Positions 1-64,000 are shown, counted from the first letter of the stretch. The stretch is 64,000 nucleotides of DNA from Vulcanimicrobiota bacterium (GCA_019235885.1 JAFAKB010000005.1:21409-85408); one strand, 5' to 3'. Program-made: numbers and translations. The notes: generated by a model from the letters alone, not told the origin.

Positions 1-1
1 C

Positions 2-2944
2 CGTTCGGAGAATCCCTCGAACGTCAACGTTCGGTATCTTTATGTGGATTCTAGTGACGCGCTCATGGCGCTCGACGACCCGACGTGGAAGATCCTGGGA
101 ACGAGCGTTCAGCTTCCGCAAACGAGCCAGCTCAAGATTAGCGGACTGAATCTCGGCGAGATCCTGGACACGGTCGGCGACTACCCTGGAATCGCGCCAT
201 GGATCGGAAACCGCGATCAACTCCGAGCCATCCTGAAGTCCGCCGATAGCGCGAGCGTCGTCGGCGGACAGAAACGCCGTCTCGGTCGCTTTCTGTTCGC
301 GTGCCGCGCGCAGCAGTTCCGCAGCCAAGTGCAGGCGCTCGTGAAGGAGATGCAAACCGGAGGGATCGCCAACGTCACGTTCCACTTCTTGTCGGGTTTG
401 GCCGGCGGAACGGGGAGCGGAAGCCTCGTTGACGCGGTTTGTCAGGTTCGGCAGATGTTCCCGACACCGAACTATCGCAATTTGATTTACGCGCTCCTTC
501 CCGATAAGCTGCCCGCCGCGAACCGGGCCGGCGCCAACTACCATGCCAACGGGTACGCCGCGCTCCTCGAACTCAACGCGCTCGACGTCGGCGAATATCT
601 TCCGTGGGACGTTTCCGGCACGTTGAAGACGCGTCTCGACCTTCAGGATTCCTTCAACTGTTGCTACCTGTTCACGGACGAGAACGAAGATCACAACAAA
701 GTCGACATCGACACCGAGCTGCCCGACATCGTGGCGGCGTTCTTGTTCCAGAAGATCGTCGCGACGCGCGACTTCCTCTGGAGCACGTCGGACGGTGACT
801 CGATCAAGCGCCAGGAACGCTTCGAGCTCGGAAGCCAAGCGGACGAGAAAGAGCGTGCTCCGGCTAGCGGTAAGCCGGAGCGCACCCGCCGCTTCTTCAC
901 CTTTGGCGTAAAGCAGATCGCATACCCGGAGGAAGAGATCCGCGAGTATCTCACCTACTCGTTCGCGCAGCAAGCGGTTCTTCAGCTCGAGTACAACAAT
1001 TGGACCGACGCCTTCGGCTATGTCGACCAGCCGGTGAACACGAGCTTTGCCGAGTTCGTGCGGAATCCCGAGATGGAATTGCGCTGGTCGATCGGTGATG
1101 ACGCGCTCATGCTCTCGACCGGTGTGCTTCCCGACGAAAAAAAGAACTCCAAGTGGAAGCCGATCCAGAAATACTGGCTCGACATCATTCCTAACTTCAA
1201 AAGCACCGTCGTCGAGATCGCCAAGGGGAACCAGGCGAGCTGGATCGACGAGCTTATGAAGATGTGCGAAACCGCATACTCGGACAACTATCGTGACCTC
1301 GGCGTGCAGAAGTTCTACGAGGTCAAGCGCGGCGAGATCGTAGACCACGTTCGAGAGATCCGCCGCATCATTGAATCGGACTTGTTCACCGACTGGAAGA
1401 ATGGAGTCCGCTCGATCTCGGAAGTCTCCCAAGTCATCGCGGCCTTGGTGAAGTGGCTCGACGAGAAAGCGGCGCGCTTCGACGAGCGCGCCACGAAGAC
1501 GTCGGGCTTGATCAAGGACGCCGAGCAGCGCGTGCAGAGCGATGCGAGGCAGTGGGCCGCGGTCGGAATGGTCGGGAAGCTGCTCGGCCGGCGACAACGG
1601 CTCTTCGACGACGAAGCCGTGAACCTGCAACAGCTCTACACGTACCGCACGATCCTGCAGGCCAGCTCATTCGCGAAATCGCTCCTGCAATCGCTCTCTG
1701 CCGCGATCAACGATTTGGCCGCAGACGTGAACGCCGCCGCAAGCACAATATCCCAGGCCTTCGCGGAGTTCGGCAAGGACCTTGCGGCTCGACTCGTCGA
1801 CGACGGCGACGACGACACGCGGGCTCTCGTGATCCGCTTCTACAAGCCGGATGTCGTCAAGGACTTCGCAAAGGCTCTGACGCGCAACGAGGACGAGCAG
1901 AAGGTTCAGACGACCGCGGTCCGAGTCGCGCTCGCGGCGCTCGTCGCCGACAACCTCTCGTTCGCGGTCTTCAATCAGCGGGTCGACGCTCAGCGGTTCC
2001 AAGATATCGTCGCCGCGACGTGTGAGGAACAGGCGCTCCAGGCGCATGAGGCTTACATCAGCAGTAACAAAGACCGGGAGCGCGTGCTCGGGGTGAGCAT
2101 CGTCGAGCGCCTTCAGAAGGAGTACGGGGGAAACCGTGAGTCGTTGCGCGCCTACGTGACCGGAATCGTATCGCGCGCAAAGAACTTCATCGTGTTCAAC
2201 CCCGCCGAAGTGACGCGCGTCGTACCCGGAAACGAGAGTTTGGGACCGATGTTCTCGTTTTCGACGATCATCTTGCCGGAAGCGGCCAACCAAGCCGAGT
2301 TCCGCAAGATCCTCGAAGAAGAGTTTGTCAACGCTCGTCCGGGCCAGAAAGAGATCGTCACCAACCCGAAGCGGCCGAACGAAATCACCCTCATCAACGT
2401 CACGAGCGCGTTCCCCGCGCGCGACGTTCAAGACGTCTCCTTTCTGCGCGACAAATACGACGCGCGCGTCGGCGCGACCGACGGCGACCAAGCGCGCTTC
2501 GAGCTCCATTCGGAAGGCGACGGAACGCAGTTCCCGAGCCTGTTCCTGCGCAAGATCGGACCGTCGGAGATTCTCCCGGAGCTGCTGCTCGCTTCGGCGC
2601 TTTCGATCGTTCAGACGCTTGAGGACCCGGATACCGGCCGGAAGGGTGTCTACCTGATGCGGAACGATGCCCAGGGCCGCGAGGCGCCGCCGCTCTCGCT
2701 GGGAAAATCGCTCACCGACGCGGTCGATGCGCTGGACGCGCTCTCGTTCGACGCACTTGAAACGCAGATTCGCGGCTTGCTCGCCCGCGACTTCCTGCAC
2801 CAGGCGAAACGCGCCGAGCTGCTGGCGAACGTCGGTGCGCAAGTCGACGCGGTGAAGACCGAGCGGCCCAACCCGCTCGACAAGACGCGACAGGCGTACA
2901 TCGCTGCGCAAGCGCGCGTAGAGGATCTGCTGAAAGGAAACTGA
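2..2944 (+). CDS. Giant tubulin/FtsZ-superfamily protein (tubulin-like domain plus ~800-aa helical C-terminal region); 5' end cut by window edge
   Basis: Frame is open from nt 2 (no stop before the GTG at 44), so the N-terminus lies outside the window. Tubulin signature GGTGSG at nt 404-421 (FHFLSGLAGGTGSGSLVDAV). Long Ala/Leu/Gln-rich helical remainder. Confidence 0.75.
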   Translation, partial: RSENPSNVNVRYLYVDSSDALMALDDPTWKILGTSVQLPQTSQLKISGLNLGEILDTVGDYPGIAPWIGNRDQLRAILKSADSASVVGGQKRRLGRFLFACRAQQFRSQVQALVKEMQTGGIANVTFHFLSGLAGGTGSGSLVDAVCQVRQMFPTPNYRNLIYALLPDKLPAANRAGANYHANGYAALLELNALDVGEYLPWDVSGTLKTRLDLQDSFNCCYLFTDENEDHNKVDIDTELPDIVAAFLFQKIVATRDFLWSTSDGDSIKRQERFELGSQADEKERAPASGKPERTRRFFTFGVKQIAYPEEEIREYLTYSFAQQAVLQLEYNNWTDAFGYVDQPVNTSFAEFVRNPEMELRWSIGDDALMLSTGVLPDEKKNSKWKPIQKYWLDIIPNFKSTVVEIAKGNQASWIDELMKMCETAYSDNYRDLGVQKFYEVKRGEIVDHVREIRRIIESDLFTDWKNGVRSISEVSQVIAALVKWLDEKAARFDERATKTSGLIKDAEQRVQSDARQWAAVGMVGKLLGRRQRLFDDEAVNLQQLYTYRTILQASSFAKSLLQSLSAAINDLAADVNAAASTISQAFAEFGKDLAARLVDDGDDDTRALVIRFYKPDVVKDFAKALTRNEDEQKVQTTAVRVALAALVADNLSFAVFNQRVDAQRFQDIVAATCEEQALQAHEAYISSNKDRERVLGVSIVERLQKEYGGNRESLRAYVTGIVSRAKNFIVFNPAEVTRVVPGNESLGPMFSFSTIILPEAANQAEFRKILEEEFVNARPGQKEIVTNPKRPNEITLINVTSAFPARDVQDVSFLRDKYDARVGATDGDQARFELHSEGDGTQFPSLFLRKIGPSEILPELLLASALSIVQTLEDPDTGRKGVYLMRNDAQGREAPPLSLGKSLTDAVDALDALSFDALETQIRGLLARDFLHQAKRAELLANVGAQVDAVKTERPNPLDKTRQAYIAAQARVEDLLKGN

Positions 2945-4503
2945 TGGCATCGAAGTACGGGCGCTGTACAAATTTCGGCAGCTGCACGAAGGCGGACACG
3001 AAAGAGCAGATTCCGGTTGGTGGTCCCGATGCGGTATGCCCCGAATGCGGCAAACCGCTCACGCCGGTCGCGGCACCGTCGCGCGGATTTGCAGGGATCG
3101 GAATCGTCATTCTGCTCGGACTTGTCGTCGTCATCGTCGCCGGCTTCGTTTACCTTCGCGGAGGCAAAGGCAGCACCGCAGCGACGCCGGCACCGGTCGC
3201 ACAGGCGTCCACGCCGGGAGCAGCGGCGCCAGGGGCGCCGGCCTCGACGACGGCGATGCGGCTCTGCGGCTCAAACACGATCGGCTCTCAGCTCGGGCCC
3301 GAGCTCATAAAAGGCTATCTCACGAAGCGAGGTGGCACGCAGATCGCCCAGCGGGACGACGGTCAGGATCAGCGCGTGGTCACCGCATCCCTCGGGGGAG
3401 CGGAGCAGCAGGTTCCGATCGCGGCGCACGGCTCGGCGACCGCGTTTACCGGACTATTGGCAAACGCGTGCGACATCGGGATGGCGTCTCGCGCCATCAA
3501 GCCGGCCGAGGCTAGGCGCTTGCGCTCGCTGGGAGACATGACGTCTCGCGCGAACGAGCACGTCATCGGGCTGGACGGCATTGCGGTCATCGTTAATCCG
3601 GCAAACCCGGTCGACGCGCTGACCATCGACCAGCTCAGAAAGATTTATACAGGCGCCGTTGGCGACTGGAAGGGCGTCGGCGGAAAACCCGGTAGGATCA
3701 CGGTGTACGCCCGCGACGCGAAGTCCGGGACCTACGACACGTTCAGCAACCTTGTGCTGGGGAAAGCCGCGCTCATCGGTTCGGCGAAGCGCTTCGAGGA
3801 TAGCCGCACGCTGGCGGAAGCGGTGTCGCGGAATCCGAGCGCGATCGGTTTCGTCGGGCTTCCGTATGCCACGGGAGCGAAGGCGCTCAAGGTCGCGTCC
3901 GGAGGAATCGCGATCTTGCCCAACTCCCTGACGGTCGGGCGCGAAACCTATCCGCTGACACGGCGGCTCTACCTGTATACCGCGGCGAACCCGAGCAACG
4001 CCCAAGTGCGGCCGTTCATTGATTACGTCCAGTCCTCCGACGGGCAGCGAATCGTTGAGCAGAACGGATTTGTCGGCAGCATCATCGACGCCGTGTCCGC
4101 GAGCGCGCCCCCCGTGAGCGTGCCTGCCGGCGCTCCGCGCGAGTATGCGAACATCGTGCGCACCAGCGAACAGCTTCCGTTCAACTTTTACTTCCGTACC
4201 GGAAGCGACGTCCTCGATAACAAGGCGTTTGTCGACGTCGGCCGACTTGTTTCGATCGCCGGACTCAAACGCAACGCCGGACGCAAGGTGATTCTTGTTG
4301 GCTTCGCCGACAGCACCGGGACGCACGATGCGAACCTCGTTCTATCGAAGGGGCGGGCGGAGTCCGTCAGGCGTGAGCTGATCTCACAAGGCGTTGAAGT
4401 CAAGCGGGCCACCGGCTTCGGCGATGCGCTTCCGATTCGAGACAACGCGACTGAGGATGGTCGTCAAAAGAATCGCCGAGTCGAGATCTTCCTTTCCCGC
4501 TGA
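2944..4503 (+). CDS. Zn-ribbon / single TM / PstS-like (PBP type 2) phosphate-binding domain / OmpA C-like domain protein
   Basis: ATG overlaps the upstream stop (ATGA at 2941-2944). N-terminal CxxxxxC..CPEC ribbon and a hydrophobic helix (GIGIVILLGLVVVIVAGFVYL). PstS-like motifs (GSNTIG, AHGSATAF, LTIDQLRKIYTG..WKGVGG, AKSGTYDTF). OmpA-like end (VGFADSTG..NLVLSKGRAESV..NRRVEIFL). Confidence 0.85.
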   Translation: MASKYGRCTNFGSCTKADTKEQIPVGGPDAVCPECGKPLTPVAAPSRGFAGIGIVILLGLVVVIVAGFVYLRGGKGSTAATPAPVAQASTPGAAAPGAPASTTAMRLCGSNTIGSQLGPELIKGYLTKRGGTQIAQRDDGQDQRVVTASLGGAEQQVPIAAHGSATAFTGLLANACDIGMASRAIKPAEARRLRSLGDMTSRANEHVIGLDGIAVIVNPANPVDALTIDQLRKIYTGAVGDWKGVGGKPGRITVYARDAKSGTYDTFSNLVLGKAALIGSAKRFEDSRTLAEAVSRNPSAIGFVGLPYATGAKALKVASGGIAILPNSLTVGRETYPLTRRLYLYTAANPSNAQVRPFIDYVQSSDGQRIVEQNGFVGSIIDAVSASAPPVSVPAGAPREYANIVRTSEQLPFNFYFRTGSDVLDNKAFVDVGRLVSIAGLKRNAGRKVILVGFADSTGTHDANLVLSKGRAESVRRELISQGVEVKRATGFGDALPIRDNATEDGRQKNRRVEIFLSR

Positions 4504-4723
4504 TCGCCGAGACGATCGGCGATGCTAGATCGAAAAGGCTGTCCACCCGCAAAAGCGCGGGCTCCGATCTTCCACGACATCCTGAGTCGGAAGCTGTCCG
4601 GCGCTCGCGGGGTTGAGAGCCCTTCAGCCCTTTGGTGGACGCGGCGGTTGAGCCGGTTTCCAGCCCTCGTGCAGCTGACTGCTCGTCGGTGGCGGCGGCG
4701 GTACGGCTGACGTCGGTTGCGGC

Positions 4724-5557
4724 TTATCGGACATCTTGCTGCTCCTCACAGGAGGCCTTGAAGGCGGTCCCCGTATGAAACGAACCGCTCTGTACCCTAC
4801 AGTTTACCACAGCTTTGCCGGGGACGTGCCCCTCGAGATGGCTGCCGAAGTGGACTAGGATTGCAAAGACCGCCAGCATGAGCGAGCCCTGAGCAACCGT
4901 CCAGGCAACCGGATCGAATCGTCGTCGACGGGCCAGATCGATCGACGCACGATTGTATTCTTCGGCCAAACTCAGAGCGATATGGAACCGCGACTTCGAT
5001 ACATACGCCGTCAAAGGAGATACATATGCCGATGTGCTCGGATGCAATCGAAACTTCGTACGAACCAGATACAGGCAGCAAAGGACGGCACCGAATGCGG
5101 CTATGATCGCCAAGAAAAGGAAAGGTCCTGGGTCGACGTGCGATTTATCACCTCGGGCGTTACCGAACACCGTCAGTAGTCCAGCGCCACCGGCAAGAAA
5201 TCCAGTTAGCCAGGTCGCCTTACCTTCGATTCTTTCATTACTCGCCACCCAGCCATCGTATTCGCGACGAGATTCTTCAAGAAGGAATAGAGCCGTATCT
5301 GGTTCGTCGTCAGGGAATGCAGGATACAGAGACCAGAGCTCTTCGGCTGCCTCAGCGCGCTCCTGAGCCGTAGGCGTCGCAACGGGTAAGCTGTCGCGAC
5401 TTTGGCGCCAGAACGCCCAAAGCGCTGCAACGAATCCCGCCAGGCCGAGAAAGGTTGGTACCAACCCCGTCCCGATTGCAACAACCGTTTTCATCTCCAA
5501 CCCCGTTGCTCCGACCGCCATCGGAGCCATTGTGGCGCTGCAGCGTGCCAACGTCAT
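4724..5557 (-). CDS. Hypothetical polytopic membrane protein (lower-G+C islet)
   Basis: ORF with about 4 hydrophobic helices (VVAIGTGLVPTFLGLAGFVAALWAF; WLTGFLAGGAGLLTVF; FLFLAIIAAFGAVLCCLYLV; GSLMLAVFAILVHF). G+C is visibly lower than the flanks. Start uncertain (M1, M10 or M23). Confidence 0.55.
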   Translation of the reverse strand: MTLARCSATMAPMAVGATGLEMKTVVAIGTGLVPTFLGLAGFVAALWAFWRQSRDSLPVATPTAQERAEAAEELWSLYPAFPDDEPDTALFLLEESRREYDGWVASNERIEGKATWLTGFLAGGAGLLTVFGNARGDKSHVDPGPFLFLAIIAAFGAVLCCLYLVRTKFRLHPSTSAYVSPLTAYVSKSRFHIALSLAEEYNRASIDLARRRRFDPVAWTVAQGSLMLAVFAILVHFGSHLEGHVPGKAVVNCRVQSGSFHTGTAFKASCEEQQDVR

Positions 5558-5628
5558 GGCATTGTTCGTCGCTGAACGAGCCGAAAGAGCTTACCTTGCC
5601 CTCACGATCGCAAGCGTGTCACGAGGTG

Positions 5629-8600
5629 CTACGTTGTGAGGGCCTTCCACGCGCGCAGCGCGACTTCGGTCTCCGCGCGGAGCTTGATCCACCTCGTGCG
5701 TTCCGCCGGCGTCGGTGCGGTGTCGGCGCTTTCGACCGAATCGAAGAGATCGCCGAGCGCGCCGGCGTACCAGCGCAGCGTCGTGAACCTGCTCGGCGGC
5801 GAGCCGACGGAGTTGCGCGGGTCTTCCGCCGGCGGCTTGCCGGCAATGGCATCAATGCGCGCGACGTTCGCGCCCGTTTTGGCCCGCGCGCGGCCGGCCT
5901 CGTCGATCGCCGCTTGCACGCGGGCGAGAAGCGCATCGACGTTGCGAGCGAGCGCGTACTGCGCGACAAGGCCCGCATCGCTCGCGCGGATGCGCGGATC
6001 GCGGCGTATGACGAGCGGCTGCGTCAGCGTGTGATCGCCGATCGTCATACGGACCATGTAGCGCCCGGGCGGGACGAAAGGACCGGCGCCGCCGCGACGG
6101 CGGCGGCCGCTCGCAATTGACGCGGCATGGAAATCCCAGGCGAAGCGGTGCATGCCGGGTTCCGCGGACGGACGCGGCTTCGGTGCGACCCAGTACGACG
6201 GGTACGGCGGGGGAGCGGCCTTCGGATCCGACGCCGCATCGCTGCTAGCGTATGCGCGCAGCACGTTGCCGGTCGCGTCGGCGATCTCAAGCCGAACCGG
6301 TCCGCTCGCGCCGGGCGGGACGACGTAGTCGATCAGCGCGCCGTACGGTGGGTTCTCACCCATCGGAACTTCGGGCGGCGAGGCTTCGGCTTCGTCGTTG
6401 TACGGGCGGAGCCGCACTACGTCGCGCGGCGCGAACAGCCGCGCGCCCGGCGCTGCGTTCGCCGCCAGCTGCCGCAGCGGCGAGACGTCGTCGAGGATCC
6501 AGAACGCGCGCCCGTGGGTCGCGAGCGCGAGGTCACCGTCGTGGACGATCAGATCGTGCACCGAGACGTGCGGCATGTTCAACTTCAGCGACTGCCACGA
6601 GGCGCCGTCGTCGAACGAGACGTACACGCCTGTCTCCGTGCCGGCGTATAGGAGCCCGCGCCGCTGCGGATCCTCGCGCACGACGTAGACGAAGCTGTCG
6701 GCTGCGATGCCGCTCGAGGCGCTGCGCCAGGTGCGCCCGCCGTCGTGCGTGACGTAAACGTATGGATGGTCGTCGTCGAGCCGGTGGCGGTCCACGGCGA
6801 CGTACGCGCTCCCCGGATCGAAACGCGACGCCTCGATCGTGTCAACGTGGCTCCAAGGCGTGAGCGCGGGCGGCGTGACGTTGCGCCAGCTGCGGCCGCC
6901 GTCATTCGTCACCTGTACGAGGCCATCGTCTGTTCCGGCCCACACGAGGTTCGCGCGCAGCGGCGAGGGCGCGAGCGCGTAGACGACGCCGCGCGGTTCC
7001 GGCGTGTCGGCGTCCTTCGCGGTCGGCGGATCGAGCGTCGCGGGGACGCCGGCGTGCCGGCGGGTGAGATCGCCGGAAATCTGCTGCCAGTGCCCGCCGC
7101 GGTCGCGCGAGCGGAACACGACTTGGTTCGCGGTGTACAGCGCGTGATCGGGGCCGAACGCCATCGGCTGCGTCCACTCGGCGCGCCACACGCCGGGGAG
7201 CCCGGTCGTCGGCGCGAGCGAGCGCGTCTGTGCCGTGCGCAAGTCCTCGCGCACGACCGGATTGTTGCCGTACGCGTCGTTCGGGTCGCGCGGATCGACC
7301 GCGATCGAGCCGCTCTCGCCGCCGGCGCCGATCGGGCGCCAGTCGCGCTCTTCGATGCCGCTGTGCGCGCTGCGCGAGACGATCATCGCCGCGCCGCTGT
7401 CCTGCTGCGCGCCGAACAGATGATACGGGAACGCGTCGTCGGCGACGACGTGATAGAACTGGCCCGTCGGCTGGTTGAACCACGAGCTCCATGTCTCGCC
7501 GCGATCGAGGCTGACCGATGCGCCTTGATCGCTGCTGAGCGCCATGCGCGCGGGGTCGGTGGGGTCGATCCACAAGCCTTGAAAGTCGTCGCCGTCGGGC
7601 GAGCCTTTGATCGCGGTGAAGGTCTTGCCGCCGTCACTCGAGCGGTACATCGCCGTGTCGGCGACGTAGACGACGTCGGGATTCTTCGGGTCGACGGTGA
7701 CGTGGCAGAAGTACCAGCCGCGCTCCCAGATGCGCTTGTCCTTGCTCATCGGCGTCCAGCTCGCGCCGCCGTCGTCGCTGCGGTAGAGGCCGCCGTCCTT
7801 CGCGTCGACGATCGCGTAGACGCGGTTCGGCTCGCTCGGCGCGACCGCGAGCCCGATCTTGCCGAGGTCGTCGGCCGGGAAGCCGTGGCCGGTGAGGTGG
7901 TTCCACGTCACCCCGCCGTCGGTCGATTTGTAGAGGCCGCTTCCCGGCCCGTTCGAGGGCGGATAGACGCTCCACGGCGGACGCCGCGTCTGCCACAGCG
8001 AGGCGTACACCGTGCGCATCGACGGATCGCTCGCGAGATCGATCGCGCCGGTGTCGCGGTCGTGAAAGAGCGTCGGCGCCCAGTTCGCCCCGCCGTCGGT
8101 GGAGCGGTAGACGCCGCGCATCTCGTTCGGCCCGTACGCGTGCCCGAGCGCTGCGACGAGCAGCGTCTTCGGATCCTTCGGATCGACGAGGATGCGGCCG
8201 ATCTGGCGCGAGTCTTCGAGCCCGATCCGCGTCCAGTGCGCGCCCGCGTCGGTCGAGCGGTACATCCCGTTGCCGTGGATGATGTCGGAGCGCATGTCCG
8301 CCTCGCCGCTCCCCACGTACACCGTGTTCGGATCGCTGGGCGCGACGGCGATCGCACCGATCGACGCGACCGGCTCTTCGTCGAACACCGGCTTCCACGC
8401 CGCGCCGGCGCTTGTCGTCTTCCACACCCCGCCGCCGACCGCCCCGAAATAGAACGTGCGCGGATCGCCCGCGACGCCGCTCACCGCAACCGCGCGCCCA
8501 CCGCGAAACGGCCCGATGTTCCGCCAATGCAGCCCGGCGTACAGCACGGGGTCTACGGATCGCGCGCTCGGCGCGCTAAGCGCCGCGGAGCCAAGCGGTA

Positions 8601-8649
8601 CGGCGAGGGCAAGCGCGGCGAGGGCGGCGATGTTGAGACGAGGGCGCAT
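5629..8649 (-). CDS. Secreted BNR/Asp-box repeat protein (sortilin/VPS10-like, glycosyl-hydrolase-like beta-propellers)
   Basis: About ten SxDxGxxW Asp-boxes (STDAGAHWT, STDGGANWA, STDGGVTWN, SDDGGASWT, SRDRGGHWQ, TNDGGRSWR, THDGGRTWR, SFDDGASWQ). Signal peptide follows the internal Met (MRPRLNIAALAALALAVPLGSA), so the start is placed at 8649. Confidence 0.85.
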   Translation of the reverse strand: MRPRLNIAALAALALAVPLGSAALSAPSARSVDPVLYAGLHWRNIGPFRGGRAVAVSGVAGDPRTFYFGAVGGGVWKTTSAGAAWKPVFDEEPVASIGAIAVAPSDPNTVYVGSGEADMRSDIIHGNGMYRSTDAGAHWTRIGLEDSRQIGRILVDPKDPKTLLVAALGHAYGPNEMRGVYRSTDGGANWAPTLFHDRDTGAIDLASDPSMRTVYASLWQTRRPPWSVYPPSNGPGSGLYKSTDGGVTWNHLTGHGFPADDLGKIGLAVAPSEPNRVYAIVDAKDGGLYRSDDGGASWTPMSKDKRIWERGWYFCHVTVDPKNPDVVYVADTAMYRSSDGGKTFTAIKGSPDGDDFQGLWIDPTDPARMALSSDQGASVSLDRGETWSSWFNQPTGQFYHVVADDAFPYHLFGAQQDSGAAMIVSRSAHSGIEERDWRPIGAGGESGSIAVDPRDPNDAYGNNPVVREDLRTAQTRSLAPTTGLPGVWRAEWTQPMAFGPDHALYTANQVVFRSRDRGGHWQQISGDLTRRHAGVPATLDPPTAKDADTPEPRGVVYALAPSPLRANLVWAGTDDGLVQVTNDGGRSWRNVTPPALTPWSHVDTIEASRFDPGSAYVAVDRHRLDDDHPYVYVTHDGGRTWRSASSGIAADSFVYVVREDPQRRGLLYAGTETGVYVSFDDGASWQSLKLNMPHVSVHDLIVHDGDLALATHGRAFWILDDVSPLRQLAANAAPGARLFAPRDVVRLRPYNDEAEASPPEVPMGENPPYGALIDYVVPPGASGPVRLEIADATGNVLRAYASSDAASDPKAAPPPYPSYWVAPKPRPSAEPGMHRFAWDFHAASIASGRRRRGGAGPFVPPGRYMVRMTIGDHTLTQPLVIRRDPRIRASDAGLVAQYALARNVDALLARVQAAIDEAGRARAKTGANVARIDAIAGKPPAEDPRNSVGSPPSRFTTLRWYAGALGDLFDSVESADTAPTPAERTRWIKLRAETEVALRAWKALTT

Positions 8650-8760
8650 CCCACGAGTGGCAGCCGGGTCGTCCGACCGGTACTTCACACATGGGATTTG
8701 CGACACGTCTGCGCTGAAGCCTTTGGCGGCTTGCTTTCGTCGTCGCCAGCGCCGACTCTC

Positions 8761-9375
8761 TTATAGCGCGTGTGCCGCGATGCGAGGAGTCTTTAGAACG
8801 TTGCCGTGTCCGGTACGCACGACGTGAGGACGCGCCTTTCTGGTCCTCCGCGGGACGTACGACGCTTCAGCAGCGAGCGCCGCCGCGCCGGCCACGTCGA
8901 CGACCGCGGCACGAGCCTCGATCTCTTCGAAAACGCTCCGTTCGTGCAGCTGAACGCGGTCGTCCCCGGCGAGACTGCTGACCGCTTTCGCCGCCGCGGC
9001 GTCGACGAGGTCGCGGTCGCGGACCTGAACGGCGATACCGACCAATACTTGATCGCGCATTTGAACGGCCACGTCAATGACCAGTTCCCGTGACGGGTCG
9101 GTCCCATTCTGGATTCCGGCCAGGTCGGACGCGATCGTGGTCGCGCCCACGACGTCGACAATTAACTCGCTGTCATTCGCTTCAACGCGCGAGGCGAAGA
9201 CCAAAGGGCGTTCGACCTGCCGCAAGACGGGCCGTTCGCACGTGGAGCAGCGTCTTTCGACCGCAACGCTTCGGACGTATCCGTACCGCGGTCCATGTAC
9301 ATCTTCCGTAGCGCTTGCAGGCGCGAGCATGCATGAACACGTCGTGCCATCGCGCTGACTCACCCGGTAGTTCAT
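8761..9375 (-). CDS. Hypothetical protein with N-terminal Zn-ribbon-like CxC..CxxC motif
   Basis: Only sizeable ORF in the 8.76-9.4 kb gap. Asp/Val-rich body. No family recognised. Somewhat lower G+C. Confidence 0.3.
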   Translation of the reverse strand: MNYRVSQRDGTTCSCMLAPASATEDVHGPRYGYVRSVAVERRCSTCERPVLRQVERPLVFASRVEANDSELIVDVVGATTIASDLAGIQNGTDPSRELVIDVAVQMRDQVLVGIAVQVRDRDLVDAAAAKAVSSLAGDDRVQLHERSVFEEIEARAAVVDVAGAAALAAEASYVPRRTRKARPHVVRTGHGNVLKTPRIAAHAL

Positions 9376-9517
9376 GAGTAAAGATTCGGAAAACGATTTC
9401 AGGCGCTAAAGCCGCTGGGTCTGGGCTACGCTCGACCGGGCGGCCGTGTCGTCGGGTCTAACGGGGTACCATTCGCTGCTCTGTGCCGGGTGTTCACAAG
9501 CGCTCGGCCAAAAAGCC

Positions 9518-11557
9518 TCACGTTTGATCGAGCTCTGCTTCACCTGCGAGCTTGCGGAACAGCGCGCCGGCTTCGTCCGGCACGGGCTCGACGCCGGCAG
9601 GCTTCAAGTGGCGGATGAACCAGTGGGCGATCGCGCGCAGGCGCAGGATGCGCGAGCGGGGTTTGCCGGCGCGGGACATCTCGTGGCCGGTGTCGGTGAA
9701 GCGGACGAACTCCGTTGCACCGTTGCCGAGGCGGCGGAGGATCGTGAAGAGCTGTTCGCCCTGATCGATCGGGCAGCGGAAGTCGCGCTCGCTGTGCTCG
9801 ACCAGCAGCGGCGCGCTGATCGACTTCGCCGCACGCATCGGCGACATCTCGAACAGCTTGCGGCCGGCGTCGTCGGCGTACTTCGTCTGCAGCTCGCGCT
9901 CGAGAAACCAGCCCAGGTCCGACGCGCCGATCTCGCTGACGTGGTCGTTGACCGCGCGCATCGAGACGCCGGCCGCGAAGCGGTCGCTGTGCCCGAGCAG
10001 CCAGGTCGTCATGAAGCCGCCGTACGAGCCGCCGGCGACGCCGATGCGGGCAGCGTCGAACGAGCCTTGCTCGAGCGCGCCGTCGAGGATGCGCAGCACG
10101 TCCGCCGCGTCGATTCCGCCCCAGTCGCCGATGATCGCGTTGGAGTACTCGTGCCCGTACGACTGCGAGCCGCGCGGGTTGCCGTACGCGACCGCGATCC
10201 CTTGCGCGGCCAGCACCTGAAACTCGAAGAAGAACGTGTGGCCGTAGGCGCCGTGCGGGCCGCCGTGGACTTCGAGCACCAGCGGCGGTGTCTTCTCCTG
10301 CGGCTGCCGCGGCGCGATGAGCCAGCCGTCGAGGACCGCGCCGTCGTCGGCGCGCGGGCGGTAGCGCTTCGGCGCAACGACGTTTTTGTCGGCGAGCCAC
10401 GGGTTCGTGTCGGTCAGCGTGCGCTCGCCGCCGTACGGCTCGACGAGCGCGATCTCGTTCGGCACCACCGGCGTCGAGTACGCGAACGCCACCGCGCCGT
10501 CGCCGCCCACGCTGAACGCGAAGACGTCGCGCTCGCCGCCAGCGACGACGCGCGTCTTGCTGCCGTCGCGCGCGAACGCGCGCAGCGTCGTGCTGCCCTC
10601 GTCGCACACCTGCGTGACGATCTCCTTGTCGCCGGCGCTCCACTGCGGCACCGTCGTCCCGCCGCTGCGCAGATCGCCCGCCAGCGCGCCGCCGACGGTT
10701 CGTCCGAGCCCGGCGGAGAGCGAGCGCGGCGCACCGCCGTCCGCGCCGATGACCAGCAGCTCGGTGTCGAAGCGGCCGCCGCCGTCGTCGCCGTGGAAGT
10801 GGCCGAGGAACGCGATCTCGCGACCGTCGTGCGAGAACGACGGGTTGATCATCGGCCCTTCGCCGTGGGTGAGCGCGGTCAAAGCGCCGCTCGCGACGTC
10901 CACGAGGTAAATGTCGCTGAGCGCGGTCGCGTCCTCGCGGATGCCGATCCGCGCGTGGAACGCGACGCGCGTTCCGTCCGGCGACCACGACGGCGCGCTC
11001 ACGTCGAAATCGCCGCCGGTGATCTGTTTCGCCGAACCGCCCGCGGCGTCGACGACGAAGAGATGCTTGCGCACGCCGTCGAGCAGCCCCTCGGCGTCGC
11101 TCTTGAACGGCAGCATGCGAATGTGCCGCGCGCCGCTCTTCTCGTCGTGGTAGATCGGGGCGCTCGCGGCGTCGTGCGGCGCGTTCGCGACGAACGCGAT
11201 GCGCTTCGAGTCGGGGGACCACGCGAGCGCGGTGATCTTCTTGTACTCCTCGCCGAGCAGTTGCGCTTCGCCGCCGTCGAGCCGCAGTACGCACAGCCGC
11301 GTCTTCCCGTCGCGGTCGGCGACGAACGCCAGCGCCGAGCCGTCCGGTGCGACGCGCGGAAGGCGGTCGTTCGTGCCGCTGGTGAACGCGCGCTCCGCGC
11401 CGTCGCGGTCGATGCGCCGGATCGCGCCGCGCAGCTCGTCGGCCTCGCGATCGAACCACGCGCGGCGGTAGAACACGGCCGAACCGTCGGGGCTGAGCTG
11501 CGGGTCGGCGACGAGCACCAGCTGCAAGAGGTCGCTCGGAACGAGAGGAGTAGCCAT
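9518..11557 (-). CDS. S9 family serine peptidase (acylaminoacyl-peptidase / prolyl oligopeptidase type)
   Basis: N-terminal beta-propeller with repeated SPDG motifs and a C-terminal alpha/beta hydrolase with nucleophile elbow GGSYGGFMT. Confidence 0.9.
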   Translation of the reverse strand: MATPLVPSDLLQLVLVADPQLSPDGSAVFYRRAWFDREADELRGAIRRIDRDGAERAFTSGTNDRLPRVAPDGSALAFVADRDGKTRLCVLRLDGGEAQLLGEEYKKITALAWSPDSKRIAFVANAPHDAASAPIYHDEKSGARHIRMLPFKSDAEGLLDGVRKHLFVVDAAGGSAKQITGGDFDVSAPSWSPDGTRVAFHARIGIREDATALSDIYLVDVASGALTALTHGEGPMINPSFSHDGREIAFLGHFHGDDGGGRFDTELLVIGADGGAPRSLSAGLGRTVGGALAGDLRSGGTTVPQWSAGDKEIVTQVCDEGSTTLRAFARDGSKTRVVAGGERDVFAFSVGGDGAVAFAYSTPVVPNEIALVEPYGGERTLTDTNPWLADKNVVAPKRYRPRADDGAVLDGWLIAPRQPQEKTPPLVLEVHGGPHGAYGHTFFFEFQVLAAQGIAVAYGNPRGSQSYGHEYSNAIIGDWGGIDAADVLRILDGALEQGSFDAARIGVAGGSYGGFMTTWLLGHSDRFAAGVSMRAVNDHVSEIGASDLGWFLERELQTKYADDAGRKLFEMSPMRAAKSISAPLLVEHSERDFRCPIDQGEQLFTILRRLGNGATEFVRFTDTGHEMSRAGKPRSRILRLRAIAHWFIRHLKPAGVEPVPDEAGALFRKLAGEAELDQT

Positions 11558-11644
11558 CGCAGGCGGGCATTATCGCCGGGATATGCGGCTTCCCGCGTTC
11601 CTCGCTCGCTTCGCCGATCCGCTCCCCGCCGAGCAAGCACCGCG

Positions 11645-12529
11645 GTGAGACGCGCGCGCTTTCTCGGCGGCGCGGCGGCGGCTGCGGCCTGCGTGAGCCC
11701 GCTGCGCGGCATCGCGCAACCGGGGCTGGACGTCAGCGATATCGTCAACCGCATTCCCGGGATCACCGGCGTCGCGGCGCGCACGATGGGGAACGGCCCG
11801 CCGGTGATCGACGTGCGCGGCGACGAGCAGTTTCCGGCCGCCTCGGTGATCAAGCTCGCCATCATGGCGACGGTCTACCGCGCCTACGACGCCGGGACCG
11901 CGAAGCCGAGCGATCTCGTGAAGACGCGCGCATCGGACCTGATCGGCGGTTCCGACGTGCTGGCCGGTTCGCCGCCCGGCAAGGAATGGAGCATCGACAC
12001 GCTGATCAAGGCGATGATCCACGTCAGCGACAACGCGGCGGCGAACACGCTGATGACGGCGTTCGGGATCGGCACGATCAACGCGACGATGCAGCTGGTC
12101 GGGATGGTGGGCTCGCGGCTGGCGCGCCACTTCGCCGACGTCGTGCCGTCGTGGCGCCGCAGCGAGAACCACCTCACCCCGAACGACACCGCGGCGCTGC
12201 TCTTCGCGATCGAGCGCGGCGCGCGCGAAGGGATTCCGACGGTCGCTTCGCCACAAAGCTGCCGCGCGATGGTGCAGGTGCTGCTCGGCAACGACGATCG
12301 CACGAAGATCGTGCGCGGCCTGCCGCCCGGAACGCCGTGCGCGCACAAGACCGGCGAGATCGACTACACGCGCAACGACGCCGGCATCATCGATCCGTTC
12401 GGCGACAACCCGTACGTGCTGGTCGTGCTGACGAAGGAGCTGCGGGACCACGCCGCGGGCAACGCCGGCATCGCGGCGATCGCGCAACGCGTCGACAAGG
12501 TCTTGCGGCAGGGATCTTCAACCGGCTGA
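11645..12529 (+). CDS. Class A beta-lactamase-related serine hydrolase, Tat/Sec-type signal
   Basis: Only the C-terminal ~294 codons of the 1027-aa track ORF look real. GTG at 11645 gives VRRARFLGGAAAAAAC. SxxK (SVIK), SDN and KTG (HKTGEI) motifs are present. Confidence 0.8.
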   Translation: MRRARFLGGAAAAAACVSPLRGIAQPGLDVSDIVNRIPGITGVAARTMGNGPPVIDVRGDEQFPAASVIKLAIMATVYRAYDAGTAKPSDLVKTRASDLIGGSDVLAGSPPGKEWSIDTLIKAMIHVSDNAAANTLMTAFGIGTINATMQLVGMVGSRLARHFADVVPSWRRSENHLTPNDTAALLFAIERGAREGIPTVASPQSCRAMVQVLLGNDDRTKIVRGLPPGTPCAHKTGEIDYTRNDAGIIDPFGDNPYVLVVLTKELRDHAAGNAGIAAIAQRVDKVLRQGSSTG

Positions 12530-13699
12530 TCGCACCGCGGGCGCCGTCTGCAGCGCTGCGCCGAGGCGCGAGCCGAGCACCGCGACGATCGCCGCCGAGA
12601 GAAGCATCGGGAGAAACGCTGCGGCCGGCGCGCGGGTGAGATCCCAGGCGGCGCCGGAGAGCAGCGTCGTGACGAACGAGATCGTGTAGCCGACCGTGAA
12701 GGTGCCGCCGGCGAGCCGCGCGATCTCGTGCGGCGGCGCGAGCAGCGCGGGCAGCGCGAAGCTCATCGTCAGAATGTACGCGCCGGTGAAGCCGAGCAGC
12801 GCTGCCGCCGCCACCGCGACGGCACCGCCGAACGCGATCATCCCGGCGAGCGCGACGACGATCAGCAGCGCGACGAACAGCGACGTCTCCCGCCGCCCCA
12901 GGATTCGCATGGGAATCAAACCGACGACCAGCGAGGCCGGGATCTGCGCGACGTTCAGCGCGGCGAGCGCCGCGGCGACCAGCTGCGGCTCGCCGGTCGC
13001 GTGGAGAAAATCAGGCAGAAACGTGTTCGCGCCGAAATACGTCAGGCTCGCCGCGGACTGAAAGACGCCGAGCATCCAGGTGCGCCGGTCGCGCACGTCC
13101 GGGAGCCAGGCGCCGTTCGCCGGCCGGCTCGTTGCGTCGCCGGCGTCACGCACGAACCCGAGCGCGAGCGCCGTCACCGCGACCGGGATGCTCCACGCGA
13201 CGAAGCTGCGCTCCCACGAGCCGCCGACGAGCGGGAGCAGAAACGGGATCGTCAGCGAGGCGCTGATCGATTCGCCGCACAGCAGCCCGTTCGCCCACAC
13301 GCCGGTGCCGAACGCGATGCGGTCCGGAAACCACGCGCGCGCGAGCGACGGAAACGCGGGCTGGATGAGCGCGATCCCGACGCCCATCACCAGCGTCATC
13401 GCGAACAGCGTCGCGACCGACGGGCCGGCGCCGCGCAGCGCGGACGAGAGCGCGATCACCCACAGCCCGCTCACCAGCGCGCGGCGCGCGCCGAGCCGCG
13501 CGACCAGCAGCGCGCCGAACATCGAGGAGCCGGCCAGCACGAGCACCGGCAGGTTCGAGAGCGCCGCGATCCCGGATTCGTTCAAGTGCAGGTCGCGGTG
13601 GATCAGCGGGATGACCGGCGGTACCGCGAGCAGCGTCAGCCGCAAGTCGATCCCTGCCAGCCACAACAGCACGATCCGTACCACCGGCGAGGGACGCAC
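12518..13699 (-). CDS. MFS transporter (CynX/NimT-like)
   Basis: About 12 hydrophobic helices throughout, Gly/Ala/Leu-rich. The N-terminal ~50 codons of the track ORF look non-coding, so the start is set at the GTG at 13699 (uncertain). Confidence 0.75.
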   Translation of the reverse strand: MRPSPVVRIVLLWLAGIDLRLTLLAVPPVIPLIHRDLHLNESGIAALSNLPVLVLAGSSMFGALLVARLGARRALVSGLWVIALSSALRGAGPSVATLFAMTLVMGVGIALIQPAFPSLARAWFPDRIAFGTGVWANGLLCGESISASLTIPFLLPLVGGSWERSFVAWSIPVAVTALALGFVRDAGDATSRPANGAWLPDVRDRRTWMLGVFQSAASLTYFGANTFLPDFLHATGEPQLVAAALAALNVAQIPASLVVGLIPMRILGRRETSLFVALLIVVALAGMIAFGGAVAVAAAALLGFTGAYILTMSFALPALLAPPHEIARLAGGTFTVGYTISFVTTLLSGAAWDLTRAPAAAFLPMLLSAAIVAVLGSRLGAALQTAPAVRSAG

Positions 13700-13849
13700 C
13701 GCCGCCCGGTTCGACGCTCCCCGATCGTTCCTTCGTGAGTAATCGCGGTCCACGAGGTGAGTAGCACGACTCTGTCGCGCGGCGAGCGGCTTCCCTATGC
13801 TGGCCGGGCGCGCTTTGGCCGCGCACCACTCACTACCAGGAGAAACAGC

Positions 13850-14662
13850 ATGCAATCACCCACCCGCAAAGCCGACATCTTGCCGCCCAGCCCGCCTCCG
13901 CCGAACATCACCGGCGTGAATCCGTCCGACGCAATCGCGGGGACCTGGGTCGAGATCGACGGAACGGGGTTCAACAACGTTCAGAACGTCACGTTTCGCG
14001 GCGTCACCGCGAGCTTCAAGTTCGACTCGGCGACGGAAGTGCAGGCGGTCGTGCCGGCCATATCGCCCGGCTCAGCCCCCATTCAGATCACCACCGTCAA
14101 CAACGGCTTGAGCGCGACGAGCAACCAGGCTTCGTTCACGGTGGACGGCTACTCGTTCGACGAGCCCGACGAGTTCGACCCGAAGAAAGGACTCCCGGGC
14201 GACTCGATCACGATCCACGGCAAGGACCTGGGCACGGTGAACCAAGTCCTGTTCAACATGGATCCGTCAAAACAGATCACGACGGGCGCCAGCCAGCGCG
14301 TCGTCGCGGTCGTGCCTCCCGACGCGACGAGCGGACCGATCACGCTCAAAGGCCCGCTCGGTTCGGTGACCTCGCAGCAGAACTTCATCGTCATCGTGCC
14401 GCCGGTGCTGAAGAGCGTCAGCCCGCAGTCGGGTCCGGTCGGGACGAAGCTCACGCTGAGCGGCCAGCACTTCGAGCAGGTGACGTCCGTCGTGTTCAGC
14501 CAGAACGGCCAGAACTACAGCGCGAGCTACACGATCAAGGACCCGCGCACCATCAAAGTGACGGTACCGCCGGGACTCAACCCGGGCTCGGCGACCATCA
14601 TTGCGACCGACCGGGCGGGCTCGGGATCGATCAACTTCACCGTCACCGGGACGACCGGCTAA
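13850..14662 (+). CDS. IPT/TIG repeat protein (3-4 Ig-like repeats)
   Basis: ATG at 13850 preceded by AGGAG. Repeated units of the type I(T/K)GV(N/S)P..G..G..(V/I)TI.G..(F/L)..V..V.F. Confidence 0.75.
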   Translation: MQSPTRKADILPPSPPPPNITGVNPSDAIAGTWVEIDGTGFNNVQNVTFRGVTASFKFDSATEVQAVVPAISPGSAPIQITTVNNGLSATSNQASFTVDGYSFDEPDEFDPKKGLPGDSITIHGKDLGTVNQVLFNMDPSKQITTGASQRVVAVVPPDATSGPITLKGPLGSVTSQQNFIVIVPPVLKSVSPQSGPVGTKLTLSGQHFEQVTSVVFSQNGQNYSASYTIKDPRTIKVTVPPGLNPGSATIIATDRAGSGSINFTVTGTTG

Positions 14663-14672
14663 CCGTCGCCGG

Positions 14673-14741
14673 TCACTCGAACAGCGATGTCTGTTCGATG
14701 CGTGCAGGGCGCTCGTGCGGCACGGCGAGCGCCTCGTACAC
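14673..14741. repeat. 69-nt direct repeat copy A (orphan copy of the DUF72 gene 3' end)
   Basis: tcactcgaacagcgaTgtctgttcgatgcgtgcagggcgctcgtgcggcacggcgagcgcctcgtacac matches 15559-15627 with one mismatch. Confidence 0.95.
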
Positions 14742-14978
14742 AAAGCGGTCCATACTTATTATGCTTAGCTATGCATCGACGGGAATCGGACGCGTGTGGC
14801 GGCGGCGCGTCGGCCGTGAATGAGTAGGAACGAATAAGAGCCGCTGTAGGTTCGAGCGACTGAGCGGCCATCGACCGCGTCATACGCGAAGATACCTTGT
14901 CCGCCCGGCGCGATTACGCCGGCACTACCGTACCGTTCTGAGACGGAGAGGTTGGCGACCGATGGAAAGTGCGGTTCG

Positions 14979-15557
14979 ATGAGGTTGTCAGTGGTTCATA
15001 GCGTGGTGCTGGGGGCTGCTACGGTGGCGTGCTGCGCCTTCGGCACTCCGATTTCGGCGCCACAGCACCTGGCTGTCCCGGGCCGCGGGCGTTACGCGCT
15101 TCATGGGCCGCTCGTCACGGTGTTAGCGCCGCACGCACGGCTGCGGCTTCGTCTTGCGAGGCTCGTTATGGAAGACAGTGCGTTGGGATGTGTTGCCAAG
15201 CTACCGCGGCACGGCGGGATGCTGAGACCGCTGTCGCCGTCGACGCGGCCGATTGGTTTCGGGCCGCGATTCCTCTATGCACATGTGGACGAAGTTGGGC
15301 TCGACGTGAATCGTCGTGTCACGCGGGTCGTTCACGATGCCCCGCGTTATCAGGACAGCTCGATGCACGCGATCGCTCATCCTTGGTCGCTCGGTAACGC
15401 GCGCTACGTCATCGACGTACCGGCCGGTGAGGCCGTCCGGGACGGCCTCGTTCCGGGCGCACGGGCACGCATTTTGGCGTCTCCCGCCGACTTGCAGTTG
15501 GAACCCGACCACAGCGTGCCGCCACCGCTTCCGTGCCGCGGTCCGGTGCAACTTTAG
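14979..15557 (+). CDS. Secreted hypothetical protein, possibly DUF192-like
   Basis: Signal peptide from the ATG at 14979 (MRLSVVHSVVLGAATVACCAFGTPISA). C-terminal ARYVIDVPAGEAVRDGLVPGARARI resembles the DUF192 end motif. Lies inside the repeat-flanked insertion. Confidence 0.4.
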   Translation: MRLSVVHSVVLGAATVACCAFGTPISAPQHLAVPGRGRYALHGPLVTVLAPHARLRLRLARLVMEDSALGCVAKLPRHGGMLRPLSPSTRPIGFGPRFLYAHVDEVGLDVNRRVTRVVHDAPRYQDSSMHAIAHPWSLGNARYVIDVPAGEAVRDGLVPGARARILASPADLQLEPDHSVPPPLPCRGPVQL

Positions 15558-15558
15558 C

Positions 15559-15627
15559 TCACTCGAACAGCGAGGTCTGTTCGATGCGTGCAGGGCGCTC
15601 GTGCGGCACGGCGAGCGCCTCGTACAC
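15559..15627. repeat. 69-nt direct repeat copy B (authentic 3' end of the DUF72 gene)
   Basis: See copy A. Includes the DUF72 stop codon at 15559-15561. Confidence 0.95.
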
Positions 15628-16376
15628 CATTCTGATCGTTCCCGGCGAGAAGCCGGCGTACTGGTTGTTCGCGTAGCCCGCCAGCCGCGCGAGCTGCGGT
15701 GCCGCGTCGCGAATCGCCTCGGCCCACTGCGCGATCTCCGCGCTGCGGTCGATGACGAGCTCGTCGAAGCGCGAGACCGACTCGCGCGCGCCGATCCAGC
15801 GCACGTACGCGTGCGAGGCGGTCGGGCGGCGCAGCTCGTGCAGCATCGTCTCCAGCGGCACGAACGGCCCGTCGCTGACCGCCAGCGCGACGCCGTGCGT
15901 GCCGAGCGCGTCGCGCAAGCGCGCGTGCGCATCACCGTGAAACCACTCCCGCTCGCGCACCTCGAACGCCCAGCGCGGCCCGGCCGGCAACTCGCGCACG
16001 AACTGCTCGACCGTCTCGATCTCCGCCGGTCCGAAGTCCGGTCCGGTTTGGATCAGGATCGCTTCGAGCTTCTCGCCGAACTCGCTCGCGCTGGCGACGA
16101 ACTCTTCGACGAGCGCGCGCGAGGCCATCAGCCGGCGCTGTGCGTGATCTCACGCGGCAGCTTCAGCGCGAAGGTGAAGCCGTCCGGAACTTGCGCCGCC
16201 CACTTGCGCACGCGCTCGGGCTGCGGGGTCCCGTAGAACGTCGAATCCACTTCGACGCTGTCGAACTCTTCCGCGTACTCGCGCAAGAAGCTCTCGGGAC
16301 GCGTTCCCGCGTCGTACATCGGACCCACCCAGTCCGCATACGACCAGCCCTGCGTCCCGAGGGCGAGCTGCGGAAG
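15559..16376 (-). pseudogene. DUF72 family gene, frameshifted and lacking a canonical start
   Basis: The N-terminal part (..LGTQGWSYADWVGPMYDAG..FYGTPQPERVRKW..FALKLPREITHSAG*) ends at 16128. The rest (MASRALVEEF..ILIQTGPDF..) continues in another frame from the same position. No ATG/GTG/TTG lies upstream of the conserved GWSY motif. Confidence 0.7.
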
Positions 16377-16378
16377 CG

Positions 16379-16891
16379 TCAGCCGTTTCCGATCTCGACG
16401 CCGTCGGCGGCTTCGATCGTCACCTTGTCCATCTTGTCGCCGGCGCGGATCTGGTCGACGACGTGCTGGCCCTCGACGACGTGGCCGAAAACGGTGTAGT
16501 TGCGGTTGAGGAACGGCGCGTCGTCGAGGCAGATGTAGAACTGGCTGCCGGCGCTGTTCGGGTTCGACGAGCGCGCCATCGCGACCGTCCCTTTGATGTG
16601 CGGCCGCTCGCTGAACTCAGCTTCCAGGTTGTAGCCCGGGCCGCCGGTTCCGTTCCCGCTCGGATCGCCGCCTTGGATCACGAAGCCGGGCTCGTAGCGA
16701 TGGAAGGTCAGCCCGTCGTAGAAACCGGCGCGCGCCAGCTTGACGAACGCGGCGCAGTGGAGCGGCGCCTCGTCCGGATAGAACTGAAAGACGATCTCGC
16801 CCTTCGGCGTCGAGATGCGGGCGCGGGCGGTCTTTGCTTCCTCGGCGAGCGTCCGCAGCTCGTCGCCCGAGGGCTTGGTGTAGGTTGGCAT
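16379..16891 (-). CDS. ppiB: Cyclophilin-type peptidyl-prolyl cis-trans isomerase
   Basis: 170-aa C-terminal part of the 720-aa track ORF, starting at MPTYTKPS. Motifs FHRYEPGFVIQGGDP and AMARSSNPNSAGSQFYI. Confidence 0.85.
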   Translation of the reverse strand: MPTYTKPSGDELRTLAEEAKTARARISTPKGEIVFQFYPDEAPLHCAAFVKLARAGFYDGLTFHRYEPGFVIQGGDPSGNGTGGPGYNLEAEFSERPHIKGTVAMARSSNPNSAGSQFYICLDDAPFLNRNYTVFGHVVEGQHVVDQIRAGDKMDKVTIEAADGVEIGNG

Positions 16892-17008
16892 CGCGCGCTT
16901 TGTACGGCGTCGGTGAAGGTTCCACCCCGCACGTTTGCCGCCGCCTGCTCGCGGGGTAGAATGGGGCGGGCCGGCGGCGAGCCGCTTTATTTCAGGTTGC
17001 GTGAAACG

Positions 17009-17482
17009 ATGGAAGCGAGAATGAGGGGCCATGGCAGCGGCGGCGGCGCGACGCTGCAGCTTCGTGTCCCCCCGGAGCCCCGGTTCGGACGCCTCACCCG
17101 CGAGCGCGTCGCGCAGTTCACCGCCGACCACTGCATCCCCGAAGCCGACGCCGAAGCGTTTCTGACCGCCGTCTCGGAGGCGCTCGCCAACGCGATCGAG
17201 CACTCGGGGACGCCCACCTCGATCGAGGTTTCGTGCCGGCTGACCGGCCGGCGGCTGGTGGCGACCGTCGTCGACGACGGGGTCGGCTTCGCGAGCGAGG
17301 TCCCCGGCGAGCCGGTGCTGCCCGATCCCCTCGCCGAGCGCGGCCGCGGGCTCCCGATCATGCGGCGGCTTACCGACCACTTCGAGGTCCGCAGCACCCC
17401 GGGCGCAGGCACCTCGGTGATCCTCGAGCGAATGATTCGCCGCTCGGCCGAGAGCGAAGACGACGACGACATCGCGAGCTGA
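17009..17482 (+). CDS. Anti-sigma regulatory factor / Ser-Thr kinase (RsbW-like HATPase)
   Basis: EALANAIEH N-box, DDGVGF G1 box, GRGLPIM G2 box. Acidic tail. Real start is ATG 17009 or 17021, inside a longer track ORF. Confidence 0.7.
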   Translation: MEARMRGHGSGGGATLQLRVPPEPRFGRLTRERVAQFTADHCIPEADAEAFLTAVSEALANAIEHSGTPTSIEVSCRLTGRRLVATVVDDGVGFASEVPGEPVLPDPLAERGRGLPIMRRLTDHFEVRSTPGAGTSVILERMIRRSAESEDDDDIAS

Positions 17483-17496
17483 GCGCCCGCGCGGCG

Positions 17497-18675
17497 TCAG
17501 CTGACGAGCTTCGGCGACCAGAACCACACGCCGAGCTCGACGATCCCGAACAGAATCGACCACGCGAAGAGTGGCAAGTACCAAAGCGACGGCCGCGTGC
17601 GGATCGCGTACGCCATGAGGCAGTACAGGAACGGGATGAAGTCGAGCGCGTGGCGCGCGCCGAGCTGCACCATTCCGGTGCTGTAGTAGAGCAGCGCCGG
17701 GATCGCGCACAGCGCGGTCGCGAGCCAGAGCAGCTGCACCGCGCGCTCGCGGATCGGTGCGAGCAGCGCGATCAGCAAAGCCGGGCTGGTGTAGGTGAGC
17801 GCGGTTCCGAACTGCCCGGCGATGAGGTACGGCGGGCGGTCGATCCGCTGCGGCGGCTGCAGCAGATAGAACTGCAGCTGCATCCCGAGGTTCTTCAACG
17901 CGAACGGCGGCGCCGGATCGTTCTTGCCGACGTCCATGATGCGGTAGAACTTGGTGAAGCCGACGTCGGCGATGGTTCCCCAGCGCACGTAGTTGTAGAT
18001 CGACGACGGGATCGCGAACAGGGCGACCACCGCGGCGGTGGTCAGCCAGCGCATCGGTTTCGCGCGGAGCTGCGGCCACACCGCGAGCGCGTACGCCGGC
18101 GCGGCGAGGAACATCGGGTAGCGGCAGAACGCGGCGCACAGCGCCCACAGCGCGACCCGCCACGGCTCCCGCTTTCCGAAGCACTCGTTCAGCGCCAGCA
18201 TCGTGAACGCGACGGCGCCCGAGTGCGCGACGAACCACACGTCGCCGCTCGCCGAGCAGTACGCGTAGCTGGTGCCGAAGAGCATGAACGCCGCCAGCAG
18301 CCACGCCCAGCCGCGCGCGACGCCGATCCGCCGCGCGACGCGCCACGCCGTGCCGATCCCGATCCCGGCCAGCACGATCGCGAGCACCGTCTCGTTCGCG
18401 TTCAAGCCCCAGATCGCGACGAACGGGAGCAGCAGCACCGCCGGAAGGGGCGCCTCGTAGACGTAGGCGTGGCCGTGGTACGGGATCGCGTCGATGTAGT
18501 CGCCCGGGAAATGCGGCAGGTACGGCTTCCCTTGCAGCCACCCGTCCGCCATCCAGACGTAGTTGTCGAACGCGGTCGCGTGAAACCCGGAGAAGAGACC
18601 GAGCGCGGCGACGGTGAGAACGCCGGCGAGCACCGCGTGGGCGCGGTCGTCGCTGAAGATCCGGGCCGGGGTCAC
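17497..18675 (-). CDS. Polytopic membrane protein, GT-C-type (ArnT/PMT-like) glycosyltransferase candidate
   Basis: About 10-11 hydrophobic helices with aromatic-rich loops. The general look is that of lipid-linked sugar transferases. No specific motif verified. Confidence 0.5.
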   Translation of the reverse strand: MTPARIFSDDRAHAVLAGVLTVAALGLFSGFHATAFDNYVWMADGWLQGKPYLPHFPGDYIDAIPYHGHAYVYEAPLPAVLLLPFVAIWGLNANETVLAIVLAGIGIGTAWRVARRIGVARGWAWLLAAFMLFGTSYAYCSASGDVWFVAHSGAVAFTMLALNECFGKREPWRVALWALCAAFCRYPMFLAAPAYALAVWPQLRAKPMRWLTTAAVVALFAIPSSIYNYVRWGTIADVGFTKFYRIMDVGKNDPAPPFALKNLGMQLQFYLLQPPQRIDRPPYLIAGQFGTALTYTSPALLIALLAPIRERAVQLLWLATALCAIPALLYYSTGMVQLGARHALDFIPFLYCLMAYAIRTRPSLWYLPLFAWSILFGIVELGVWFWSPKLVS

Positions 18676-18716
18676 GACGCCGGGTTTCGGACGAAGCCGC
18701 CGAAGTCCTCAGCGCA

Positions 18717-20066
18717 ATGGCTTTCTCTCGTACGTTCTTGGCGAGCGCGGCGCTGCTCGCGCTGAGCGCCGCCGCCCCGGCCCGCGCGGAGCTGCCCGCG
18801 CCGCCGCTCGATCCGGTGATCTCCGCCGCGCTGGCCCGCGTCTCGCCAGCGCAGCTGCGCGCGACCGACGAGCGGCTCGTCGCGTTCGGGACGCGCTCGA
18901 CGTTCTCCGAGAAGGCGGGGCCGCGGCGCGGCGTCTTCGCGGCGCGCGACTACCTCGTCGGCCGCTTCCGCGAGATCGCGCGCGGAACGCACGGTCGGAT
19001 GACCGTCAGCCTCGACACGTACACGCAGCCCGCGAACCCGCAGCAGCGCATCCCGCGCGAGGTGGTGATCTCTTCGGTGATCGCGACGCTCAAGGGCGAC
19101 GAACCCTCGGCGCGCACCTACGTGATCTCCAGCCACTACGACTCGCGGAACACCGACAACTACGACGGCGTCAATGACGCGCCGGGCGCCGACGACAACG
19201 GTTCGGCCGTTTCGCAAGCGGTCGAGGCGGCGCGGGTGCTGGCGAACGTGCCGCTGCACGCAACGGTCGTGTTCGCGTGCTTCGACGCCGAAGAGCAGGG
19301 GCTGTTCGGCAGCGCGCACTACGCCAAGACGTTGAAAGAAGCGAACGTCGACGTCGAGGGCAACCTGAACAGCGACATCATCGGCGCCTCGGTCGGCGAC
19401 GACGGCGTGAAGCGCGACGACTGGGTGCGCATCTTCTCGGAGTCGCTGCCGCCCGGAACGAACGTTTCGCGCGTCAACGTGATCGGCGGCGAGAACGACT
19501 CGCCGGCGCGCGAGCTGGCGCGCTTCGCGAAGGAAACCGGCGACGCGTACGGGACCGGGCTGCACGGCGTGCTGATCTACCGCGCCGACCGCTTTCTGCG
19601 CGGCGGCGACCAGGAGTCGTTCAGCGCGCAGAGCTTCCCGGCGATTCGCTTCGTCGAGCCGGTCGAGAACTTCAACCACCAGCACCAGAACGTGCGCGTG
19701 GAGAACGGCGTGCAATACGGCGATCTGCTGCAGTACGTCGACTTCGACTACCTCGCGAAGGTGACGCGCTACAACGTCGCCGCGCTGGCGACGCTCGCCC
19801 TCGCGCCGGCGACGCCGAAGGTCGGCATGGACGCCGCGCAGCTCAGCAACGACACGACGCTGCGCTGGGCGCGCGTCCCCGGCGCGGCGCGCTACGAGGT
19901 CCTTCGCCGCGCGACGACCGATCCGGCCTGGACGAACGTCCAAGACGTCGGCGACGTCACCAGCGCGACGCTGAAGTTCTCCAAGGACAACTGGCTCTTC
20001 GGCGTGCGCGCGGTCGACGCGCAAGGCCACCGCTCCCCGGCCGGGTACCCGGCGCCCTTGCGATAG
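18717..20066 (+). CDS. Secreted M28 family aminopeptidase with C-terminal FN3-like domain
   Basis: Signal peptide (ALLALSAAAPARA). Metal-ligand motifs SHYDS, PGADDNGS and FDAEEQGLFGS. Confidence 0.85.
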   Translation: MAFSRTFLASAALLALSAAAPARAELPAPPLDPVISAALARVSPAQLRATDERLVAFGTRSTFSEKAGPRRGVFAARDYLVGRFREIARGTHGRMTVSLDTYTQPANPQQRIPREVVISSVIATLKGDEPSARTYVISSHYDSRNTDNYDGVNDAPGADDNGSAVSQAVEAARVLANVPLHATVVFACFDAEEQGLFGSAHYAKTLKEANVDVEGNLNSDIIGASVGDDGVKRDDWVRIFSESLPPGTNVSRVNVIGGENDSPARELARFAKETGDAYGTGLHGVLIYRADRFLRGGDQESFSAQSFPAIRFVEPVENFNHQHQNVRVENGVQYGDLLQYVDFDYLAKVTRYNVAALATLALAPATPKVGMDAAQLSNDTTLRWARVPGAARYEVLRRATTDPAWTNVQDVGDVTSATLKFSKDNWLFGVRAVDAQGHRSPAGYPAPLR

Positions 20067-20067
20067 T

Positions 20068-21354
20068 TTAGATCACCCCGTTGGCGCGCAGCTCGCGCAG
20101 CGAGGCGTCGATTGCGTCCGCGGTGAGCGCGACGTCGTCGTCGGAGTGGGCGGTCGAGAGGAACATCACTTCGTTGTGCGAGGGTGGGAGGAGGACGCCG
20201 CGCGCACGCATCGCGTGGTAGAAGGCGGCGTACGCGCGCTGGTCGCTGCGCTGCTGGTCGTCGTACGAGCGGGTCGGCGGGCCAGGACGGAACTTGAAGT
20301 CGAGGATCGACTCCAGCTGTACGACGGCGTACCCTAATTCGAGCGCGCGCAGCGTCGTGCGGATGCTTTCGGCCAGCGCGCTCGCGCTGTGATCCATCTC
20401 GGCGTAGAGCCGCGGTCCTTCTTCTTCGAGATGGTCCAGCACGCGCAGTCCCAGCGCGGCGGCGAACGGCATCCCGGCGTGCGTCCCGCCGGTGAAGCAC
20501 GGGCCGTCGGGCGCGAGCACCGCCATGACGTCGGCGCGGCCGCCGAACGCCGCTAACGGAAAACCGCCGCCGAGGACCTTGCCGACGGTCGTGAGATCGG
20601 GCGTGACGCCGAGGCGTGTTTGCGCCCCGCCGAGGCCGAGCCGCAGCCAGGTGATGATCTCGTCGAAGATCAGCAGGGCGCCGCAGCGGTCGGCGCGCTC
20701 GCGCAAGCCTTCGACGAAGCCGGGTGCGGTTTCGACGAGCCCCATGTTGCCGCAGATCGGCTCGACCAGAATTGCCGCAAGCCGATCGCCGACGCGCTCG
20801 AGCACGCGGTCGACGTCGTCGAGATCGTTGTAGCGCGCGACCGCGAGATCGCCGAGCACCGCGCGGGGGATCCCCGAGTGCGCCGCGTCCAGCGTCTCCG
20901 CCGACGCGCCCGCGTCTTGCAGCGCGAGATCGAAGTGGCCGTGGTAGTTGCCCGAAAACTTCAGCACGGCGTCGCGGCCGGTGAACGCGCGCGCGACGCG
21001 CACGGCGCTCTGCACCGCTTCGCTGCCGGTCGTCGTGAAGCGCAGCTTCTGCATCGACGGAAGGTGCGCGCGAATCCGCGCGGCGAGCGCGAGCTCGTCG
21101 GGTGCCGTCGAACCGTGAACGACGCCGCGCGCGGCGAGCGCGTCCAAACTGTGCAGAAACGGCGGCTTGTGGCCGAACAGCAGCGGGCCGTACGCCATGA
21201 CGTAGTCGACGTAGCGGCGGTCCTCTACGTCGTACGCGTACGGTCCTTCCGCACGCGCGCACACGAACGGTTCGCCGCCGACACGGCGTCCGGCGCGCAC
21301 CGGCGAGCTGGCGCCGCCGGCCAGAACGTCGTCAAGCGCGGCGCGAGAGTGCAT
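20068..21354 (-). CDS. hemL: Glutamate-1-semialdehyde 2,1-aminomutase-like class III aminotransferase
   Basis: 428-aa C-terminal part of the track ORF, starting at MHSRAALDD. Motifs LIFDEIITWLRLGLGGAQ and PDLTTVGKVLGGGFPLAAFGGR. Confidence 0.75.
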   Translation of the reverse strand: MHSRAALDDVLAGGASSPVRAGRRVGGEPFVCARAEGPYAYDVEDRRYVDYVMAYGPLLFGHKPPFLHSLDALAARGVVHGSTAPDELALAARIRAHLPSMQKLRFTTTGSEAVQSAVRVARAFTGRDAVLKFSGNYHGHFDLALQDAGASAETLDAAHSGIPRAVLGDLAVARYNDLDDVDRVLERVGDRLAAILVEPICGNMGLVETAPGFVEGLRERADRCGALLIFDEIITWLRLGLGGAQTRLGVTPDLTTVGKVLGGGFPLAAFGGRADVMAVLAPDGPCFTGGTHAGMPFAAALGLRVLDHLEEEGPRLYAEMDHSASALAESIRTTLRALELGYAVVQLESILDFKFRPGPPTRSYDDQQRSDQRAYAAFYHAMRARGVLLPPSHNEVMFLSTAHSDDDVALTADAIDASLRELRANGVI

Positions 21355-21356
21355 GT

Positions 21357-21986
21357 TCACGATACGGCCAGTATACGCGATGCAGCGGCGTCCGCTTCCC
21401 GCGGAAGCAGCAACGCGCCGTCGGCGAGCGCGGCACGGTTTCCGCTTGCGCCGCCGTCGAGGACGAACCGCGCGCGCCCGAGGTCGCGCGCAAACCGCAT
21501 GGTGTGCATCGCCCCGCCCGCGAGATCGGAAACGATGAGGACGACGGCCTCGGCGTGCGCGGCCTGCAGCCGGTCGCGGCGCATCAGCGACCACTCCGTC
21601 GCATCGTCGTTCGGGTTCGAGCGTTCGGAGGCCAACGCGCCGCCGCACGCGACGATCGTTGCGGCCAGCTCGGCGTGCTCGGGCGGAAACGTGCGCGCGA
21701 GCCCGGTTCCGACGTACGCGACGGTGGGCAGCCCGGCGTCCAGCGCGCCGCGGTGCGCCGCCGCGTCGATCCCGCGCGCGAGCCCGCTGATCACCGGGCG
21801 GCCGAGTCGCGCTGCCAGCCGGCGGGCGAACGCGCCCGCGTCTTCTTCCGCATCGCGTGCACCGACGATTGCGATGCCGCCGGCCGGCAGCATGCCGCGC
21901 ACGGTCAGAAACGCCGGCGGATCGCGCAAGTCCCGCAGCCCGCGCGGCCATTCGTCATCGTCCGGCGTGATGATCCGATCGTTCAC
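21357..21986 (-). CDS. dprA: DNA-processing protein DprA/Smf (Rossmann core only, short form)
   Basis: GTG at 21986. Motifs IAIVGARDA, VISGLARGIDAAAHRGAL and TVAYVGTGL..FPPEH. Confidence 0.75.
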   Translation of the reverse strand: MNDRIITPDDDEWPRGLRDLRDPPAFLTVRGMLPAGGIAIVGARDAEEDAGAFARRLAARLGRPVISGLARGIDAAAHRGALDAGLPTVAYVGTGLARTFPPEHAELAATIVACGGALASERSNPNDDATEWSLMRRDRLQAAHAEAVVLIVSDLAGGAMHTMRFARDLGRARFVLDGGASGNRAALADGALLLPREADAAASRILAVS

Positions 21987-22124
21987 TCGCTTGCCGCGTT
22001 CGACTCGGCCGCGGCAGGCGCCCGGCGCCGTCGAAACGGCTCCCTCATTCGTGGGGTGAAGCGCCGGAGGTGGCCCGGTTTCGGGCGTTTCTCGCCTCGG
22101 CGGTGCGTTTACAATAGCGGCGCT

Positions 22125-22613
22125 ATGGAACACAAAGCCGCGAAAATCGGAACCAGTCTCGCAGCAGCGGTCCTCGGCCTCGGGCTGCCGGCGGTGGCGT
22201 CGGCGCAAGAGTATCCTTCCACCGATCTCCAGCCAACCGACCAGACGACGCTCGACCAGACAGTGAGCGCACCGGAGCTGCCGACGATCAGCCAAGCGGT
22301 CGCGAACATGGGCGCGCAGGCGCAAATGCTTTCGAACCTCGGGCAGATCAGCTCGGACGACGTCGCGATGGTCTCGCTCAACGACATCGGGCTCGGCGCC
22401 GACCAGCGCTACACCTTGATGCAGAGCGTCGATCCTTCCCAGGCGGCCACGCTGCAGCAGGCGCTGCAGAACGTCCAGGTCGCCGAGAACAACTCGCTCG
22501 CCGGCCAGCCGCGAACGCTCGCGGAGCACCTCCAGACGATGGGCGTCGACCCGTCCAGCGTGGTAGCCGCGAACGTCGGCGACGACGGCACGGTGACAAT
22601 CTACTACCAGTAG
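22125..22613 (+). CDS. Small secreted hypothetical protein
   Basis: ATG at 22125 and signal peptide (SLAAAVLGLGLPAVASA). Gln/Ser/Thr-rich. Followed by a strong terminator. Confidence 0.6.
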   Translation: MEHKAAKIGTSLAAAVLGLGLPAVASAQEYPSTDLQPTDQTTLDQTVSAPELPTISQAVANMGAQAQMLSNLGQISSDDVAMVSLNDIGLGADQRYTLMQSVDPSQAATLQQALQNVQVAENNSLAGQPRTLAEHLQTMGVDPSSVVAANVGDDGTVTIYYQ

Positions 22614-22640
22614 TCGTCCGAGCACAACGAAACCGAACGA

Positions 22641-22672
22641 GCGGGGGCCTTTCGTCGCCCCCGTTCTTTCTT
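22641..22672 (+). terminator. Rho-independent terminator
   Basis: Stem gcgggggc/gcccccgt (8 bp including one G-U) with loop ctttcgtc, followed by tctttctt. Confidence 0.7.
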
Positions 22673-22701
22673 GCGCGAGGGCGCCTGCGGTTCCGGACGA
22701 A

Positions 22702-23826
22702 GTGACGCGAGCCATGCCGAGCACCACGACGTACCGTGCCGACCACGTCGGCAGCTTCCTACGCCCGAAAGAGCTGCTCGATCTGCGCCACGCCGGCGCG
22801 GATCCCGAGCAATTGCGCGAGGTCGAGGACCGCGAGATCTTGCGCGTGCTCGGGAAGCAGAAAGAGCTCGGCTTCGAGCTGTTCACCGACGGCGAGTTCC
22901 GCCGCGGCGGGTTCATGACCGACCTGACCGACGCGGTGGAAGGCTTCGACACGCACGAAGGCATCGCGCGAACGTGGAGCGCGTCAGGCGCAGCGCAAGG
23001 GACCGCGCCGAGCGCGGTGCGCGGGATCGTCACCGAGAAATTGCGCCAGACCCGCCGGCTGACGGCGCACGAGCTGCCTTTTCTGCAGCAGCACAGCCCG
23101 GGTCCGATCAAGATGACGCTGCCGAGCGCGACGCAGTTTCCGGCGATCTCGTACAAGAAAGAGATCAGCGAGCGCGCCTATCCGAACCATTCGGCGTTTC
23201 TCGCCGACGTGGTGGAGATCGTCAAGGGCGAGACGAAAGCGCTCGCCGAGGACGGCGTCGCGTACATCCAAATCGACGCGCCGCGCTACAGCTACTACCT
23301 CGACCCGAAGTGGCGGGACTTTCTGCGTGCGGAGTTCGGCGAGCCCGACGCGCTGCTCGACGAAGCGATCGCCGCCGACAACGCCTGCTTCCGCGCCGCT
23401 CGCAAGCCCGGCGTAACGCTCGCGATCCACCTCTGCCGCGGCAACAACCGGAGCCAGTGGTACGCCTCCGGCGGCTACGACGCGATCGCCGAAAAGCTCT
23501 TCAACCAGCTCGAGGTCGACCGCTTCCTGCTCGAGTACGACGACGAGCGCTCCGGCACGTTCGAACCGCTCCGCTTCGTCCCGAAAGGCAAGACGGTCGT
23601 CCTGGGGCTGGTCAGCTCGAAAAAGCCTGAGCGCGAGAATTCCGACGAGCTCGTGCGCCGCATCGAAGCAGCAAGCAAGTACGTGCCACTCGATAATTTA
23701 GCGCTCAGCCCGCAGTGCGGCTTCGCCTCAATGGCGGAAGGTAATCTCCTCAGCGAAGACGACCAGTGGGCGAAGCTGAAAGTCGTCGTCGACACCAGCC
23801 GCCGCGTGTGGGGATCGGCGGCCTAG
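22702..23826 (+). CDS. Cobalamin-independent methionine synthase II family (MetE C-terminal domain-like) protein
   Basis: N-terminal YRADHVGSFLRP typical of the family. LHLCRGN and LSPQCGFAS metal-ligand motifs. Confidence 0.8.
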   Translation: MTRAMPSTTTYRADHVGSFLRPKELLDLRHAGADPEQLREVEDREILRVLGKQKELGFELFTDGEFRRGGFMTDLTDAVEGFDTHEGIARTWSASGAAQGTAPSAVRGIVTEKLRQTRRLTAHELPFLQQHSPGPIKMTLPSATQFPAISYKKEISERAYPNHSAFLADVVEIVKGETKALAEDGVAYIQIDAPRYSYYLDPKWRDFLRAEFGEPDALLDEAIAADNACFRAARKPGVTLAIHLCRGNNRSQWYASGGYDAIAEKLFNQLEVDRFLLEYDDERSGTFEPLRFVPKGKTVVLGLVSSKKPERENSDELVRRIEAASKYVPLDNLALSPQCGFASMAEGNLLSEDDQWAKLKVVVDTSRRVWGSAA

Positions 23827-23869
23827 ACCGTCCCGTTGGGTACCATGCCGGTATGCTGGAAGACGGACG

Positions 23870-24559
23870 ATGAACTTGCGATCTCCGGTCACCGTGACGG
23901 TCGGCGTGCTCGTCGTTCTGGTCGGCCTCCTCTTCGGCGCAATGCTCGCACTCCTCACGCGGCCCTCGAACCAGCAGACGCAGCGCATCGACGTCGCAAG
24001 CACGACTACAAGCACTCCCCCACGCGCGCTGCATAGCCGCCCGCCGGCCACTCCAAAGACCGCCGCGCCCACCGCAACACACACGGACCCAGCAACACCG
24101 ACCGCGACTGCCACGCCGGTGGCGACTGCCACACCGGTCCCGACTGGCACGCCGGTCGCGATTGCGACGGATTCTGCGTCCACGCCGTCTGAGCCGGTTG
24201 TCGCGCAGCGAGCGGGCGTTTGGCGGATTCAGGAAGCGAACGTTCAGGTCGGTACGATTGTTTGGGCCGGCCGAGGCGCCGCATCGAGCGGCGGCAACGC
24301 GATCGCGCTCAACGTCCATAAAGAAAGCGTCGCCGGTCACGGCGTGTCGCTTTGCGAGCGCCAAACGACGCTTCACGCGGTCGTAACCGCCGGCGCATCC
24401 CCGCAAACCGTCCCCTACCAAGAAGTGAACTGCTCGGGCGCCACGTCGAACGGCGAGATGCGTGTCAGCAGCTTTTCCGGCGACGGCCGCTCGTTCAGCG
24501 GCAGCTTCTGGAGCAGCGGATCAAAACTCGGCGACTTCACCGCGCAAGGTGGACCGTAA
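23870..24559 (+). CDS. Membrane-anchored hypothetical protein with Pro/Thr/Ala-rich linker
   Basis: N-terminal TM (VTVGVLVVLVGLLFGAMLALL), a PT-rich spacer, then a beta-rich C-terminal domain. Confidence 0.55.
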   Translation: MNLRSPVTVTVGVLVVLVGLLFGAMLALLTRPSNQQTQRIDVASTTTSTPPRALHSRPPATPKTAAPTATHTDPATPTATATPVATATPVPTGTPVAIATDSASTPSEPVVAQRAGVWRIQEANVQVGTIVWAGRGAASSGGNAIALNVHKESVAGHGVSLCERQTTLHAVVTAGASPQTVPYQEVNCSGATSNGEMRVSSFSGDGRSFSGSFWSSGSKLGDFTAQGGP

Positions 24560-24702
24560 GTTAGGTATGTTCTCCGCGCAAGCATTTTGCTAAGATATTT
24601 ATAGGGCGACGTCCGTCGCAAACGCACTGTCGCCACGCAACAAAGCGGCCTGATCGGTGCAGGAACACCGACCAGGCCCGTCACCCGATGGAGAAGCATC
24701 GA

Positions 24703-24777
24703 ATGACCATTCGCATATTCGGCGGATCACTCCAAATCCCGTCCGCAAACCTGCGCGATCGGGACGGCGGGAAGTGA
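24703..24777 (+). pseudogene. Internally deleted remnant (24 codons) of the HTH gene seen intact at 47235-47498
   Basis: MTIRIFGGS.. aligns with MTHRLFGAS.. of the intact copy. About 63 codons, including the HTH core, are missing. Its stop overlaps the GTG of the next gene (GTGA). Confidence 0.6.
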
Positions 24778-25097
24778 TCAAGAACGTCGTGCCTTTCAAG
24801 GTACCGGACATCTTCGCGCACCTCGGCATTGATTGGACGAGAGCAGCCACAACCCAACGCGAGCGCCTGCTGCGCGAGGCATTCCTCACGCAAGAAACCT
24901 CCTGCGGTATAAGCGGCCTGGTCTCGCTTCTCCTCTTGGCCGTCGTGTCGCGCCGTCAAGGCGCCGTCGCCGAAGATCTCAAAGCCGCGGCCGACTTCGC
25001 CGAGGTTATCTTGGCCATGGAGTTACGAAAGCACCAAGACGACACGCTGGCGGCGGTACAGTCATACGTCGACAACAACGGACCCCTTTGGTCCTAG
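24774..25097 (+). CDS. 107-aa hypothetical protein, paralog A of 47495-47815
   Basis: About 80 percent identical (my manual alignment, ~84/105) to the product of 47495-47815: KNVVPFK..LGIDWTRAA..ERLLREAFLT..SGLVSLLLL.VVSRRQGAVAEDL..AADFAE.ILAMELRKHQ. Confidence 0.7.
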   Translation: MIKNVVPFKVPDIFAHLGIDWTRAATTQRERLLREAFLTQETSCGISGLVSLLLLAVVSRRQGAVAEDLKAAADFAEVILAMELRKHQDDTLAAVQSYVDNNGPLWS

Positions 25098-25142
25098 CGG
25101 CTGCAGCCGAGCGACCCTGTCAAATACGCATTACAAACCTTC

Positions 25143-25625
25143 GTGGCAAAACAGTTGAACGTCCGCTATTGGATTGACGTCATCCGAATATTCCTGCGCG
25201 AACTGATCGAGGCGATGTCTCTGGTGGTAGGCCTTGGACTGCTCCCGGTCGGAGCACACTACCTATTCTCGTTGGAAAAGCCAGCAGACACTCGAGCGTG
25301 GGTTGTACCAGAGCTTTATCTCTTTGTCATGGTAGCATGTGGCCAAGCTGCGGCTGAGGCTTTTCGCGATGCAGACCGCGGACTCGCGCGGACGCTGGCT
25401 GGAATTGCAAGTTCGCTGGGTGTGCTGGTCGGCGCTGGGGCTTACGGAGTCCTTTATGTTCAGCCTAGTTCGATTGAAGCAGTTCTCGTGGACGAGTGGC
25501 TCCGTTCTAATGTAGTCCATGTTATGCTATCTGTGGCCGCCGGGTACAGCCTTTACCGCGGAAGTCGCCTTTTCAGGGACGCGCGCACCGAGGCAGCGAA
25601 GACCCGAAAACATCAAGCCCACTAG
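25143..25625 (+). CDS. Hypothetical 4-TM membrane protein (low G+C)
   Basis: GTG start. Hydrophobic helices (LVVGLGLLPVGAHYLF; LYLFVMVACGQAAA; LAGIASSLGVLVGAGAYGVLYV; VVHVMLSVAAGYSLY). Co-directional with paralog A. Confidence 0.55.
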   Translation: MAKQLNVRYWIDVIRIFLRELIEAMSLVVGLGLLPVGAHYLFSLEKPADTRAWVVPELYLFVMVACGQAAAEAFRDADRGLARTLAGIASSLGVLVGAGAYGVLYVQPSSIEAVLVDEWLRSNVVHVMLSVAAGYSLYRGSRLFRDARTEAAKTRKHQAH

Positions 25626-25632
25626 GAGCGCC

Positions 25633-25773
25633 ATGAAAGATCCTCTTGTTACCGCCTTCATCGTCATTTTGGTCGCCTTCGTCGTAACCGGCACCGCGGC
25701 GACAATCTACAACTTGCTTACGTTCTTGAAGCGCTCCGACGAAGGGGGTCAACGGCGAGGGCTTCCGCGTTAG
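25633..25773 (+). CDS. 46-aa single-TM mini-protein
   Basis: ATG at 25633 preceded by AGGAG (25624-25628). MKDPLVTAFIVILVAFVVTGTAATIYNLL, then a basic tail. Confidence 0.45.
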   Translation: MKDPLVTAFIVILVAFVVTGTAATIYNLLTFLKRSDEGGQRRGLPR

Positions 25774-25908
25774 GTTTTTGTCCCGCAGCCTACGACAGCC
25801 GACGCGACGATAAGGACCAGCTCTACCGCCGTGCCTTTGGACGGCCACCCTACCGCCGGTTCTTGGACGAAGTGGAACGCAGAGACCGCCCTACGGAGAT
25901 GCCGCGCG

Positions 25909-26286
25909 TCAGCGGCTGCGAACGATCATCAGGGCGCCAAGCAGGAACAGTGCCACAATGCCGAGCCCCGCTGCGGCTGGCGCGACGACAAGGCCGAGGA
26001 CGACGCCGGTCAGGGAGACGCCGATCCAGAACGGGGCGGGCGAGTGGGTGACGTAGGTGCCGACGTGTTCGCCGGCGGCTTCGGCCGGGGTTGCCTTCTT
26101 CTTGTCGGCGTACAGGTCGGCGTCGCGCTCGGCGAAGACCATGTACAGCGCGACGACGGTGAGCGCGGCGGACATGAAACCGAGCAGCATCGTTCCGGCC
26201 GGGTCGTGCGCCACCAGCCAGTACACGAGCGCGATGGTCGCCGAGAAGACCGCCGACGAGACGAACAGCATCAAACCGGTCTTCAC
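25909..26286 (-). CDS. ctaF: Cytochrome c oxidase subunit IV (actinobacterial CtaF type)
   Basis: 125 aa with 4 hydrophobic helices. Its GTG overlaps the ctaD stop (GTGA at 26283-26286). Confidence 0.65.
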   Translation of the reverse strand: MKTGLMLFVSSAVFSATIALVYWLVAHDPAGTMLLGFMSAALTVVALYMVFAERDADLYADKKKATPAEAAGEHVGTYVTHSPAPFWIGVSLTGVVLGLVVAPAAAGLGIVALFLLGALMIVRSR

Positions 26287-27917
26287 GTCGGCCGAGCCTC
26301 CGGCGCCTTGGCATACTCCACGCCGCGGAGCGGGCGTGCCGAGCGGATCGGCGGCAGCTCGTGGAAGTTGTGCTCCGGCGGCGGCGAGCTCGTCGCCCAC
26401 TCCAGCGTGTAGCCCTGCCACGGGTTGTCGCCCGCCGGCTCGCGGCGGCGCGCCGAGACGACGACGTTCACCACGAACAGAATTCCGCCGAGCAGCAGCA
26501 GGTATGCGCCCACGGTCGCGACGGCGTTGAGCGCGGGCAGCGCCCCGGTCGCGGGATAGGTGAAGACGCGGCGCGGCATCCCGAAGACGCCCATGAAGAA
26601 CATGGGCAAGAACGTCATGTTGAAGCCGACGAACGTCAGCCAGAAGCCGATCTTGCCGAGCCCCTCGCCGAGCCGCCAGCCGTACACCTTGGGCCACCAG
26701 TAGTACAGCGCCGCGAACAGCGCAAAGAAGCTCCCGCCGCCGATCGTGTAGTGGAAGTGGGCGACGACGAAGTACGAGTCTTGCGCGTGGAAGTCGAGCG
26801 GCGGCGAGGCGACCATCACCCCCGTGACCCCGCCGAGCAAGAAGTTCATCAGGAAGCCGAGCGCGTACAGCATCGGCGTCGTGTAGCGGATCGCACCGCC
26901 CCACATCGTGCAGATCCAGTTGAAGAACTTGATCCCGGTCGGCACCGCGATCAGGAACGACACCAGGCTGAAGAACGGGTTGTTCACGGCGCCGGTGGTG
27001 AACATGTGGTGCGCCCACACGCCCATCGAGAGCCCGGCGATCGCGAACGCGGAGAGCACCATTCCCGTGTAGCCGAACACCGGCCGCCCGGAGAACGTCG
27101 AGACGACCTCGCTGACGATGCCGAAATAGGGCAAGATCAGCACGTAGACCTCGGGATGTCCGAAGAACCAGAACAGGTGCTGGTAGAGGATTGCGCTACC
27201 GCCGAACGCGGGATCGAAGACGTGCCCGCCGAGCCGGCGGTCGACGAAGAGCAGCAGCAGCGTCGCGGTGAGCGAGGGAAACGCCATGAAGATGAGCAGC
27301 GCGGTGGCGATCATCTCCCAGGTGAAGATCGGCAGCCGCCACATCGTCATCCCGGGCGCGCGGTGGATGAACGCGGTCGTCACGAAGTTGATCGCGGTCA
27401 TGATCGAGGCGACCGAGACCATCGCCAAGCCGACGATCCAGAAGTCCTGGCCCAAGCCCGTCGAGATGGTGATGTCGGAGAGCGGCGCGTACGACGTCCA
27501 GCCCGCCGACGCCGCGCCTTCGTTCGTCGCCGCGCCGGCGAAGACGATCAGGCCGCCGAACAGGAACAGCCAGTACGACGTCGCGTTCAGGCGCGGAAAG
27601 GCCATGTCCGGCGCGCCGATCTGCAGCGGGATCAGATAGTTCGCCAGCCCGAGCGCGAACGGCGCGATGACGAGAAAGATCATCGCGGTGCCGTGCAGCG
27701 TGAAGATCTCGTTGTACTCGTGCGGCGGCAGCAGCGTCGCGCCGGGCACGGCGAGCTGCGTGCGCATCGCCATCGCGAGCAGCCCGGCGACCGCCATGAA
27801 CAGCAGCGTGGTGCCCATGTAGAGCACGCCGATCCGCTTGTGATCGGTCGTCGTGATCCAGGAGAGGATGTCGTGGCGCTCCGGCGGCGTCACGCGGTCC
27901 AGCACCGCCGCGCTCAT
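26283..27917 (-). CDS. ctaD: Cytochrome c oxidase subunit I
   Basis: WITTTDHKRIG, HGTAMIF, WAHHMF and HFHY heme/CuB ligand motifs. Start at MSAAVLD inside a longer track ORF. Confidence 0.95.
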   Translation of the reverse strand: MSAAVLDRVTPPERHDILSWITTTDHKRIGVLYMGTTLLFMAVAGLLAMAMRTQLAVPGATLLPPHEYNEIFTLHGTAMIFLVIAPFALGLANYLIPLQIGAPDMAFPRLNATSYWLFLFGGLIVFAGAATNEGAASAGWTSYAPLSDITISTGLGQDFWIVGLAMVSVASIMTAINFVTTAFIHRAPGMTMWRLPIFTWEMIATALLIFMAFPSLTATLLLLFVDRRLGGHVFDPAFGGSAILYQHLFWFFGHPEVYVLILPYFGIVSEVVSTFSGRPVFGYTGMVLSAFAIAGLSMGVWAHHMFTTGAVNNPFFSLVSFLIAVPTGIKFFNWICTMWGGAIRYTTPMLYALGFLMNFLLGGVTGVMVASPPLDFHAQDSYFVVAHFHYTIGGGSFFALFAALYYWWPKVYGWRLGEGLGKIGFWLTFVGFNMTFLPMFFMGVFGMPRRVFTYPATGALPALNAVATVGAYLLLLGGILFVVNVVVSARRREPAGDNPWQGYTLEWATSSPPPEHNFHELPPIRSARPLRGVEYAKAPEARPT

Positions 27918-28570
27918 TGGCGCGCCTCGTAGGTCAGCCAGCGACGGTACTCCGCCGGGGAGACGACGCGCACGCTGAACGTCATCAGCGCGTGGTTCAG
28001 CCCGCAGAACTCGGCGCAGCGGCCCAGAAACGTTCCGGTTCGCGAGGGCGTCAGGTCGAACGCGGTCACGAGGCCCGGCGTGGCGTCGCGCTGGAACAGC
28101 ATGTCGGGAACCCAGAACGCGTGCACGACGTCGCGCGAGGAGAGATCCAGCTCGGCGGTTTGCCCGAGCGGCAGCACCATCTCGGGCGGTTTGTCCGAGG
28201 TGCCGCTGACGACCGGGCCTCCCTGGTAGCGAAAGCTCCAGCCCCAGCGATAGCCCTCGACCGCGACCCGCACCGGCGGGGCGGCCGCGAGCGCCTCGAC
28301 GCCGGACTCGATCCGCAAGGTGTAGATGAACAGCGCGATCACGACAAGCAGCGGAGCGATCGTCCAAGCGATCTCCAGCACAGCGTTCGACTCCTTTTGC
28401 GAGCGGGGTGCCGGATTGTGCCGGGAACGCCGAAAGCGCAGCCCCGCAAAGAGAATCAGCGCCCACACCACCAGGGCGACGGCGAGCGCCGCGTAGCTGA
28501 AGACCTTCCAGTCGTCGGCGAGCGCGACGCTTTGCGTGCTGCTGATCGCCGGCCAGGTCTGACCGTGCAC
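27914..28570 (-). CDS. ctaC: Cytochrome c oxidase subunit II
   Basis: Two N-terminal TM helices. CuA motif HAFWVP..CAEFCGLNHALM. Overlaps the ctaD start by 4 nt. Confidence 0.9.
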   Translation of the reverse strand: MHGQTWPAISSTQSVALADDWKVFSYAALAVALVVWALILFAGLRFRRSRHNPAPRSQKESNAVLEIAWTIAPLLVVIALFIYTLRIESGVEALAAAPPVRVAVEGYRWGWSFRYQGGPVVSGTSDKPPEMVLPLGQTAELDLSSRDVVHAFWVPDMLFQRDATPGLVTAFDLTPSRTGTFLGRCAEFCGLNHALMTFSVRVVSPAEYRRWLTYEARQ

Positions 28571-28621
28571 GCGTCCATGCTACCCACGTTTACGGCAACC
28601 CCACCCGGGTAGGGTCATGTC

Positions 28622-29179
28622 ATGCGATCCGTCGCGATCCGGGCGCACCCGCTCGTGTTCGGCACCGTCGTGTTCCTCGCATCGGAGTCGATGCTGTTCG
28701 CAGCGCTGCTGGCGGCGTACTATTACTTGCGCGGCATCGCGGCGCAGTGGCCGCCGCCCGGGACCGAGCTCGACGCCGCCGGGATGGCGGTCGGCACGGC
28801 GTTTCTCGGCTTCGGCAGCCTCACGATGGCGGTCGCGCAAGCCGGCGCGATGCGCGGCCGGCGCGTCCTCGCGCGCGCGATGCTGGCGCTCACGATTCTC
28901 GCGGCGTTCGCCTTTCTGGCGCTCGAGTGGAGCGACTGGAACAGCTCGAACTTCCACCTGGCCGACAACGCGTACGCCACTATCTTCTACGTGATGACCG
29001 GAACGCACTTCGCACATGTGCTGGCCGGCGTCGTCCTGCTCTCGGCGGTCGCGATCTTCTTGCGCACGCCCGCGTTCACGCGCGAGCACCACGCCGGCGT
29101 CGAGGCGGTCGCGTACTACTGGCACTTCGTCTTCGTCGTGTGGCTCGCGCTCTACGCGACGATCTGGCTCGTCCGGTGA
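28622..29179 (+). CDS. ctaE: Cytochrome c oxidase subunit III
   Basis: FLASESMLFAALLAAYYY, TGTHFAHV and AYYWHFVFVVWL motifs. Confidence 0.9.
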   Translation: MRSVAIRAHPLVFGTVVFLASESMLFAALLAAYYYLRGIAAQWPPPGTELDAAGMAVGTAFLGFGSLTMAVAQAGAMRGRRVLARAMLALTILAAFAFLALEWSDWNSSNFHLADNAYATIFYVMTGTHFAHVLAGVVLLSAVAIFLRTPAFTREHHAGVEAVAYYWHFVFVVWLALYATIWLVR

Positions 29180-29952
29180 GGGTCGCGGTCTTCCTCGCGC
29201 TGACGATCGCCGGCGCGCTCGGCGCGACCGTCGCCTCGGCGCTCGGCGCCGATCCGGCGATCCTGAGCGGCGCGCTCGTCGTCGCGTTCTTCGGCCTCGC
29301 GGGCGCGGCGGGGTCCGCCGCGATCGCGCTGCACGCGCCGGACAACCTCGAAGAGCCGCGCCACGCGCGCGGCCCGAGCATCACCTCGCCCGTTCCGAAC
29401 GAAGCGCTCTCGCGCGGCACGTTCGGACGGATGTGGCTGGCCGCGCTCGGCGCGTTCGCGGTGCTCGGTTTCGTGCCGCTGATCTCGCTCGCGCGCAAGC
29501 CGGGGCGGCGCGCGGCGACGGGCTGGCGCGCCGGCGTGCGGCTCGTCGACGCGCAGAACCAGCCGATCGCGCGCGACCGCTTGGCGAACGGCGGGATCGA
29601 GACCGTCTTTCCGCAAGACGGCGTCGAGCTGCCCGACGCGCCGGCCGTCCTGATTCGCGTCGAGCCCGATCTGCTGCGCGGAAACGCGGCGCCCGACGGA
29701 TACGTCGCGTACTCGAAGATCTGCACGCACGCGGGTTGTCCCGTCGCGCTGTACCGCCATCGCTCGCACGAGCTGTACTGCCCGTGCCACCAGTCGCGCT
29801 TCGACGTGCTCGACGGCGCGAAGAACCTCTCCGGCCCGGCGCCGCGGCCGCTCCCGAAGCTCGCGCTCGCCCTCGACGCCGACGGGTATCTCGTCGCGAG
29901 CGGCGACTTCGACGCGCCCGTCGGACCGGACGACTGGGACCGCCGGCCGTGA
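29176..29952 (+). CDS. qcrA: Rieske 2Fe-2S subunit of cytochrome bc complex
   Basis: GTG overlaps the ctaE stop (GTGA). Rieske boxes CTHAGCPV and CPCHQS. Confidence 0.85.
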   Translation: MRVAVFLALTIAGALGATVASALGADPAILSGALVVAFFGLAGAAGSAAIALHAPDNLEEPRHARGPSITSPVPNEALSRGTFGRMWLAALGAFAVLGFVPLISLARKPGRRAATGWRAGVRLVDAQNQPIARDRLANGGIETVFPQDGVELPDAPAVLIRVEPDLLRGNAAPDGYVAYSKICTHAGCPVALYRHRSHELYCPCHQSRFDVLDGAKNLSGPAPRPLPKLALALDADGYLVASGDFDAPVGPDDWDRRP

Positions 29953-31277
29953 TCGTGCGCCGCGTCGTCGGCTGGCTCGACGAGCGCCTGGGCACCAACG
30001 CCGGCGCGCGCTATCTGCTCGCGAAGATCTATCCCGATCACTGGGCGTTCTATCTGGGCGAGTTCGCGCTGTACTTCTTCCTCACGCTGGTCGCGACCGG
30101 GATCTGGCTGACGTTCGCGTTCGACCCGGCACCCGCCAACGCGTACGGCTCGGCGCTCGAGCTCGCGAACCGCGCGCACCCGATCGGGTACGTGATCCGG
30201 CAGGTCCATCACTGGGCGGCGATCTGCTTCGTGGCCGCGATCGTGGTGCACCTGGGCCGCATCTTCTTCACCGGCGCCTTCCGCAAGCCGCGCGAGTTGA
30301 ACTGGATGATCGGGATGACGATGCTCGCGCTGGCGTCGTTCACCGGCTTCACCGGCTACTCGCTGCCGAACGACAGCCTTTCGGGGACGGGCTTGCGCAT
30401 CGCGGACAGCGTCGCGCTCTCGATCCCGTTCGTCGGGCGTTGGGCCGCATCGGTCCTCAACGGCGACGACGCGTTTCCGGGCGCCCTCCTTATCTCCCAC
30501 CTCTACGTGCTGCACGTGTACTACTTGCCGGTGACGATCGGCGCGCTGCTCGCGCTGCACCTCGGCTTGGTGATCTATCAGAAGCACACGCAGTTCGCGC
30601 GCGCTCCGCGGGTCGTGGTCGGGCGCCGCTTCTGGCCCGACTACGCGCTGCGCACGCTGGCGGTCTTCGGCGCGACGCTGGCGGTCCTCGCGCTGCTCGC
30701 CACGTTCGTCGAGATCAATCCCATCGAAAGCTACGGCCCGTACAAGCCGTGGATCGTGACGAACGGCGCGGTCCCCGACTGGTACACCGCGTTCCTCGAA
30801 GGCGCGCTGCGGCTCGGGCCGCCGACCGAGATCACGCTCTTCGGCCATCCGATCCCGCCGGTGTTCTGGCCCGGCCTCGTGCTGCCGACGGTGACGTTCC
30901 TGTTCTTGCTCGTGTGGCCGTTCGTCGAACAGCGTCTCACGCGCGACACCGCTTGGCACGACGTGCTCGACGCGCCGACGCAGCTTCCGCTGCGCGTCGG
31001 CGTCGGCGCGGCGCTGATCTTCGACGGCGTGCTGCTCACCCTCGCCGCCGCCGACGACCAAACCTCCGCGGCGCTGCACCTGCGGCTCGAGACGCTGGTG
31101 TGGGTGTACCGCGTGCTGCTGATCGTCGGACCGCTGGTCGCGGGATTCCTCGCGGCGCACATCGCCGCGGAGATGCGCGCGCGCATCCACGAGAGCGCCG
31201 TCTACCCGTCCGACGCGACGACGATCGTGCGCAACGCGCAGGGCGGTTTCGACGAAGAGGAGCCGCAGCCGGCATGA
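29949..31277 (+). CDS. qcrB: Cytochrome b subunit of bc complex
   Basis: GTG overlaps the qcrA stop. RQVHHWAA and GYSLPNDSLSG motifs. Multi-TM. Confidence 0.9.
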   Translation: MIVRRVVGWLDERLGTNAGARYLLAKIYPDHWAFYLGEFALYFFLTLVATGIWLTFAFDPAPANAYGSALELANRAHPIGYVIRQVHHWAAICFVAAIVVHLGRIFFTGAFRKPRELNWMIGMTMLALASFTGFTGYSLPNDSLSGTGLRIADSVALSIPFVGRWAASVLNGDDAFPGALLISHLYVLHVYYLPVTIGALLALHLGLVIYQKHTQFARAPRVVVGRRFWPDYALRTLAVFGATLAVLALLATFVEINPIESYGPYKPWIVTNGAVPDWYTAFLEGALRLGPPTEITLFGHPIPPVFWPGLVLPTVTFLFLLVWPFVEQRLTRDTAWHDVLDAPTQLPLRVGVGAALIFDGVLLTLAAADDQTSAALHLRLETLVWVYRVLLIVGPLVAGFLAAHIAAEMRARIHESAVYPSDATTIVRNAQGGFDEEEPQPA

Positions 31278-32056
31278 CGGTCGTCCTCGCGCTCGCGCTC
31301 GCCGCCGCGCTCTACGCGTGGGGGCTCGTGCGCGTCGCGCGCGAGCGGCGGCCGTTCCCGCATGCCGCGCCGTTCGCCTTCGCCGCCGGCTTGATCGCGA
31401 TCGCTGTTGCGCTGAGCGCTCCGCTCGACGCGCGCGCCGACGCCTCGCTGAGCTGGCACATGGTGCAGCACCTCGCGTTGATCTCGCTGGCGGCGCCGCT
31501 GCTGATCTTCGGCGCGCCGATTCGGCTCGCGCTCGCGGCGCTGCCGCCGCGCGGCGCGGCGCGGCTCGCGCACGCGCTCAGCAGCGCGCCGATGCGCGCG
31601 CTCGACCATCCGCTGGTCGGCCTGGGACTGCTCACGCTGGTGCTGTTCGGCACGCACTTCTCGCCGCTCTACGAGCGCGCGCTCGAGAACGAGACCGTCC
31701 ACGCCGGCGAGCACGCGCTCTATCTGGGCGCCGGACTGCTCTTCTGGATGCCGATCTTCGCGGTCGCGCCGGCGCCGCACGCGCGCTCGCACCCGCTGCG
31801 CATCCTGGCGCTGTTCTTGAGCCTGCCCTCGAGCGCGTTTCTCGGCTTCGCGTTCTACGTGACGAACCGCGTGCTGTACCCGCACTACGCGGCGCAGCCG
31901 AACGCGCTCGCCGACCAGATGAACGCGGGCGCGGTGATGTGGCTGAGCGCGGGAACGCCGGTCTTGCTCGCGCTGCTGTGGTGCGTCGCGGACTGGGGCG
32001 CGCGCGAGCGCCGGCTCGGCGCGCTCTTCGACGCTTCGCAGGAGGCGCAGCCGTGA
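31274..32056 (+). CDS. ctaG: Cytochrome c oxidase assembly factor CtaG (caa3 type) membrane protein
   Basis: ATG overlaps the qcrB stop (ATGA). Multi-TM with the conserved-looking SWHMVQH motif. Confidence 0.6.
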   Translation: MTVVLALALAAALYAWGLVRVARERRPFPHAAPFAFAAGLIAIAVALSAPLDARADASLSWHMVQHLALISLAAPLLIFGAPIRLALAALPPRGAARLAHALSSAPMRALDHPLVGLGLLTLVLFGTHFSPLYERALENETVHAGEHALYLGAGLLFWMPIFAVAPAPHARSHPLRILALFLSLPSSAFLGFAFYVTNRVLYPHYAAQPNALADQMNAGAVMWLSAGTPVLLALLWCVADWGARERRLGALFDASQEAQP

Positions 32057-32847
32057 CGGCGGCGCCGCTGCTCTCGCTGCTGCTCGCGGCGGCCTCACCG
32101 CTCGCGCCCGCGACGCCCGCCGCCGCCAGCCTGCCGAACGCGCCGAGCTCGCCCGGCGCAGCGCTCTACGCGACGTACTGCGCGAGCTGCCACGGCGCGC
32201 AGGGCTGGGGCACCGCCGACGGACCGGACTTGCGCGGCGTCGGCCTCGCGGACGTCGACTTCTACTTGACGACCGGACGAATGCCGGCCGCGGTGCCGTG
32301 GCTGCAGATCGCGCACCGCGACGAGCGCAGCGGACAAGCCCTTTCGCTGGAACAAATTCGCGCGCTCGAAGACTACCTGGCGCCGACGGTCGCGGGCGGA
32401 CCGCCGATCCCGATGGTGATCGCGAACGGCAACCTCGAGCACGGCCACGCGCTGTATGCGCTGAACTGCGAGCACTGCCACGCGGCGGACGGTCAGGGCG
32501 GTGCGATCGGCCGGCTCGAGTGGGCACCCTCGCTCGAGCGCGCGACGATCAACGAGATCGCCGACGCGATCCGCGCGGGCCCCGGCGAGATGCCGCGCTT
32601 CGCCGACAGCCAGCTCAGCGCCGACGACCTGAACGACGTCGCCTCGTACGTGTTCCGGCTTCCGCTCGATTCGCAAGCGCCGCACGTTCCGCCGTTCCGT
32701 TCGTCCGGTCCGGTGCCGGAGGGCGCGGTCGGGTATCTTGCGGTCATCGCGCTGGTCGCGTTCGTCTTCACGTTCTGGCGGATCGACACCCCGCGCCCCG
32801 AGCGTGAAGAAGCAGTCCGCCGAGACGAAGGAGAACGATCGACGTGA
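32053..32847 (+). CDS. qcrC: Membrane-anchored dihaem cytochrome c (QcrC-like)
   Basis: Two CxxCH motifs (CASCH, CEHCH). C-terminal TM (GYLAVIALVAFVFTFW). GTG overlaps the ctaG stop. Confidence 0.8.
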   Translation: MTAAPLLSLLLAAASPLAPATPAAASLPNAPSSPGAALYATYCASCHGAQGWGTADGPDLRGVGLADVDFYLTTGRMPAAVPWLQIAHRDERSGQALSLEQIRALEDYLAPTVAGGPPIPMVIANGNLEHGHALYALNCEHCHAADGQGGAIGRLEWAPSLERATINEIADAIRAGPGEMPRFADSQLSADDLNDVASYVFRLPLDSQAPHVPPFRSSGPVPEGAVGYLAVIALVAFVFTFWRIDTPRPEREEAVRRDEGERST

Positions 32848-34856
32848 GACGCGGTCCTTGGACGCTCGCGGCGACCGCAACGGCACTTGCCGCGGCGGCG
32901 CTGCTCCTTTCCGGTGCCGCCTCGCGCGTGCAGCACGGCGGCGCGTTTACGCGTGCGCAGGCGACCAGCGGCGAGTACGTCTACGTGCAGTACTGCCTGC
33001 GCTGTCACGGCGCGAACTTGCAGGGCGTCGACGCGGGCGCGCTGATGGGCCCGCAGTTCGGCCGGTCGCTGACGGTCGCGAAGATGAGCACGCCGGACCT
33101 CTACAAGTTCATCAGCGGCGCGATGCCGCTCAACGCGCCGGGCAGCTTGAGCGAGAAGCAATACCTCGACGTGCTGGCGTTCATCCTGGAGAAGAACGGC
33201 TACCCGCCGGGCACCGCGCCGCTCACCAAACCGGCGCTCGCGCGCGTCGCGCTGCTGCCGTATCCGAACCTCGCGCCGAATCCGGTAGCTTCACCGAACC
33301 TGCAGGCGCTCGGGACGCCCACGGTTCCGCCGAGCGCGCACGTCGACCTCGACGACACGCTGCTGCGCGGCGCCGACCGCGACGCGAAGGACTGGCGTCT
33401 TCCCGGGCGCACGTACGCCAACACGCGCTACTCGCCGCTCGCGCAGATCGACGCCGGCAACGTTTCCCGGCTGCAGCCGGTAAAAGTCGTGCACACCGGG
33501 ATGAACGAGAGCTTCGAGACGACCCCGCTCGTCGCCGACGGCGTGATGTACGTGACGACGCCGGTCGTCGAAAGCCGGATGAAGATCCTGGCGCTGAACG
33601 CCGCGACCGGCGAGCTGCTGTGGACGACCAGCTACCCGATCGGGCCGCACAAGATCTGCTGCGGGCCGAACAACCGCGGCGCCGCGCTCGCCTACGGCAA
33701 GCTCTACGTGACGACGCTGGACGCGAAGCTGCTTGCGCTCGACGCGCGCACCGGCGCGCCGAAGTGGGCGGTGAAGCTCGCCGATCCGTCCGTCGGGTAC
33801 TCCGAGAGCATGGCGCCGCAAATCTACGAGCGCGAGGTGATCGTCGGCAGCGCCGGCGCCGAATGGGCGGTGCGCGGCTTCGTCGCCGCGTACGACGCGC
33901 TCACCGGAGCGCCGCGCTGGCGCTGGTGGGCGACCGATCCGAAGACCTTCTCGGGCGACTCGTGGAAAACGGGCGGCGGAACGGTGTGGACGACGCCGGC
34001 GGTCGACGTCGCGCAGGCGCTGGTGATCTTCAGCACCGCCAACCCGAACCCGGACCTCGAGGGCTCGACGCGCAAGGGCGACAACCTCTACACCGACTCG
34101 ATCGTCGCGCTCGACGTGCGCACCGGCAAGCTGCGCTGGTACTACCAAGAGGTGAAGCACGACCTGTGGGACTACGACGCGACCAGCAACGTCGTGCTCT
34201 TCGACCTGCACCAGAACGGCAAGACGATCCCCGCCGCGGGCGAAGCCGGTAAAGTCGGCTGGTACTTCGTCGTCGACCGCCGCACCGGCAAGCTGCTGCG
34301 CAAGTCCGAAGCGTTCGTCGCGCAGAACAAGAACATGTTCGGCAAGAAGTCGGTGCTGCCGGGCGCCAACGGCGGCTCCGAATGGTCGCCGCCGGCGTAC
34401 TCGCCGCAGACCGGCCGGGTCTACGTCCTCGGCATGGATCAGCTCATGGACTTCAAGCCGCAGCCCGGCGCGAACCACCCGGGCTTCCTGCACACCGGCA
34501 GCGTCTTCACCAACGTTCAGAAGCCGCAGAAGATCCAGCGCGGAACCTTCACCGCGATCGACGTCGCGAGCGGAAAGATCGCCTGGCAGTACCACGCGCC
34601 GAAACCGATGATCGGCGGCGCGCTCGCGACCGGGGGCGGGCTGGTCTTCACCGGCGAAGGCGACGGCACGTTCGAAGCGTTCGACGCGCGCAGCGGCAAG
34701 AAGCTGTGGACGTACGCGCTCGACGGCGGCGTGAACGCGCCGCCCGTTTCGTACGAGGTGAACGGCACGCAGTACGTCGCGGTCGCCGCCGGCGGCAACT
34801 TCCAGCTCGACTTCAAGCGCGGCGACGAGTTGGCGATCTTCGCGCTGAAGCGCTAG
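32844..34856 (+). CDS. PQQ-dependent dehydrogenase with N-terminal cytochrome c domain
   Basis: GTG overlaps the qcrC stop. Signal peptide and CLRCH haem motif, then quinoprotein propeller motifs (DWRLPGRTYANTRYSPL, repeated W-motifs, GGSEWSPPAY). Confidence 0.85.
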   Translation: MRRGPWTLAATATALAAAALLLSGAASRVQHGGAFTRAQATSGEYVYVQYCLRCHGANLQGVDAGALMGPQFGRSLTVAKMSTPDLYKFISGAMPLNAPGSLSEKQYLDVLAFILEKNGYPPGTAPLTKPALARVALLPYPNLAPNPVASPNLQALGTPTVPPSAHVDLDDTLLRGADRDAKDWRLPGRTYANTRYSPLAQIDAGNVSRLQPVKVVHTGMNESFETTPLVADGVMYVTTPVVESRMKILALNAATGELLWTTSYPIGPHKICCGPNNRGAALAYGKLYVTTLDAKLLALDARTGAPKWAVKLADPSVGYSESMAPQIYEREVIVGSAGAEWAVRGFVAAYDALTGAPRWRWWATDPKTFSGDSWKTGGGTVWTTPAVDVAQALVIFSTANPNPDLEGSTRKGDNLYTDSIVALDVRTGKLRWYYQEVKHDLWDYDATSNVVLFDLHQNGKTIPAAGEAGKVGWYFVVDRRTGKLLRKSEAFVAQNKNMFGKKSVLPGANGGSEWSPPAYSPQTGRVYVLGMDQLMDFKPQPGANHPGFLHTGSVFTNVQKPQKIQRGTFTAIDVASGKIAWQYHAPKPMIGGALATGGGLVFTGEGDGTFEAFDARSGKKLWTYALDGGVNAPPVSYEVNGTQYVAVAAGGNFQLDFKRGDELAIFALKR

Positions 34857-34859
34857 TCG

Positions 34860-35180
34860 TCAGTCGAGCTGGCGGAGGAACGTCAGCGCGCGCATCATCT
34901 CGTCGATCGCGAGCGGGCCTTGGCCGGCCTTCACCGCGTTGACGAAGGCGTGCTCGAAGTAGTAGCGCAGCGCGACGCGCGCCGCGGCGTCGAGCGCGCC
35001 GCGCACGGCGGCCATCTGGCGCAGCACGTCGATCACGTACGCCCCTTCGTCGAGCTGCGCGAGGATGTGGTCGATGTGGCCGCGCGCCGTCTTCAGGCGG
35101 TTGGTGACGTCCGTCAGGGGTTCGCCTGCCAGCGGCCGGCGCAAGGGGTCGAGTCGGCGAGAGCGCGGCATGTCGTTCAC
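34860..35180 (-). CDS. CsoR/RcnR-family (DUF156) transcriptional repressor, Cys-less variant
   Basis: NRLKTARGHIDHI..YVIDVLRQMAAVRGAL..RYYFEHAF matches the family helix pattern, but the protein contains no cysteine at all. Confidence 0.75.
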   Translation of the reverse strand: MNDMPRSRRLDPLRRPLAGEPLTDVTNRLKTARGHIDHILAQLDEGAYVIDVLRQMAAVRGALDAAARVALRYYFEHAFVNAVKAGQGPLAIDEMMRALTFLRQLD

Positions 35181-35189
35181 CTACACCCG

Positions 35190-35203
35190 TACCCCACGGG
35201 GCA
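35190..35203. promoter_or_regulatory. CsoR-type GC-rich inverted repeat (candidate operator)
   Basis: TACCCC-AC-GGGGCA (5 of 6 positions palindromic), 10 nt upstream of the repressor start, within the 136-nt divergent region to the S8-M4 gene. Confidence 0.45.
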
Positions 35204-35316
35204 GGGTTAAGCCTCGCGACGTCGGCCTCCGGCGAGCCGCGCCGCAGTTCCGGCCGATGACTAGCCCTAGCAAGAATTGGAGGGCAAATCAAGAACCCAT
35301 CCGCCGGGAGGGTTTG

Positions 35317-38300
35317 ATGTCCGACCAGCGGCCCGTCAGAGCGATCCTCGTGAAAGGCCGGTTGCCGCCGCAGGGCGCCGCGTTCACGCTGTCCGGCGCG
35401 CCGCTGGGGCTGGCGCGGACGACCTTCGAGTTCACCTCGCGCCCGCTCTTCACCAGCATCGGCCGCGACGGCGCGCTCGGCATCGCGGCTGCGCCGTCGA
35501 CGTGGCACATCGCCGAGGCGGCGGAGCTCGACGCCGCCCACGGCTGGGACGTTTGCCACGCGCTCGCCGGCAGCGGCCTGGGTCTGGCCGGAAGCGCGGT
35601 GGAGTTCGCCGAGCCCGATCTGCAGCAGCAGTGGACGTTCGGCGAGGACGCGGCACACGCGCTTCGCGCGGCCGGCGGCTGCGACGAGATCTGGAATCAG
35701 GACGGAACCTTTCCGCCGCATCCTGCCGACGACGCGCACCCGCTGTGGTACCGCGACGCGGAGCATTCGAACTTCGCCGGCGGCGCCGGCGACGGCGCGG
35801 GGATCTGCATCGCGCACCTCGACACCGGCATCTCGCCGCACGACACCCAGCCCGTGAACCTGCGCGCCGATTTGCAGCGCAACTTCGTCGACGCCAACTT
35901 TCCGAACGACGCGACGGACCGCTCACCGACGTCCGGGCTCTTGAACCTGCTCGGCCACGGGACGGCGACGATCGCGATTCTCGCCGGCGCCGGCGCGGGC
36001 GGCGGCGCGCCGATCGGCGCCGCGCCCGGCGCGTCGGTCGTTCCGGTGCGCGTCGCGAACGGCGTCGTGCTGTTCAGCAACAGCTCCGTCGCGCAAGGCT
36101 TCGACTACGTGCACGCGCTGCTGCAAGATCCCGCGACGCGCGTGCACGTGGTGACGATGAGCATGGGCGGGCTTGCCTCGCAGGCGTGGGCCGACGCGAT
36201 CAACGCGCTCTACGAGGCGGGCGTCTTCGTGGTGACGGCGGCCGGCAACAACCACGGGAACTTGCCGACGCGCAACATCGTCTACCCGGCGCGGTTTCGG
36301 CGCGTCGTCGCGGCGACCGGCGCGATGTCCGACTTCACACCGTACGCCGACCAGCGGGGTCTCGTGATGGCCGGAAACTACGGACCCGCGAGCAAGATGG
36401 ACACCGCGCTCGCGGCGTTCTCGCCGAACACGCCCTGGGCGCGGATCGGCTGCCCGCACACCGTCGATCACAACGGCTCTGGAACCTCGTCGACCTCACC
36501 GCAGATCGCTGCGGCGGCAGCGCTGTACTGGCAAGCGCATCACGCCGCGCTCGACGATCCGGCGCAGTATCCCGAAGCGTGGATGCGGATCGAGGCGGTG
36601 CGCGCGGCGCTGTTCGGCGCGGCGGCGCGCAAGACCGCGGACGTCGAGCATTTCGGGCAAGGAACGTTGCGCGCGCTCGAAGCGCTCGCGATCGCCCCGC
36701 CCGCGAGCGCGACGCTCAAGAAACAGCCGCCCGACAGCGCCTCGTTCGCGCTGCTCCGCATCTTCACGGGACTCGGCCTCGCCGCGGCGGCCGGCTCGCC
36801 GCAGCAGCGCATGCTCGAGGTCGAAGCGCTGCAGCTCTCGCAGAGCGCGGCGCTCGAAGCGCTCTTGCCCGATCCCGAGCAGCCGCCGGACGATCCGAAG
36901 CAGCGCGCGGCGGTCGCCGAGGCGCTGGCGAGCGATCCGCACGCCTCGCAGGCGCTGCGCGACGCGCTCAAGCCGCTGGTGACCGGGCAGATCCATCCCG
37001 TCGCGACGCCGGCCGCGACGCCGCTGAGCGCGATGGACAAGCTGCATCTCGAGCACGCGATGCAACCGCAGGTCTCCCCGCCCGGGAAACGCCGGTTGCG
37101 CGTCTACGCCTACGATCCGGCGCTCGAGGTGCAGCTCGAAACGTATGCGATCAACCAGGCGGTGGTCGACGTGCGCTGGGAAGGGCTCGAGCCCGGGCCG
37201 GTCGGCGAGTACATCGAGGTCGTCGACGTCGACCCGTCGAGCCGCTGCTGCTACGCGCCGGTCGACCTCGACGACCCGTACGTGCTGGTGCAGAACGGCC
37301 GCGCGCCGGCCGAGTCCGACGCGCAGTTCCACCAGCAGATGGTCTACGCGGTCGCGATGAAGACGATCGAGCACTTCGAGCACGCGCTCGGGCGCGTCGC
37401 GCTGTGGTCGCCGCACGCGACCGGCAGCGGCACGAGCTACGCGGCGAGCTACGTGCAGCGCCTGCGCATCTACCCGCACGCGCTGCGCGAGGCGAACGCG
37501 TACTACAGCCCCGACAAGAAGGCGCTGCTGCTCGGGTACTTCCCGGCGCAAACGAAGAACGTCGGCGTCAACGCGCCCGGCACGCTGGTGTTCGGGTGCC
37601 TCTCGTACGACATCGTCGCGCACGAGACGACGCACGCGCTGCTCGACGGCCTGCACCGCCGCTACAGCGAGCAGACGAACCCGGACGTGCTGGCGTTCCA
37701 CGAAGCGATGGCCGACATCGTCGCGCTGTTCCAGCACTTCACCTTGCCCGAAGCGCTGCGCGACCAGATCGCGAAGACGCGCGGCGATCTCACCCAGGAG
37801 AACCTGCTGAGCGAGCTCGCGTACCAGTTCGGTCAGGCCGAGAAAGGACACGGCGCGCTGCGCGACGCGCTCGGGCACTACGACGACACCGGGACCTGGA
37901 TCGCCAACAAGCCGACCGGCGAGGAGTACATGAGCGCGACCGAACCGCACGACCGCGGCTCGGTGCTGGTCGCCGCGGTGTTCGACGCGTTCCTGCGCAT
38001 CTATCGCATCCGCTGCGCCGATCTGTTTCGGCTGGCTTCGGCGGGGACCGGCGTGCTGCCGCCGGGGAACATCCCGCACGATCTGGTCGAGCGGCTCGCG
38101 CAAGAGGCGAGCAAGGTCGCGAAGCAGTGGCTCGACATCTGCATCCGCGCGCTCGACTACTGCCCGCCGGTGGACCCGACGTTCGGGGACTACCTGCGCG
38201 CGCTGATCACCGCCGACCGCGACCTCGTCCCCGACGACGACCGGTCCTACCGCATCGCGTTCATCTCGGCGTTCCGCGACCGCGGAATCTTCGCGCAGGG

Positions 38301-38931
38301 CGTGCGCTACCTCGCCGAGCGCAGCCTGGCGTGGGAGCCGCCGCCGCAACCGTTCAAGAACCTCAAGCACATTCTTGCGCGGATGACGCTGAACTGGGAT
38401 CTCGACTCGAAACGGCGTGAAGCATACGACACCTCGAACCACAACGCAGCGCTGTTCCACGGCTGGCTGATGTCGGACGACGTCAGCAAAGACGAGCTCG
38501 ACATGCTGTGCCTCTACCGCGGCGGGTGCGAGGATTTCGAGATCGTCAAAGGCATCCCGGGGACCCTCGCCAACTTCGAGGTGCACTCGGTTCGCCCGGC
38601 GCGGCGGATCGGCCCGGACGATCAGACGCGCACGCAGCTGATCGTCGAGATCACGCAGACGTGGCGCAGCCCCGGTTACAACGACTACCGCGGCGGCGTC
38701 ACGCTGATCGTCGACCTGGTGGCGAACGAGGTCCGCTACGTCGTCCGCAAGCGGGTCGACAGCGAAGCGCGCTTTCGTGCGCAGCAGGGGTTGCCGGACG
38801 CCGGCGGTGCGACCGCGCTCAGCGACGGCGAGGAGGCCTCGCTGCACGACAACTACTACGACCCGCGCAACGTCGGCAGGGAACCGTTCGCGATGCTGCA
38901 CCGTTCGAGCGCAACGATGGTGGGCCGATGA
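35317..38931 (+). CDS. 1204-aa cytoplasmic dual protease: S8 subtilase domain fused to a thermolysin-like (gluzincin HExxH) metalloprotease domain
   Basis: ATG at 35317 after GGGAGG. No signal peptide. S8 triad D169 (AHLDTG, nt 35821), H214 (GHGT, nt 35956), S391 (GTSSTSP, nt 36487). NAYYSP..LLLGYF, HETTH (nt 37621-37635) and FHEAMAD (E796). Confidence 0.85.
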   Translation: MSDQRPVRAILVKGRLPPQGAAFTLSGAPLGLARTTFEFTSRPLFTSIGRDGALGIAAAPSTWHIAEAAELDAAHGWDVCHALAGSGLGLAGSAVEFAEPDLQQQWTFGEDAAHALRAAGGCDEIWNQDGTFPPHPADDAHPLWYRDAEHSNFAGGAGDGAGICIAHLDTGISPHDTQPVNLRADLQRNFVDANFPNDATDRSPTSGLLNLLGHGTATIAILAGAGAGGGAPIGAAPGASVVPVRVANGVVLFSNSSVAQGFDYVHALLQDPATRVHVVTMSMGGLASQAWADAINALYEAGVFVVTAAGNNHGNLPTRNIVYPARFRRVVAATGAMSDFTPYADQRGLVMAGNYGPASKMDTALAAFSPNTPWARIGCPHTVDHNGSGTSSTSPQIAAAAALYWQAHHAALDDPAQYPEAWMRIEAVRAALFGAAARKTADVEHFGQGTLRALEALAIAPPASATLKKQPPDSASFALLRIFTGLGLAAAAGSPQQRMLEVEALQLSQSAALEALLPDPEQPPDDPKQRAAVAEALASDPHASQALRDALKPLVTGQIHPVATPAATPLSAMDKLHLEHAMQPQVSPPGKRRLRVYAYDPALEVQLETYAINQAVVDVRWEGLEPGPVGEYIEVVDVDPSSRCCYAPVDLDDPYVLVQNGRAPAESDAQFHQQMVYAVAMKTIEHFEHALGRVALWSPHATGSGTSYAASYVQRLRIYPHALREANAYYSPDKKALLLGYFPAQTKNVGVNAPGTLVFGCLSYDIVAHETTHALLDGLHRRYSEQTNPDVLAFHEAMADIVALFQHFTLPEALRDQIAKTRGDLTQENLLSELAYQFGQAEKGHGALRDALGHYDDTGTWIANKPTGEEYMSATEPHDRGSVLVAAVFDAFLRIYRIRCADLFRLASAGTGVLPPGNIPHDLVERLAQEASKVAKQWLDICIRALDYCPPVDPTFGDYLRALITADRDLVPDDDRSYRIAFISAFRDRGIFAQGVRYLAERSLAWEPPPQPFKNLKHILARMTLNWDLDSKRREAYDTSNHNAALFHGWLMSDDVSKDELDMLCLYRGGCEDFEIVKGIPGTLANFEVHSVRPARRIGPDDQTRTQLIVEITQTWRSPGYNDYRGGVTLIVDLVANEVRYVVRKRVDSEARFRAQQGLPDAGGATALSDGEEASLHDNYYDPRNVGREPFAMLHRSSATMVGR

Positions 38932-40307
38932 GCGCCGCCTACCGCGCGAAAGTTCGCATGTACCGCCACGGCCTGGGCGACTGTTTCTTGATTTCGCTGC
39001 CGCGCGACGGGGAAGTTGCGCCGTACACGATCATGATCGACTGCGGCGTCATCCTCGGCACCCCCGACGCGCAGGCGAAGATGAGAGCGGTCGTCGCCGA
39101 CGTCGCCAAGACGACGAAAGGCGCCGACGGCCGCGGCAAGGTCGACCTGCTGATCGCGACGCACGAGCACTGGGACCACCTCTCCGGCTTCGTGCAAGCG
39201 CCGGACGAGCTGGCGGGCATCGACTTCGCCGAGGTGTGGCTGGCCTGGACCGAAGACCCGAACGATCCGCAAGCGAAACGGCTCGCGCAGGAGCGCGGCA
39301 GCGCCGTGCGCGCGCTGCAGCTCAGCGAAAGCCGCCTGCGGCTCGCCGGCGCCGGCGAGACCGCCGACCAAGTCGGCGATTTCCTGACCTCGTTCTTCGG
39401 CGTCGCGAGCGGAAGCTCGACCAGCGACGCGCTCGAGGTCGTGCGCGGCCTCGCCAAATCCAAGCCGCCGCGGTACTGCTCGCCGAGCGATCCGCCGGTG
39501 CAGCCGCCGGGAACGTCGGTGCAGCTGTTCGTCCTCGGCCCGCCGCGCGACGAGCAGCTCTTGAAGAAGACGGAAGTGGCGGCGAGCAGTCCGGAGACGT
39601 ACGGCTTGCTGCAGCAGATGTACGGCGTCGACGCCTCGATCGCCGACCTCTCGCACTTCGCCGGCGCGCTCGACACCGTCGATCCGGACGCGCCGTTCGA
39701 TCCGATGCAGACGATCCCGTTCCCGGTCGCGCAGGCGATGCCGTTCTTCGTGCAGCGCTACTTCGGGAGCGACGCCGACCCGGCCGGCGACGGTCCGGCA
39801 TGGCGGCGCGTCGACAGTGCGTTTCTGGACGCGGCGCCCGCGCTCGCGCTCCAGCTCGACAACGCGACGAACAACACCAGCCTCGTGCTGGCGATTCAGC
39901 TTCAGAACGGCGACGTGCTGCTGTTCCCAGCCGACGCGCAAGTCGGCAACTGGCTCTCGTGGCAGAACACGAAGTGGTCGGTCGGCGGACAGGACGTCAC
40001 CGGGCCGGACCTGCTCGAGCGCGCGATCTTCTACAAAGTCGGCCATCACGGAAGTCACAACGCGACGCTCAAGGCGCACGGCCTGGAGCTGATGGACAGC
40101 CTGCAGCTCGCGATGATTCCGGTCAACGTGCAGATGGCGCAGCAGAAGCGCTGGAACCGCATGCCGCTCACCGCGCTGGTCGACGCGCTGAAGGCCAAAA
40201 CAAACGGCGCCGTCGTTCAGGCCGACCTCGACCTCCCGGCCAACGCGCGTTCCGTCGCGAGCTCGCCGGACGACCCCTCGCTCTGGTACGAGGTAACGAT
40301 CCCGTAA
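38928..40307 (+). CDS. MBL-fold metallo-hydrolase (ComEC-like subtype), no signal peptide
   Basis: ATG overlaps the upstream stop (ATGA at 38928-38931). HxHxDH motif THEHWDH (nt 39159-39179) and a later YKVGHHGSHN motif. Confidence 0.85.
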   Translation: MSAAYRAKVRMYRHGLGDCFLISLPRDGEVAPYTIMIDCGVILGTPDAQAKMRAVVADVAKTTKGADGRGKVDLLIATHEHWDHLSGFVQAPDELAGIDFAEVWLAWTEDPNDPQAKRLAQERGSAVRALQLSESRLRLAGAGETADQVGDFLTSFFGVASGSSTSDALEVVRGLAKSKPPRYCSPSDPPVQPPGTSVQLFVLGPPRDEQLLKKTEVAASSPETYGLLQQMYGVDASIADLSHFAGALDTVDPDAPFDPMQTIPFPVAQAMPFFVQRYFGSDADPAGDGPAWRRVDSAFLDAAPALALQLDNATNNTSLVLAIQLQNGDVLLFPADAQVGNWLSWQNTKWSVGGQDVTGPDLLERAIFYKVGHHGSHNATLKAHGLELMDSLQLAMIPVNVQMAQQKRWNRMPLTALVDALKAKTNGAVVQADLDLPANARSVASSPDDPSLWYEVTIP

Positions 40308-40383
40308 CGGGATATCCGAGCGATTCCCGAATCGTTCCCGGTACGCCGTACCGCTTTCCCGACAAAGGTCGCAAGCCTCCGCC

Positions 40384-41472
40384 ATGGCCGCCTCCACCGA
40401 GATCACCCCGAAAACGAACATCCGCGAGCTCGTCGCCGCGTTCCCGATCGCGGAGGACGTGCTGACGGAGTTCGGCTTGCACTGCGCGGGCTGCGGCGTC
40501 AACAAGTACGAGACGATCGAGCAGGGCGCGAACGCGCACGGGCTGCGGGTCGAGCCGATCGTCGCGGCGCTGACGCAGGCGCGCCTCTCCGGCCGCGTCC
40601 CGCTGATCATGAACGAGGACAAGACCCCGCGCCGCCGCGCGCCGGGCGAATTCAACCGGCGCGCGCGCTTCACGTACGTCGTGCCCGTCATGTCTGGCAA
40701 GGGCGGGGTCGGCAAGTCGCTGACCACCGCGCTGCTCGCGGTCGGCCTGCGGCGCGCGCACAAGAAAGTCGGCATCCTCGACGCCGACATCACCGGCCCG
40801 TCGATTCCGCGGCTGTTCGGGCTCACCGAACCGCTCGGGCTCGAAGCCGATCCGTCGACGCCGCCGGGGCAGCAGCCCAAACCGCTGATGGTGCCGGCCA
40901 CCTCGCGCTCGGCGATCGAGATCGTCAGCTCGAACCTGCTCACCGACAAAGAAGACACCGCGATGATCTGGCGCGGACCGATTCTGTCGGGTGTCATCCG
41001 GCAGTTCTACGAGCAGGCGCTGTGGTCGGATCTCGACTACCTGCTGATCGACTTGCCGCCCGGCACGTCGGACGCGCCGCTCACCGTGCTGCAGTCGCTG
41101 GCGATCGACGGTGTCGTGCTGGTGACGATGCCGCAGCGGCTGGCAACGATGATCGTGCGCAAGGCGGCGAACCTCGTGCACCAGCTCGGCAAACCGATCG
41201 TCGGCGTCATCGAGAACATGTCGTACTTCGTCGCGCCGGACACCGGAAAGCGCTACGACGTCTTCGGCCCCTCGTTCGCCGACCAGGTCGCGGAGCTCGC
41301 CGGCGCACCGCTGCTCGCGCGCCTCCCGATCGACCCGAAGCTGGTCGCGCTCGCCGACAACGGCCGCGTCGAAGAGATCGACGACCCGATCGTCGACCTG
41401 CTCGCCGAAAAGCTGCAAGCCGCGATGGCGCAGCGCCCGGCGAAACCGGCGGAGACGATCTCGCTGATCTGA
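40384..41472 (+). CDS. Mrp/NBP35/ApbC-type Fe-S cluster carrier ATPase with N-terminal DUF1858-like domain
   Basis: Deviant Walker A (SGKGGVGKS). N-terminal GLHCAGCGVNKYETIEQG motif. Confidence 0.85.
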   Translation: MAASTEITPKTNIRELVAAFPIAEDVLTEFGLHCAGCGVNKYETIEQGANAHGLRVEPIVAALTQARLSGRVPLIMNEDKTPRRRAPGEFNRRARFTYVVPVMSGKGGVGKSLTTALLAVGLRRAHKKVGILDADITGPSIPRLFGLTEPLGLEADPSTPPGQQPKPLMVPATSRSAIEIVSSNLLTDKEDTAMIWRGPILSGVIRQFYEQALWSDLDYLLIDLPPGTSDAPLTVLQSLAIDGVVLVTMPQRLATMIVRKAANLVHQLGKPIVGVIENMSYFVAPDTGKRYDVFGPSFADQVAELAGAPLLARLPIDPKLVALADNGRVEEIDDPIVDLLAEKLQAAMAQRPAKPAETISLI

Positions 41473-41484
41473 GCGCGGTACGCG

Positions 41485-41769
41485 TCAGCCGTAGTTCTCG
41501 ATCAGCTTCCGCGCATACCAGCCCGGCCACGCGTCGGACGGGTTTTCCGCGGTATACCGCTCGTCGCAGGCGACGAGATCGCGCGTGAGGTGGCTGCGGA
41601 CCGGGACGCGCCGGAGGAGCTTCGGGAGCGGCGAGTGCGCGAGGAGCCAGTCGGAGTAGAACGTCGCCCAGTCGTCGTCCTCGCCGTCGGTGTCCGCGAA
41701 GACGACGTGGTGGACTTCACCGGCCTGGTGGAGGAGTTCGGCGATCTGTTCGGCGCGATCTTGTGCCAC
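41485..41769 (-). CDS. 94-aa hypothetical protein
   Basis: GTG at 41769. Sequence AELLHQAGEVHHVVFADTDGEDDDWATFYSDWLL. Only the C-terminal piece of a long spurious track ORF. Confidence 0.45.
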   Translation of the reverse strand: MAQDRAEQIAELLHQAGEVHHVVFADTDGEDDDWATFYSDWLLAHSPLPKLLRRVPVRSHLTRDLVACDERYTAENPSDAWPGWYARKLIENYG

Positions 41770-41798
41770 GGTGGATTCCTTTCTGCGAGGTGCTTGAG

Positions 41799-43301
41799 TC
41801 AGCCGACGGCTTCGCCGTCGGCGAAGGTTTGTGCGACGCGGACGCCGTCGAAGGAACAGCTTACGATCGGATCGCCTTCTAAGATGACGAAGTCGGCTGC
41901 GTAGCCCGGCGCGAACCGGCCGGTGTGCGACTCGGCATGGCCGAAGCGCGCGGCGTCGTAGGTGTACATCAGCAGCGCGTCTTCGATGCTGAGGCGTTCC
42001 TCGATGTTGTGGTGGTTTGCGGCGGCGCGCATGCCGTCGAGCGGGGAGAGCTTGCAGACGGGGCTGTCGTCTCCGCCCACCAGCGTCGCGCCGGCGCGCT
42101 TCGCCGAGCCGAGCGCGTTCATCGTGCGCGCGCGCCGTGCGCCCAGGCGGACGTCGTACATCGCGCCCGGATGGCCCCAGTAGGCGTCGAACTGCGGCTG
42201 CATCGAGAGAAAAAGGCCGAGCCGGGCGGCGCGCGCGATCTGCTGCGGCGTCGCGATCTCGAAGTGCTCGATGAAGTGGCGGTTCCGCGGCGACGGCTTT
42301 CCGCCGAGCACCTTCTCCCACGTCGCGAGGCATTGCTCGATCGCGCGGTCGCCGATCGCGTGGACGCCGGCGCTGATTCCGAGGTCTTCCGCCGCTGTGA
42401 AATACGCTTCCACTTCGGCGTCGCCGTGCATGAGGTGACCGCAGCCTTCGCGGTCGGCGTACGGCTCGCTCACGGCAGCGGTTCCGCTCCCGATGCTCCC
42501 GTCGAGGAAGACGTCGCCGCCGACGTACGGCAGGCCCAGCTCCTTCGCCAGCGCCGGATCGCGCTCGCAGATCTTCGGATACCACTTCGCCGGGCCGGCG
42601 TCGCGCAGGGCGGCAATCTCGTGTGCATACGCTGCTCGAGACGGCAATCCGACGAACTGCACGTGCAGGTGCAGTGCTCCCTCGCGCAGCGCCACCTCCG
42701 TAGCACGTTTGTCGGCGGCGCGCCGCTCGGCTTCGGGCACGGCACTCAGCACTTTCGCCTGGGCGCGCCAATTCGCGTCAAGAAAAAGCCGGCCCGTCGG
42801 TGCGCCGTCCGCAGCGCGCTCGATGCCCGGCACGTCGGGCGGCAGATCGACGAACGCAAGCGCTTTGCGGTTCAACACGCACGAGTGTCCGTCGACGCGC
42901 ACCGCCATCGCGACCGCATCCCGGAAGTGTGCGTCGAGGGGCACGGCGGTAGCGGAGCCGCGGTCGTCCCACTGCGACTCGTCGTAGTTGCCGGCCAAGA
43001 CGAATGCGCCGCGCGGCAGCGCCGCGATGCGCCGTTCGAACTCGGCAACGCTGCGGACGCCCGAAAGATCGCGCTCGCCGAGAAAAAGTCCGGTGTCGGT
43101 GAGGTGGACGTGACAGTCGGCGAAGGCCGGATAGACCGCGCGGCCGCCGAGATCCACGCGCCGCACGCCCGCGCCCGCGTCGCCGGGATGCAGCGATACG
43201 ACGCGTCCGTTGTCGACGAGCATGCCGTCGAACCTTTGCCAGCTTTCGTTCGACGGAACATACGAATACACCGGGCCCCCGGTCAGCACATAGGTCGACA
43301 C
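41799..43301 (-). CDS. Metal-dependent amidohydrolase (Amidohydro_3 type)
   Basis: GTG at 43301. FADCHVHL metal motif, VHAIGDRA, HFIEHFE and GGDDSPV. Confidence 0.8.
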   Translation of the reverse strand: MSTYVLTGGPVYSYVPSNESWQRFDGMLVDNGRVVSLHPGDAGAGVRRVDLGGRAVYPAFADCHVHLTDTGLFLGERDLSGVRSVAEFERRIAALPRGAFVLAGNYDESQWDDRGSATAVPLDAHFRDAVAMAVRVDGHSCVLNRKALAFVDLPPDVPGIERAADGAPTGRLFLDANWRAQAKVLSAVPEAERRAADKRATEVALREGALHLHVQFVGLPSRAAYAHEIAALRDAGPAKWYPKICERDPALAKELGLPYVGGDVFLDGSIGSGTAAVSEPYADREGCGHLMHGDAEVEAYFTAAEDLGISAGVHAIGDRAIEQCLATWEKVLGGKPSPRNRHFIEHFEIATPQQIARAARLGLFLSMQPQFDAYWGHPGAMYDVRLGARRARTMNALGSAKRAGATLVGGDDSPVCKLSPLDGMRAAANHHNIEERLSIEDALLMYTYDAARFGHAESHTGRFAPGYAADFVILEGDPIVSCSFDGVRVAQTFADGEAVG

Positions 43302-43319
43302 GTCGACGGAGGTTCTCGC

Positions 43320-44738
43320 ATGCGACGTTCTCTCATCCCTGCTCTCGCTCTCGTCGCGGCACTCGGGTCGACCGCGCTCGCCGATCAAAGCGAACACGTC
43401 AGCTCGCTCGGCGACCAGCGCGCGGTCGGGATCACGATCTACAACTCGGAGCTCGCGCTGGTGCGCGAGCGCCGCCACCTCACGCTTCCGCGCGGCGAGT
43501 CGCATCTCGCGCTGCGGGACGTCAGCGCGAAAATCCAACCCGAGACGGCGCTGCTGACGAGCATCACGGCACCCGGCAAGCTCGCGGTGCTCGAGCAAAA
43601 CTTCAACTACGACCTGCTCTCGCCGCAGAAGCTGCTGGAGAAGTACGTCGGCCGCGACGTCGACGTGGTCAGCTACGACCCGCGCACCGGACAGCGCCAT
43701 ACGGAGCGCGCCCGCGTCCTCTCGACCAACGACGGCGTGGTGCTGCGCTACGCGGACCGCATCGAAACCTCGGTGAACGGAACGCTCTCGTTTCCGTCGC
43801 TGCCGTCCAACCTGCGCGACCGCCCGACGCTCGTCACCGACGTCAGCAACGGCGTCGAGGGCGAGCAGGACGTCGAGCTGACCTATCTGAGCGGCGGGCT
43901 GAGCTGGAAAGCCGACTACACCGCACTGCTGTCGCCGAACGACGACCGCGTCGAGCTGCGCGGCCTGATCACGCTGCAGAACCAGAGCGGCACCGAGTAC
44001 CGCGACGCGGCGGTGCAGCTCGTCGCCGGCGACGTCAACGTGGTGCAGCCGGAGATGAAGGCGCTCGGCGCCGTTCGCTCCGCAGCGCAAGCTGCGCCGC
44101 CGATCCCGCGCCCGACCGAGCAGGCGCTCTTCGAGTACCACCTCTACACGCTGCAGCGGCACACGACCGTCGCCGACAACCAGACGAAACAAGTCGAGCT
44201 GCTCACGGCCTCGGGCGTTCCGGTCGTCAAGACGCTCGAGCTGCGCGGCGCTCCGGAGTACTACAGCGAGGAAGAGGCGGACCTCGGCACGCACCTGAAG
44301 ATCGGCACGTACATCAGCTTCCGCAACGAAGGCGGACAGCTCGGGATCCCGCTCCCGATGGGCGCCGTGCGCGTCTACAAGCGCGACAACTCCGGGACCG
44401 CGCAGTACGTCGGTGCCGACGAGATCGACCACACGCCGAAGGGCGAAACGGTGCGCCTGCACCTCGGCGACTCGTTCGACGTGACCGCGAGCAAGAAACA
44501 GACCGACTTCCGTAGCCTCGGCCACAGCGTCTACGAGTCGGCGTACGCGATCGTCCTGCGCAACGCGAAAAAGACGCCGGAGACCGTGCAGGTAATCGAG
44601 CCGATCCCCGGCGACTGGACGATCGTCGCGTCGTCGCTGCCGCACCGCAAGAGTTCTGCATCGACGGCGACGTGGGCCGTGCGGGTCCCGGCCGAGGGCG
44701 CCGTCACCTTGACGTACCGGGTCCGCACGAAGGAGTAA
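43320..44738 (+). CDS. Secreted DUF4139-like protein
   Basis: ATG at 43320 after GGAGG. Signal peptide (LIPALALVAALGSTALA). YLSGGLSWKADY motif typical of DUF4139. Confidence 0.65.
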   Translation: MRRSLIPALALVAALGSTALADQSEHVSSLGDQRAVGITIYNSELALVRERRHLTLPRGESHLALRDVSAKIQPETALLTSITAPGKLAVLEQNFNYDLLSPQKLLEKYVGRDVDVVSYDPRTGQRHTERARVLSTNDGVVLRYADRIETSVNGTLSFPSLPSNLRDRPTLVTDVSNGVEGEQDVELTYLSGGLSWKADYTALLSPNDDRVELRGLITLQNQSGTEYRDAAVQLVAGDVNVVQPEMKALGAVRSAAQAAPPIPRPTEQALFEYHLYTLQRHTTVADNQTKQVELLTASGVPVVKTLELRGAPEYYSEEEADLGTHLKIGTYISFRNEGGQLGIPLPMGAVRVYKRDNSGTAQYVGADEIDHTPKGETVRLHLGDSFDVTASKKQTDFRSLGHSVYESAYAIVLRNAKKTPETVQVIEPIPGDWTIVASSLPHRKSSASTATWAVRVPAEGAVTLTYRVRTKE

Positions 44739-44758
44739 CCCTTGGGTACAAGCGCGAG

Positions 44759-45946
44759 GTGGTTCGCGGGACGACGCTTCGCAAGGCTGCACTCGGTGCG
44801 GCGACAGGCCTGACGCTCGGCTACGCGGCGGTGCGCGCGGCGCAAGCAGTGCGTGACCTCCGCACGCCGTACGCGCCGCGCGCCGACCGCGATCCGGGTC
44901 GCTACGGCGCCGCGCGGCGCGCGCTTGGTCTCGCAGGCGGCGCGCGCACCGTCGCGGCGCTCGCGACGGCCGCGTTCCTGCTCGCGGATCCGCTCGACCG
45001 CGCGCTGCGCCCGCTGCCGCGGCCGCTGCGCGCGCCGGCGTTCGCGCTGGTCCTGCTGGCGATCGAGGCGATGCGCGACCTCGGCACGGAGTACGTCGAA
45101 GGGCACGTCCTCGAACGCGTCTACGGTACCTCGGAACAGAGCGCGCGCGGGTGGCTCGCCGATCAGGCGAAGGGCACGGCAGTGGCCGCGGTGATCACGG
45201 CGCTGCTGGTCGCATTGGCCGACGCGGTCGTCGTGCGCACTCCGCGGCGCTGGCCGCTGATCGCGATCGCGGCGACGCCGCCACTGCTCGCGTTCGCGAC
45301 CGTGATCGCGCCGACGTTCGTGATGCCGCTGTTCAACACGTACGAGCCGGTCAGCGGCGAGCTCGAGCAGCGCATCCGCGCGCTCGCCGAGCGCTACGGC
45401 GTCGGCAACGCGGCGATCCTGCGCTTCGACATGAGCCGCCAGACGAAGAAGGCGAACGCGTTCGTCACCGGCGTCCTCGGCACCGAGCGGATCGCGCTCG
45501 GCGACACGCTCGTCAGCGAGTTCGCCGACGACGAGACGCTGTACGTCGTCGCCCACGAGCTGGGCCACTACGTGCGCCGCGACCCGTGGCTTTCGATCGC
45601 CTTCGGGACCGCTTCGATCGGGGCGACGCTGCTCGGCGCCGACGCGGCGCTGCGCCGCACGACGAAGCGCGGCCTCGACTCACCGGCGCAAGGCGCGCGG
45701 CTCGCGTTCTACGCGACCCTTGCGCAGCTCGCGCTGCTCCCGCTCGCGAACGCATTCTCTCGCGCGATCGAGCGCCGCGCCGACCGCTTCGCGCTCGCGG
45801 CGACGAACCACCGCGACGCCGGCATCCGCGCATTCAAGCGCCTCGGCGAGCAGAACCTCGCCGAGCTGGAACCGCCGCGCTGGGCCGAGCTGCTCTTCTC
45901 CTCACACCCCTCCCTCGCGTCACGCATCCGCGCCCTCGAAGCGTAA
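44759..45946 (+). CDS. M48 (Ste24/HtpX-like) membrane metallopeptidase
   Basis: HELGH (VVAHELGHYV) and downstream ERRADRFA. Several TM helices. Start at GTG 44759 is uncertain. Confidence 0.8.
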   Translation: MVRGTTLRKAALGAATGLTLGYAAVRAAQAVRDLRTPYAPRADRDPGRYGAARRALGLAGGARTVAALATAAFLLADPLDRALRPLPRPLRAPAFALVLLAIEAMRDLGTEYVEGHVLERVYGTSEQSARGWLADQAKGTAVAAVITALLVALADAVVVRTPRRWPLIAIAATPPLLAFATVIAPTFVMPLFNTYEPVSGELEQRIRALAERYGVGNAAILRFDMSRQTKKANAFVTGVLGTERIALGDTLVSEFADDETLYVVAHELGHYVRRDPWLSIAFGTASIGATLLGADAALRRTTKRGLDSPAQGARLAFYATLAQLALLPLANAFSRAIERRADRFALAATNHRDAGIRAFKRLGEQNLAELEPPRWAELLFSSHPSLASRIRALEA

Positions 45947-45974
45947 CGCTCAACGAAGCCTTACTTTCCGAATT

Positions 45975-46292
45975 TCAGACGCGATCCCGACATGGGTCCT
46001 CGCGCCCTTCGAGCGCGTCCAGCGTCTCCCAGCGCGCCGGGTAGAAACTACGTTCCATCGGAACCGCGGGCCAGCCGTAGAGATCGCGCAATGCGTGGTA
46101 CGTCGGGGACGTCGGGAACGGGAAGGCGTCGAAGACCTCACGCCAACCGCGAAATAGTTCCACGGTGTCACGGTCGGGCGGTACGCCGAAATCGCCGGCA
46201 GCGCAGATGCGCTGGACGTAATCCGCGCGGTCGAGGTCGTCCTCGAACTCGTCGCCATGGTCGACGTCGGGATAAACGGTACGGTCGATCAC
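45975..46292 (-). CDS. 105-aa acidic hypothetical protein translationally coupled to AbiEii
   Basis: GTG overlaps the AbiEii stop (GTGA at 46289-46292). VIDRTVYPDVDHGDEFEDDLDRADY... No family recognised. Confidence 0.5.
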   Translation of the reverse strand: MIDRTVYPDVDHGDEFEDDLDRADYVQRICAAGDFGVPPDRDTVELFRGWREVFDAFPFPTSPTYHALRDLYGWPAVPMERSFYPARWETLDALEGREDPCRDRV

Positions 46293-47026
46293 TGACGGAG
46301 GTCTTCGTCCTTGACGTCGCCGACTCCGGGTCCGAGCTCGTCGCGACGAGCGGTGAACACATCCCGATACCATGCCCGCAGCCGCTCGGCGGCAGGGCGC
46401 TCGGCGGCGGGGATGCGCTCGATCGGTCGGCGTGCCTCGATCGTCGCCAAGTGCATCTTCACCCGCAAGCGGGCGTCTTCGATCTCGATCCCCGGACGCT
46501 TCGCGTTCCATAGTTGCCAGCAGCGGTCGATCGTGAGGAGTCCCGAGTCGACGATCTCCTTGATGTCAACGAAGTCGCGGGGCGCGCCCCGAGCGACCAG
46601 AGCCATCATTTTGGAGGCGACGTTGTCGTCCAGTGTCTCGATCGGGAAGCGGCCCCAAGGACTCGCCACCGGGGGATCAATTTCAACAGTGCGAACCGAG
46701 ACCTGGAACGAGAAGGCCTTGTTGCCGCCGTCGAAGGCCTCCAAGGAGATCGTTTCGCCCCACGTGCGCTCGCGGACAGAGTATCCGAACTCAGCCGCAG
46801 TCTGCATAAATGCTTCGCGCGCAGCGGCGAGCGCATGCGGATCCTCGCGTGAGCGCCACCACGCGTCAACGTCCCCGGTCTCGCGATAATCGAGGTAATG
46901 CTTCAGCGCAAAGTAGCCGCCCAACACGAATTGTTCGGCCTGAGATTGACCCTGCAATCGTTCGAGAAATGCAGCGGCAAACGGGTTGAGGTGCTTAGGC
47001 TTGACGGGTTCCACGCCCTCAGGCAC
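46289..47026 (-). CDS. abiEii: AbiEii/AbiGii-family nucleotidyltransferase toxin (DUF1814, type IV TA)
   Basis: LGGYFALKHYLDYRETGDVDAWW (NTase Gx..D.D motif region) and KMMALVARGAPRDFVDIKEIV (family C-terminal motif). Confidence 0.75.
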   Translation of the reverse strand: MPEGVEPVKPKHLNPFAAAFLERLQGQSQAEQFVLGGYFALKHYLDYRETGDVDAWWRSREDPHALAAAREAFMQTAAEFGYSVRERTWGETISLEAFDGGNKAFSFQVSVRTVEIDPPVASPWGRFPIETLDDNVASKMMALVARGAPRDFVDIKEIVDSGLLTIDRCWQLWNAKRPGIEIEDARLRVKMHLATIEARRPIERIPAAERPAAERLRAWYRDVFTARRDELGPGVGDVKDEDLRQ

Positions 47027-47234
47027 TCTTCAATTCGATCACAGTGGTCTTCGGCTCGCGTTCGACAACACGGTCGAGTACATCGCGATATGAGTTGTGC
47101 ACGTCGGTTTTCCTTGCGTAGCCGTAGTCAAGATGCTACAATAGTAGCGCGCGTCACGCGCGAAAACACCTTGGTGACTCGGCCGGCGTTGCAGCGCCGA
47201 CCGAGTCCGTCACCCGATGGAGTAGACCCACCGA

Positions 47235-47498
47235 ATGACACACCGCCTATTCGGCGCATCCGCGCCGATCACCCCGCCTGCGTCATCCGCGCAGAATCAG
47301 GCTCGCCGGCACATCGCCCGTGGTGCGTGGCTTGTGGCACGGCTCGCCCGCCGTGAGCCGGTACGATATGAACATTATGCCGAGCGCTTCGGCCGTCCAC
47401 GGCGCACGTTCTGCTGCGAAGTCGCCGCACTGCGCGATATCGGCATCGTGCGCGCGAGCGAGCTGCTCGATCGGCAGCGCCGGATCGGTGCCCGATGA
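47235..47498 (+). CDS. 87-aa stand-alone winged-HTH protein (DeoR/YafY N-terminal-like)
   Basis: YEHYAERFGRPRRTFCCEVAALRDIGI fits the ..LA..F.VS.RT..RD...L...G. pattern. Its stop overlaps the next ATG (ATGA at 47495-47498). Confidence 0.6.
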   Translation: MTHRLFGASAPITPPASSAQNQARRHIARGAWLVARLARREPVRYEHYAERFGRPRRTFCCEVAALRDIGIVRASELLDRQRRIGAR

Positions 47499-47815
47499 AA
47501 AATGTCGTACCTTTCAAGGCACCCGAGCCGTTCCAACGGCTCGGAATCGATTGGACTAGAGCGGCCGCGACCGAGAGCGAACGACTCCTGCGCGAGGCAT
47601 TCCTCACGCACGAAAGCTCGTGCGGACTGAGCGGACTCGTATCGCTCCTCCTGCTGTCCGTGGTCTCGCGGCGTCAAGGTGCTGTCGCGGAAGATCTTCA
47701 ATCTGCCGCAGACTTCGCTGAAATCATCCTGGCGATGGAACTGCGCAAACACCAAGTCGACACCTTGGCTGCGGCACAATCTTACGTCTCGGCTAATGGC
47801 TCGATGTGGTCGTGA
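47495..47815 (+). CDS. 106-aa hypothetical protein, paralog B of 24774-25097
   Basis: See paralog A. Coupled to the upstream HTH gene. Confidence 0.7.
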   Translation: MKNVVPFKAPEPFQRLGIDWTRAAATESERLLREAFLTHESSCGLSGLVSLLLLSVVSRRQGAVAEDLQSAADFAEIILAMELRKHQVDTLAAAQSYVSANGSMWS

Positions 47816-48030
47816 CCGTGGCGGCAGGCCGTCGATTCAGGAACTGACGAGGCGAACAAACAGGCGTCATCGCCTCTCTCGCTGGTGTCGCGAACCGCCG
47901 GCAAAAGTCGGGCGTTGTAGGGCTCCCGACCGTCACTCGGCGTGCGCGATCAGCCGCAGCCGCAGTGACCCGGAGCGCTTGGGTTAAAGCGAGCGGTACG
48001 ATTAGCGCTCGGCGCTCACAACGAATCGAA

Positions 48031-48060
48031 GAGAGGGGGCCGCGCCAGCGGTCCCCTCTC
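48031..48060 (-). terminator. Hairpin terminator candidate after the GHKL ATPase gene
   Basis: gagagggg..cccctctc, an 8-bp perfect stem 5 nt past the stop at 48066. The downstream tract on the minus strand (ttcgattcgt) is only moderately T-rich. Confidence 0.45.
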
Positions 48061-48065
48061 GACGT

Positions 48066-50147
48066 CTACGCGCTTTCGGCGAGCTGTTCGTCGCGCTCTT
48101 GGCGCATCATCAAGCGCCGCAAGCGTTGATCGGAGTTCACGCGCCGTTTGATCTGCTCCCGCATGCCAGGTCGAGCCAGAACAATAGCCGTGAGCGCCTC
48201 AGGCGAAACAAGTTTCTCAGCATCGTCCTCGGTCCAAAGTTTACCGTGCCCAACCATGAACGAAGCGCGGTACGTCATGACCGTGAACAGGATCTGAGCC
48301 GCGCAGACGAGTTCAACGATCTCGCGTACCTTCGGCTCGGCCTGTTCCTGGACTTCCTCCGACGAAAATGTGTTCGACAACGTTTCCGCAATGAGATGCT
48401 CCATAACGTCGAAGTCGCGGTTGACGTAGATGATGCCGCTCGGATACTGCGGCGTCGCGACACGAGCGTATTCGGCAGCGCGCCCACGGAATGCGAAGTT
48501 GTGTTCCTCTTCCGTCAGCAGCTTGATAGCCGGCCGTTTCTCGGGCTGGCGCTGCATCTTGCCGCGCATCGTTCCGTTCGTCACAACGCGCGTCGTGCGT
48601 CGCGTCTGCGGGGACGAACGACGCTTGATCTCACGGTTCGGGTCCGGCGTCTTTCGCGGCTTACGAGGGGCATCGGGGTCGGGCGAGTTACGTCCCGCCC
48701 CGCCACCCTCGGATCCGTTCATTCCTGACGTCGACTTTTTACGCTTCGTGCCGACCACCATCTGCGGCACCGAGAAATCGTCCTTCATCTCGGCGATGAT
48801 CTTGTCGAGTTCCGTGTCGAAGTCGGTACTGCCGAGCTTGCTGCGGATGTATTGGTCGAGTTCCGGCGCCTGGTCCGGATAAACCTGAGCGAATTCGTCG
48901 GCCCACGCGTGCCACGGGAGGTGGCGCTTGTTCATACGCAGCGACGTGCGGTTCATATTGGACCGCACGTCGAGGGTCGGATCCGGCTCGACGACGAGAC
49001 AGACGTTCTCCTGGCCGGCGAAGATGCCGAAGCGCTGCAGCATGTGCGCCGCGTCGACCTTCGTCGCGAGATCGAACTGCTCGCCCTGGTGGATGGCTGA
49101 AACGATGGCGTGATTTTTCGTCCCGGTGAGCCACGGGAAGTGGTAGCGACGGCGCTTGCGCTTTTCCGCGTTCGTCATCGGTCGGCCGGTCTCGCGGTTA
49201 ATGACCGTCGGTTCGACCGGGTCGTCACCCTCGCCGAGCACCCACCAATGAACGTCGGCACCGGTAATGCGCACGGTGCCAGACATCGCGCCGAATCGCA
49301 TCAGGAACTCTTTGGTTCCGCGGATGCGCCGAACGGTGAGCCCGCCCTTGCCGTCGGGCTCAATGCGCACCCGGAAACCGATCTCGTCGGGAATTTCGAA
49401 ATACTGACGATTGAAGATATGGTTCAGCCAGTACGAGGTGTTTTCGCGCGCACGACCGTCCGCGCCGATCTCATCCCGGAGATCTTCGGGCATGATCGTC
49501 GTGTCGTCGGCCTCCGAGAAGCCGTGAAGGACCACGACGGTTCCGTGATCGCCGATGAAGTCGGGCTTCATCAACGCGATCTCTTCCGTCGAGAAGTGGT
49601 CTTCGTCAATCGGGATGACGCTACGCACCGCGAGGACGTTTCCGGCTTCATCCGTCTCCTCGACGTCGATGGTCCCGTAGATCGGAATGCCGTCCCGCTC
49701 ATGCACTTTTCCGAGGGTCACGACGAAGCCCTCACCGTCGCGCCACGAACGGAATTCGACGCCGTGCGGATTGAAGCGCAACGTCGCGGCGCGCGCGCCG
49801 ATACCGTAGTTCGCGTCGAGCGATTGCGTCTTGCCGCTCTTAAAGATCTGGTGCAGATCGCGCATCTGCGCCTCCGTCATGCCGATGCCATCGTCGGCGA
49901 TGGCGAGCTTTTTCGCGCCGGTCTCCGCGAGCGTCAGCGGATCGGCGTACACTTCGATCCGACCCTTGTACCCCTCGTCGCGACGGGGAGAGCGAAGATA
50001 CTCCAAGATCGCTTCAATGCTGTTCTTGGAGATTTCACGGTGCTGCTTGCCCGGACCGATGTCCTCACCAAACAGCTCAGCGAAGAACGAGGGCCCGCTG
50101 CCCTCAATCTTGAGTTCTGGCACTTTAGTTGTCCCTTCATGGCCCAC
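48066..50147 (-). CDS. 693-aa stand-alone GHKL (Bergerat-fold, MORC/paraMORC-like) ATPase with basic disordered linker and helical C-terminal domain
   Basis: N-box EISKNSIEAI (Asn42 at nt 50022-50024), G1 box IADDGIGM, G2 box YGIGARAA. Contains KRKKSTSG..RKPRKTPDPNREIKRRSSPQTRRTTR. Lower G+C than the backbone. Confidence 0.75.
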   Translation of the reverse strand: MGHEGTTKVPELKIEGSGPSFFAELFGEDIGPGKQHREISKNSIEAILEYLRSPRRDEGYKGRIEVYADPLTLAETGAKKLAIADDGIGMTEAQMRDLHQIFKSGKTQSLDANYGIGARAATLRFNPHGVEFRSWRDGEGFVVTLGKVHERDGIPIYGTIDVEETDEAGNVLAVRSVIPIDEDHFSTEEIALMKPDFIGDHGTVVVLHGFSEADDTTIMPEDLRDEIGADGRARENTSYWLNHIFNRQYFEIPDEIGFRVRIEPDGKGGLTVRRIRGTKEFLMRFGAMSGTVRITGADVHWWVLGEGDDPVEPTVINRETGRPMTNAEKRKRRRYHFPWLTGTKNHAIVSAIHQGEQFDLATKVDAAHMLQRFGIFAGQENVCLVVEPDPTLDVRSNMNRTSLRMNKRHLPWHAWADEFAQVYPDQAPELDQYIRSKLGSTDFDTELDKIIAEMKDDFSVPQMVVGTKRKKSTSGMNGSEGGGAGRNSPDPDAPRKPRKTPDPNREIKRRSSPQTRRTTRVVTNGTMRGKMQRQPEKRPAIKLLTEEEHNFAFRGRAAEYARVATPQYPSGIIYVNRDFDVMEHLIAETLSNTFSSEEVQEQAEPKVREIVELVCAAQILFTVMTYRASFMVGHGKLWTEDDAEKLVSPEALTAIVLARPGMREQIKRRVNSDQRLRRLMMRQERDEQLAESA

Positions 50148-50407
50148 ATGAGCGGGCGAGAGTCGCCGTCGCCGAGACTCAGCAGAAAGGGTCGCCCCGA
50201 CTGCGTTACCTCTGGATCGGCAGACCCCAGGTTAGAGACGAGAGGGGGAAGGTCCTTCCGAGGGGGCCGGTTTCCGACTCCGGTCCAATCTCGCTCTTGG
50301 GCGTTCCGGAGAGGTAGCCGTGCACGACCCGCCAGCGGTTGGCTTCGCGGCCCCGCCCAGTGATCTCGCTAATCGTGCTGAAGCGTGTGTCGCGCAAATC
50401 TATGAAC

Positions 50408-51130
50408 TCACTCCTCGGACGCGAACCCGTCGCCGTGTTCCACGGTCGCGTGGGCGTCGAGCCAGCGGACGAAAGGGGCGGTGTCGCGGATGAAGTCACG
50501 GAAGACGGCGAACGCGCCGCGGTGGGTCAGCTCGCGGTCCGAGACGTCGCGGCGGACGAGGTAATTGCGCGCGCGGATCAGCGGGAGCCGCCGGTGGTGT
50601 TTCGGAAACCCGCGCGGCGTCACGCGCAGCGGCTCGGTGTCGAGCGGCAAGTACGGACGCATCACTTTCGCCGCCAGGATGCGGTCGAAGGCGCGCGCGT
50701 CGGCGCCGTCGGCCGCGAACGTGCTGCGCAGCGCGTGCAGCGCCGGCTTCACCGGGACATAGATGCCGGACGAAACGTGCGTGTCGCCGGGCGCGAGGTG
50801 GACGTAGTAGCCGGCGAACGCACCGTCCTTTCCGCCCGGCGACATCCAGGCGGAGAGCCACGGTTTGTACGGATCGCGCTGCTTGTGGAAGCGCGTGTCG
50901 TTCGCGATCCGAAACGTGCACGCGCGCGGATCGACGTGCCTCAACCGCTCGTCGGCCTGGCTTCCCGCCAGCAGCAGCATTGTCACGAGGTCTTCCCATG
51001 CGTGCCGAACGTGTTCGTCCCACGCCTCGCGGTTCGAGTGGAACCACGCGCGGTCGTTGTTCTTCTTCAGCCCGCGCAGAAATCGGAACGTCACGTTCAA
51101 ATCGAGCGGGTCGGAGCGCTTCGCCGCCAC
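50408..51130 (-). CDS. DUF2461 (TIGR02453) family protein
   Basis: FLRGLKKNNDRAWF, FRIANDTRF and PYKPWLSAW motifs. Confidence 0.8.
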   Translation of the reverse strand: MAAKRSDPLDLNVTFRFLRGLKKNNDRAWFHSNREAWDEHVRHAWEDLVTMLLLAGSQADERLRHVDPRACTFRIANDTRFHKQRDPYKPWLSAWMSPGGKDGAFAGYYVHLAPGDTHVSSGIYVPVKPALHALRSTFAADGADARAFDRILAAKVMRPYLPLDTEPLRVTPRGFPKHHRRLPLIRARNYLVRRDVSDRELTHRGAFAVFRDFIRDTAPFVRWLDAHATVEHGDGFASEE

Positions 51131-51147
51131 GTAACCTCAAGCAGCCG

Positions 51148-52677
51148 TCAGCACGACTTCGAGTGCCCCGCCACGCGAAGGCTCCGTGCGATCCGAGCTG
51201 CGGCGGCGTCGTCCTTCGCATACGTCATGTCGACGTAATGGACCCTGCCGGTTTCACCCGGTGAGAGCTCGATGGTGGCGTAACTATTTTCACTCCAGGG
51301 GGCCTGCGCATCGTCGATTTGGCCCCGCACGCCGTTCAGGCAGTAGGTCCTTCCCCACGGTAAAGGCGGCGGATTATCACCATATGTCGCCCCAGATAGC
51401 ACGATGTTAAGTTCCGCGGCTCCGGTCGGCGGTCGCAAACGGTACGCGAATTCGTGGATGCCGAACGGGTACATGTCGGTGGACCAGCCTGGAGGCAGTT
51501 CGATTGAGACGCCAGCCTGGAGTGAGGCCCGTCCACCGGACAGTCGCGGAAGCCGTACGTCAACCTTCGTGTCGAGCAGCTCGAGGAGACGCGACTGCCA
51601 GATCGCCGGCAACGTGTGAGTCCCATGGCCGCGCGTTTCCGGCGTGATCGGCAAGAGCACGAACCGCCCGTGGCGGACGTGCTTGATCTCGCGCTCCACC
51701 ACGCCGAGCTCGGGTGGGTTGATCTGGTCGTCGGCGCTGTTGATCGCCAGCAGGGGCGCCGTGATCTTGCCGAGGTCGGGTTGCGGGTTGTAGTCGCGCG
51801 AGGACTCGAACTGGTAAATCATGTCGTTGGCGTCGTAGCGCGTGACCAGCTTCTTGACGGTGTTCTCGTAGTACGCGTCGGCTGCGTCGCGTGTCGGGAG
51901 CAGCGTTTGGTCGTAGAGCGGCGCCGAGCCCAAGAACCACAGCATGTCGACCGCCGCCTTGAGCCCGTGCGGCTCGGTCTGGTACTCGCCGCCGGCGTAG
52001 CCGGGATCGTTGCGGAGGTCGTCGACGATCATGTCGCGCCAGACGCGGTTGCGGCCGCTGATCTGGATCGGCAAGCTCGCCAGCGGCATCAGCGCGTCCA
52101 TCATCGTGGGGTAACTCTCGCCCCACAGCCAGGTCTGCATCCCGCCCATCGAGGTTCCCATGACCAGCCGCAGGTGATCGACGTGCAGCACTTCGGTCAG
52201 GACATCGTGCTGCGCGCGCACCATGTCGCGATAGCCGTAGTGCGGGAAGCGCGCGTGCAGTCCGTCGCTCGGCTTCGAAGACTTGCCGTGACCGATCCCG
52301 TCGGTGATGACGATGAAGTACTTCGACGCATCGAGGATGCCGCCCGGCACGAACAGCACGCCGGCGAAGCGGTCGCTCAGGAACTGGTTCACATCGCCGC
52401 CCGTGCCGTGCAGAATCAGCACCGCGTTGTCGACGTGACCGGCCGCGTTGCGGTGCGGCGTGCCGAGTGTGACGTAGTGCAACCGCAAGTTCTTCAGCGT
52501 CTCGCCGTCAGCGAACCGAAACTCCGGAACGACGTACGCCCCGTCCGCGGGCTGCGGCCACGCGGCTGCGCCGGCCGGTGCCGCCAGGCCGCAGACGAAG
52601 GCGAGCGCGAGAACGATTCGGGCGAGCACGGACCGCACTTTATGCGCCGAACCCCGCCCGTCCCGCACGGACGACAT
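51148..52677 (-). CDS. Secreted alpha/beta-fold hydrolase (MetX/acyltransferase-like) with extra C-terminal domain
   Basis: Signal peptide (ARIVLALAFVCGLAAPAGA). LILHGTGG and nucleophile elbow GTSMGGMQTW. Confidence 0.75.
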   Translation of the reverse strand: MSSVRDGRGSAHKVRSVLARIVLALAFVCGLAAPAGAAAWPQPADGAYVVPEFRFADGETLKNLRLHYVTLGTPHRNAAGHVDNAVLILHGTGGDVNQFLSDRFAGVLFVPGGILDASKYFIVITDGIGHGKSSKPSDGLHARFPHYGYRDMVRAQHDVLTEVLHVDHLRLVMGTSMGGMQTWLWGESYPTMMDALMPLASLPIQISGRNRVWRDMIVDDLRNDPGYAGGEYQTEPHGLKAAVDMLWFLGSAPLYDQTLLPTRDAADAYYENTVKKLVTRYDANDMIYQFESSRDYNPQPDLGKITAPLLAINSADDQINPPELGVVEREIKHVRHGRFVLLPITPETRGHGTHTLPAIWQSRLLELLDTKVDVRLPRLSGGRASLQAGVSIELPPGWSTDMYPFGIHEFAYRLRPPTGAAELNIVLSGATYGDNPPPLPWGRTYCLNGVRGQIDDAQAPWSENSYATIELSPGETGRVHYVDMTYAKDDAAAARIARSLRVAGHSKSC

Positions 52678-52762
52678 GGTCGGTCCGCGAGTCATTTGCG
52701 AAAGAATTCGCCGGCTGGGCCGGAACAGCCGTCGGACGGCATTTTCGCACGAGAGGGCTCAC

Positions 52763-54472
52763 ATGGCGTTGCGCAGCGCAGAGTGGTTCGGGAAACGTGA
52801 CCGCGACGGCTTCATTCACCGGAGCTGGATGCGCGCCGAAGGGTTCGCGCCGGACGTGTTCGACGGGCGGCCGGTGATCGGCATCTGCAACTCGTGGTCG
52901 GAGCTGACGTCGTGCAACGTCCACTTGCGGCGCGTCGCCGAGTCGGTGAAGCGCGGCGTGTGGGAAGCGGGAGGCTGGCCGCTCGAGTTTCCGACGATCT
53001 CGCTCGGAGAGACGTACATGCGGCCGACGACGATGCTCTTCCGCAACCTGATGAGCATGGACGTCGAGGAGTCGATTCGCGCCAACCCCGTCGACGGCGT
53101 CGTGCTGCTCAGCGGCTGCGACAAGACGACGCCCGCGCAGTTGATGGGCGCGGCGAGCGTCGATCTGCCGGCGATCATGGTCACCGGCGGCCCGATGCTG
53201 AACGGCAAGTACCGCGGCGGCGAGATCGGTTCGGGGACGATGGTGTGGCAGTTTTCCGAAGAGGTGCGCGGCGGCAAGAAGACGTGGGAAGATTTCTTCG
53301 ACGCCGAAGCCGGCCAGTCGCGCAGCAACGGACACTGCATGACGATGGGAACCGCCTCCACGATGGCGAGCATGGCGGAGGCGCTCGGCATCGCACCGAG
53401 CGGAAATGCGGCGATTCCCGCCGTGGACTCCCGGCGCTATGCGCTCGCGCAGCTCGCCGGACGGCGCATCGTCGAGATGGTGCGCGAGGACCTACGCATG
53501 TCGAAGATCCTCACCCGCGCGGCGTTCGAGAACGCGATCCGCGTGAACGCCGCGATCGGCGGCTCGACGAACGCGGTCGTCCATCTGCTCGCGATCGCCG
53601 GCCGAATCGGCGTCCCGCTCCAGCTCGACGACTTCGACACGCTCGCGCACGACCTGCCGCTGCTGGTCGATCTGCAGCCCTCGGGCCGCTTTTTGATGGA
53701 AGACTTCTACTATGCCGGCGGCGTCCCGGCGGTCGTGCGCGAGCTCGGCACCCTCATTCATCGCGACGCGCTCACGGTGAGCGGCAAGACGATCGGCGAG
53801 ATGACGGCCGACGCGCCGTGCTGGAACCGCGAGGTGATTCGCCCGCTGAACGAGCCGCTCAAGGAGCGCGCGGGGATCGCCGTATTGCGCGGGAACCTCG
53901 CGCCGGACGGCGCGGTCATCAAGCCGTCGGCCGCGACGCCGGCGCTGCTCACCCACCGTGGCCGCGCCGTCGTGTTCGAGAGCATCGAAGATTTCAAAGC
54001 GCGCATCGACGATCCGCAGCTCGACGTCGACGAGACGTGCGTGCTGGTGCTGAAAGGCGCCGGTCCGCGCGGGTATCCCGGGATGCCGGAGACCGGCAAC
54101 TTGCCGCTCCCGCCGAAGCTGCTCGCGAAGGGCGTCACCGACATGGTGCGCATCTCCGACGCGCGGATGAGCGGGACGGCGTACGGGACGGTCGTTTTGC
54201 ATACCTCGCCCGAGTCGGCCGCGGGCGGTCCGCTGGCGCTCGTGCAGAACGGCGATCGGATCGAGCTCGACGTCCCCAACCGCCGCGTGGAGCTGCTCGT
54301 AGACAATGCGGAGATCGCGCGCCGCCGCGCGGCCTGGAAGCCGGCGCCGCCCGCGTTCGCGCGCGGCTACGCGAAGCTCTACACCGAGCACGTCCTGGGC
54401 GCCGACCGCGGCGCGGACTTCGACTTCCTCGTCGGCGGAAGCGGCTCGGCGGTCGCGCGCGAGATGCACTGA
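52763..54472 (+). CDS. IlvD/Edd family dehydratase (sugar-acid dehydratase type)
   Basis: Starts at MALRSAEWFGK. ICNSWSEL, SGCDKTTP and MTMGTASTM Fe-S/Mg motifs. Confidence 0.9.
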   Translation: MALRSAEWFGKRDRDGFIHRSWMRAEGFAPDVFDGRPVIGICNSWSELTSCNVHLRRVAESVKRGVWEAGGWPLEFPTISLGETYMRPTTMLFRNLMSMDVEESIRANPVDGVVLLSGCDKTTPAQLMGAASVDLPAIMVTGGPMLNGKYRGGEIGSGTMVWQFSEEVRGGKKTWEDFFDAEAGQSRSNGHCMTMGTASTMASMAEALGIAPSGNAAIPAVDSRRYALAQLAGRRIVEMVREDLRMSKILTRAAFENAIRVNAAIGGSTNAVVHLLAIAGRIGVPLQLDDFDTLAHDLPLLVDLQPSGRFLMEDFYYAGGVPAVVRELGTLIHRDALTVSGKTIGEMTADAPCWNREVIRPLNEPLKERAGIAVLRGNLAPDGAVIKPSAATPALLTHRGRAVVFESIEDFKARIDDPQLDVDETCVLVLKGAGPRGYPGMPETGNLPLPPKLLAKGVTDMVRISDARMSGTAYGTVVLHTSPESAAGGPLALVQNGDRIELDVPNRRVELLVDNAEIARRRAAWKPAPPAFARGYAKLYTEHVLGADRGADFDFLVGGSGSAVAREMH

Positions 54473-54557
54473 CGTTTCGGCGAACGGTTTGCAGGGATAC
54501 GGGATTTGGCGCAGGATATTTTTGCGCAACGCCCCTGCGCATTGAGAGAGGACGTCC

Positions 54558-55871
54558 ATGAGCCATCCTGACCGACGCCGATTCCTGGAGTTGTCCGCCG
54601 CCGGGATCGGCGGGGCTGCGCTTGCGGGGGGCTGGCCCGCGACGGCGTACGCCGCGGAAACTTCGCCGTTCAAGCCCGAGAAGGGTGCCACGCTGCAGCT
54701 CTTGCGCTGGAAAGGCTTCGTCGCGAAAGACGACGAGATCTGGGCGGCCAACACCGCCAAGTTCGAGAAGGCGACCGGCATCAAGGTCACCATCGACTCG
54801 CTGAGCTGGCCCGACGTCACGCCGAAGGCCGCGCTCGCCGCGCAAGTCGGCTCCGGCCCCGACATCATCATGGGCTGGAACGACGATCCGTTCGTGTATC
54901 CCGACAAATTGGTCGACATGAGCGACCTTGCGGACTACCTCGGCAAGGCGCACGGCGGCTATTTCGACACGGCGCGCACGTACTGCTACGACCCCGAGGT
55001 CAAACGCTGGGTCTCGCAGCCGATCGGCGTCACCGGCAACGCGCTCGTGTACCGCAAGAGCTACGCCAAAGAAGCGGGCTTCCCTGAGTTTCCGAAGGAC
55101 TTCGACGGGATGCTCAAGCTCGCGCGCGGCCTGAAGAAAGGCGGTCACCCGTGCGGGTTCTCGCTCGGCCACGCCGTCGGCGACGCGAACGGCTGGACGC
55201 ACTGGCTCCTGTGGGGCTTCGGCGCGAAGCAGGCCAATCCGGACAACTCGGTCGCGATCAACTCGCCGGAGACGCAGCACGCGCTCGAGTACGCGAAGCA
55301 GCTCTACGAAACGATGATGCCGGGCGTGGCGGGCTGGCTCGACCCGAACAACAATCAGGCGTTTCTCGCCGGCCAATGCGGTCTCACGATGAACGGCATC
55401 AGCATCTGGGTCTCGGCGAAGGACGATCCCAAGCTCTATCCTGACACCGCCAACGTTCTGCCGCCGATCGGCCCGAGCAAACAGCACACGATCTTCAACA
55501 ACTTCACCTCCGCGTTCATCTTCAAGTATAGCAAATACCCAAACGCGGCGAAGGAGTACCTGCGCTTCATGCTCGACACGGCGCAGGCCGATCCGTGGGT
55601 CACCGGGATGGCGGGCTACGTGACGCCCGCGCTCAAGGCTTACGCCGAGCTGCCGGTATGGACGTCGAACCCGAACATCACGCCGTACCGCGACACGATG
55701 GCCGGCGCGAAGTTCGACGGCTTCAACGGGAAGCCGGGCAAAGCGGCGGCACAGGCGCTCGACGAGTTCGTGATCGTCGACATGTTCGCGGACCACTGCG
55801 TGAACAACATGGCGGCGAAGGACGCGATCGCCAAGGCCGAAAAGCGGCTGGCGACCATCTACAAGCGTTGA
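54558..55871 (+). CDS. ABC transporter sugar-binding protein (family 1), Tat signal
   Basis: DRRRFLELSAAGIGGAALAG twin-arginine leader. Typical SBP length and composition. Confidence 0.85.
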   Translation: MSHPDRRRFLELSAAGIGGAALAGGWPATAYAAETSPFKPEKGATLQLLRWKGFVAKDDEIWAANTAKFEKATGIKVTIDSLSWPDVTPKAALAAQVGSGPDIIMGWNDDPFVYPDKLVDMSDLADYLGKAHGGYFDTARTYCYDPEVKRWVSQPIGVTGNALVYRKSYAKEAGFPEFPKDFDGMLKLARGLKKGGHPCGFSLGHAVGDANGWTHWLLWGFGAKQANPDNSVAINSPETQHALEYAKQLYETMMPGVAGWLDPNNNQAFLAGQCGLTMNGISIWVSAKDDPKLYPDTANVLPPIGPSKQHTIFNNFTSAFIFKYSKYPNAAKEYLRFMLDTAQADPWVTGMAGYVTPALKAYAELPVWTSNPNITPYRDTMAGAKFDGFNGKPGKAAAQALDEFVIVDMFADHCVNNMAAKDAIAKAEKRLATIYKR

Positions 55872-56758
55872 CCGAACGCGCGCCGTTCCTCGCGCGGCTC
55901 GACTCGCCGCGGGTGCTGGGCTATCTGCTCGTCGCACCCGCGGCGTTGCTGTTGCTGGGTTTGCTCGCCTATCCGCTGGTGCTCGGCGTCTGGCTGAGCC
56001 TGACGAGCGCGACGCTCGGCGATCCGGGCGTGTTCGTCGGACTGAAGAACTACGCGACGATCCTGCAGGACCCGATCTTCCGCGGCGCGGCGGGGTTCGC
56101 GGTGCTCTACACCGTCTGCGCGGAGATCGGCAAGCTCACGCTGGGGCTGGCGCTGGCGCTGCTGGTCAACCAGCGCTTTCGCGGCTACCGCGCGGCGCGC
56201 TCGTTGATGCTCTTGCCGTGGGTCGCGCCGACGGTGCTCTCGGCGCTGGCGTGGCTGTGGCTGCTCGACCCGCAGTTCAGCGCGCTGAGCTGGCTGCTGA
56301 TCAAGCTGCACCTCATTCGCAGCAACATCGATTTTCTCGGCAACGCCTGGGGCGCGCGGTTCTCGCTGATCGCGGTGAACATCTGGCGCGGCTTGCCGTA
56401 CTTCGCGATCGGCTATCTGGCCGGCTTGCAGGGCATTCCCAAGGACCTCTACGAGGCGGCGGCGATCGACGGTGCGTCGGGCTGGCAGTCGTTCCGGCGC
56501 ATCACCTGGCCGCTGCTCGCGCCCATCACCACCATCCTGGTCGCGTTCTCGTCGATCTTCACGCTCACCGATTTCCAGCTCATCTGGACGATGACGCGCG
56601 GCGGTCCGACCGATTCCACGCAGGTGTTCACCACGCTGGCCTACCAGCGCGCGATCACCGGCGGGCAACTCGGCGAGGGCGCCGCGATCGCCGTCGCGCC
56701 GATCGTGTTCATGATCGTGCTGGCGTTTTTCGTCGTGCGCGCGGTTCGGGAGCGCTGA
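55868..56758 (+). CDS. Sugar ABC transporter permease 1
   Basis: TTG overlaps the SBP stop (TTGA). EAA-loop region AAIDGASGWQSFRRITWP. Confidence 0.85.
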   Translation: MTERAPFLARLDSPRVLGYLLVAPAALLLLGLLAYPLVLGVWLSLTSATLGDPGVFVGLKNYATILQDPIFRGAAGFAVLYTVCAEIGKLTLGLALALLVNQRFRGYRAARSLMLLPWVAPTVLSALAWLWLLDPQFSALSWLLIKLHLIRSNIDFLGNAWGARFSLIAVNIWRGLPYFAIGYLAGLQGIPKDLYEAAAIDGASGWQSFRRITWPLLAPITTILVAFSSIFTLTDFQLIWTMTRGGPTDSTQVFTTLAYQRAITGGQLGEGAAIAVAPIVFMIVLAFFVVRAVRER

Positions 56759-56759
56759 G

Positions 56760-57584
56760 ATGGTGCTGCGCCGGCTGCGGGTCTACGTGCCCATCGCGCT
56801 GTACGCGGTGTTCCTGCTGCTGCCGTTCTACTGGATGCTGCTCACCACGTTCAAGCCGGACGCCGACCTGCTGAAGACCGACATCAACCCGTTCCTGATC
56901 TACCACGTCACCGTCTCGCACATCACCGGCCTGCTCACGACGACGCAGTACTGGCAGTGGTTCGCGAACACGCTCTTCGTCGCGGTCGCCTCGACGGTGG
57001 TGAGCGTGTTCGTCTCGTACATCACCGCGTACGCGATCATCCGGCTGCGCTTCCCGGGCTCGGAAGTGGTGAGCACCGCGATCTTCCTGGCCTACATCGT
57101 CCCGCCGGCGATCCTGTTCATCCCGCTCGCGACGATCATCATCCAGCTCCACTGGTTCGACCAGCTCTGGGCGCTGGTGCCGATCTACGCGACGTTCCTG
57201 GTCCCGTTCTGCACCTGGCTGCTGATCGGGTTCCTGAAGAACATCCCGCGCGAGCTCGAAGAGGCGGCGCGGGTCGACGGCGCGAGCAACTTCGCGATCA
57301 TCTGGCGCATCATCTTCCCGATCGCGGTCCCCGGGCTGATCTCGGCGGCGATCTTCTCCTTCACCCTGTCGTGGAACGAGTATCTCTACGCGCTCGTGTA
57401 CATGTCCTCGTCGGCGCACAAGACGGTCTCGGTCGGCATGATCACCGAGCTGATCCGCGGTGACCGCTTCCAATGGGGCGAGCTGATGGCCGGCGCCCTG
57501 ATCGGCGTCCTCCCCGCGGTCCTGCTCTACTTCTTCTTCGTCGAATACTACGTCGCCGGCGTCTCCGGCTCGGTCAAGGAGTAG
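56760..57584 (+). CDS. Sugar ABC transporter permease 2
   Basis: EAA loop EAARVDGASNFAIIWRIIFP. Six TM helices. Confidence 0.9.
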   Translation: MVLRRLRVYVPIALYAVFLLLPFYWMLLTTFKPDADLLKTDINPFLIYHVTVSHITGLLTTTQYWQWFANTLFVAVASTVVSVFVSYITAYAIIRLRFPGSEVVSTAIFLAYIVPPAILFIPLATIIIQLHWFDQLWALVPIYATFLVPFCTWLLIGFLKNIPRELEEAARVDGASNFAIIWRIIFPIAVPGLISAAIFSFTLSWNEYLYALVYMSSSAHKTVSVGMITELIRGDRFQWGELMAGALIGVLPAVLLYFFFVEYYVAGVSGSVKE

Positions 57585-57586
57585 CC
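57568..57586. repeat. 19-nt core repeat, copy 1 (authentic permease 3' end with TAG stop)
   Basis: gctcggtcaaggagtagcc is identical to 59246-59264. Shorter copies lie at 58679-58690 and 60169-60181. Confidence 0.9.
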
Positions 57587-57972
57587 CGCCGCCAGGCGCG
57601 CATTTCCTTTCGTACCTCGGCAGCGGCCGCGGCGATCACCTCGGGCGCGCGCTGGATCGCCTTCAGCAACACGCGGGCCGGCATGTCCGGCATCGCGCGA
57701 TGCTGTTCCCACTGTTGAACGGTCCGTTGGCTCAAATGGAAGCGCTCGGCGAACTCCGCTTGCGAAAGCCGCAATCGCTCGCGGATCGCGCGCACGTCGG
57801 GTATCGGTATGTCGTAGACATTGCCGTCGATGTGCGCGCGAAACCGCTTGTAACGCCCCGTCAATCCTAGGCGCTTCTTCTCCTCGGCAGCTTCCGCGTT
57901 GATCTGTGCACGGGACCCCTTTCCAAAGCGCGACCAATCAATGTGAGGATCTCGATCATTCTCAGCCGGCAT
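57574..57972 (-). CDS. brnA: BrnA-like HTH (XRE-type) antitoxin
   Basis: Downstream of and overlapping brnT by 11 nt. HTH motif LRLSQAEFAERFHLSQRTVQQWEQ. Confidence 0.75.
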   Translation of the reverse strand: MPAENDRDPHIDWSRFGKGSRAQINAEAAEEKKRLGLTGRYKRFRAHIDGNVYDIPIPDVRAIRERLRLSQAEFAERFHLSQRTVQQWEQHRAMPDMPARVLLKAIQRAPEVIAAAAAEVRKEMRAWRRATP

Positions 57973-58282
57973 AGGTCACCATGAAGTCGGCGATGTCGTC
58001 GTCGTCAGCCTTGAAGGCGCTGACGATGCGCTTCCGCCCTTCGCGCTCGACGTAAACGGCGCTGACGAAGACCGTCTCCACCAAGCCCGTCGCGATGAAA
58101 TGATCTTCGCCGTCGGAATGAGCCTCGTCCCAGCGCTCGACGTACCGGTTCGACTCGAAGATCCGCTTGGCGGCGTGGAAATCGAAGCCGCTCCTTGCGA
58201 GCCGGTCGGCGCTTTTGTCCTGGTCCCATTCGAACGCCTCGTCGCGGTATTCGGCCAATCCACAGTTCCATTCTATACGCAA
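57962..58282 (-). CDS. brnT: BrnT (DUF497) ribonuclease toxin
   Basis: FEWDQDKSADRLARSGFDFHAAKRIF..HSDGEDHFIATG..RIVSAFKA matches the BrnT pattern. TTG start at 58282. Confidence 0.8.
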   Translation of the reverse strand: MRIEWNCGLAEYRDEAFEWDQDKSADRLARSGFDFHAAKRIFESNRYVERWDEAHSDGEDHFIATGLVETVFVSAVYVEREGRKRIVSAFKADDDDIADFMVTYAG

Positions 58283-58305
58283 TTGACGGATACGTCAATT
58301 GCGTA
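58276..58305. promoter_or_regulatory. Perfect 13-bp inverted repeat (candidate BrnTA operator)
   Basis: tacgcaattgacg-gata-cgtcaattgcgta, spanning the brnT start codon and 5' region. Confidence 0.6.
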
Positions 58306-58402
58306 CCACCGAGTTCCAGAGGAAGGGCGCCTGACACGCGCCGGCAAGCCTCGCTCTAAGGAGGGAGGTGCCGCTTCGGTGTGCTCTTCAGTTGCGGCTG
58401 CG

Positions 58403-58678
58403 CTAAAAGTACGCGGCGCCGGTGGTGGTGTCGAAGAGGTGCATGCGGTCGGGGTTGATGCTGAGGGCGATGGTGTCGCCGGCGGCGATCGTGGCGTGGG
58501 CGGGGGCGGTGAGCTGGCCGCCGGCGGTGAAGTAGAGAACTTGCTCGGAGCCGAGCGGTTCGACCACGTCCACCACCGCGGAGATCGCGCCCGCGCCGTT
58601 CGCGTGGAGCGCGACGTCCTCGGGGCGCACGCCGAGCGTCGCCTCGCCGTTCGTCGCGTTAGCGACGGCGGCTTTGCG
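58403..58678 (-). pseudogene. Orphan 3' fragment (~75 codons) of an ABC ATPase gene, diverged copy of the 60182-61267 C-terminus
   Basis: RPEDV.LHANGAGAISAVVDVVEPLGSEQVLYFTA..HATIAAGD..INPDRMHLFD.TTG.AYF is shared with the full gene. Homology stops at gctttgcg and abuts a core repeat copy. Confidence 0.9.
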
Positions 58679-58690
58679 AAGGAGTAGCCG
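58679..58690. repeat. Core repeat, short copy (aaggagtagccg)
   Basis: 12-nt match to 59254-59265 and 11-nt match to 57576-57586. Confidence 0.6.
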
Positions 58691-59219
58691 CCCGGCCTAC
58701 ATCGCGAGAGAGCCGAGCACGCTGCATGCTAGTCCTCGCTGTATATTTTCGGTTTGCGAACGCAAGCGCAGCCGTATACCGAGCAGCCGTCGCCGTTGTG
58801 ATCCTTTGGCGCATGGCCGCAGCGGCACGCCTTCACGTACTCTACGGTTTCCATGGCTGTAGTCTATGCGAAGTTCCGCTAATCGCGCTGTGCGCTGCAA
58901 CACCGTCGCGCGACATTTGACGCTGCGCTTAACGCGCTTTCATCATCCCTTTACCGGAACGCGGCGCAGCGCGCATCGTCGCTGAGGATCCGGACGGTCG
59001 AGGCGGGATGACGGTCTGGCGGCAGACCGTTGTGGCGTACCGACCATTGCGGAGCGGCTCGACGAGTCGCGCACGGGCGAGCGACTCGCCCGCCTCATAG
59101 CAATCGAGGTCCACCACAAGGATCCGCAGGACGAGGAGCGCCGCCGCTCGGTCGTCGAGCGGCGCAGTAGCTACATCGGAAAGCAACGGATCAGCATGGT
59201 CGCTGCGTGATGGCGGCGA

Positions 59220-59633
59220 TTAGATACGTCTCCACGGCGTCTCGCGCTCGGTCAAGGAGTAGCCGGGCCGGCGGCTACGCACGGAGGGTCCCTTCCGCTC
59301 GACCTTGACGATAAGCCGACCCTTCGCGTCGCGCTTCTGATGAAGATTTATCGCGACGTGCAGCCGGTCGACGAGCGTCATCAGACGGTCCAGGGAGAAG
59401 CGACTCAGCTTTCCGCGCATGAGGCGCGAGACGTCGGCTTGGTCGATCCCGAGAACTTGCGCTGCTGTGGACTGGTTGAGCTGACGTTCTTCGATGACTT
59501 CGTTAATGACGTTCAGGATGCGCGACTTCCGTAGGAGCTCGTCAGCGTCAGTCCGGTTGAGTTGCGCGAAGATGTTTCCGGTGCGGCGGGTGATCTTAAC
59601 TTTTTCATCGCTTGGTCCGGTAGTTTTCTTCAT
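59220..59633 (-). CDS. higA: HigA-like XRE-family HTH antitoxin
   Basis: QSTAAQVLGIDQADVSRLMRGK HTH. Downstream of and overlapping the Gp49-like toxin. Its 3' end reads through core repeat copy 59246-59264. Confidence 0.75.
   Translation of the reverse strand: MKKTTGPSDEKVKITRRTGNIFAQLNRTDADELLRKSRILNVINEVIEERQLNQSTAAQVLGIDQADVSRLMRGKLSRFSLDRLMTLVDRLHVAINLHQKRDAKGRLIVKVERKGPSVRSRRPGYSLTERETPWRRI
59246..59264. repeat. 19-nt core repeat, copy 2
   Basis: Identical to 57568-57586. Confidence 0.9.
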
Positions 59634-59991
59634 AGTACTCCTTCGCTTGCCTGTAGCGCTGACGGGTACGATCCTCGTCCCGCTTCGGAGTCTCGCTCCC
59701 TGACTTCGACTTTTTCACGAAGACATCGAGGACGTAGACGACGCCATGAAATTTGGTCGTGTATTGGGCGCGTATCTCGCGGTTGTGATCGTCGTGGGCC
59801 ACGATTTCCATGACGTACCGGAGGTCGCCGCCGTGCATCGGCTTGGCGTAACCCGCCTTCTTTCCGTGTTGAGCGAGGTCGAGCGCGTATCCGATTTCAT
59901 CTTGGACATCTTCAGGCAGCGCGACAAGGTCTTCGTACGCGGAGCCCATCCACTCGACGGGCTTCTCGTCCCTCGCCTCCGCGCGGCTCAC
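59605..59991 (-). CDS. higB: HigB-like toxin (phage Gp49 / DUF891, RelE superfamily)
   Basis: VEWMGSAYEDLVALPEDVQDEIGYAL..AKPMHG..YVMEIV...R..Y..KF..VVYVLDVFVKKS is typical of Gp49-like toxins. Toxin-first gene order. Confidence 0.75.
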   Translation of the reverse strand: MSRAEARDEKPVEWMGSAYEDLVALPEDVQDEIGYALDLAQHGKKAGYAKPMHGGDLRYVMEIVAHDDHNREIRAQYTTKFHGVVYVLDVFVKKSKSGSETPKRDEDRTRQRYRQAKEYYEENYRTKR

Positions 59992-60168
59992 TGGAGATAT
60001 GACACTTCTGCCATAAGGACCTGCACCGCCGCCCTCATGCGCGTTCCTTGCATGCCGCGGTCGGTGCCCCGCGGCAGCGCGCCTCAGTCTTTCAATGTGA
60101 TTCCGCAGAAACAGCGGATCGCCGACGCGCGTACGAGGGCGACAGCCGTTCGGTCATGCTGGGGCTGA

Positions 60169-60181
60169 TCAAGCAGTAGCC
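60169..60181. repeat. Core repeat, degenerate copy abutting the ABC ATPase stop
   Basis: tcaagCagtagcc versus tcaagGagtagcc at the permease end, immediately followed by CTA (the ATPase stop on the minus strand). Confidence 0.5.
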
Positions 60182-61267
60182 CTAGAAGTACGCGACCCCT
60201 GTGGTTGCGTCGAAGAGGTGCATGCGGTCGGGGTTGATGCCGAGCGGGATCATGTCGCCGGCGGCGATCGTGGCGTGAGCGGGGGCGCGGGCGGTGAGCT
60301 GGGCGCCGACAGCGGTGAAGTAGAGGACTTGCTCGGAGCCGAGCGGTTCGACGACGTCCACCACCGCGGAGATCGCGCCGGCGCCGTTCGCGTGCAGAAC
60401 GACATCCTCGGGGCGCACGCCGAGCGTCGCCTCGCCGTTCATCGCGTTGCCGACGGCGGCTTTGCGCGCGTCGGGGATGCGCAGCGAGAACGACGGACCG
60501 CGGGCGAAGAGCGCGTCGCCTTCCGCTTCAAGGCGGCAGGGCAGAAAGCTCATCGTCGGCGAGCCGATGAAGCCGGCGACGAACTGGTTCGCGGGAAGGT
60601 CGTAGACGTCTTGCGGCGGCGCCACCTGCTGCACGACGCCGTCCTTCATCACGACGATCCGGTGGCCCATCGTCATCGCCTCGACCTGATCGTGCGTCAC
60701 GTAGATCATCGTCGTCGCGACGCGCTGCTGCAGCTTCACGATCTCGCCGCGCGTCTGCACGCGCAGCTTCGCGTCGAGGTTCGAGAGCGGCTCGTCCATC
60801 AGGAAGACCGCCGGATGGCGGACGATCGCGCGGCCGAGCGCGGCGCGCTGGCGCTGTCCGCCCGAAAGCTCCTTCGGCTTGCGCTTCAGCAGCGGGCCGA
60901 GCCCGAGGATCTCCGCCGCCTCCTTGACGCGCTCGTCGATCTGCGCCTTCGGAACGCTGCGCATCCGCAGCCCGAACGCCATGTTGTCGTAGACGTTCAT
61001 GTGCGGGTAGAGCGCGTAGTTCTGGAACACCATCGCGACGTCGCGGTCCTTCGGGCCAAGCTCGTTGACGCGCCGCTCGCCGATGAAGATGTCGCCGCCG
61101 CTCGTCGTCTCCAGACCGGCGATCATCCGCAGCGTCGTCGATTTCCCGCAGCCCGACGGCCCGACCAGCACGACGAACTCGCGGTCGGCGATCTCCAGCG
61201 TGACCCCGTCGACCACGACCGTTTCGCCGAACCGCTTGCTGACCGACTGCAGCCGCACCGAAGCCAT
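60182..61267 (-). CDS. ugpC: Sugar ABC transporter ATP-binding protein (UgpC/MalK type)
   Basis: Walker A GPSGCGKST, signature LSGGQRQR, Walker B FLMDEPLSNLD. C-terminal TOBE-like regulatory domain. Confidence 0.9.
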   Translation of the reverse strand: MASVRLQSVSKRFGETVVVDGVTLEIADREFVVLVGPSGCGKSTTLRMIAGLETTSGGDIFIGERRVNELGPKDRDVAMVFQNYALYPHMNVYDNMAFGLRMRSVPKAQIDERVKEAAEILGLGPLLKRKPKELSGGQRQRAALGRAIVRHPAVFLMDEPLSNLDAKLRVQTRGEIVKLQQRVATTMIYVTHDQVEAMTMGHRIVVMKDGVVQQVAPPQDVYDLPANQFVAGFIGSPTMSFLPCRLEAEGDALFARGPSFSLRIPDARKAAVGNAMNGEATLGVRPEDVVLHANGAGAISAVVDVVEPLGSEQVLYFTAVGAQLTARAPAHATIAAGDMIPLGINPDRMHLFDATTGVAYF

Positions 61268-61351
61268 GCGAGGACTTACGTTCGCGACGACCGCTCGCCC
61301 TTCGACAAGCTCAGGGTGACACGGAGTTTTCGCCCCGGGTGATGGAGACTT

Positions 61352-62833
61352 CTAGAGCGCTACTACCGGGGAGGGGCGGGTGCCGAGCCAGGTGGCGAGG
61401 TCGGTTTTTTGGTCGACGTGGACGCCTTCGCGGAGCTCGCGGCGGAACTCGCCGAACAGGCCGAACGCCTCGGCGAACGCGTCGTGCTTGTGGATCGACT
61501 CGTAGTTGAGCTGGGTCGCGCCGACGTACGTCGTGTCGGGGAAGTCGGCGTAGACGTCCAGCGCGCGCGCGAGGATCCCGCGCACGACGTCCTCGACGAA
61601 CTTCGGGTTGTGGTGCGCCTTGTTGACGATGAAGAACTCGTCGGGACGCTTGAGCAGATCGTACGTCTCGCTCGACATCGACGACTCGACGATCTCCACC
61701 AAGTCCTCGGCGCGGACGTGCTCGGCGAAGCCCGGCTCGGTCCCGAGGTAGACCGCGCCGCGCCCGCGCTGGTTGTGCGTCGCGACCGGCAGCGCGTCGA
61801 GCGCGCGCACCGCGTCGGCTTCGCTGAACCCCGCGTCCTGCAGCTCGCGCAGCGAGTGCTCGCGGACCATCAGCTGCGCGCACGGGCAGGCGGTCATGCC
61901 CTCCGCTTCGACGCCGACGACGCGGCGCGTGCCGTTTGCGTCGGCGTGCGCGATCCCGACCAGCGTGTACGTCTCCTCGGTGCGCCGGCCGCTGACCGGG
62001 GTCCAGCGCTCGAGCGCGAACTCCGCGCGCAGCCGCACGTCGGCGCGCAGCGCGCCTTGCGAGCCGACGATCTCGCGCGCGATCTGCTCGGTGAGGTCCT
62101 CGACGCGCGCCGGCTTCGCGCTGCGCGAGAGCACGTCGAGCGTCGCGGCTTCCAGCAGCTCCGAGAAGCGCGACATGTGCACGCCGGCCTTGTCGGGCGC
62201 CAAGTCGGCGACCATCGTGAAGTCGCCGAGGAACGAGCGCTCCCGGCCGCCGATCCGGCTGCGGATCACGTGCTTCACCGACGAGACCCCGACGCGGTTG
62301 AGCGAGAGCCGCACGTCGGGCTCTTCTTCTTGCCGGTTCGCGGCGAAGTGGATCGCGCGCGCCTTGCGCACGATCCGCTCGTGCGGCACCGCCGCGGCGA
62401 GCTCGGCGATCGTCTTGCCGCTGCGCGGGTCGATCACGTCCGGCGCGATCTCCGCCAGCGGGATCAGGTTGAACGCGCGCGAGGCGAGGTACGGGTGCGG
62501 CACCTCGAACCGCCCGAAGTTCGCCGTGACGCCTTCGATCAGCAAGACGTCCACGTCGATCGCGCGCGCGGCGAGCGGGGTGCGCGTCTGGCGGCCGATC
62601 GCCGTCTCGATCCCACGCGCGAAGGACTCGAACGCGACCGGCTCGAGCGCGGTCGTCAGCTTCGCGGCGACGTTCAGAAACGCCGGCCCCGCGACGCCGT
62701 GCGAGGGCGGCGTCTCGTAGAACGACGACACCGCCTCGACGCGCGCTTCCTTGCGCAGCCGCTGCAGCGCGGCCAGGATCGTGCTCTGCCGCTCGCCCAG
62801 GTTCGCGCCCAGGCCGACGTAGACGGTGTGCAT
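61352..62833 (-). CDS. Fusion protein: HPPK (FolK) N-terminal domain + GTP cyclohydrolase I type 2 (FolE2/MptA, DUF198) C-terminal domain
   Basis: ATG at 62833. VYVGLGANLG..YETPP..IDVDVL..HPY motifs (HPPK), then GVHMSRF..GMTACPCAQ (FolE2). Confidence 0.8.
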   Translation of the reverse strand: MHTVYVGLGANLGERQSTILAALQRLRKEARVEAVSSFYETPPSHGVAGPAFLNVAAKLTTALEPVAFESFARGIETAIGRQTRTPLAARAIDVDVLLIEGVTANFGRFEVPHPYLASRAFNLIPLAEIAPDVIDPRSGKTIAELAAAVPHERIVRKARAIHFAANRQEEEPDVRLSLNRVGVSSVKHVIRSRIGGRERSFLGDFTMVADLAPDKAGVHMSRFSELLEAATLDVLSRSAKPARVEDLTEQIAREIVGSQGALRADVRLRAEFALERWTPVSGRRTEETYTLVGIAHADANGTRRVVGVEAEGMTACPCAQLMVREHSLRELQDAGFSEADAVRALDALPVATHNQRGRGAVYLGTEPGFAEHVRAEDLVEIVESSMSSETYDLLKRPDEFFIVNKAHHNPKFVEDVVRGILARALDVYADFPDTTYVGATQLNYESIHKHDAFAEAFGLFGEFRRELREGVHVDQKTDLATWLGTRPSPVVAL

Positions 62834-62891
62834 GCGCCGCTTACAACCGTGCGGCCCGCGCGGAAGTTGCCGGCGCGCTCGCATCCCCGCC

Positions 62892-64000
62892 TTAGCGAAT
62901 CCTGATCTTCGCCTCCTCGCCGGTCGACGTCAGCGGCGGCCCGTACATCGCGTACACGTTCGTCGCGGGCGCGGTGAACGAGCCGGCCGTCGTCGCGCGC
63001 AGCGTGTAGTGCAGATGGATCGCCGAGTTCGCCCATATGCGGTCGGTGAAGAACACGACCCGGTCGTCGAAGAACTGCAAGCCGCTCCAGTCGTCACCCG
63101 ACTGGTACTGCGCCGGCTGGTACTCCAACCCGGCCGGGAGCGGATCTTCGACCGCGACGAACTGCGCGTCGCTGTTCGCCGAGACCGTCAGGTCGACGTC
63201 GATCTGGTCGCCGACGTGCCATTCGTTGCCGCCCGGCGTCGAATAGGTGCGCCGCACCGTGAACGTCGGGTCGAGCTGCGCGAGCGCGAGCGCCGGAACG
63301 TACTGCGTCCAGTCGGTCGACCACGTCAGCGCCCCGGTCCCGGCGCGCTCGAAGCGCAGCGTTCCGCCGCGCCGCAGCAGCTTCGCCGGCACCGTGAACG
63401 AGGCCAGCGCGCGCGGCAGCACCGGCGCGTCGATCCGCACGCTCTTCACCACGCGGCCGTCGAGCGTCACCCGCACCGTCTCGTGCGGGTCGAGCTCGTG
63501 CTCGTCGAGCGGCACCGCTTCGCTCATCGCGTAGATCGCGGCCGCGGTGTCCTTCGTCGACTCCCACCACGAGCCGTGCTGCTGCGTGCGCAGCCAGTTC
63601 ACCGCGCGCGCGACGCGCGGGTCGTCCGGCGTCATCGCGTGCACGAACCGCAGCGCGTACGCCGTCGTCTCGATCGGATCGTCCTGCCAGCCGTAGTGCC
63701 AGCCGCCGCTCTTCCACTGCGCGTACGTGCCGTCGTCCGAGGTGCGCTGCAACAGCTCGGCGAGCAGCGGCTGCGCGCCGGCGCGGTCGTTCAGCTCGAG
63801 GTGCGCGAGCCCGAGCGTCGCGAGCGCGTACGCGTTCAAATTCGTCGCCTGCGCGTCGGTCTTCGCGAGCAAGTCGCGATCGACGGCCTTCGGGTCGGCG
63901 TCGGCGAGCGCGAAGAGCATGTACGCGCGCGTGTTCCATTCGGAACCGCTTTGGCGGCCGCCCCACAGCGCCAGCGACTGCGTGTCGCCGGCGGCTTGTC
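62892..64000 (-). CDS. Alpha-2-macroglobulin family protein, C-terminal part (5' end beyond window)
   Basis: Frame is open to the window edge. Alpha/alpha-barrel-like segment (NAYALATLGL..TTAYALRF..NWLRTQQ..GSWWESTKDTA) and receptor-binding-like C-terminus (VAVEDPLPAGLE). Confidence 0.8.
   Translation of the reverse strand, partial: QAAGDTQSLALWGGRQSGSEWNTRAYMLFALADADPKAVDRDLLAKTDAQATNLNAYALATLGLAHLELNDRAGAQPLLAELLQRTSDDGTYAQWKSGGWHYGWQDDPIETTAYALRFVHAMTPDDPRVARAVNWLRTQQHGSWWESTKDTAAAIYAMSEAVPLDEHELDPHETVRVTLDGRVVKSVRIDAPVLPRALASFTVPAKLLRRGGTLRFERAGTGALTWSTDWTQYVPALALAQLDPTFTVRRTYSTPGGNEWHVGDQIDVDLTVSANSDAQFVAVEDPLPAGLEYQPAQYQSGDDWSGLQFFDDRVVFFTDRIWANSAIHLHYTLRATTAGSFTAPATNVYAMYGPPLTSTGEEAKIRIR

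Follow-up and report, generated by a model that had tools for sequence, protein, structure and literature searches.

Organisation of the locus

The region studied here lies in a window of 64 kb, the whole stretch of DNA that was analysed, and holds two genes on the plus strand and one on the minus strand. The plus-strand genes encode a fusion protease of 1204 aa (35317-38931) and a ComEC-type MBL-fold hydrolase of 459 aa, a putative DNase zymogen (38928-40307). They overlap by the stop/start sequence ATGA at 38928-38931, which confirms the two-gene operon described in the initial annotation. Divergent from them is a gene for a CsoR/FrmR-family regulator (34860-35180, minus strand). The flanks encode a PQQ dehydrogenase and Mrp/ApbC, and the G+C content of the module genes, 0.68-0.70, is similar to that of the flanks, as the same annotation had it. 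It had also described both proteins as free of signal peptides and transmembrane segments, and the highest mean Kyte-Doolittle values over 19 residues, 1.52 for the protease and 1.09 for the MBL protein, agree with this.

The best start of the protease gene is the ATG at 35317, which is preceded by a GGGAGGG Shine-Dalgarno sequence. A longer open reading frame from 35065 is unlikely, as it would overlap csoR. From the N-terminal to the C-terminal end the protein is built of a pro-like region, an S8 subtilase domain, a low-complexity linker and a thermolysin-like metallopeptidase module, and its homologs number more than 1399, with identities of about 55% between phyla. No PADLOC model matched it. 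The N-terminal region (aa 1-150, 35317-35766), where no Pfam match was found, has a conserved FAEPD motif and eight invariant residues in alignment A1 (W63, W77, C80, H81, E99, P100, D101 and W106). It accompanies the S8 domain in the representatives and is possibly a pro- or inhibitory segment of it. The S8 domain itself (aa 160-449, 35794-36663) matches PF00082 over its full length (1-288 of 288, E=6e-20), with the triad D169, H214 and S391 in the order D-H-S, and its PDB matches are proteinase K and intracellular subtilisins; the family HMM and the invariant triad place it in peptidase family S8 (subtilase). The linker that joins it to the metallopeptidase module (aa 470-587, 36724-37077) is rich in Ala, Pro and Gln and corresponds to weakly conserved columns of alignment A1. 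Standalone homologs of the metallopeptidase begin directly past this linker, at RRLRVYAFDP.

The metallopeptidase module (aa 588-1204, 37078-38928) carries a gluzincin signature, HETTH at aa 769-773 (37621-37635) and HEAMAD at aa 795-800 (37699-37716), which align exactly on HELTH and NEAISD of thermolysin. A C-terminal β-sheet subdomain comes after these core motifs. The module gave no Pfam or NCBIfam match, Pfam Peptidase_M4 included. A PDB profile search returned thermolysin alone, aligned on HEXXH and NEAxSD with a non-significant E=0.74, and the top Foldseek matches were aureolysin and thermolysin, at an equally non-significant E of about 0.4-0.9. Neither a family HMM nor a significant fold match thus places it in peptidase family M4, and we call it thermolysin-like from its motifs together with these non-significant scores. 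Like thermolysin and aureolysin (MEROPS M4, clan MA(E) gluzincins) it has the HEXXH helix and a downstream Glu in an (N/H)EAxxD motif, but the window protein is cytoplasmic, lacks propeptide and signal peptide, and has an extra N-terminal β subdomain besides the C-terminal β-sheet one. The dual protease proposed earlier is borne out by conservation: D169, H214, S391, H769-E770-x-x-H773 and E796/D800 are invariant in an alignment of 20 homologs, and the S8 and HEXXH...E motifs were found in 80/80 related genome loci. HExxH...E is also kept in nine standalone proteins, in the form HExxH plus HEaFaD. The module makes up 3950 representative clusters.

In the MBL protein the motifs are HxHxDH (39162-39179, within THEHWDH at aa 78-84), NNTS (39870-39881), D336 (39933-39935) and HHGS (40044-40055, within YKVGHHGS at aa 369-376), all read on the plus strand; H79, H81, D83, H84, D336, H373 and H374 are invariant in 48 homologs. 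Its AF2 model has a pLDDT of 82, and the best solved structure found with it by Foldseek is the MBL domain of ComEC, 9ic4 (E=2.5e-9, TM 0.72 on the target), so the label ComEC-type given at first is correct. Matches to NCBIfam (6A-MBL, 3.9e-8; Avs1a, 6e-6) and to PADLOC models (LmuA, 2.4e-9; also RTasMBL and Avs1a) cover only the N-terminal 80-90 residues or so and are far below the curated cut-offs. An hhalign comparison with EpiAvs1a, of 87% probability, is limited to the same residues, and the later motifs agree by eye with those of tested defence MBLs.

Compared to the ComEC nuclease the MBL protein has about 190 extra residues, a helical insertion and two loops, and its alignment to the 266-aa ComEC domain extends over 460 columns. 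The insertion (aa 110-198, 39255-39521) is modelled fairly confidently as helices at 114-139, 143-157 and 165-173 and is not disordered. Loop 1 (aa 228-258, 39609-39701) has a pLDDT below 50, is gap-rich and variable in length, and has a conserved E-x-Y/W ahead of it; it is a candidate gating or cleavage linker. Loop 2 (aa 282-299, 39771-39824), also below 50, ends with a conserved WRRID, where W292 and R293 are invariant, and is a candidate for the second linker. Many homologs have basic, AKP-rich N-terminal tails, a composition which suggests DNA binding.

The CsoR-like neighbour

The divergent gene encodes, as called, 106 aa matching PF02583 (E=4.8e-17). Since most homologs are 103 aa long, its true start is probably the ATG at 35171, and the divergent spacer would then be 145 nt and not the 136 nt first given. 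The protein has the domain, size (about 103 aa) and upstream G/C-tract inverted repeat of CsoR, RcnR and FrmR. It differs from the characterised members in having no cysteine at all, as was recognised from the beginning; the W-X-Y-Z fingerprint lacks its conserved Cys ligand(s), with Val at position X and Ala at position Z. The homolog at locus L092 likewise lacks Cys. Without cysteine the Cu(I), persulfide and formaldehyde chemistries are impossible for this protein.

The inverted repeat is present in the spacer (ACCCGTACCCCACGGGGCAGGGT, 35185-35207), an imperfect C-tract/G-tract repeat with a short, imperfect core, CCCCACGGGG, at 35192-35201. The repeat search of the sequence did not report it, and the whole window of 64 kb has a single occurrence of the core pattern, where 0.59 would be expected. 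It precedes the csoR ATG by 20 nt and is about 115 nt away from the start of the protease gene, and similar palindromes are found upstream of four csoR homologs; from this position and recurrence it is plausibly the operator of csoR itself, and the gene is probably autoregulated. All four homologs (4/4) head an unrelated catabolic operon, csoR-ASRT-TPP enzyme, with MR/MLE genes in 3/4 and FAD-oxidase genes in 2/4.

Linkage of the genes and their relatives

The MBL gene is directly downstream of the fusion protease gene at 51 of about 75 informative genome loci, in at least 8 phyla. In 10/11 annotated pairs, and also at loci L096-L099, the two genes overlap or are separated by 13 nt or less. 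About 24 of the 75 fusion-protease loci have no MBL gene within 10 kb, which implies that the protease has a function independent of the nuclease. On plasmids the thermolysin-like module was encoded immediately upstream of the MBL homolog, on the same strand, in 35/35 records; S8 was fused to it in only five of them, and on the other 30 plasmids the module stands alone beside the MBL. The slot upstream of it is variable in the relatives and can be occupied by S8, patatin, PLD, an S1/P1 nuclease or an SMC-like ATPase, the last in only one relative (Hymenobacter, L082).

Relatives of the module are carried on conjugative plasmids and were observed in the company of defence genes. Hachiman genes adjoin it at three loci (L083, L088 and L089), the last of which also has a CBASS cyclase; two SIR2 genes and IS5 are present at L081, RADAR RdrA/RdrB at L004 and L006, and integrases at L082 and L084. 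About 10% of the 92 nearest neighbours match PADLOC models (E<1e-10). The initial annotation had suggested looking in other genomes for an MBL gene after the protease, for defence genes nearby and for a divergent CsoR-like gene; the first two were thus found, and the third at 0/80 related genome loci.

The window and three other Eremiobacterota contigs have the pair in the same, conserved chromosomal position, with respiratory genes on one side and Mrp on the other, and there the defence-island context was not seen. Nor was any ATPase or helicase domain (STAND NTPase, HamA/HamB or SMC-type) found in or beside the window pair. By tblastx against Elarobacter, identity is about 78-79% in the protease segments and about 74-75% in the MBL, lower than in Mrp (95%) and in the cytochrome genes (about 84-88%); over the whole proteins it is 73% for the protease and 72% for the MBL. 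Judged by these figures, the pair is evolving faster than its flanks.

Discussion

Tuck et al. (Science 2025, PMC12799240) and Evans et al. (bioRxiv 2025, PMC12642450) showed that ComEC-like MBLs encoded beside proteases are cleavage-activated DNase zymogens with an anti-phage function; those associated with trypsin- or caspase-like proteases undergo cleavage at two linkers, and phage defence requires them. A subtilase- or S8-associated clade is catalogued only in these papers, as 'Clade 3' (PMC12642450) and as a 'subtilase' track in Fig. S2 (PMC12799240), and is counted among the defence-type protease-effector modules. It consists of a ComEC-like MBL gene adjoining a co-oriented S8 subtilase gene in many phyla, and we infer that the window pair belongs to it. 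The initial statement that this gene combination matches no named system is therefore out of date, and the protease-MBL pair is most likely of a kind already described in 2025. The difference is that here the thermolysin-like module, mostly without S8 on plasmids, is the constant partner; such a HEXXH module goes unmentioned in the text of the two papers available to us.

With the trypsin-activated MBLs (HamM/HamAB (Hachiman), Avs1a/Avs1b, VcMBL/Avs2, AtMBL/Avs4, hydrolase-type LmuA and the DRT UG9 MBL) the window protein shares insertions between HxHxDH and NNxS/HHGS, similarity in the N-terminal core, and a separate nuclease gene tightly linked to a protease gene. In contrast to them, its protease is S8 plus metallopeptidase and not trypsin-like, the two genes are in the opposite order, the MBL gene being the downstream one, and there is no fused STAND, helicase or SMC sensor. 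The window MBL is also longer, 459 aa as compared to about 370-390, its first insertion is helical, and the conserved Ile sites of cleavage are not apparent in it. Canu (CanABC; Tuck et al. 2025) is similar in being a small stand-alone locus with a nuclease gene downstream of a non-trypsin protease gene, but that protease is a caspase/paracaspase with an Ig-like domain and has a CanB partner. The window pair has no third gene, and the domain searches gave S8 and HEXXH only, with no caspase-family partner in the window. The C-terminal nuclease domain of ComEC (9ic4) has the HxHxDH, NNxS, GD and HHGS motifs in common with the window MBL; ComEC itself is a channel protein of the membrane through which DNA is taken up, whereas the window MBL is soluble, stands alone and has the inserted residues.

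We consider it somewhat better than even (about 0.55) that the protease and MBL genes form a self-contained, translationally coupled protease/pro-nuclease module of the kind acting in anti-phage abortive infection. The MBL protein would be a ComEC-like metal-dependent DNase, made latent by the extra residues inserted into its nuclease core. The trigger would probably be a phage-derived protein or a damage signal and, because no NTPase sensor is encoded, would probably be sensed by the large protease protein itself. The partner protease would then cut the MBL linkers, and the freed nuclease would degrade DNA and stop the infected cell. We propose as the licensing protease the C-terminal thermolysin-like zinc domain, the invariant neighbour of the MBL. 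The fused S8 subtilase, preceded by its pro-like N-terminal region, would act as an amplifier or as another latent effector, in the slot taken in relatives by patatin, PLD, S1/P1 nuclease or SMC-like ATPase. The early guess of a self-damaging effector set or abortive infection fits both the defence-island context of the relatives and the published protease-activated MBL nucleases.

The roles of the two proteases could also be the reverse, with S8 cleaving and activating the MBL and the thermolysin-like module being sensory or regulatory, possibly autoprocessing the linker. This is a serious but clearly less probable arrangement within the same module class. Both papers classify the MBL clade by its S8 neighbour, and the clade names imply S8 and not the metallopeptidase as the partner; the S8 triad is invariant, and the conserved aromatic of E-x-Y/W ahead of loop 1 would suit a subtilisin P1 site. 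That aromatic is, however, retained in the systems without S8, and fused S8 is missing from 30/35 plasmid records with an MBL homolog while the metallopeptidase module is encoded in all of them. The S8 and MBL distances correlate (rho 0.69), but the correlation of the M4-like module with the MBL is slightly higher (0.78), and conservation of HExxH...E everywhere is unexpected for a purely sensory domain. It is unlikely that the pair is instead a non-immune, housekeeping one, for example for regulated proteolysis and nucleic-acid turnover, with the protease primary and the MBL an accessory hydrolase. The conserved position in Eremiobacterota and the third or so of fusion proteases without MBL would suit such a role, as would the Pyrinomonadaceae, where an MBL-less protease gene shares a conserved cluster with genes for patatin, a GMC oxidoreductase and a cytochrome c protein; a GMC oxidoreductase recurs at L074, L077, L085 and L099, and the viral contigs of IMG/VR yielded no relatives. 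On the other hand, Eremiobacterota and Alphaproteobacteria homologs are about 55% identical, which suggests horizontal spread, conjugative plasmids carry the module beside Hachiman, CBASS, SIR2 and RADAR genes, the neighbourhoods are highly variable, the pair evolves faster than its flanks, and the nearest matches of the MBL are a DNA nuclease fold and defence MBL models.

The initial annotation had counted the CsoR-like repressor as part of the module, governing the divergent operon in a stress-triggered intracellular degradation pathway. The divergent arrangement, with a spacer of 136-145 nt and a CsoR-type inverted repeat, suggested this, and local regulation in this single genome is conceivable. 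As one module of three genes it is very improbable, since a CsoR gene is missing at 80/80 related genome loci, from the closest relatives (L001, L096, L097/L098 and L099) and from all eleven annotated plasmid loci. PQQ dehydrogenase and csoR together are an indel in the window relative to Elarobacter, the csoR homologs head their own operons with their own palindromes, and the repeat is much nearer to csoR than to the protease gene. The CsoR-like gene is an unrelated neighbour outside the module.

What seems to be new is the thermolysin-like domain as the constant partner of the MBL, the variable upstream slot, and the relatives beside defence genes. A tentative extension, which we regard as possible but rather doubtful, is that the thermolysin-like module is an unrecognised sensor-protease hub of bacterial immunity, licensing interchangeable latent effectors by cleavage. 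The effectors would then always include the ComEC-like DNase, and in addition S8, patatin, PLD, S1/P1 nuclease or DUF2235 lipases. The window protein would be an intramolecular metalloprotease-to-subtilase cascade without an NTPase sensor, and this cascade would release indiscriminate proteolysis and DNA degradation, recalling the initiator and executioner caspases.

Gene content of the locus

The window belongs to a MAG of Candidatus Eremiobacteraeota, as an NCBI protein under that name is 100% identical to the protease. Three genes lie within positions 34860-40307 of the window. The first, on the reverse strand (34860-35180), encodes a CsoR-family regulator of 106 aa with no cysteine (PF02583, E=4.8e-17); its homologs are mostly 103 aa long, and because of this the ATG at 35171 is the likelier start. 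The fusion protease of 1204 aa is encoded on the forward strand, from the ATG at 35317, which has GGGAGGG ahead of it, to 38931. The gene for the MBL-fold protein (MBL), 459 aa, starts at 38928, within the stop codon of the protease (ATGA). A longer ORF for the protease, 35065-38931 and 1288 aa, was rejected since it overlaps csoR, and the start at 35317 both has a Shine-Dalgarno sequence and fits the lengths of the homologs. Neither the protease nor the MBL has a predicted signal peptide or transmembrane segment. The G+C of the module is the same as that of its flanks, which carry a PQQ dehydrogenase with a cytochrome c domain and Mrp/ApbC, and on all these points of gene position, overlap, localization and surroundings the initial annotation described the sequence accurately. 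No sigma-70-like promoter was found in the spacer between csoR and the protease gene, and no tRNA or Rfam matches were found within the 64-kb window. Along the window the G+C is 0.60-0.64 at 1-6000, 24000-26000, 46000-50000 and 58000-60000, and about 0.68-0.72 elsewhere.

The two catalytic parts of the protease

The sole Pfam match in the fusion protease is the S8 subtilase domain, aa 160-449, and its sequence matches in the PDB are proteinase K and intracellular subtilisins. Across 20 aligned homologs, which represent several phyla, D169, H214 and S391 are invariant, and so are H769-E770-T-T-H773 together with E796/D800. Both motif sets are present in all of the 80 related genome loci that we compared.

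A profile of the C-terminal part gave only thermolysin in the PDB, with a weak E-value of 0.74, and the alignment coincides exactly with HEXXH and with the NEAxSD segment, which bears the third zinc ligand. The best Foldseek matches of an AF2 model of aa 561-1204 (pLDDT 70) were aureolysin and thermolysin, both non-significant and too weak to identify the module by structure. Since the sequence alignment is exact at the motifs, though weak, and the best structural matches point the same way, we call the module a putative thermolysin-like gluzincin, and do not place it in family M4. Among 1.84 billion representative proteins it has 3950 relatives at E<=1e-3 (clusters at 50% identity), 1115 of them at E<=1e-30. 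Architectures were counted in the best 150 of the 3950: the module stands alone in 74, is fused to S8 in 45, has other N-terminal extensions in 21 (one an Amidase_2 fusion), and is duplicated in tandem in 10, six of which have an N-terminal copy without HExxH. Such tandem modules in one polypeptide, with HExxH gone from the N-terminal copy, were seen in the homologs P0313, P0316, P0318, P0323, P0347 and P0439, which suggests a pseudo-protease serving as sensor or decoy.

Linkage of the module to the MBL

Relatives of the protease were searched in one genome per species; at least 591 were confirmed and the best 80 loci kept, from Eremiobacterota, Proteobacteria, Acidobacteriota, Planctomycetota, Chloroflexota, Gemmatimonadota, Actinomycetota and others. 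Downstream of the protease, 51 of the 80 have an MBL homolog in the same orientation, about 24 informative loci have none, and about five stop at a contig edge. The neighbours in the loci without MBL are varied (patatin, sulfotransferase, radical SAM, histidine kinase, GMC oxidoreductase, Ser/Thr kinase), and no consistent alternative partner was found among them. In one Thermoanaerobaculia contig (L038, 5519-9849) a gene of about 1233 aa lies between protease and MBL.

A tblastn search of 72,556 plasmids gave 35 records with MBL homologs, and in all 35 a homolog of the C-terminal module is found immediately upstream on the same strand. The co-localization of the two enzymes, for which the initial annotation had proposed a check, is thus borne out in both data sets. 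The S8 fusion is present in only five of the plasmid records; the remaining modules stand alone, annotated as "hypothetical proteins" 577-661 aa long, and the majority start at RRLRVYAFDP, corresponding to the first residues past the linker of the window's protein. HExxH and (H)E-x-x-x-D are kept in all the stand-alone plasmid modules. The thermolysin-like module is the constant partner of the MBL, and the nuclease is tracked by the metallopeptidase and not by S8. Distance-matrix correlations did not tell S8 and the metallopeptidase apart as partners of the MBL.

Directly upstream of the stand-alone module, A. tumefaciens and R. leguminosarum have a patatin gene, B. quebecense a gene for phospholipase D, R. 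leguminosarum Ta1k one for an S1/P1 nuclease, and Hymenobacter one for an SMC/ABC-type ATPase. Among the systems without S8 are those of Agrobacterium pAtH25_79a and R. leguminosarum pRle248a (patatin, M4-like, MBL). The S8 domain thus sits in a variable slot that is filled elsewhere by other degradative enzymes. Eight of the 80 genome loci contain patatin, which neighbours the protease in seven; in the 62%-identical relatives (L097-L099) its gene lies upstream of the S8 fusion and overlaps it by 8 nt. DUF2235 genes occur nearby in several loci, in A. vitis on the downstream side of the MBL. The homologous protein P0360 shows one more alternative occupant of the slot.

A GMC oxidoreductase gene recurs close to the protease or the M4-like gene, and the arrangements are unrelated: it was seen upstream of the protease in seven loci (L043, L044, L047, L055, L057, L064, L073), and also in L063, L074, L077, L085 and L099. 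A patatin and a cytochrome c protein are often encoded with it, and L085 has an FAD-SLDH-like small subunit beside it. The upstream neighbour in the window is a PQQ/cytochrome c dehydrogenase. This recurrent oxidoreductase may be a coincidence or a functional link.

The MBL protein

D38, HxHxDH (79-84), NNTS (315-318), D336 and HHGS (373-376) are common to 48 MBL homologs; relatives number more than 7000 in total. The best match of the AF2 model (pLDDT 82) is the MBL nuclease domain of ComEC (9ic4; E=2.5e-9, TM 0.72 on the target). As the alignment to this 266-residue domain covers 460 columns, the MBL has insertions of about 190 residues in all. The first insertion (aa 110-198) is predicted to be a helical block, and the second and third (aa 228-258 and 282-299) are low-confidence loops of variable length. 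The N-terminal core has weak matches to 6A-MBL and Avs1a in NCBIfam, to the LmuA, DRT MBL and Avs1a models in PADLOC, and to EpiAvs1a (hhalign probability 87%). Many homologs, the window's MBL not among them, have a basic Ala/Lys/Pro-rich N-terminal tail whose composition fits DNA binding. In P0143, P0197, P0169, P0174, L081 and L085 the tails are 30-80 residues long, Ala/Lys/Pro/Arg-rich and histone H1-like.

Genomic surroundings

Relatives of the pair adjoin Hachiman (DUF1837 and helicase; L083, L088, L089), a CBASS cyclase (L089), RADAR (RdrA and an adenosine-deaminase protein; L004, L006), integrases (L082, L084), and, on M. extorquens pCMU01, two SIR2 genes with an IS5 element. The pair on this plasmid of Methylorubrum extorquens CM4 is 55% identical to that of the window. 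In two alphaproteobacterial genomes (L004, 3322-9959, and the same region of L006) the RADAR-like pair, an adenosine-deaminase protein of 863 aa and an RdrA ATPase, is situated straight upstream of an operon of patatin, S8/M4-like protease and MBL. Among the 92 nearest large neighbours in MBL-positive genome loci about one tenth match PADLOC models at E<1e-10 (RdrA, mad2/3/6, AriA, PD-T4-6, MkoA), a share that is indicative only, as it has no matched background.

The window differs from these relatives: its pair sits between cytochrome genes and Mrp, a position that is kept in Ca. Elarobacter (L001) and in another Eremiobacterota contig (L096). In tblastx with Elarobacter, identity is about 74-79% in the segments of protease and MBL, 95% in Mrp and about 84-88% in the cytochrome genes; as whole proteins the protease is 73% and the MBL 72% identical. 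The pair evolves faster than its flanks.

The CsoR-like neighbour

The initial annotation had counted the CsoR-like repressor as part of the module, and this does not hold on comparative grounds. No CsoR homolog was found at any of the 80 protease loci. The extra segment of the window relative to Elarobacter, 32844-35316, is exactly the PQQ dehydrogenase and csoR (L001 counterpart 5917-6428), and in L096 (2856-5888) the same slot holds an 870-aa gene and a cupin gene. The three Eremiobacterota contigs differ in what this slot holds, which makes it a local hotspot of gene turnover upstream of the protease. Furthermore, four regulator homologs, 63-75% identical, each head another operon, which also encodes a TPP enzyme and an ASRT-fold protein, along with MR/MLE genes in three of the four and FAD-oxidase genes in two; none of the genes of this operon is found in the window. 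At the loci of these homologs (L092-L095, about 4001-8300 in each) the conserved operon has the Cys-less CsoR-like regulator at its head, the ASRT-fold gene (PF07100) and the TPP-dependent enzyme gene.

All four csoR homologs have a C-tract/G-tract palindrome upstream of the start, and CCCCNNGGGG occurs once in the window, 20 nt upstream of the csoR ATG. The simplest reading is that csoR is an autoregulated gene and a chance neighbour of the module. Cross-regulation of the protease and MBL by CsoR in this one genome is conceivable. A false lead is removed, because the Cys-less CsoR-like gene belongs to different biology.

In two Bradyrhizobium-like MAGs (L009, L015; 6681-9821) the genes directly ahead of the protease encode a TPP-dependent enzyme and an MFS-like membrane protein, and a HerA/DUF87-like ATPase is encoded farther upstream; the TPP enzyme is reminiscent of the operon of the csoR homologs, probably by coincidence.

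Discussion

Proteolytic licensing of MBL nucleases was not established until late 2025, and only with trypsin- or caspase-type partners attached to known sensors. Tuck et al. (PMC12799240) showed that ComEC-like MBLs found with trypsin-like proteases or a caspase (Canu) are "gated" pro-nucleases; the trypsin-like cases are Hachiman HamMAB and Avs1, and Lamassu and DRT variants were identified too. Two insertions block the active site, cleavage gives an active DNase, and both the protease and the nuclease activity are required for defence. Evans et al. (PMC12642450) arrived at the same mechanism for the MBLs of Avs2 and Avs4, and name an S8 subtilisin-like "Clade 3". Experiments on the subtilase clade are found in neither paper, a metallopeptidase is not mentioned in the available text of either, and our literature searches gave no match for the combination of a metallopeptidase and an MBL. 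Both papers list a subtilase-associated clade, Tuck et al. in the legend of Fig. S2, and the window's pair is best filed as a putative variant within the published protease-activated MBL modules. The statement of the initial annotation that the genes match no named system must then be given up, as the pair most likely belongs to the modules of the two papers. What we add to both is that the metallopeptidase, not S8, tracks the nuclease. PADLOC did not detect protease and MBL as a system, and annotation pipelines call the genes "S8 family peptidase", "hypothetical protein" and "MBL fold metallo-hydrolase".

Other roles were considered for the pair. The patatin, phospholipase D and DUF2235 neighbours hint at a secreted or T6SS-type toxin, a reading rejected for the lack of signal peptides and transmembrane segments; VgrG, Hcp and PAAR genes were absent from the inspected loci. 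A RiPP, biosynthetic or catabolic cluster was rejected since only protease and MBL are conserved: every other cluster among the 1307 called neighbour ORFs occurs in at most 14 of the 80 loci, with no recurring precursor-like or tailoring genes. Carriage by phages was dismissed as well, the scan of IMG/VR having found no relatives.

The analysis shows how the genes are built and coupled, the conservation of the catalytic sites, the ComEC-like fold with its insertions, the linkage counts, the context of the relatives and the non-linkage of CsoR; the mechanism that we propose for the pair is inferred. The MBL would be a latent DNase, licensed through cleavage in its variable loops, and the cutting would be done by the thermolysin-like domain. 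S8 may act as a second effector or amplifier. The trigger would be sensed by the protease protein itself, and the outcome would be abortive infection. Several observations call for caution: about one third of the fusion proteases are without MBL, the locus in Eremiobacterota lies on the chromosome in a syntenic position, the likeness to tested MBLs is confined to the N-terminal core, and the first MBL insertion is predicted to be structured.

If the mechanism is true, the pair would represent a third, large branch of MBL licensing, run by a zinc metallopeptidase that domain databases have missed. This branch would work as a compact pair of genes, with no NTPase sensor, and would exchange a second degradative enzyme in and out. 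It would also be a simple system for studying how a protease itself senses infection, and may be a further instance of a protease cascade, here in bacteria.

What the first reader, a model, noticed from the sequence alone, without database searches (positions are those of the whole stretch)
35317..38931. Single polypeptide carrying two complete protease active sites (S8 subtilase + thermolysin-like HExxH) and no export signal
The first ~150 aa, which have no signal peptide, contain a pro-region-like segment (..HGWDVCHAL..VEFAEPDL..). The S8 catalytic triad is intact: D169, H214 and S391, with N311 as the oxyanion residue. An ~200-aa Ala/Pro/Gln-rich linker follows. The second module has thermolysin hallmarks in the correct order: NAYYSP, LLLGYF, DIVAHETTHALLD, a third-ligand Glu in FHEAMADIV 23 residues after the second His, and a later EPHDRGSV. 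A further ~300 aa of unknown function completes the protein. I know of no characterised protein that fuses a serine-protease and a gluzincin catalytic domain. Intracellular subtilases are recurrent components of bacterial conflict systems.
Basis: partly seen in the sequence, partly recalled or inferred. Interest (0 to 1): 0.7.

Follow-up and report, generated by a model that had tools for sequence, protein, structure and literature searches.

The report
Two-protease protein paired with MBL nuclease
One cytoplasmic protein carries both a subtilisin-type and a thermolysin-type protease. Its gene is translationally coupled to a ComEC-like metallo-beta-lactamase-fold nuclease gene. Comparison with about 160 related loci shows that the conserved pair is the metalloprotease module plus the nuclease, most likely an uncharacterised branch of the protease-activated-nuclease antiviral systems.

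Summary
ORF 35317..38931 (+) encodes one 1204-aa protein with no signal peptide or membrane segment.

- **S8 domain:** aa 160-449 match Pfam Peptidase_S8. D169/H214/S391 are invariant in 57 of 57 homologues.
- **HExxH module:** H769-E770-x-x-H773, then E796-x-x-x-D800, is intact in 126 of 129 homologous copies. No sequence library recognises it. A high-confidence AlphaFold model (pLDDT 93) matches only M4 peptidases such as thermolysin, vibriolysin and aureolysin.

The stop codon overlaps (ATGA) the start of a 459-aa ComEC-like MBL-fold protein. This protein has about 170 extra, length-variable residues between its catalytic motifs.

In related loci the M4-like module and this MBL are adjacent almost without exception: 77 of 83 loci seeded with the module, and 64 of 64 evaluable loci seeded with the MBL. 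The S8 domain is present in only some of them. Other loci have no N-terminal addition, a TPR-S sensor, a second M4-like copy or HNH+S8. Two annotated plasmid copies sit in defence islands.

Two 2025 papers list a "subtilisin-associated" MBL clade beside the characterised trypsin-MBL and caspase-MBL pro-nuclease systems. Neither mentions a metalloprotease.

Best reading: a new variant of proteolysis-gated nuclease immunity, with an M4-like metalloprotease as core partner. The mechanism is inferred, not shown.

The parts
35306..35312 (+). Shine-Dalgarno-like GGGAGGG, 4 nt upstream of the ATG at 35317
   Evidence: Read directly from the sequence.
35317..38931 (+). Gene for the 1204-aa S8 + M4-like two-protease protein (the end coordinate includes the stop codon)
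   Evidence: It is identical to P0001 (NCBI MAG, Eremiobacterota).
35317..35766 (+). N-terminal region, aa 1-150. It always accompanies the S8 domain. No family match, and no signal peptide.
   Evidence: phmmer finds this region in the S8-fused loci and not in the S8-less ones. Pfam and NCBIfam give no hit. Hydropathy scan.
35767..36726 (+). S8 subtilase domain, aa 151-470. Catalytic codons: D169 (35821-35823), H214 (35956-35958), oxyanion N311 (36247-36249), S391 (36487-36489).
   Evidence: PF00082, E 6e-20. PDB sequence hits to proteinase K and intracellular subtilisins. Triad kept in 57 of 57 domains.
36727..37068 (+). Inter-domain region, aa 471-584, with a conserved helix MLELEALQLSQS (aa 499-510, nt 36811-36846)
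   Evidence: Invariant M499, E503, A504, L505, Q506, L507 and Q509 in alignment A1. No Pfam hit.
37069..38499 (+). Thermolysin-like (M4-fold) metallopeptidase domain, aa 585-1061. Key codons: N727 of NAYYSP (37495-37497), H769-E770-T-T-H773 (37621-37635), E796 (37702-37704), D800 (37714-37716), H878 (37948-37950).
   Evidence: AF2 pLDDT 93.2. Foldseek top 12 hits are all M4 peptidases. The profile against PDB puts thermolysin on top, in register but at non-significant E-values. Motif residues invariant.
38500..38928 (+). C-terminal beta-rich domain, aa 1062-1204, of unknown function. It is conserved with the M4-like domain in both standalone and fused proteins.
   Evidence: In the first AF2 model most of aa 1065-1150 has pLDDT 85-92 and forms beta strands. 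Foldseek gave only non-significant hits. No Pfam hit. Conserved motifs EVHSVRPARR, RGGxT and EPFA.
38928..40307 (+). Translationally coupled (ATGA overlap) gene for a 459-aa ComEC-like MBL-fold protein, a putative gated pro-nuclease. HxHxDH at 39162-39179; HHGS at 40044-40055. Variable insertions lie at about aa 108-292.
   Evidence: ATGA overlap. PADLOC hits LmuA(MBL), RTasMBL and Avs1a. NCBIfam hits 6A-MBL and Avs1a. The profile against PDB puts ComEC on top, E 3.4e-4. Motif and insertion statistics. Adjacency statistics.

Best explanation
The gene at 35317..38931 and the overlapping downstream gene at 38928..40307 form a two-gene cassette of the 'protease plus latent MBL nuclease' kind used in bacterial antiviral defence.

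**Shown here**
- The first protein is cytoplasmic.
- It carries a subtilase domain and a thermolysin-fold zinc-peptidase-like domain, each with a conserved, apparently competent active site, followed by a beta-rich C-terminal domain.
- The second protein is a ComEC-type MBL-fold hydrolase with all metal-binding motifs intact. It has about 170 extra, poorly conserved, length-variable residues between those motifs.
- Across bacteria and one archaeal MAG, the unit that is always kept together is the M4-like module plus the MBL. The S8 domain occupies a variable N-terminal slot.

**Inferred by analogy with the trypsin-MBL (HamM, Avs1a) and caspase-MBL (canu) systems**
- The MBL is made as an inactive pro-nuclease whose insertions block the active site.
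- On infection the protease protein becomes active and cuts these insertions.
- The freed DNase degrades DNA and stops phage replication, at the cost of the cell.

**My further inference**
- The M4-like domain is the only protease present in every member, so I take it to be the licensing protease of the family.
- In the window's subfamily the S8 domain adds a second proteolytic step. It could be an upstream or self-processing step at the conserved inter-domain region, or a second effector activity.
- No NTPase or helicase sensor is encoded in the cassette. Sensing would therefore have to lie in the protease protein itself, with the C-terminal beta domain as a candidate.
For: **The two protease domains**
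- S8.
- M4-like fold: AF2 pLDDT 93.2 and pTM 0.94. The 12 best PDB matches are all M4 peptidases, with probability 1.00 and TM-score normalised to the target of 0.50-0.63. The profile against PDB places thermolysin on top, in register.
- HExxH...ExxxD is intact in 126 of 129 copies.
- No signal peptide or membrane segment.

**Coupling to the MBL gene**
- ATGA overlap of stop and start codons.
- The MBL resembles ComEC. It also resembles the MBL components of Avs1, Lamassu, DRT and 6A-MBL systems.
- HxHxDH is kept in 155 of 158 partners and HHxS in 156 of 156.
- The window MBL has 289 aa from the end of HxHxDH to HHGS, against about 118 aa in the ComEC structure 9vc6. The segments in between vary in length: 90-140, 43-64 and 17-60 aa.

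**Adjacency**
- Seeded with the M4-like module: 77 of 83 loci have the MBL adjacent. Three of the six exceptions are contig ends and one is a frameshifted gene.
- Seeded with the MBL: 64 of 64 evaluable loci have the M4-like module directly upstream.
- The S8 domain is present in 31 of 83 and in 28 of the 39 whose N-terminus could be read. It falls mainly in two clades of the module tree.
- Alternative N-terminal modules: none, TPR-S sensor, Amidase_2, HNH+S8, or a second M4-like copy.

**Defence context and mobility**
- M. extorquens pCMU01: SIR2 x2, AAA ATPase + exonuclease, IS5.
- R. rhizogenes plasmid: CBASS cyclase + SAVED, AAA + HNH.
- L002: SIR2-AAA and a GT4-conflict domain. L085: a TIR protein.
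- 62 plasmids carry the module, 35 of them conjugative.

**Literature**
- MBL pro-nucleases are activated by a partner trypsin-like protease or caspase (PMC12799240; bioRxiv 2025.09.03.673762; PMC12642450).
- A third, uncharacterised MBL clade is associated with subtilases (PMC12799240 fig. S2 legend; PMC12642450).
Against: - No experiment exists for this clade. Proteolytic gating, DNase activity and antiviral activity are all inferred.
- The MBL matches the defence-system HMMs only over its first 80-90 residues and far below the curated cut-offs (32.8 bits against 220; 25.2 against 420).
- I could not model the MBL, so I have not shown that the insertions cover the active site.
- Zinc coordination in the M4-like domain is inferred from motifs and fold, not from inspected coordinates.
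- In the window and in L001 the pair sits among housekeeping genes: PQQ dehydrogenase, Mrp and cytochrome oxidase. Its GC3 equals that of its neighbours, so a defence island is not universal.
- No recognisable sensor NTPase is present, unlike in all the characterised protease-MBL systems.
- Which of the two proteases cuts the MBL is unknown. The published label for the clade is 'subtilisin-associated'.
- The 80-locus samples are the hits closest to the window's sequences, so the architecture frequencies are biased.
Confidence: 0.6

Rival explanations
1. The subtilase is the protease that licenses the MBL nuclease, as the published 'subtilisin-associated clade' label implies. The HExxH module would then be the sensor or regulatory scaffold, taking the place of the STAND or helicase sensor, and its peptidase site would serve only for self-processing or ligand binding.
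For: - S8 D-H-S is invariant in 57 of 57 domains.
- In the characterised systems the protease is the N-terminal fusion on a larger sensor protein (PMC12799240). That is exactly the position of the S8 domain here.
- Other occupants of the N-terminal slot include effector-like domains such as HNH.
Against: - About half of the sampled loci have no S8 domain at all yet keep the MBL directly downstream: 37 'module only', 4 tandem and 11 with another N-terminus, and 8 + 3. S8 therefore cannot be the general activator.
- The HExxH...ExxxD catalytic set is conserved in 126 of 129 copies, which argues for catalysis rather than mere binding.
- One N-terminal alternative is itself a sensor domain, TPR-S.
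Confidence: 0.2
2. The pair is not an immune system. It could be a cytoplasmic protein- and nucleic-acid-turnover module, or an addiction (toxin-like) module, that spreads on plasmids for its own sake.
For: - The window and L001 contexts are housekeeping genes.
- GC3 equals that of the neighbouring genes.
- No PADLOC hit for the protease protein.
- The module is frequent on large rhizobial plasmids.
Against: - The distribution is patchy and spans many phyla, and only the two genes are conserved together.
- Defence-island neighbours occur in several loci.
- The MBL's nearest named relatives are defence MBLs and ComEC.
- Conflict-type domains are swapped at the N-terminus: TPR-S and HNH.
- Two independent papers place subtilase-associated MBLs in the same radiation as proven antiviral pro-nucleases.
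Confidence: 0.12
3. The two active sites belong to two separate genes that were joined by an assembly or frameshift error. Alternatively, the protein is an ordinary secreted protease whose signal peptide lies at an upstream start.
For: None was found. Upstream in-frame starts do exist at 35065-35257.
Against: - More than 120 full-length homologues from many assemblies share the same single-ORF architecture, and so do the S8-fused loci among L001-L083.
- The upstream starts overlap the divergent csoR-like gene and add no hydrophobic segment.
- A strong Shine-Dalgarno sequence precedes 35317.
Confidence: 0.01

Closest known systems
Trypsin-MBL modules of Hachiman (HamM + protease-HamAB), AVAST type 1 (Avs1a), Lamassu and DRT (Tuck et al., Science 2025, PMC12799240; Huang et al., bioRxiv 2025.09.03.673762; Evans et al., bioRxiv 2025.11.14.688446)
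   Same: - A ComEC-like MBL-fold protein with insertions between its catalytic motifs is encoded next to a protease gene.
- The window's MBL hits the Avs1a, LmuA(MBL) and RTasMBL models.
- The protease is fused to a larger protein.
- The genes occur in defence islands and are mobile.
   Different: - The protease classes differ: S8 and M4-like here, not trypsin-like.
- The MBL gene lies downstream, not upstream.
- There is no STAND, helicase, SMC or reverse-transcriptase sensor.
- The HMM matches are far below the family cut-offs and cover only the first 80-90 residues.
- The insertions are much longer, about 170 aa in total.
Canu (caspase-nuclease, CanABC; PMC12799240)
   Same: - The MBL gene lies downstream of the protease gene.
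- The protease is not fused to a classical NTPase sensor.
- The loci carry variable accessory domains, including TPR.
   Different: - The protease there is a caspase or CHAT cysteine protease, and the system has three genes including CanB.
- Here there are two genes, with serine plus metallo active sites in one chain.
'Subtilase/S8-associated' MBL clade (clade 3 of Evans et al.; fig. S2 of Tuck et al.)
   Same: This is very probably the same clade: an MBL gene next to an S8 protease gene.
   Different: - In the text held here, both papers give only a tree label. There is no experiment and no mention of a metallopeptidase domain: the words metalloprotease, thermolysin, zincin and HExxH do not occur.
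- My locus survey indicates that the constant partner is the M4-like module and that the S8 domain is optional.
Peptidase family M4 (thermolysin, vibriolysin, aureolysin, ProA)
   Same: - The predicted fold is the same over the whole mature enzyme.
- NA(Y/F)(Y/F) edge strand, HExxH, E-x-x-x-D and a later His occur in the same order.
   Different: - No Pfam Peptidase_M4 or M4_C match.
- The third ligand Glu lies 23 rather than 20 residues after the second His.
- The protein is cytoplasmic and has no FTP/PepSY propeptide.
- The domain is about 150 residues larger and carries an extra C-terminal beta domain.
- Sequence identity to the M4 structures is 10-14%.
Intracellular subtilisins (ISPs) and the defence-associated S8 protease IetS of the IetAS system
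   Same: A cytoplasmic S8 protease. The PDB hits include ISPs. S8 proteases are known in defence (IetS; from my own knowledge).
   Different: - No PADLOC hit to any model, including IetS.
- No partner AAA ATPase.
- The protease is fused to a metallopeptidase-like module.

Membership tests
Peptidase family S8 (subtilases) | Significant match to the family profile | tested here: met
   PF00082: 72.1 bits against a cut-off of 21.8, covering profile positions 1-288 of 288.
Peptidase family S8 (subtilases) | Catalytic triad in the order Asp-His-Ser, plus the oxyanion Asn | tested here: met
   D169, H214, N311 and S391 are invariant. DHNS is found in 56 of 57 domains and DHDS in the remaining one.
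Peptidase family M4 (thermolysin) | Match to the Peptidase_M4 or M4_C sequence profiles | tested here: not met
   No Pfam or NCBIfam hit at E <= 10, apart from Peptidase_M13 at E 0.21. PDB profile hits to thermolysin are only E 0.56-1.2.
Peptidase family M4 (thermolysin) | Thermolysin two-lobe fold | tested here: met
   AF2 pLDDT 93.2. The Foldseek top 12 are all M4 enzymes, with probability 1.00 and TM-score normalised to the target of 0.50-0.63. This rests on a predicted structure, not a solved one.
Peptidase family M4 (thermolysin) | HExxH, a third-ligand Glu in an ExxxD helix, an NAxx edge strand and a distal catalytic His | tested here: met
   H769, E770, H773, E796, D800, N727-A728 and H878 are conserved. 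The spacing to the Glu is 23 residues, not 20.
Peptidase family M4 (thermolysin) | Secreted pre-pro-enzyme with a signal peptide and an FTP/PepSY propeptide | tested here: not met
   No signal peptide. No FTP or PepSY hit.
Protease-gated MBL pro-nuclease modules (trypsin-MBL, canu) | A ComEC-like MBL gene directly adjacent to, and co-inherited with, a protease gene | tested here: met
   ATGA overlap. Adjacent in 77 of 83 and in 64 of 64 loci. ComEC is the top PDB hit.
Protease-gated MBL pro-nuclease modules (trypsin-MBL, canu) | The MBL belongs to the curated Avs1a, HamM or 6A-MBL families | tested here: not met
   32.8 bits against a cut-off of 220 (6A-MBL) and 25.2 against 420 (Avs1a). These are related proteins, not members of the same family.
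Protease-gated MBL pro-nuclease modules (trypsin-MBL, canu) | Insertions that occlude the nuclease active site | tested here: inconclusive
   Long, variable insertions exist between HxHxDH and the NNTS/DAQ/HHGS motifs.
Protease-gated MBL pro-nuclease modules (trypsin-MBL, canu) | [quoted passage not shown] | not testable with these tools
   This needs biochemistry and plaque assays.
Protease-gated MBL pro-nuclease modules (trypsin-MBL, canu) | The protease is trypsin-like or a caspase, coupled to an NTPase, helicase or other dedicated sensor | tested here: not met
   The proteases here are S8 and M4-like. No NTPase domain was found in the cassette.

The most novel reading that the evidence does not exclude
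The 'subtilisin-associated' MBL clade is really a metalloprotease-associated clade. A previously unrecognised cytoplasmic thermolysin-fold peptidase family, present in at least 580 species-level genomes and undescribed in any family library searched here, would be the ancestral activator of these pro-nucleases. That would make it a fourth catalytic class of immune licensing protease. The family would work as a self-contained two-gene sensor-protease-nuclease system, and the window's subfamily would have built an intramolecular two-protease (serine to metallo, or the reverse) cascade.
Probability: 0.35. Interest if true: 0.75.

Novelty: new variant of a known kind. Interest (0 to 1): 0.62.

Why it matters
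Proteolytic licensing of latent death effectors has just emerged as a general logic of bacterial immunity, with trypsin-like proteases and caspases as the known activators.

This locus points to a large, phylogenetically broad branch. At least 580 genomes of the species-representative collection carry it, as do 62 plasmids. In this branch the constant partner of the nuclease is a thermolysin-fold metallopeptidase that no domain library recognises. No separate sensor protein is encoded.

If confirmed, three things would follow:
- A new protease class would join this immune logic.
- A published clade label would need correcting.
- A compact two-gene system would become available for asking how a protease senses infection by itself.

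The S8 + M4 fusion would also be a rare natural case of two different endopeptidase active sites in one cytoplasmic chain. It would be well suited to study of protease cascades and autoprocessing.

Tried and rejected
1. **Sequence-library searches of the HExxH region.** Pfam, NCBIfam, PADLOC and a PDB phmmer search found nothing significant.
2. **First AF2 model.** It covered aa 585-1204 with a shallow 29-sequence alignment and reached pLDDT 68.9. Foldseek against PDB gave only noise. Taken alone, this would have wrongly 'refuted' the metalloprotease fold. It was rescued by a deeper alignment and trimming to the catalytic domain.
3. **Foldseek against viral structures (BFVD).** No match.
4. 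**Phage genomes.** Only two partial tblastn hits, so the module is not phage-borne.
5. **Look-up of P0026.** The exact protein is not on record.
6. **Literature searches.** Queries combining subtilase, MBL and defence found nothing directly. The relevant papers surfaced through the '6A-MBL' and 'Canu' leads.
7. **Regulation by the divergent csoR-like repressor.** Rejected, because the neighbours are not conserved in other loci.
8. **MBL loops in S8-fused versus S8-less loci.** I compared them to guess which protease cuts. The same short motifs (L..FFG, E.Y, PF) occur in both groups, so the comparison is uninformative.
9. **Upstream alternative starts.** Checked for a hidden signal peptide; none found.

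Full report
**1. The observation**

The + strand ORF runs 35065..38931. The ATG at 35317 is preceded by GGGAGGG four bases upstream. The earlier in-frame starts lie inside or next to the divergently transcribed csoR/rcnR-like gene at 34860..35180 (PF02583) and add only Arg-rich sequence. From 35317 the product is 1204 aa. It is identical to a database protein that NCBI names 'S8 family serine peptidase' from a Candidatus Eremiobacterota MAG.

Pfam recognises only Peptidase_S8, at aa 160-449 (E 6e-20). PDB sequence matches are to proteinase K, intracellular subtilisins and other subtilases.

In an alignment of 29 full-length homologues (53-75% identity), the following are invariant:
- D169, H214, N311 and S391 of the S8 domain;
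- H769, E770, H773, E796, D800 and H878 of the HExxH region.

No hydrophobic N-terminal segment or membrane helix exists in this protein or in the 28 aligned homologues. More than 120 homologues of 1160-1220 aa cover 96-100% of the query. The fusion is real and is not a frameshift artefact.

Three details need correcting:
- The 'linker' is about 115 aa (471-584) and contains a conserved helix, MLELEALQLSQS.
- The metallopeptidase-like domain extends to about aa 1061, leaving about 140 aa unassigned rather than about 300.
- The N-terminal 150 aa matched no family.

**2. Is the HExxH region a metalloprotease?**

Sequence libraries gave only hints:
- Peptidase_M13 at E 0.21, aligned from NAYYSP.
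- Nothing in NCBIfam or PADLOC.
- Nothing in a single-sequence PDB search.
- A family profile against PDB put thermolysin and neutral protease as its five best hits. They align in register over F..LS..D(I/V)(V/I)AHExTHA....A(F/L)(H/N)EA(F/I)(A/S)DI, but only at E 0.56-1.2.

A first AlphaFold model of aa 585-1204, built from 29 sequences, was poor (pLDDT 68.9), and Foldseek found nothing with it.

I then searched 1.84 billion representative proteins with the C-terminal 620 aa. This returned 3956 representatives at E <= 1e-3, many of them free-standing proteins of 600-700 aa. I built a 99-sequence alignment from them and modelled aa 585-1061 alone. The result had pLDDT 93.2 and pTM 0.94.

Foldseek against the PDB returned twelve hits, all M4 peptidases, before a jump to noise at E 0.26:
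- The enzymes are vibriolysin MCP-02, Legionella ProA, PlM4P, thermolysin, aureolysin, gentlyase and neutral protease.
- E-values run from 7e-5 to 9e-3, with probability 1.00.
- TM-score normalised to the target is 0.50-0.63.

The fold is therefore thermolysin-like. Together with the conserved NA(Y/F)(Y/F), HExxH, ExxxD and distal His, this supports a gluzincin active site. It is not a sequence-level member of Pfam M4. It is better described as a new cytoplasmic family of the thermolysin fold.

**3. The partner gene**

The TGA stop of the protease gene overlaps the ATG of the next gene (ATGA at 38928). That gene, 38928..40307, encodes a 459-aa MBL-fold protein with an intact HxHxDH motif (THEHWDH).

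- Pfam sees it only weakly.
- PADLOC matches its N-terminus to the MBL proteins of Lamassu (LmuA, 2.4e-9), DRT (RTasMBL) and Avs1a.
- NCBIfam matches it to the '6A-MBL system MBL-fold protein' (3.9e-8) and to Avs1a (6e-6). All these scores are far below the curated cut-offs.
- A profile of 37 partners finds ComEC as the best solved relative (9vc6_A, E 3.4e-4). The match has two stretches, one over the HxHxDH region and one over KVGHHGS.

From the end of HxHxDH to HHGS the window protein has 289 residues, against about 118 in that ComEC structure. The extra sequence is poorly conserved and variable in length.

**4. What is conserved across genomes**

They come from Proteobacteria, Acidobacteriota, Planctomycetota, Gemmatimonadota, Armatimonadota, Chloroflexota, Bacteroidota, Actinomycetes, Verrucomicrobiota, Clostridia and one euryarchaeal MAG.

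I analysed 83 loci:
- 77 have the MBL homologue immediately downstream.
- Of the other six, three end at a contig edge and one (L072) has a frameshifted module gene.
- One (L056) has the MBL 4.3 kb away, and one (L066) has none within 8 kb.

Architectures of the module protein in these 83 loci:

| Architecture | Loci |
|---|---|
| N150-S8-linker-module | 31 |
| Module alone (about 630-760 aa) | 37 |
| Tandem module-module | 4 |
| Other N-terminal extension | 11 |

*Seeded with the MBL.* Eighty metagenome loci were returned. All 64 with enough upstream DNA carry the module directly upstream. Of these, 28 have S8, 8 have the module alone, 3 have another N-terminus, and 25 are cut by the contig end.

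The invariant unit is therefore the M4-like module plus the MBL. The S8 domain is an accessory that fills a variable N-terminal slot. Other occupants of that slot are:
- a TPR-S sensor domain (L043);
- Amidase_2 (P0168);
- HNH + S8 (L003);
- a second module copy whose catalytic Glu is replaced (L052, L053 and L061).

In a neighbour-joining tree of the module, the S8 fusions fall mainly into one large clade that includes the window and one small clade.

All the catalytic motifs are under strong conservation:

| Motif | Conserved in |
|---|---|
| HExxH...ExxxD | 126 of 129 module copies |
| S8 D-H-S | 57 of 57 domains |
| MBL HxHxDH | 155 of 158 partners |
| MBL HHxS | 156 of 156 partners |

**5. 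Context**

Only the two genes travel together. Several contexts are defence islands:
- On Methylorubrum extorquens pCMU01 the pair lies between an AAA ATPase + 3'-5' exonuclease pair and two SIR2 genes with an IS5 element.
- On a Rhizobium rhizogenes plasmid it lies between a CBASS cyclase + SAVED effector and an AAA + HNH pair.
- L002 has a SIR2-AAA protein and a GT4-conflict domain. L085 has a TIR protein.

Sixty-two plasmids carry the module, 35 of them conjugative. Phage genomes essentially do not carry it.

In the window itself the neighbours are housekeeping genes: PQQ dehydrogenase, Mrp/NUBPL ATPase and cytochrome oxidase. The pair's GC3 equals theirs. Here it is an isolated, apparently long-resident cassette.

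**6. What is known**

- Tuck et al. (Science 2025, PMC12799240) and Huang et al. (bioRxiv 2025.09.03.673762) showed that ComEC-like MBL proteins in Hachiman and AVAST are pro-nucleases. Two active-site-blocking loops are cut by a partner trypsin-like protease.
- Tuck et al. also described caspase-nuclease (canu) loci, in which the nuclease gene lies downstream of the protease gene.
- The legend of their fig. [quoted passage not shown]
- Evans et al. (bioRxiv 2025.11.14.688446) likewise list a clade 3 of MBLs next to S8 subtilisin-like proteases.

Neither paper characterises this clade. In the texts held here, none of the three papers contains 'metalloprotease'. 'Zincin' was absent from the Science paper. 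'Thermolysin', 'zincin' and 'HExxH' were absent from Evans et al..

**7. Mechanism**

Shown here:
- two conserved protease active sites in one cytoplasmic chain;
- obligate pairing of the M4-like module with an insertion-bearing ComEC-like MBL;
- modular N-terminal variation;
- mobility and frequent defence-island context.

Inferred by analogy: the MBL is a latent DNase that is unlocked by cleavage of its insertions after infection.

Inferred from distribution: the M4-like domain is the only protease present in every member, so it is the best candidate for the licensing protease. In the window's subfamily the S8 domain adds a second proteolytic step, either a cascade or autoprocessing step or an extra effector activity. 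With no NTPase sensor encoded, sensing would have to reside in the protease protein itself. The conserved C-terminal beta domain is a candidate, but I have no evidence for its function.

Confidence is about 0.6 for the general model and about 0.35-0.4 for the specific role of the M4-like domain.

**8. Verdict**

- The system is a new variant of a known kind, proteolysis-gated MBL nuclease immunity. Its novel points are a thermolysin-fold protease as the core partner, a double-protease chain, and the absence of a separate sensor.
- Everything downstream of the sequence and structure inference needs experiments.

Noticed in passing
L052, L053, L058, L061 (about 6100-9850 in L052, L058 and L061; 1397-5167 in L053): These proteins carry two tandem M4-like modules upstream of the MBL. 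In L052, L053 and L061 the N-terminal copy reads HQxxH or HVxxH: the catalytic Glu is lost and the His ligands are kept. The C-terminal copy is intact. This looks like a pseudo-protease paired with an active protease.
   Followed up: partly
L003 2539-6786 (protein P0107, 1415 aa): An HNH endonuclease domain (PF01844) is fused in front of the N150-S8-M4 architecture. A DUF4062 protein is encoded nearby.
   Followed up: no
L043 2535-3332; protein P0168: Other N-terminal modules occur on the M4-like protein: a TPR-S sensor domain (PF20308, E 4e-13) in L043 and an Amidase_2 domain (PF01510) in P0168.
   Followed up: partly
L167 5822-6955 (Rhizobium rhizogenes pColt5.8d): A patatin-like phospholipase gene ends 10 nt before a standalone M4-like gene, which is followed by the MBL gene. 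It may be a third, co-transcribed effector. A CBASS cyclase + SAVED pair and an AAA + HNH pair flank the locus.
   Followed up: no
L049 10063-12747: The MBL partner here is 895 aa. A large insertion separates its N-terminal and C-terminal MBL halves.
   Followed up: no
L063 (MAG: Euryarchaeota archaeon ADurb.BinA087): The M4-like + MBL pair also occurs in an archaeal MAG. This could reflect horizontal transfer or a binning error.
   Followed up: no
Protein P0267 (615 aa, standalone): In this family member both the HExxH motif and the downstream HE are degenerate (ARTTV... and FQAAF).
   Followed up: no
window 2-2944 (+): A 980-aa ORF, cut by the start of the window, has a Tubulin_2 domain (PF13809, E 5e-46). 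It lies in a stretch of lower G+C (0.60, against about 0.70 elsewhere).
   Followed up: no
window 34860-35180 (-): A CsoR/RcnR-type metal-sensing repressor gene is transcribed divergently from the protease gene, with a 136-nt intergenic region. The neighbour is not conserved in other loci, so it is probably unrelated.
   Followed up: partly
window 41883-44738 (+): A 951-aa protein whose only Pfam match is a C-terminal DUF4139 domain.
   Followed up: no
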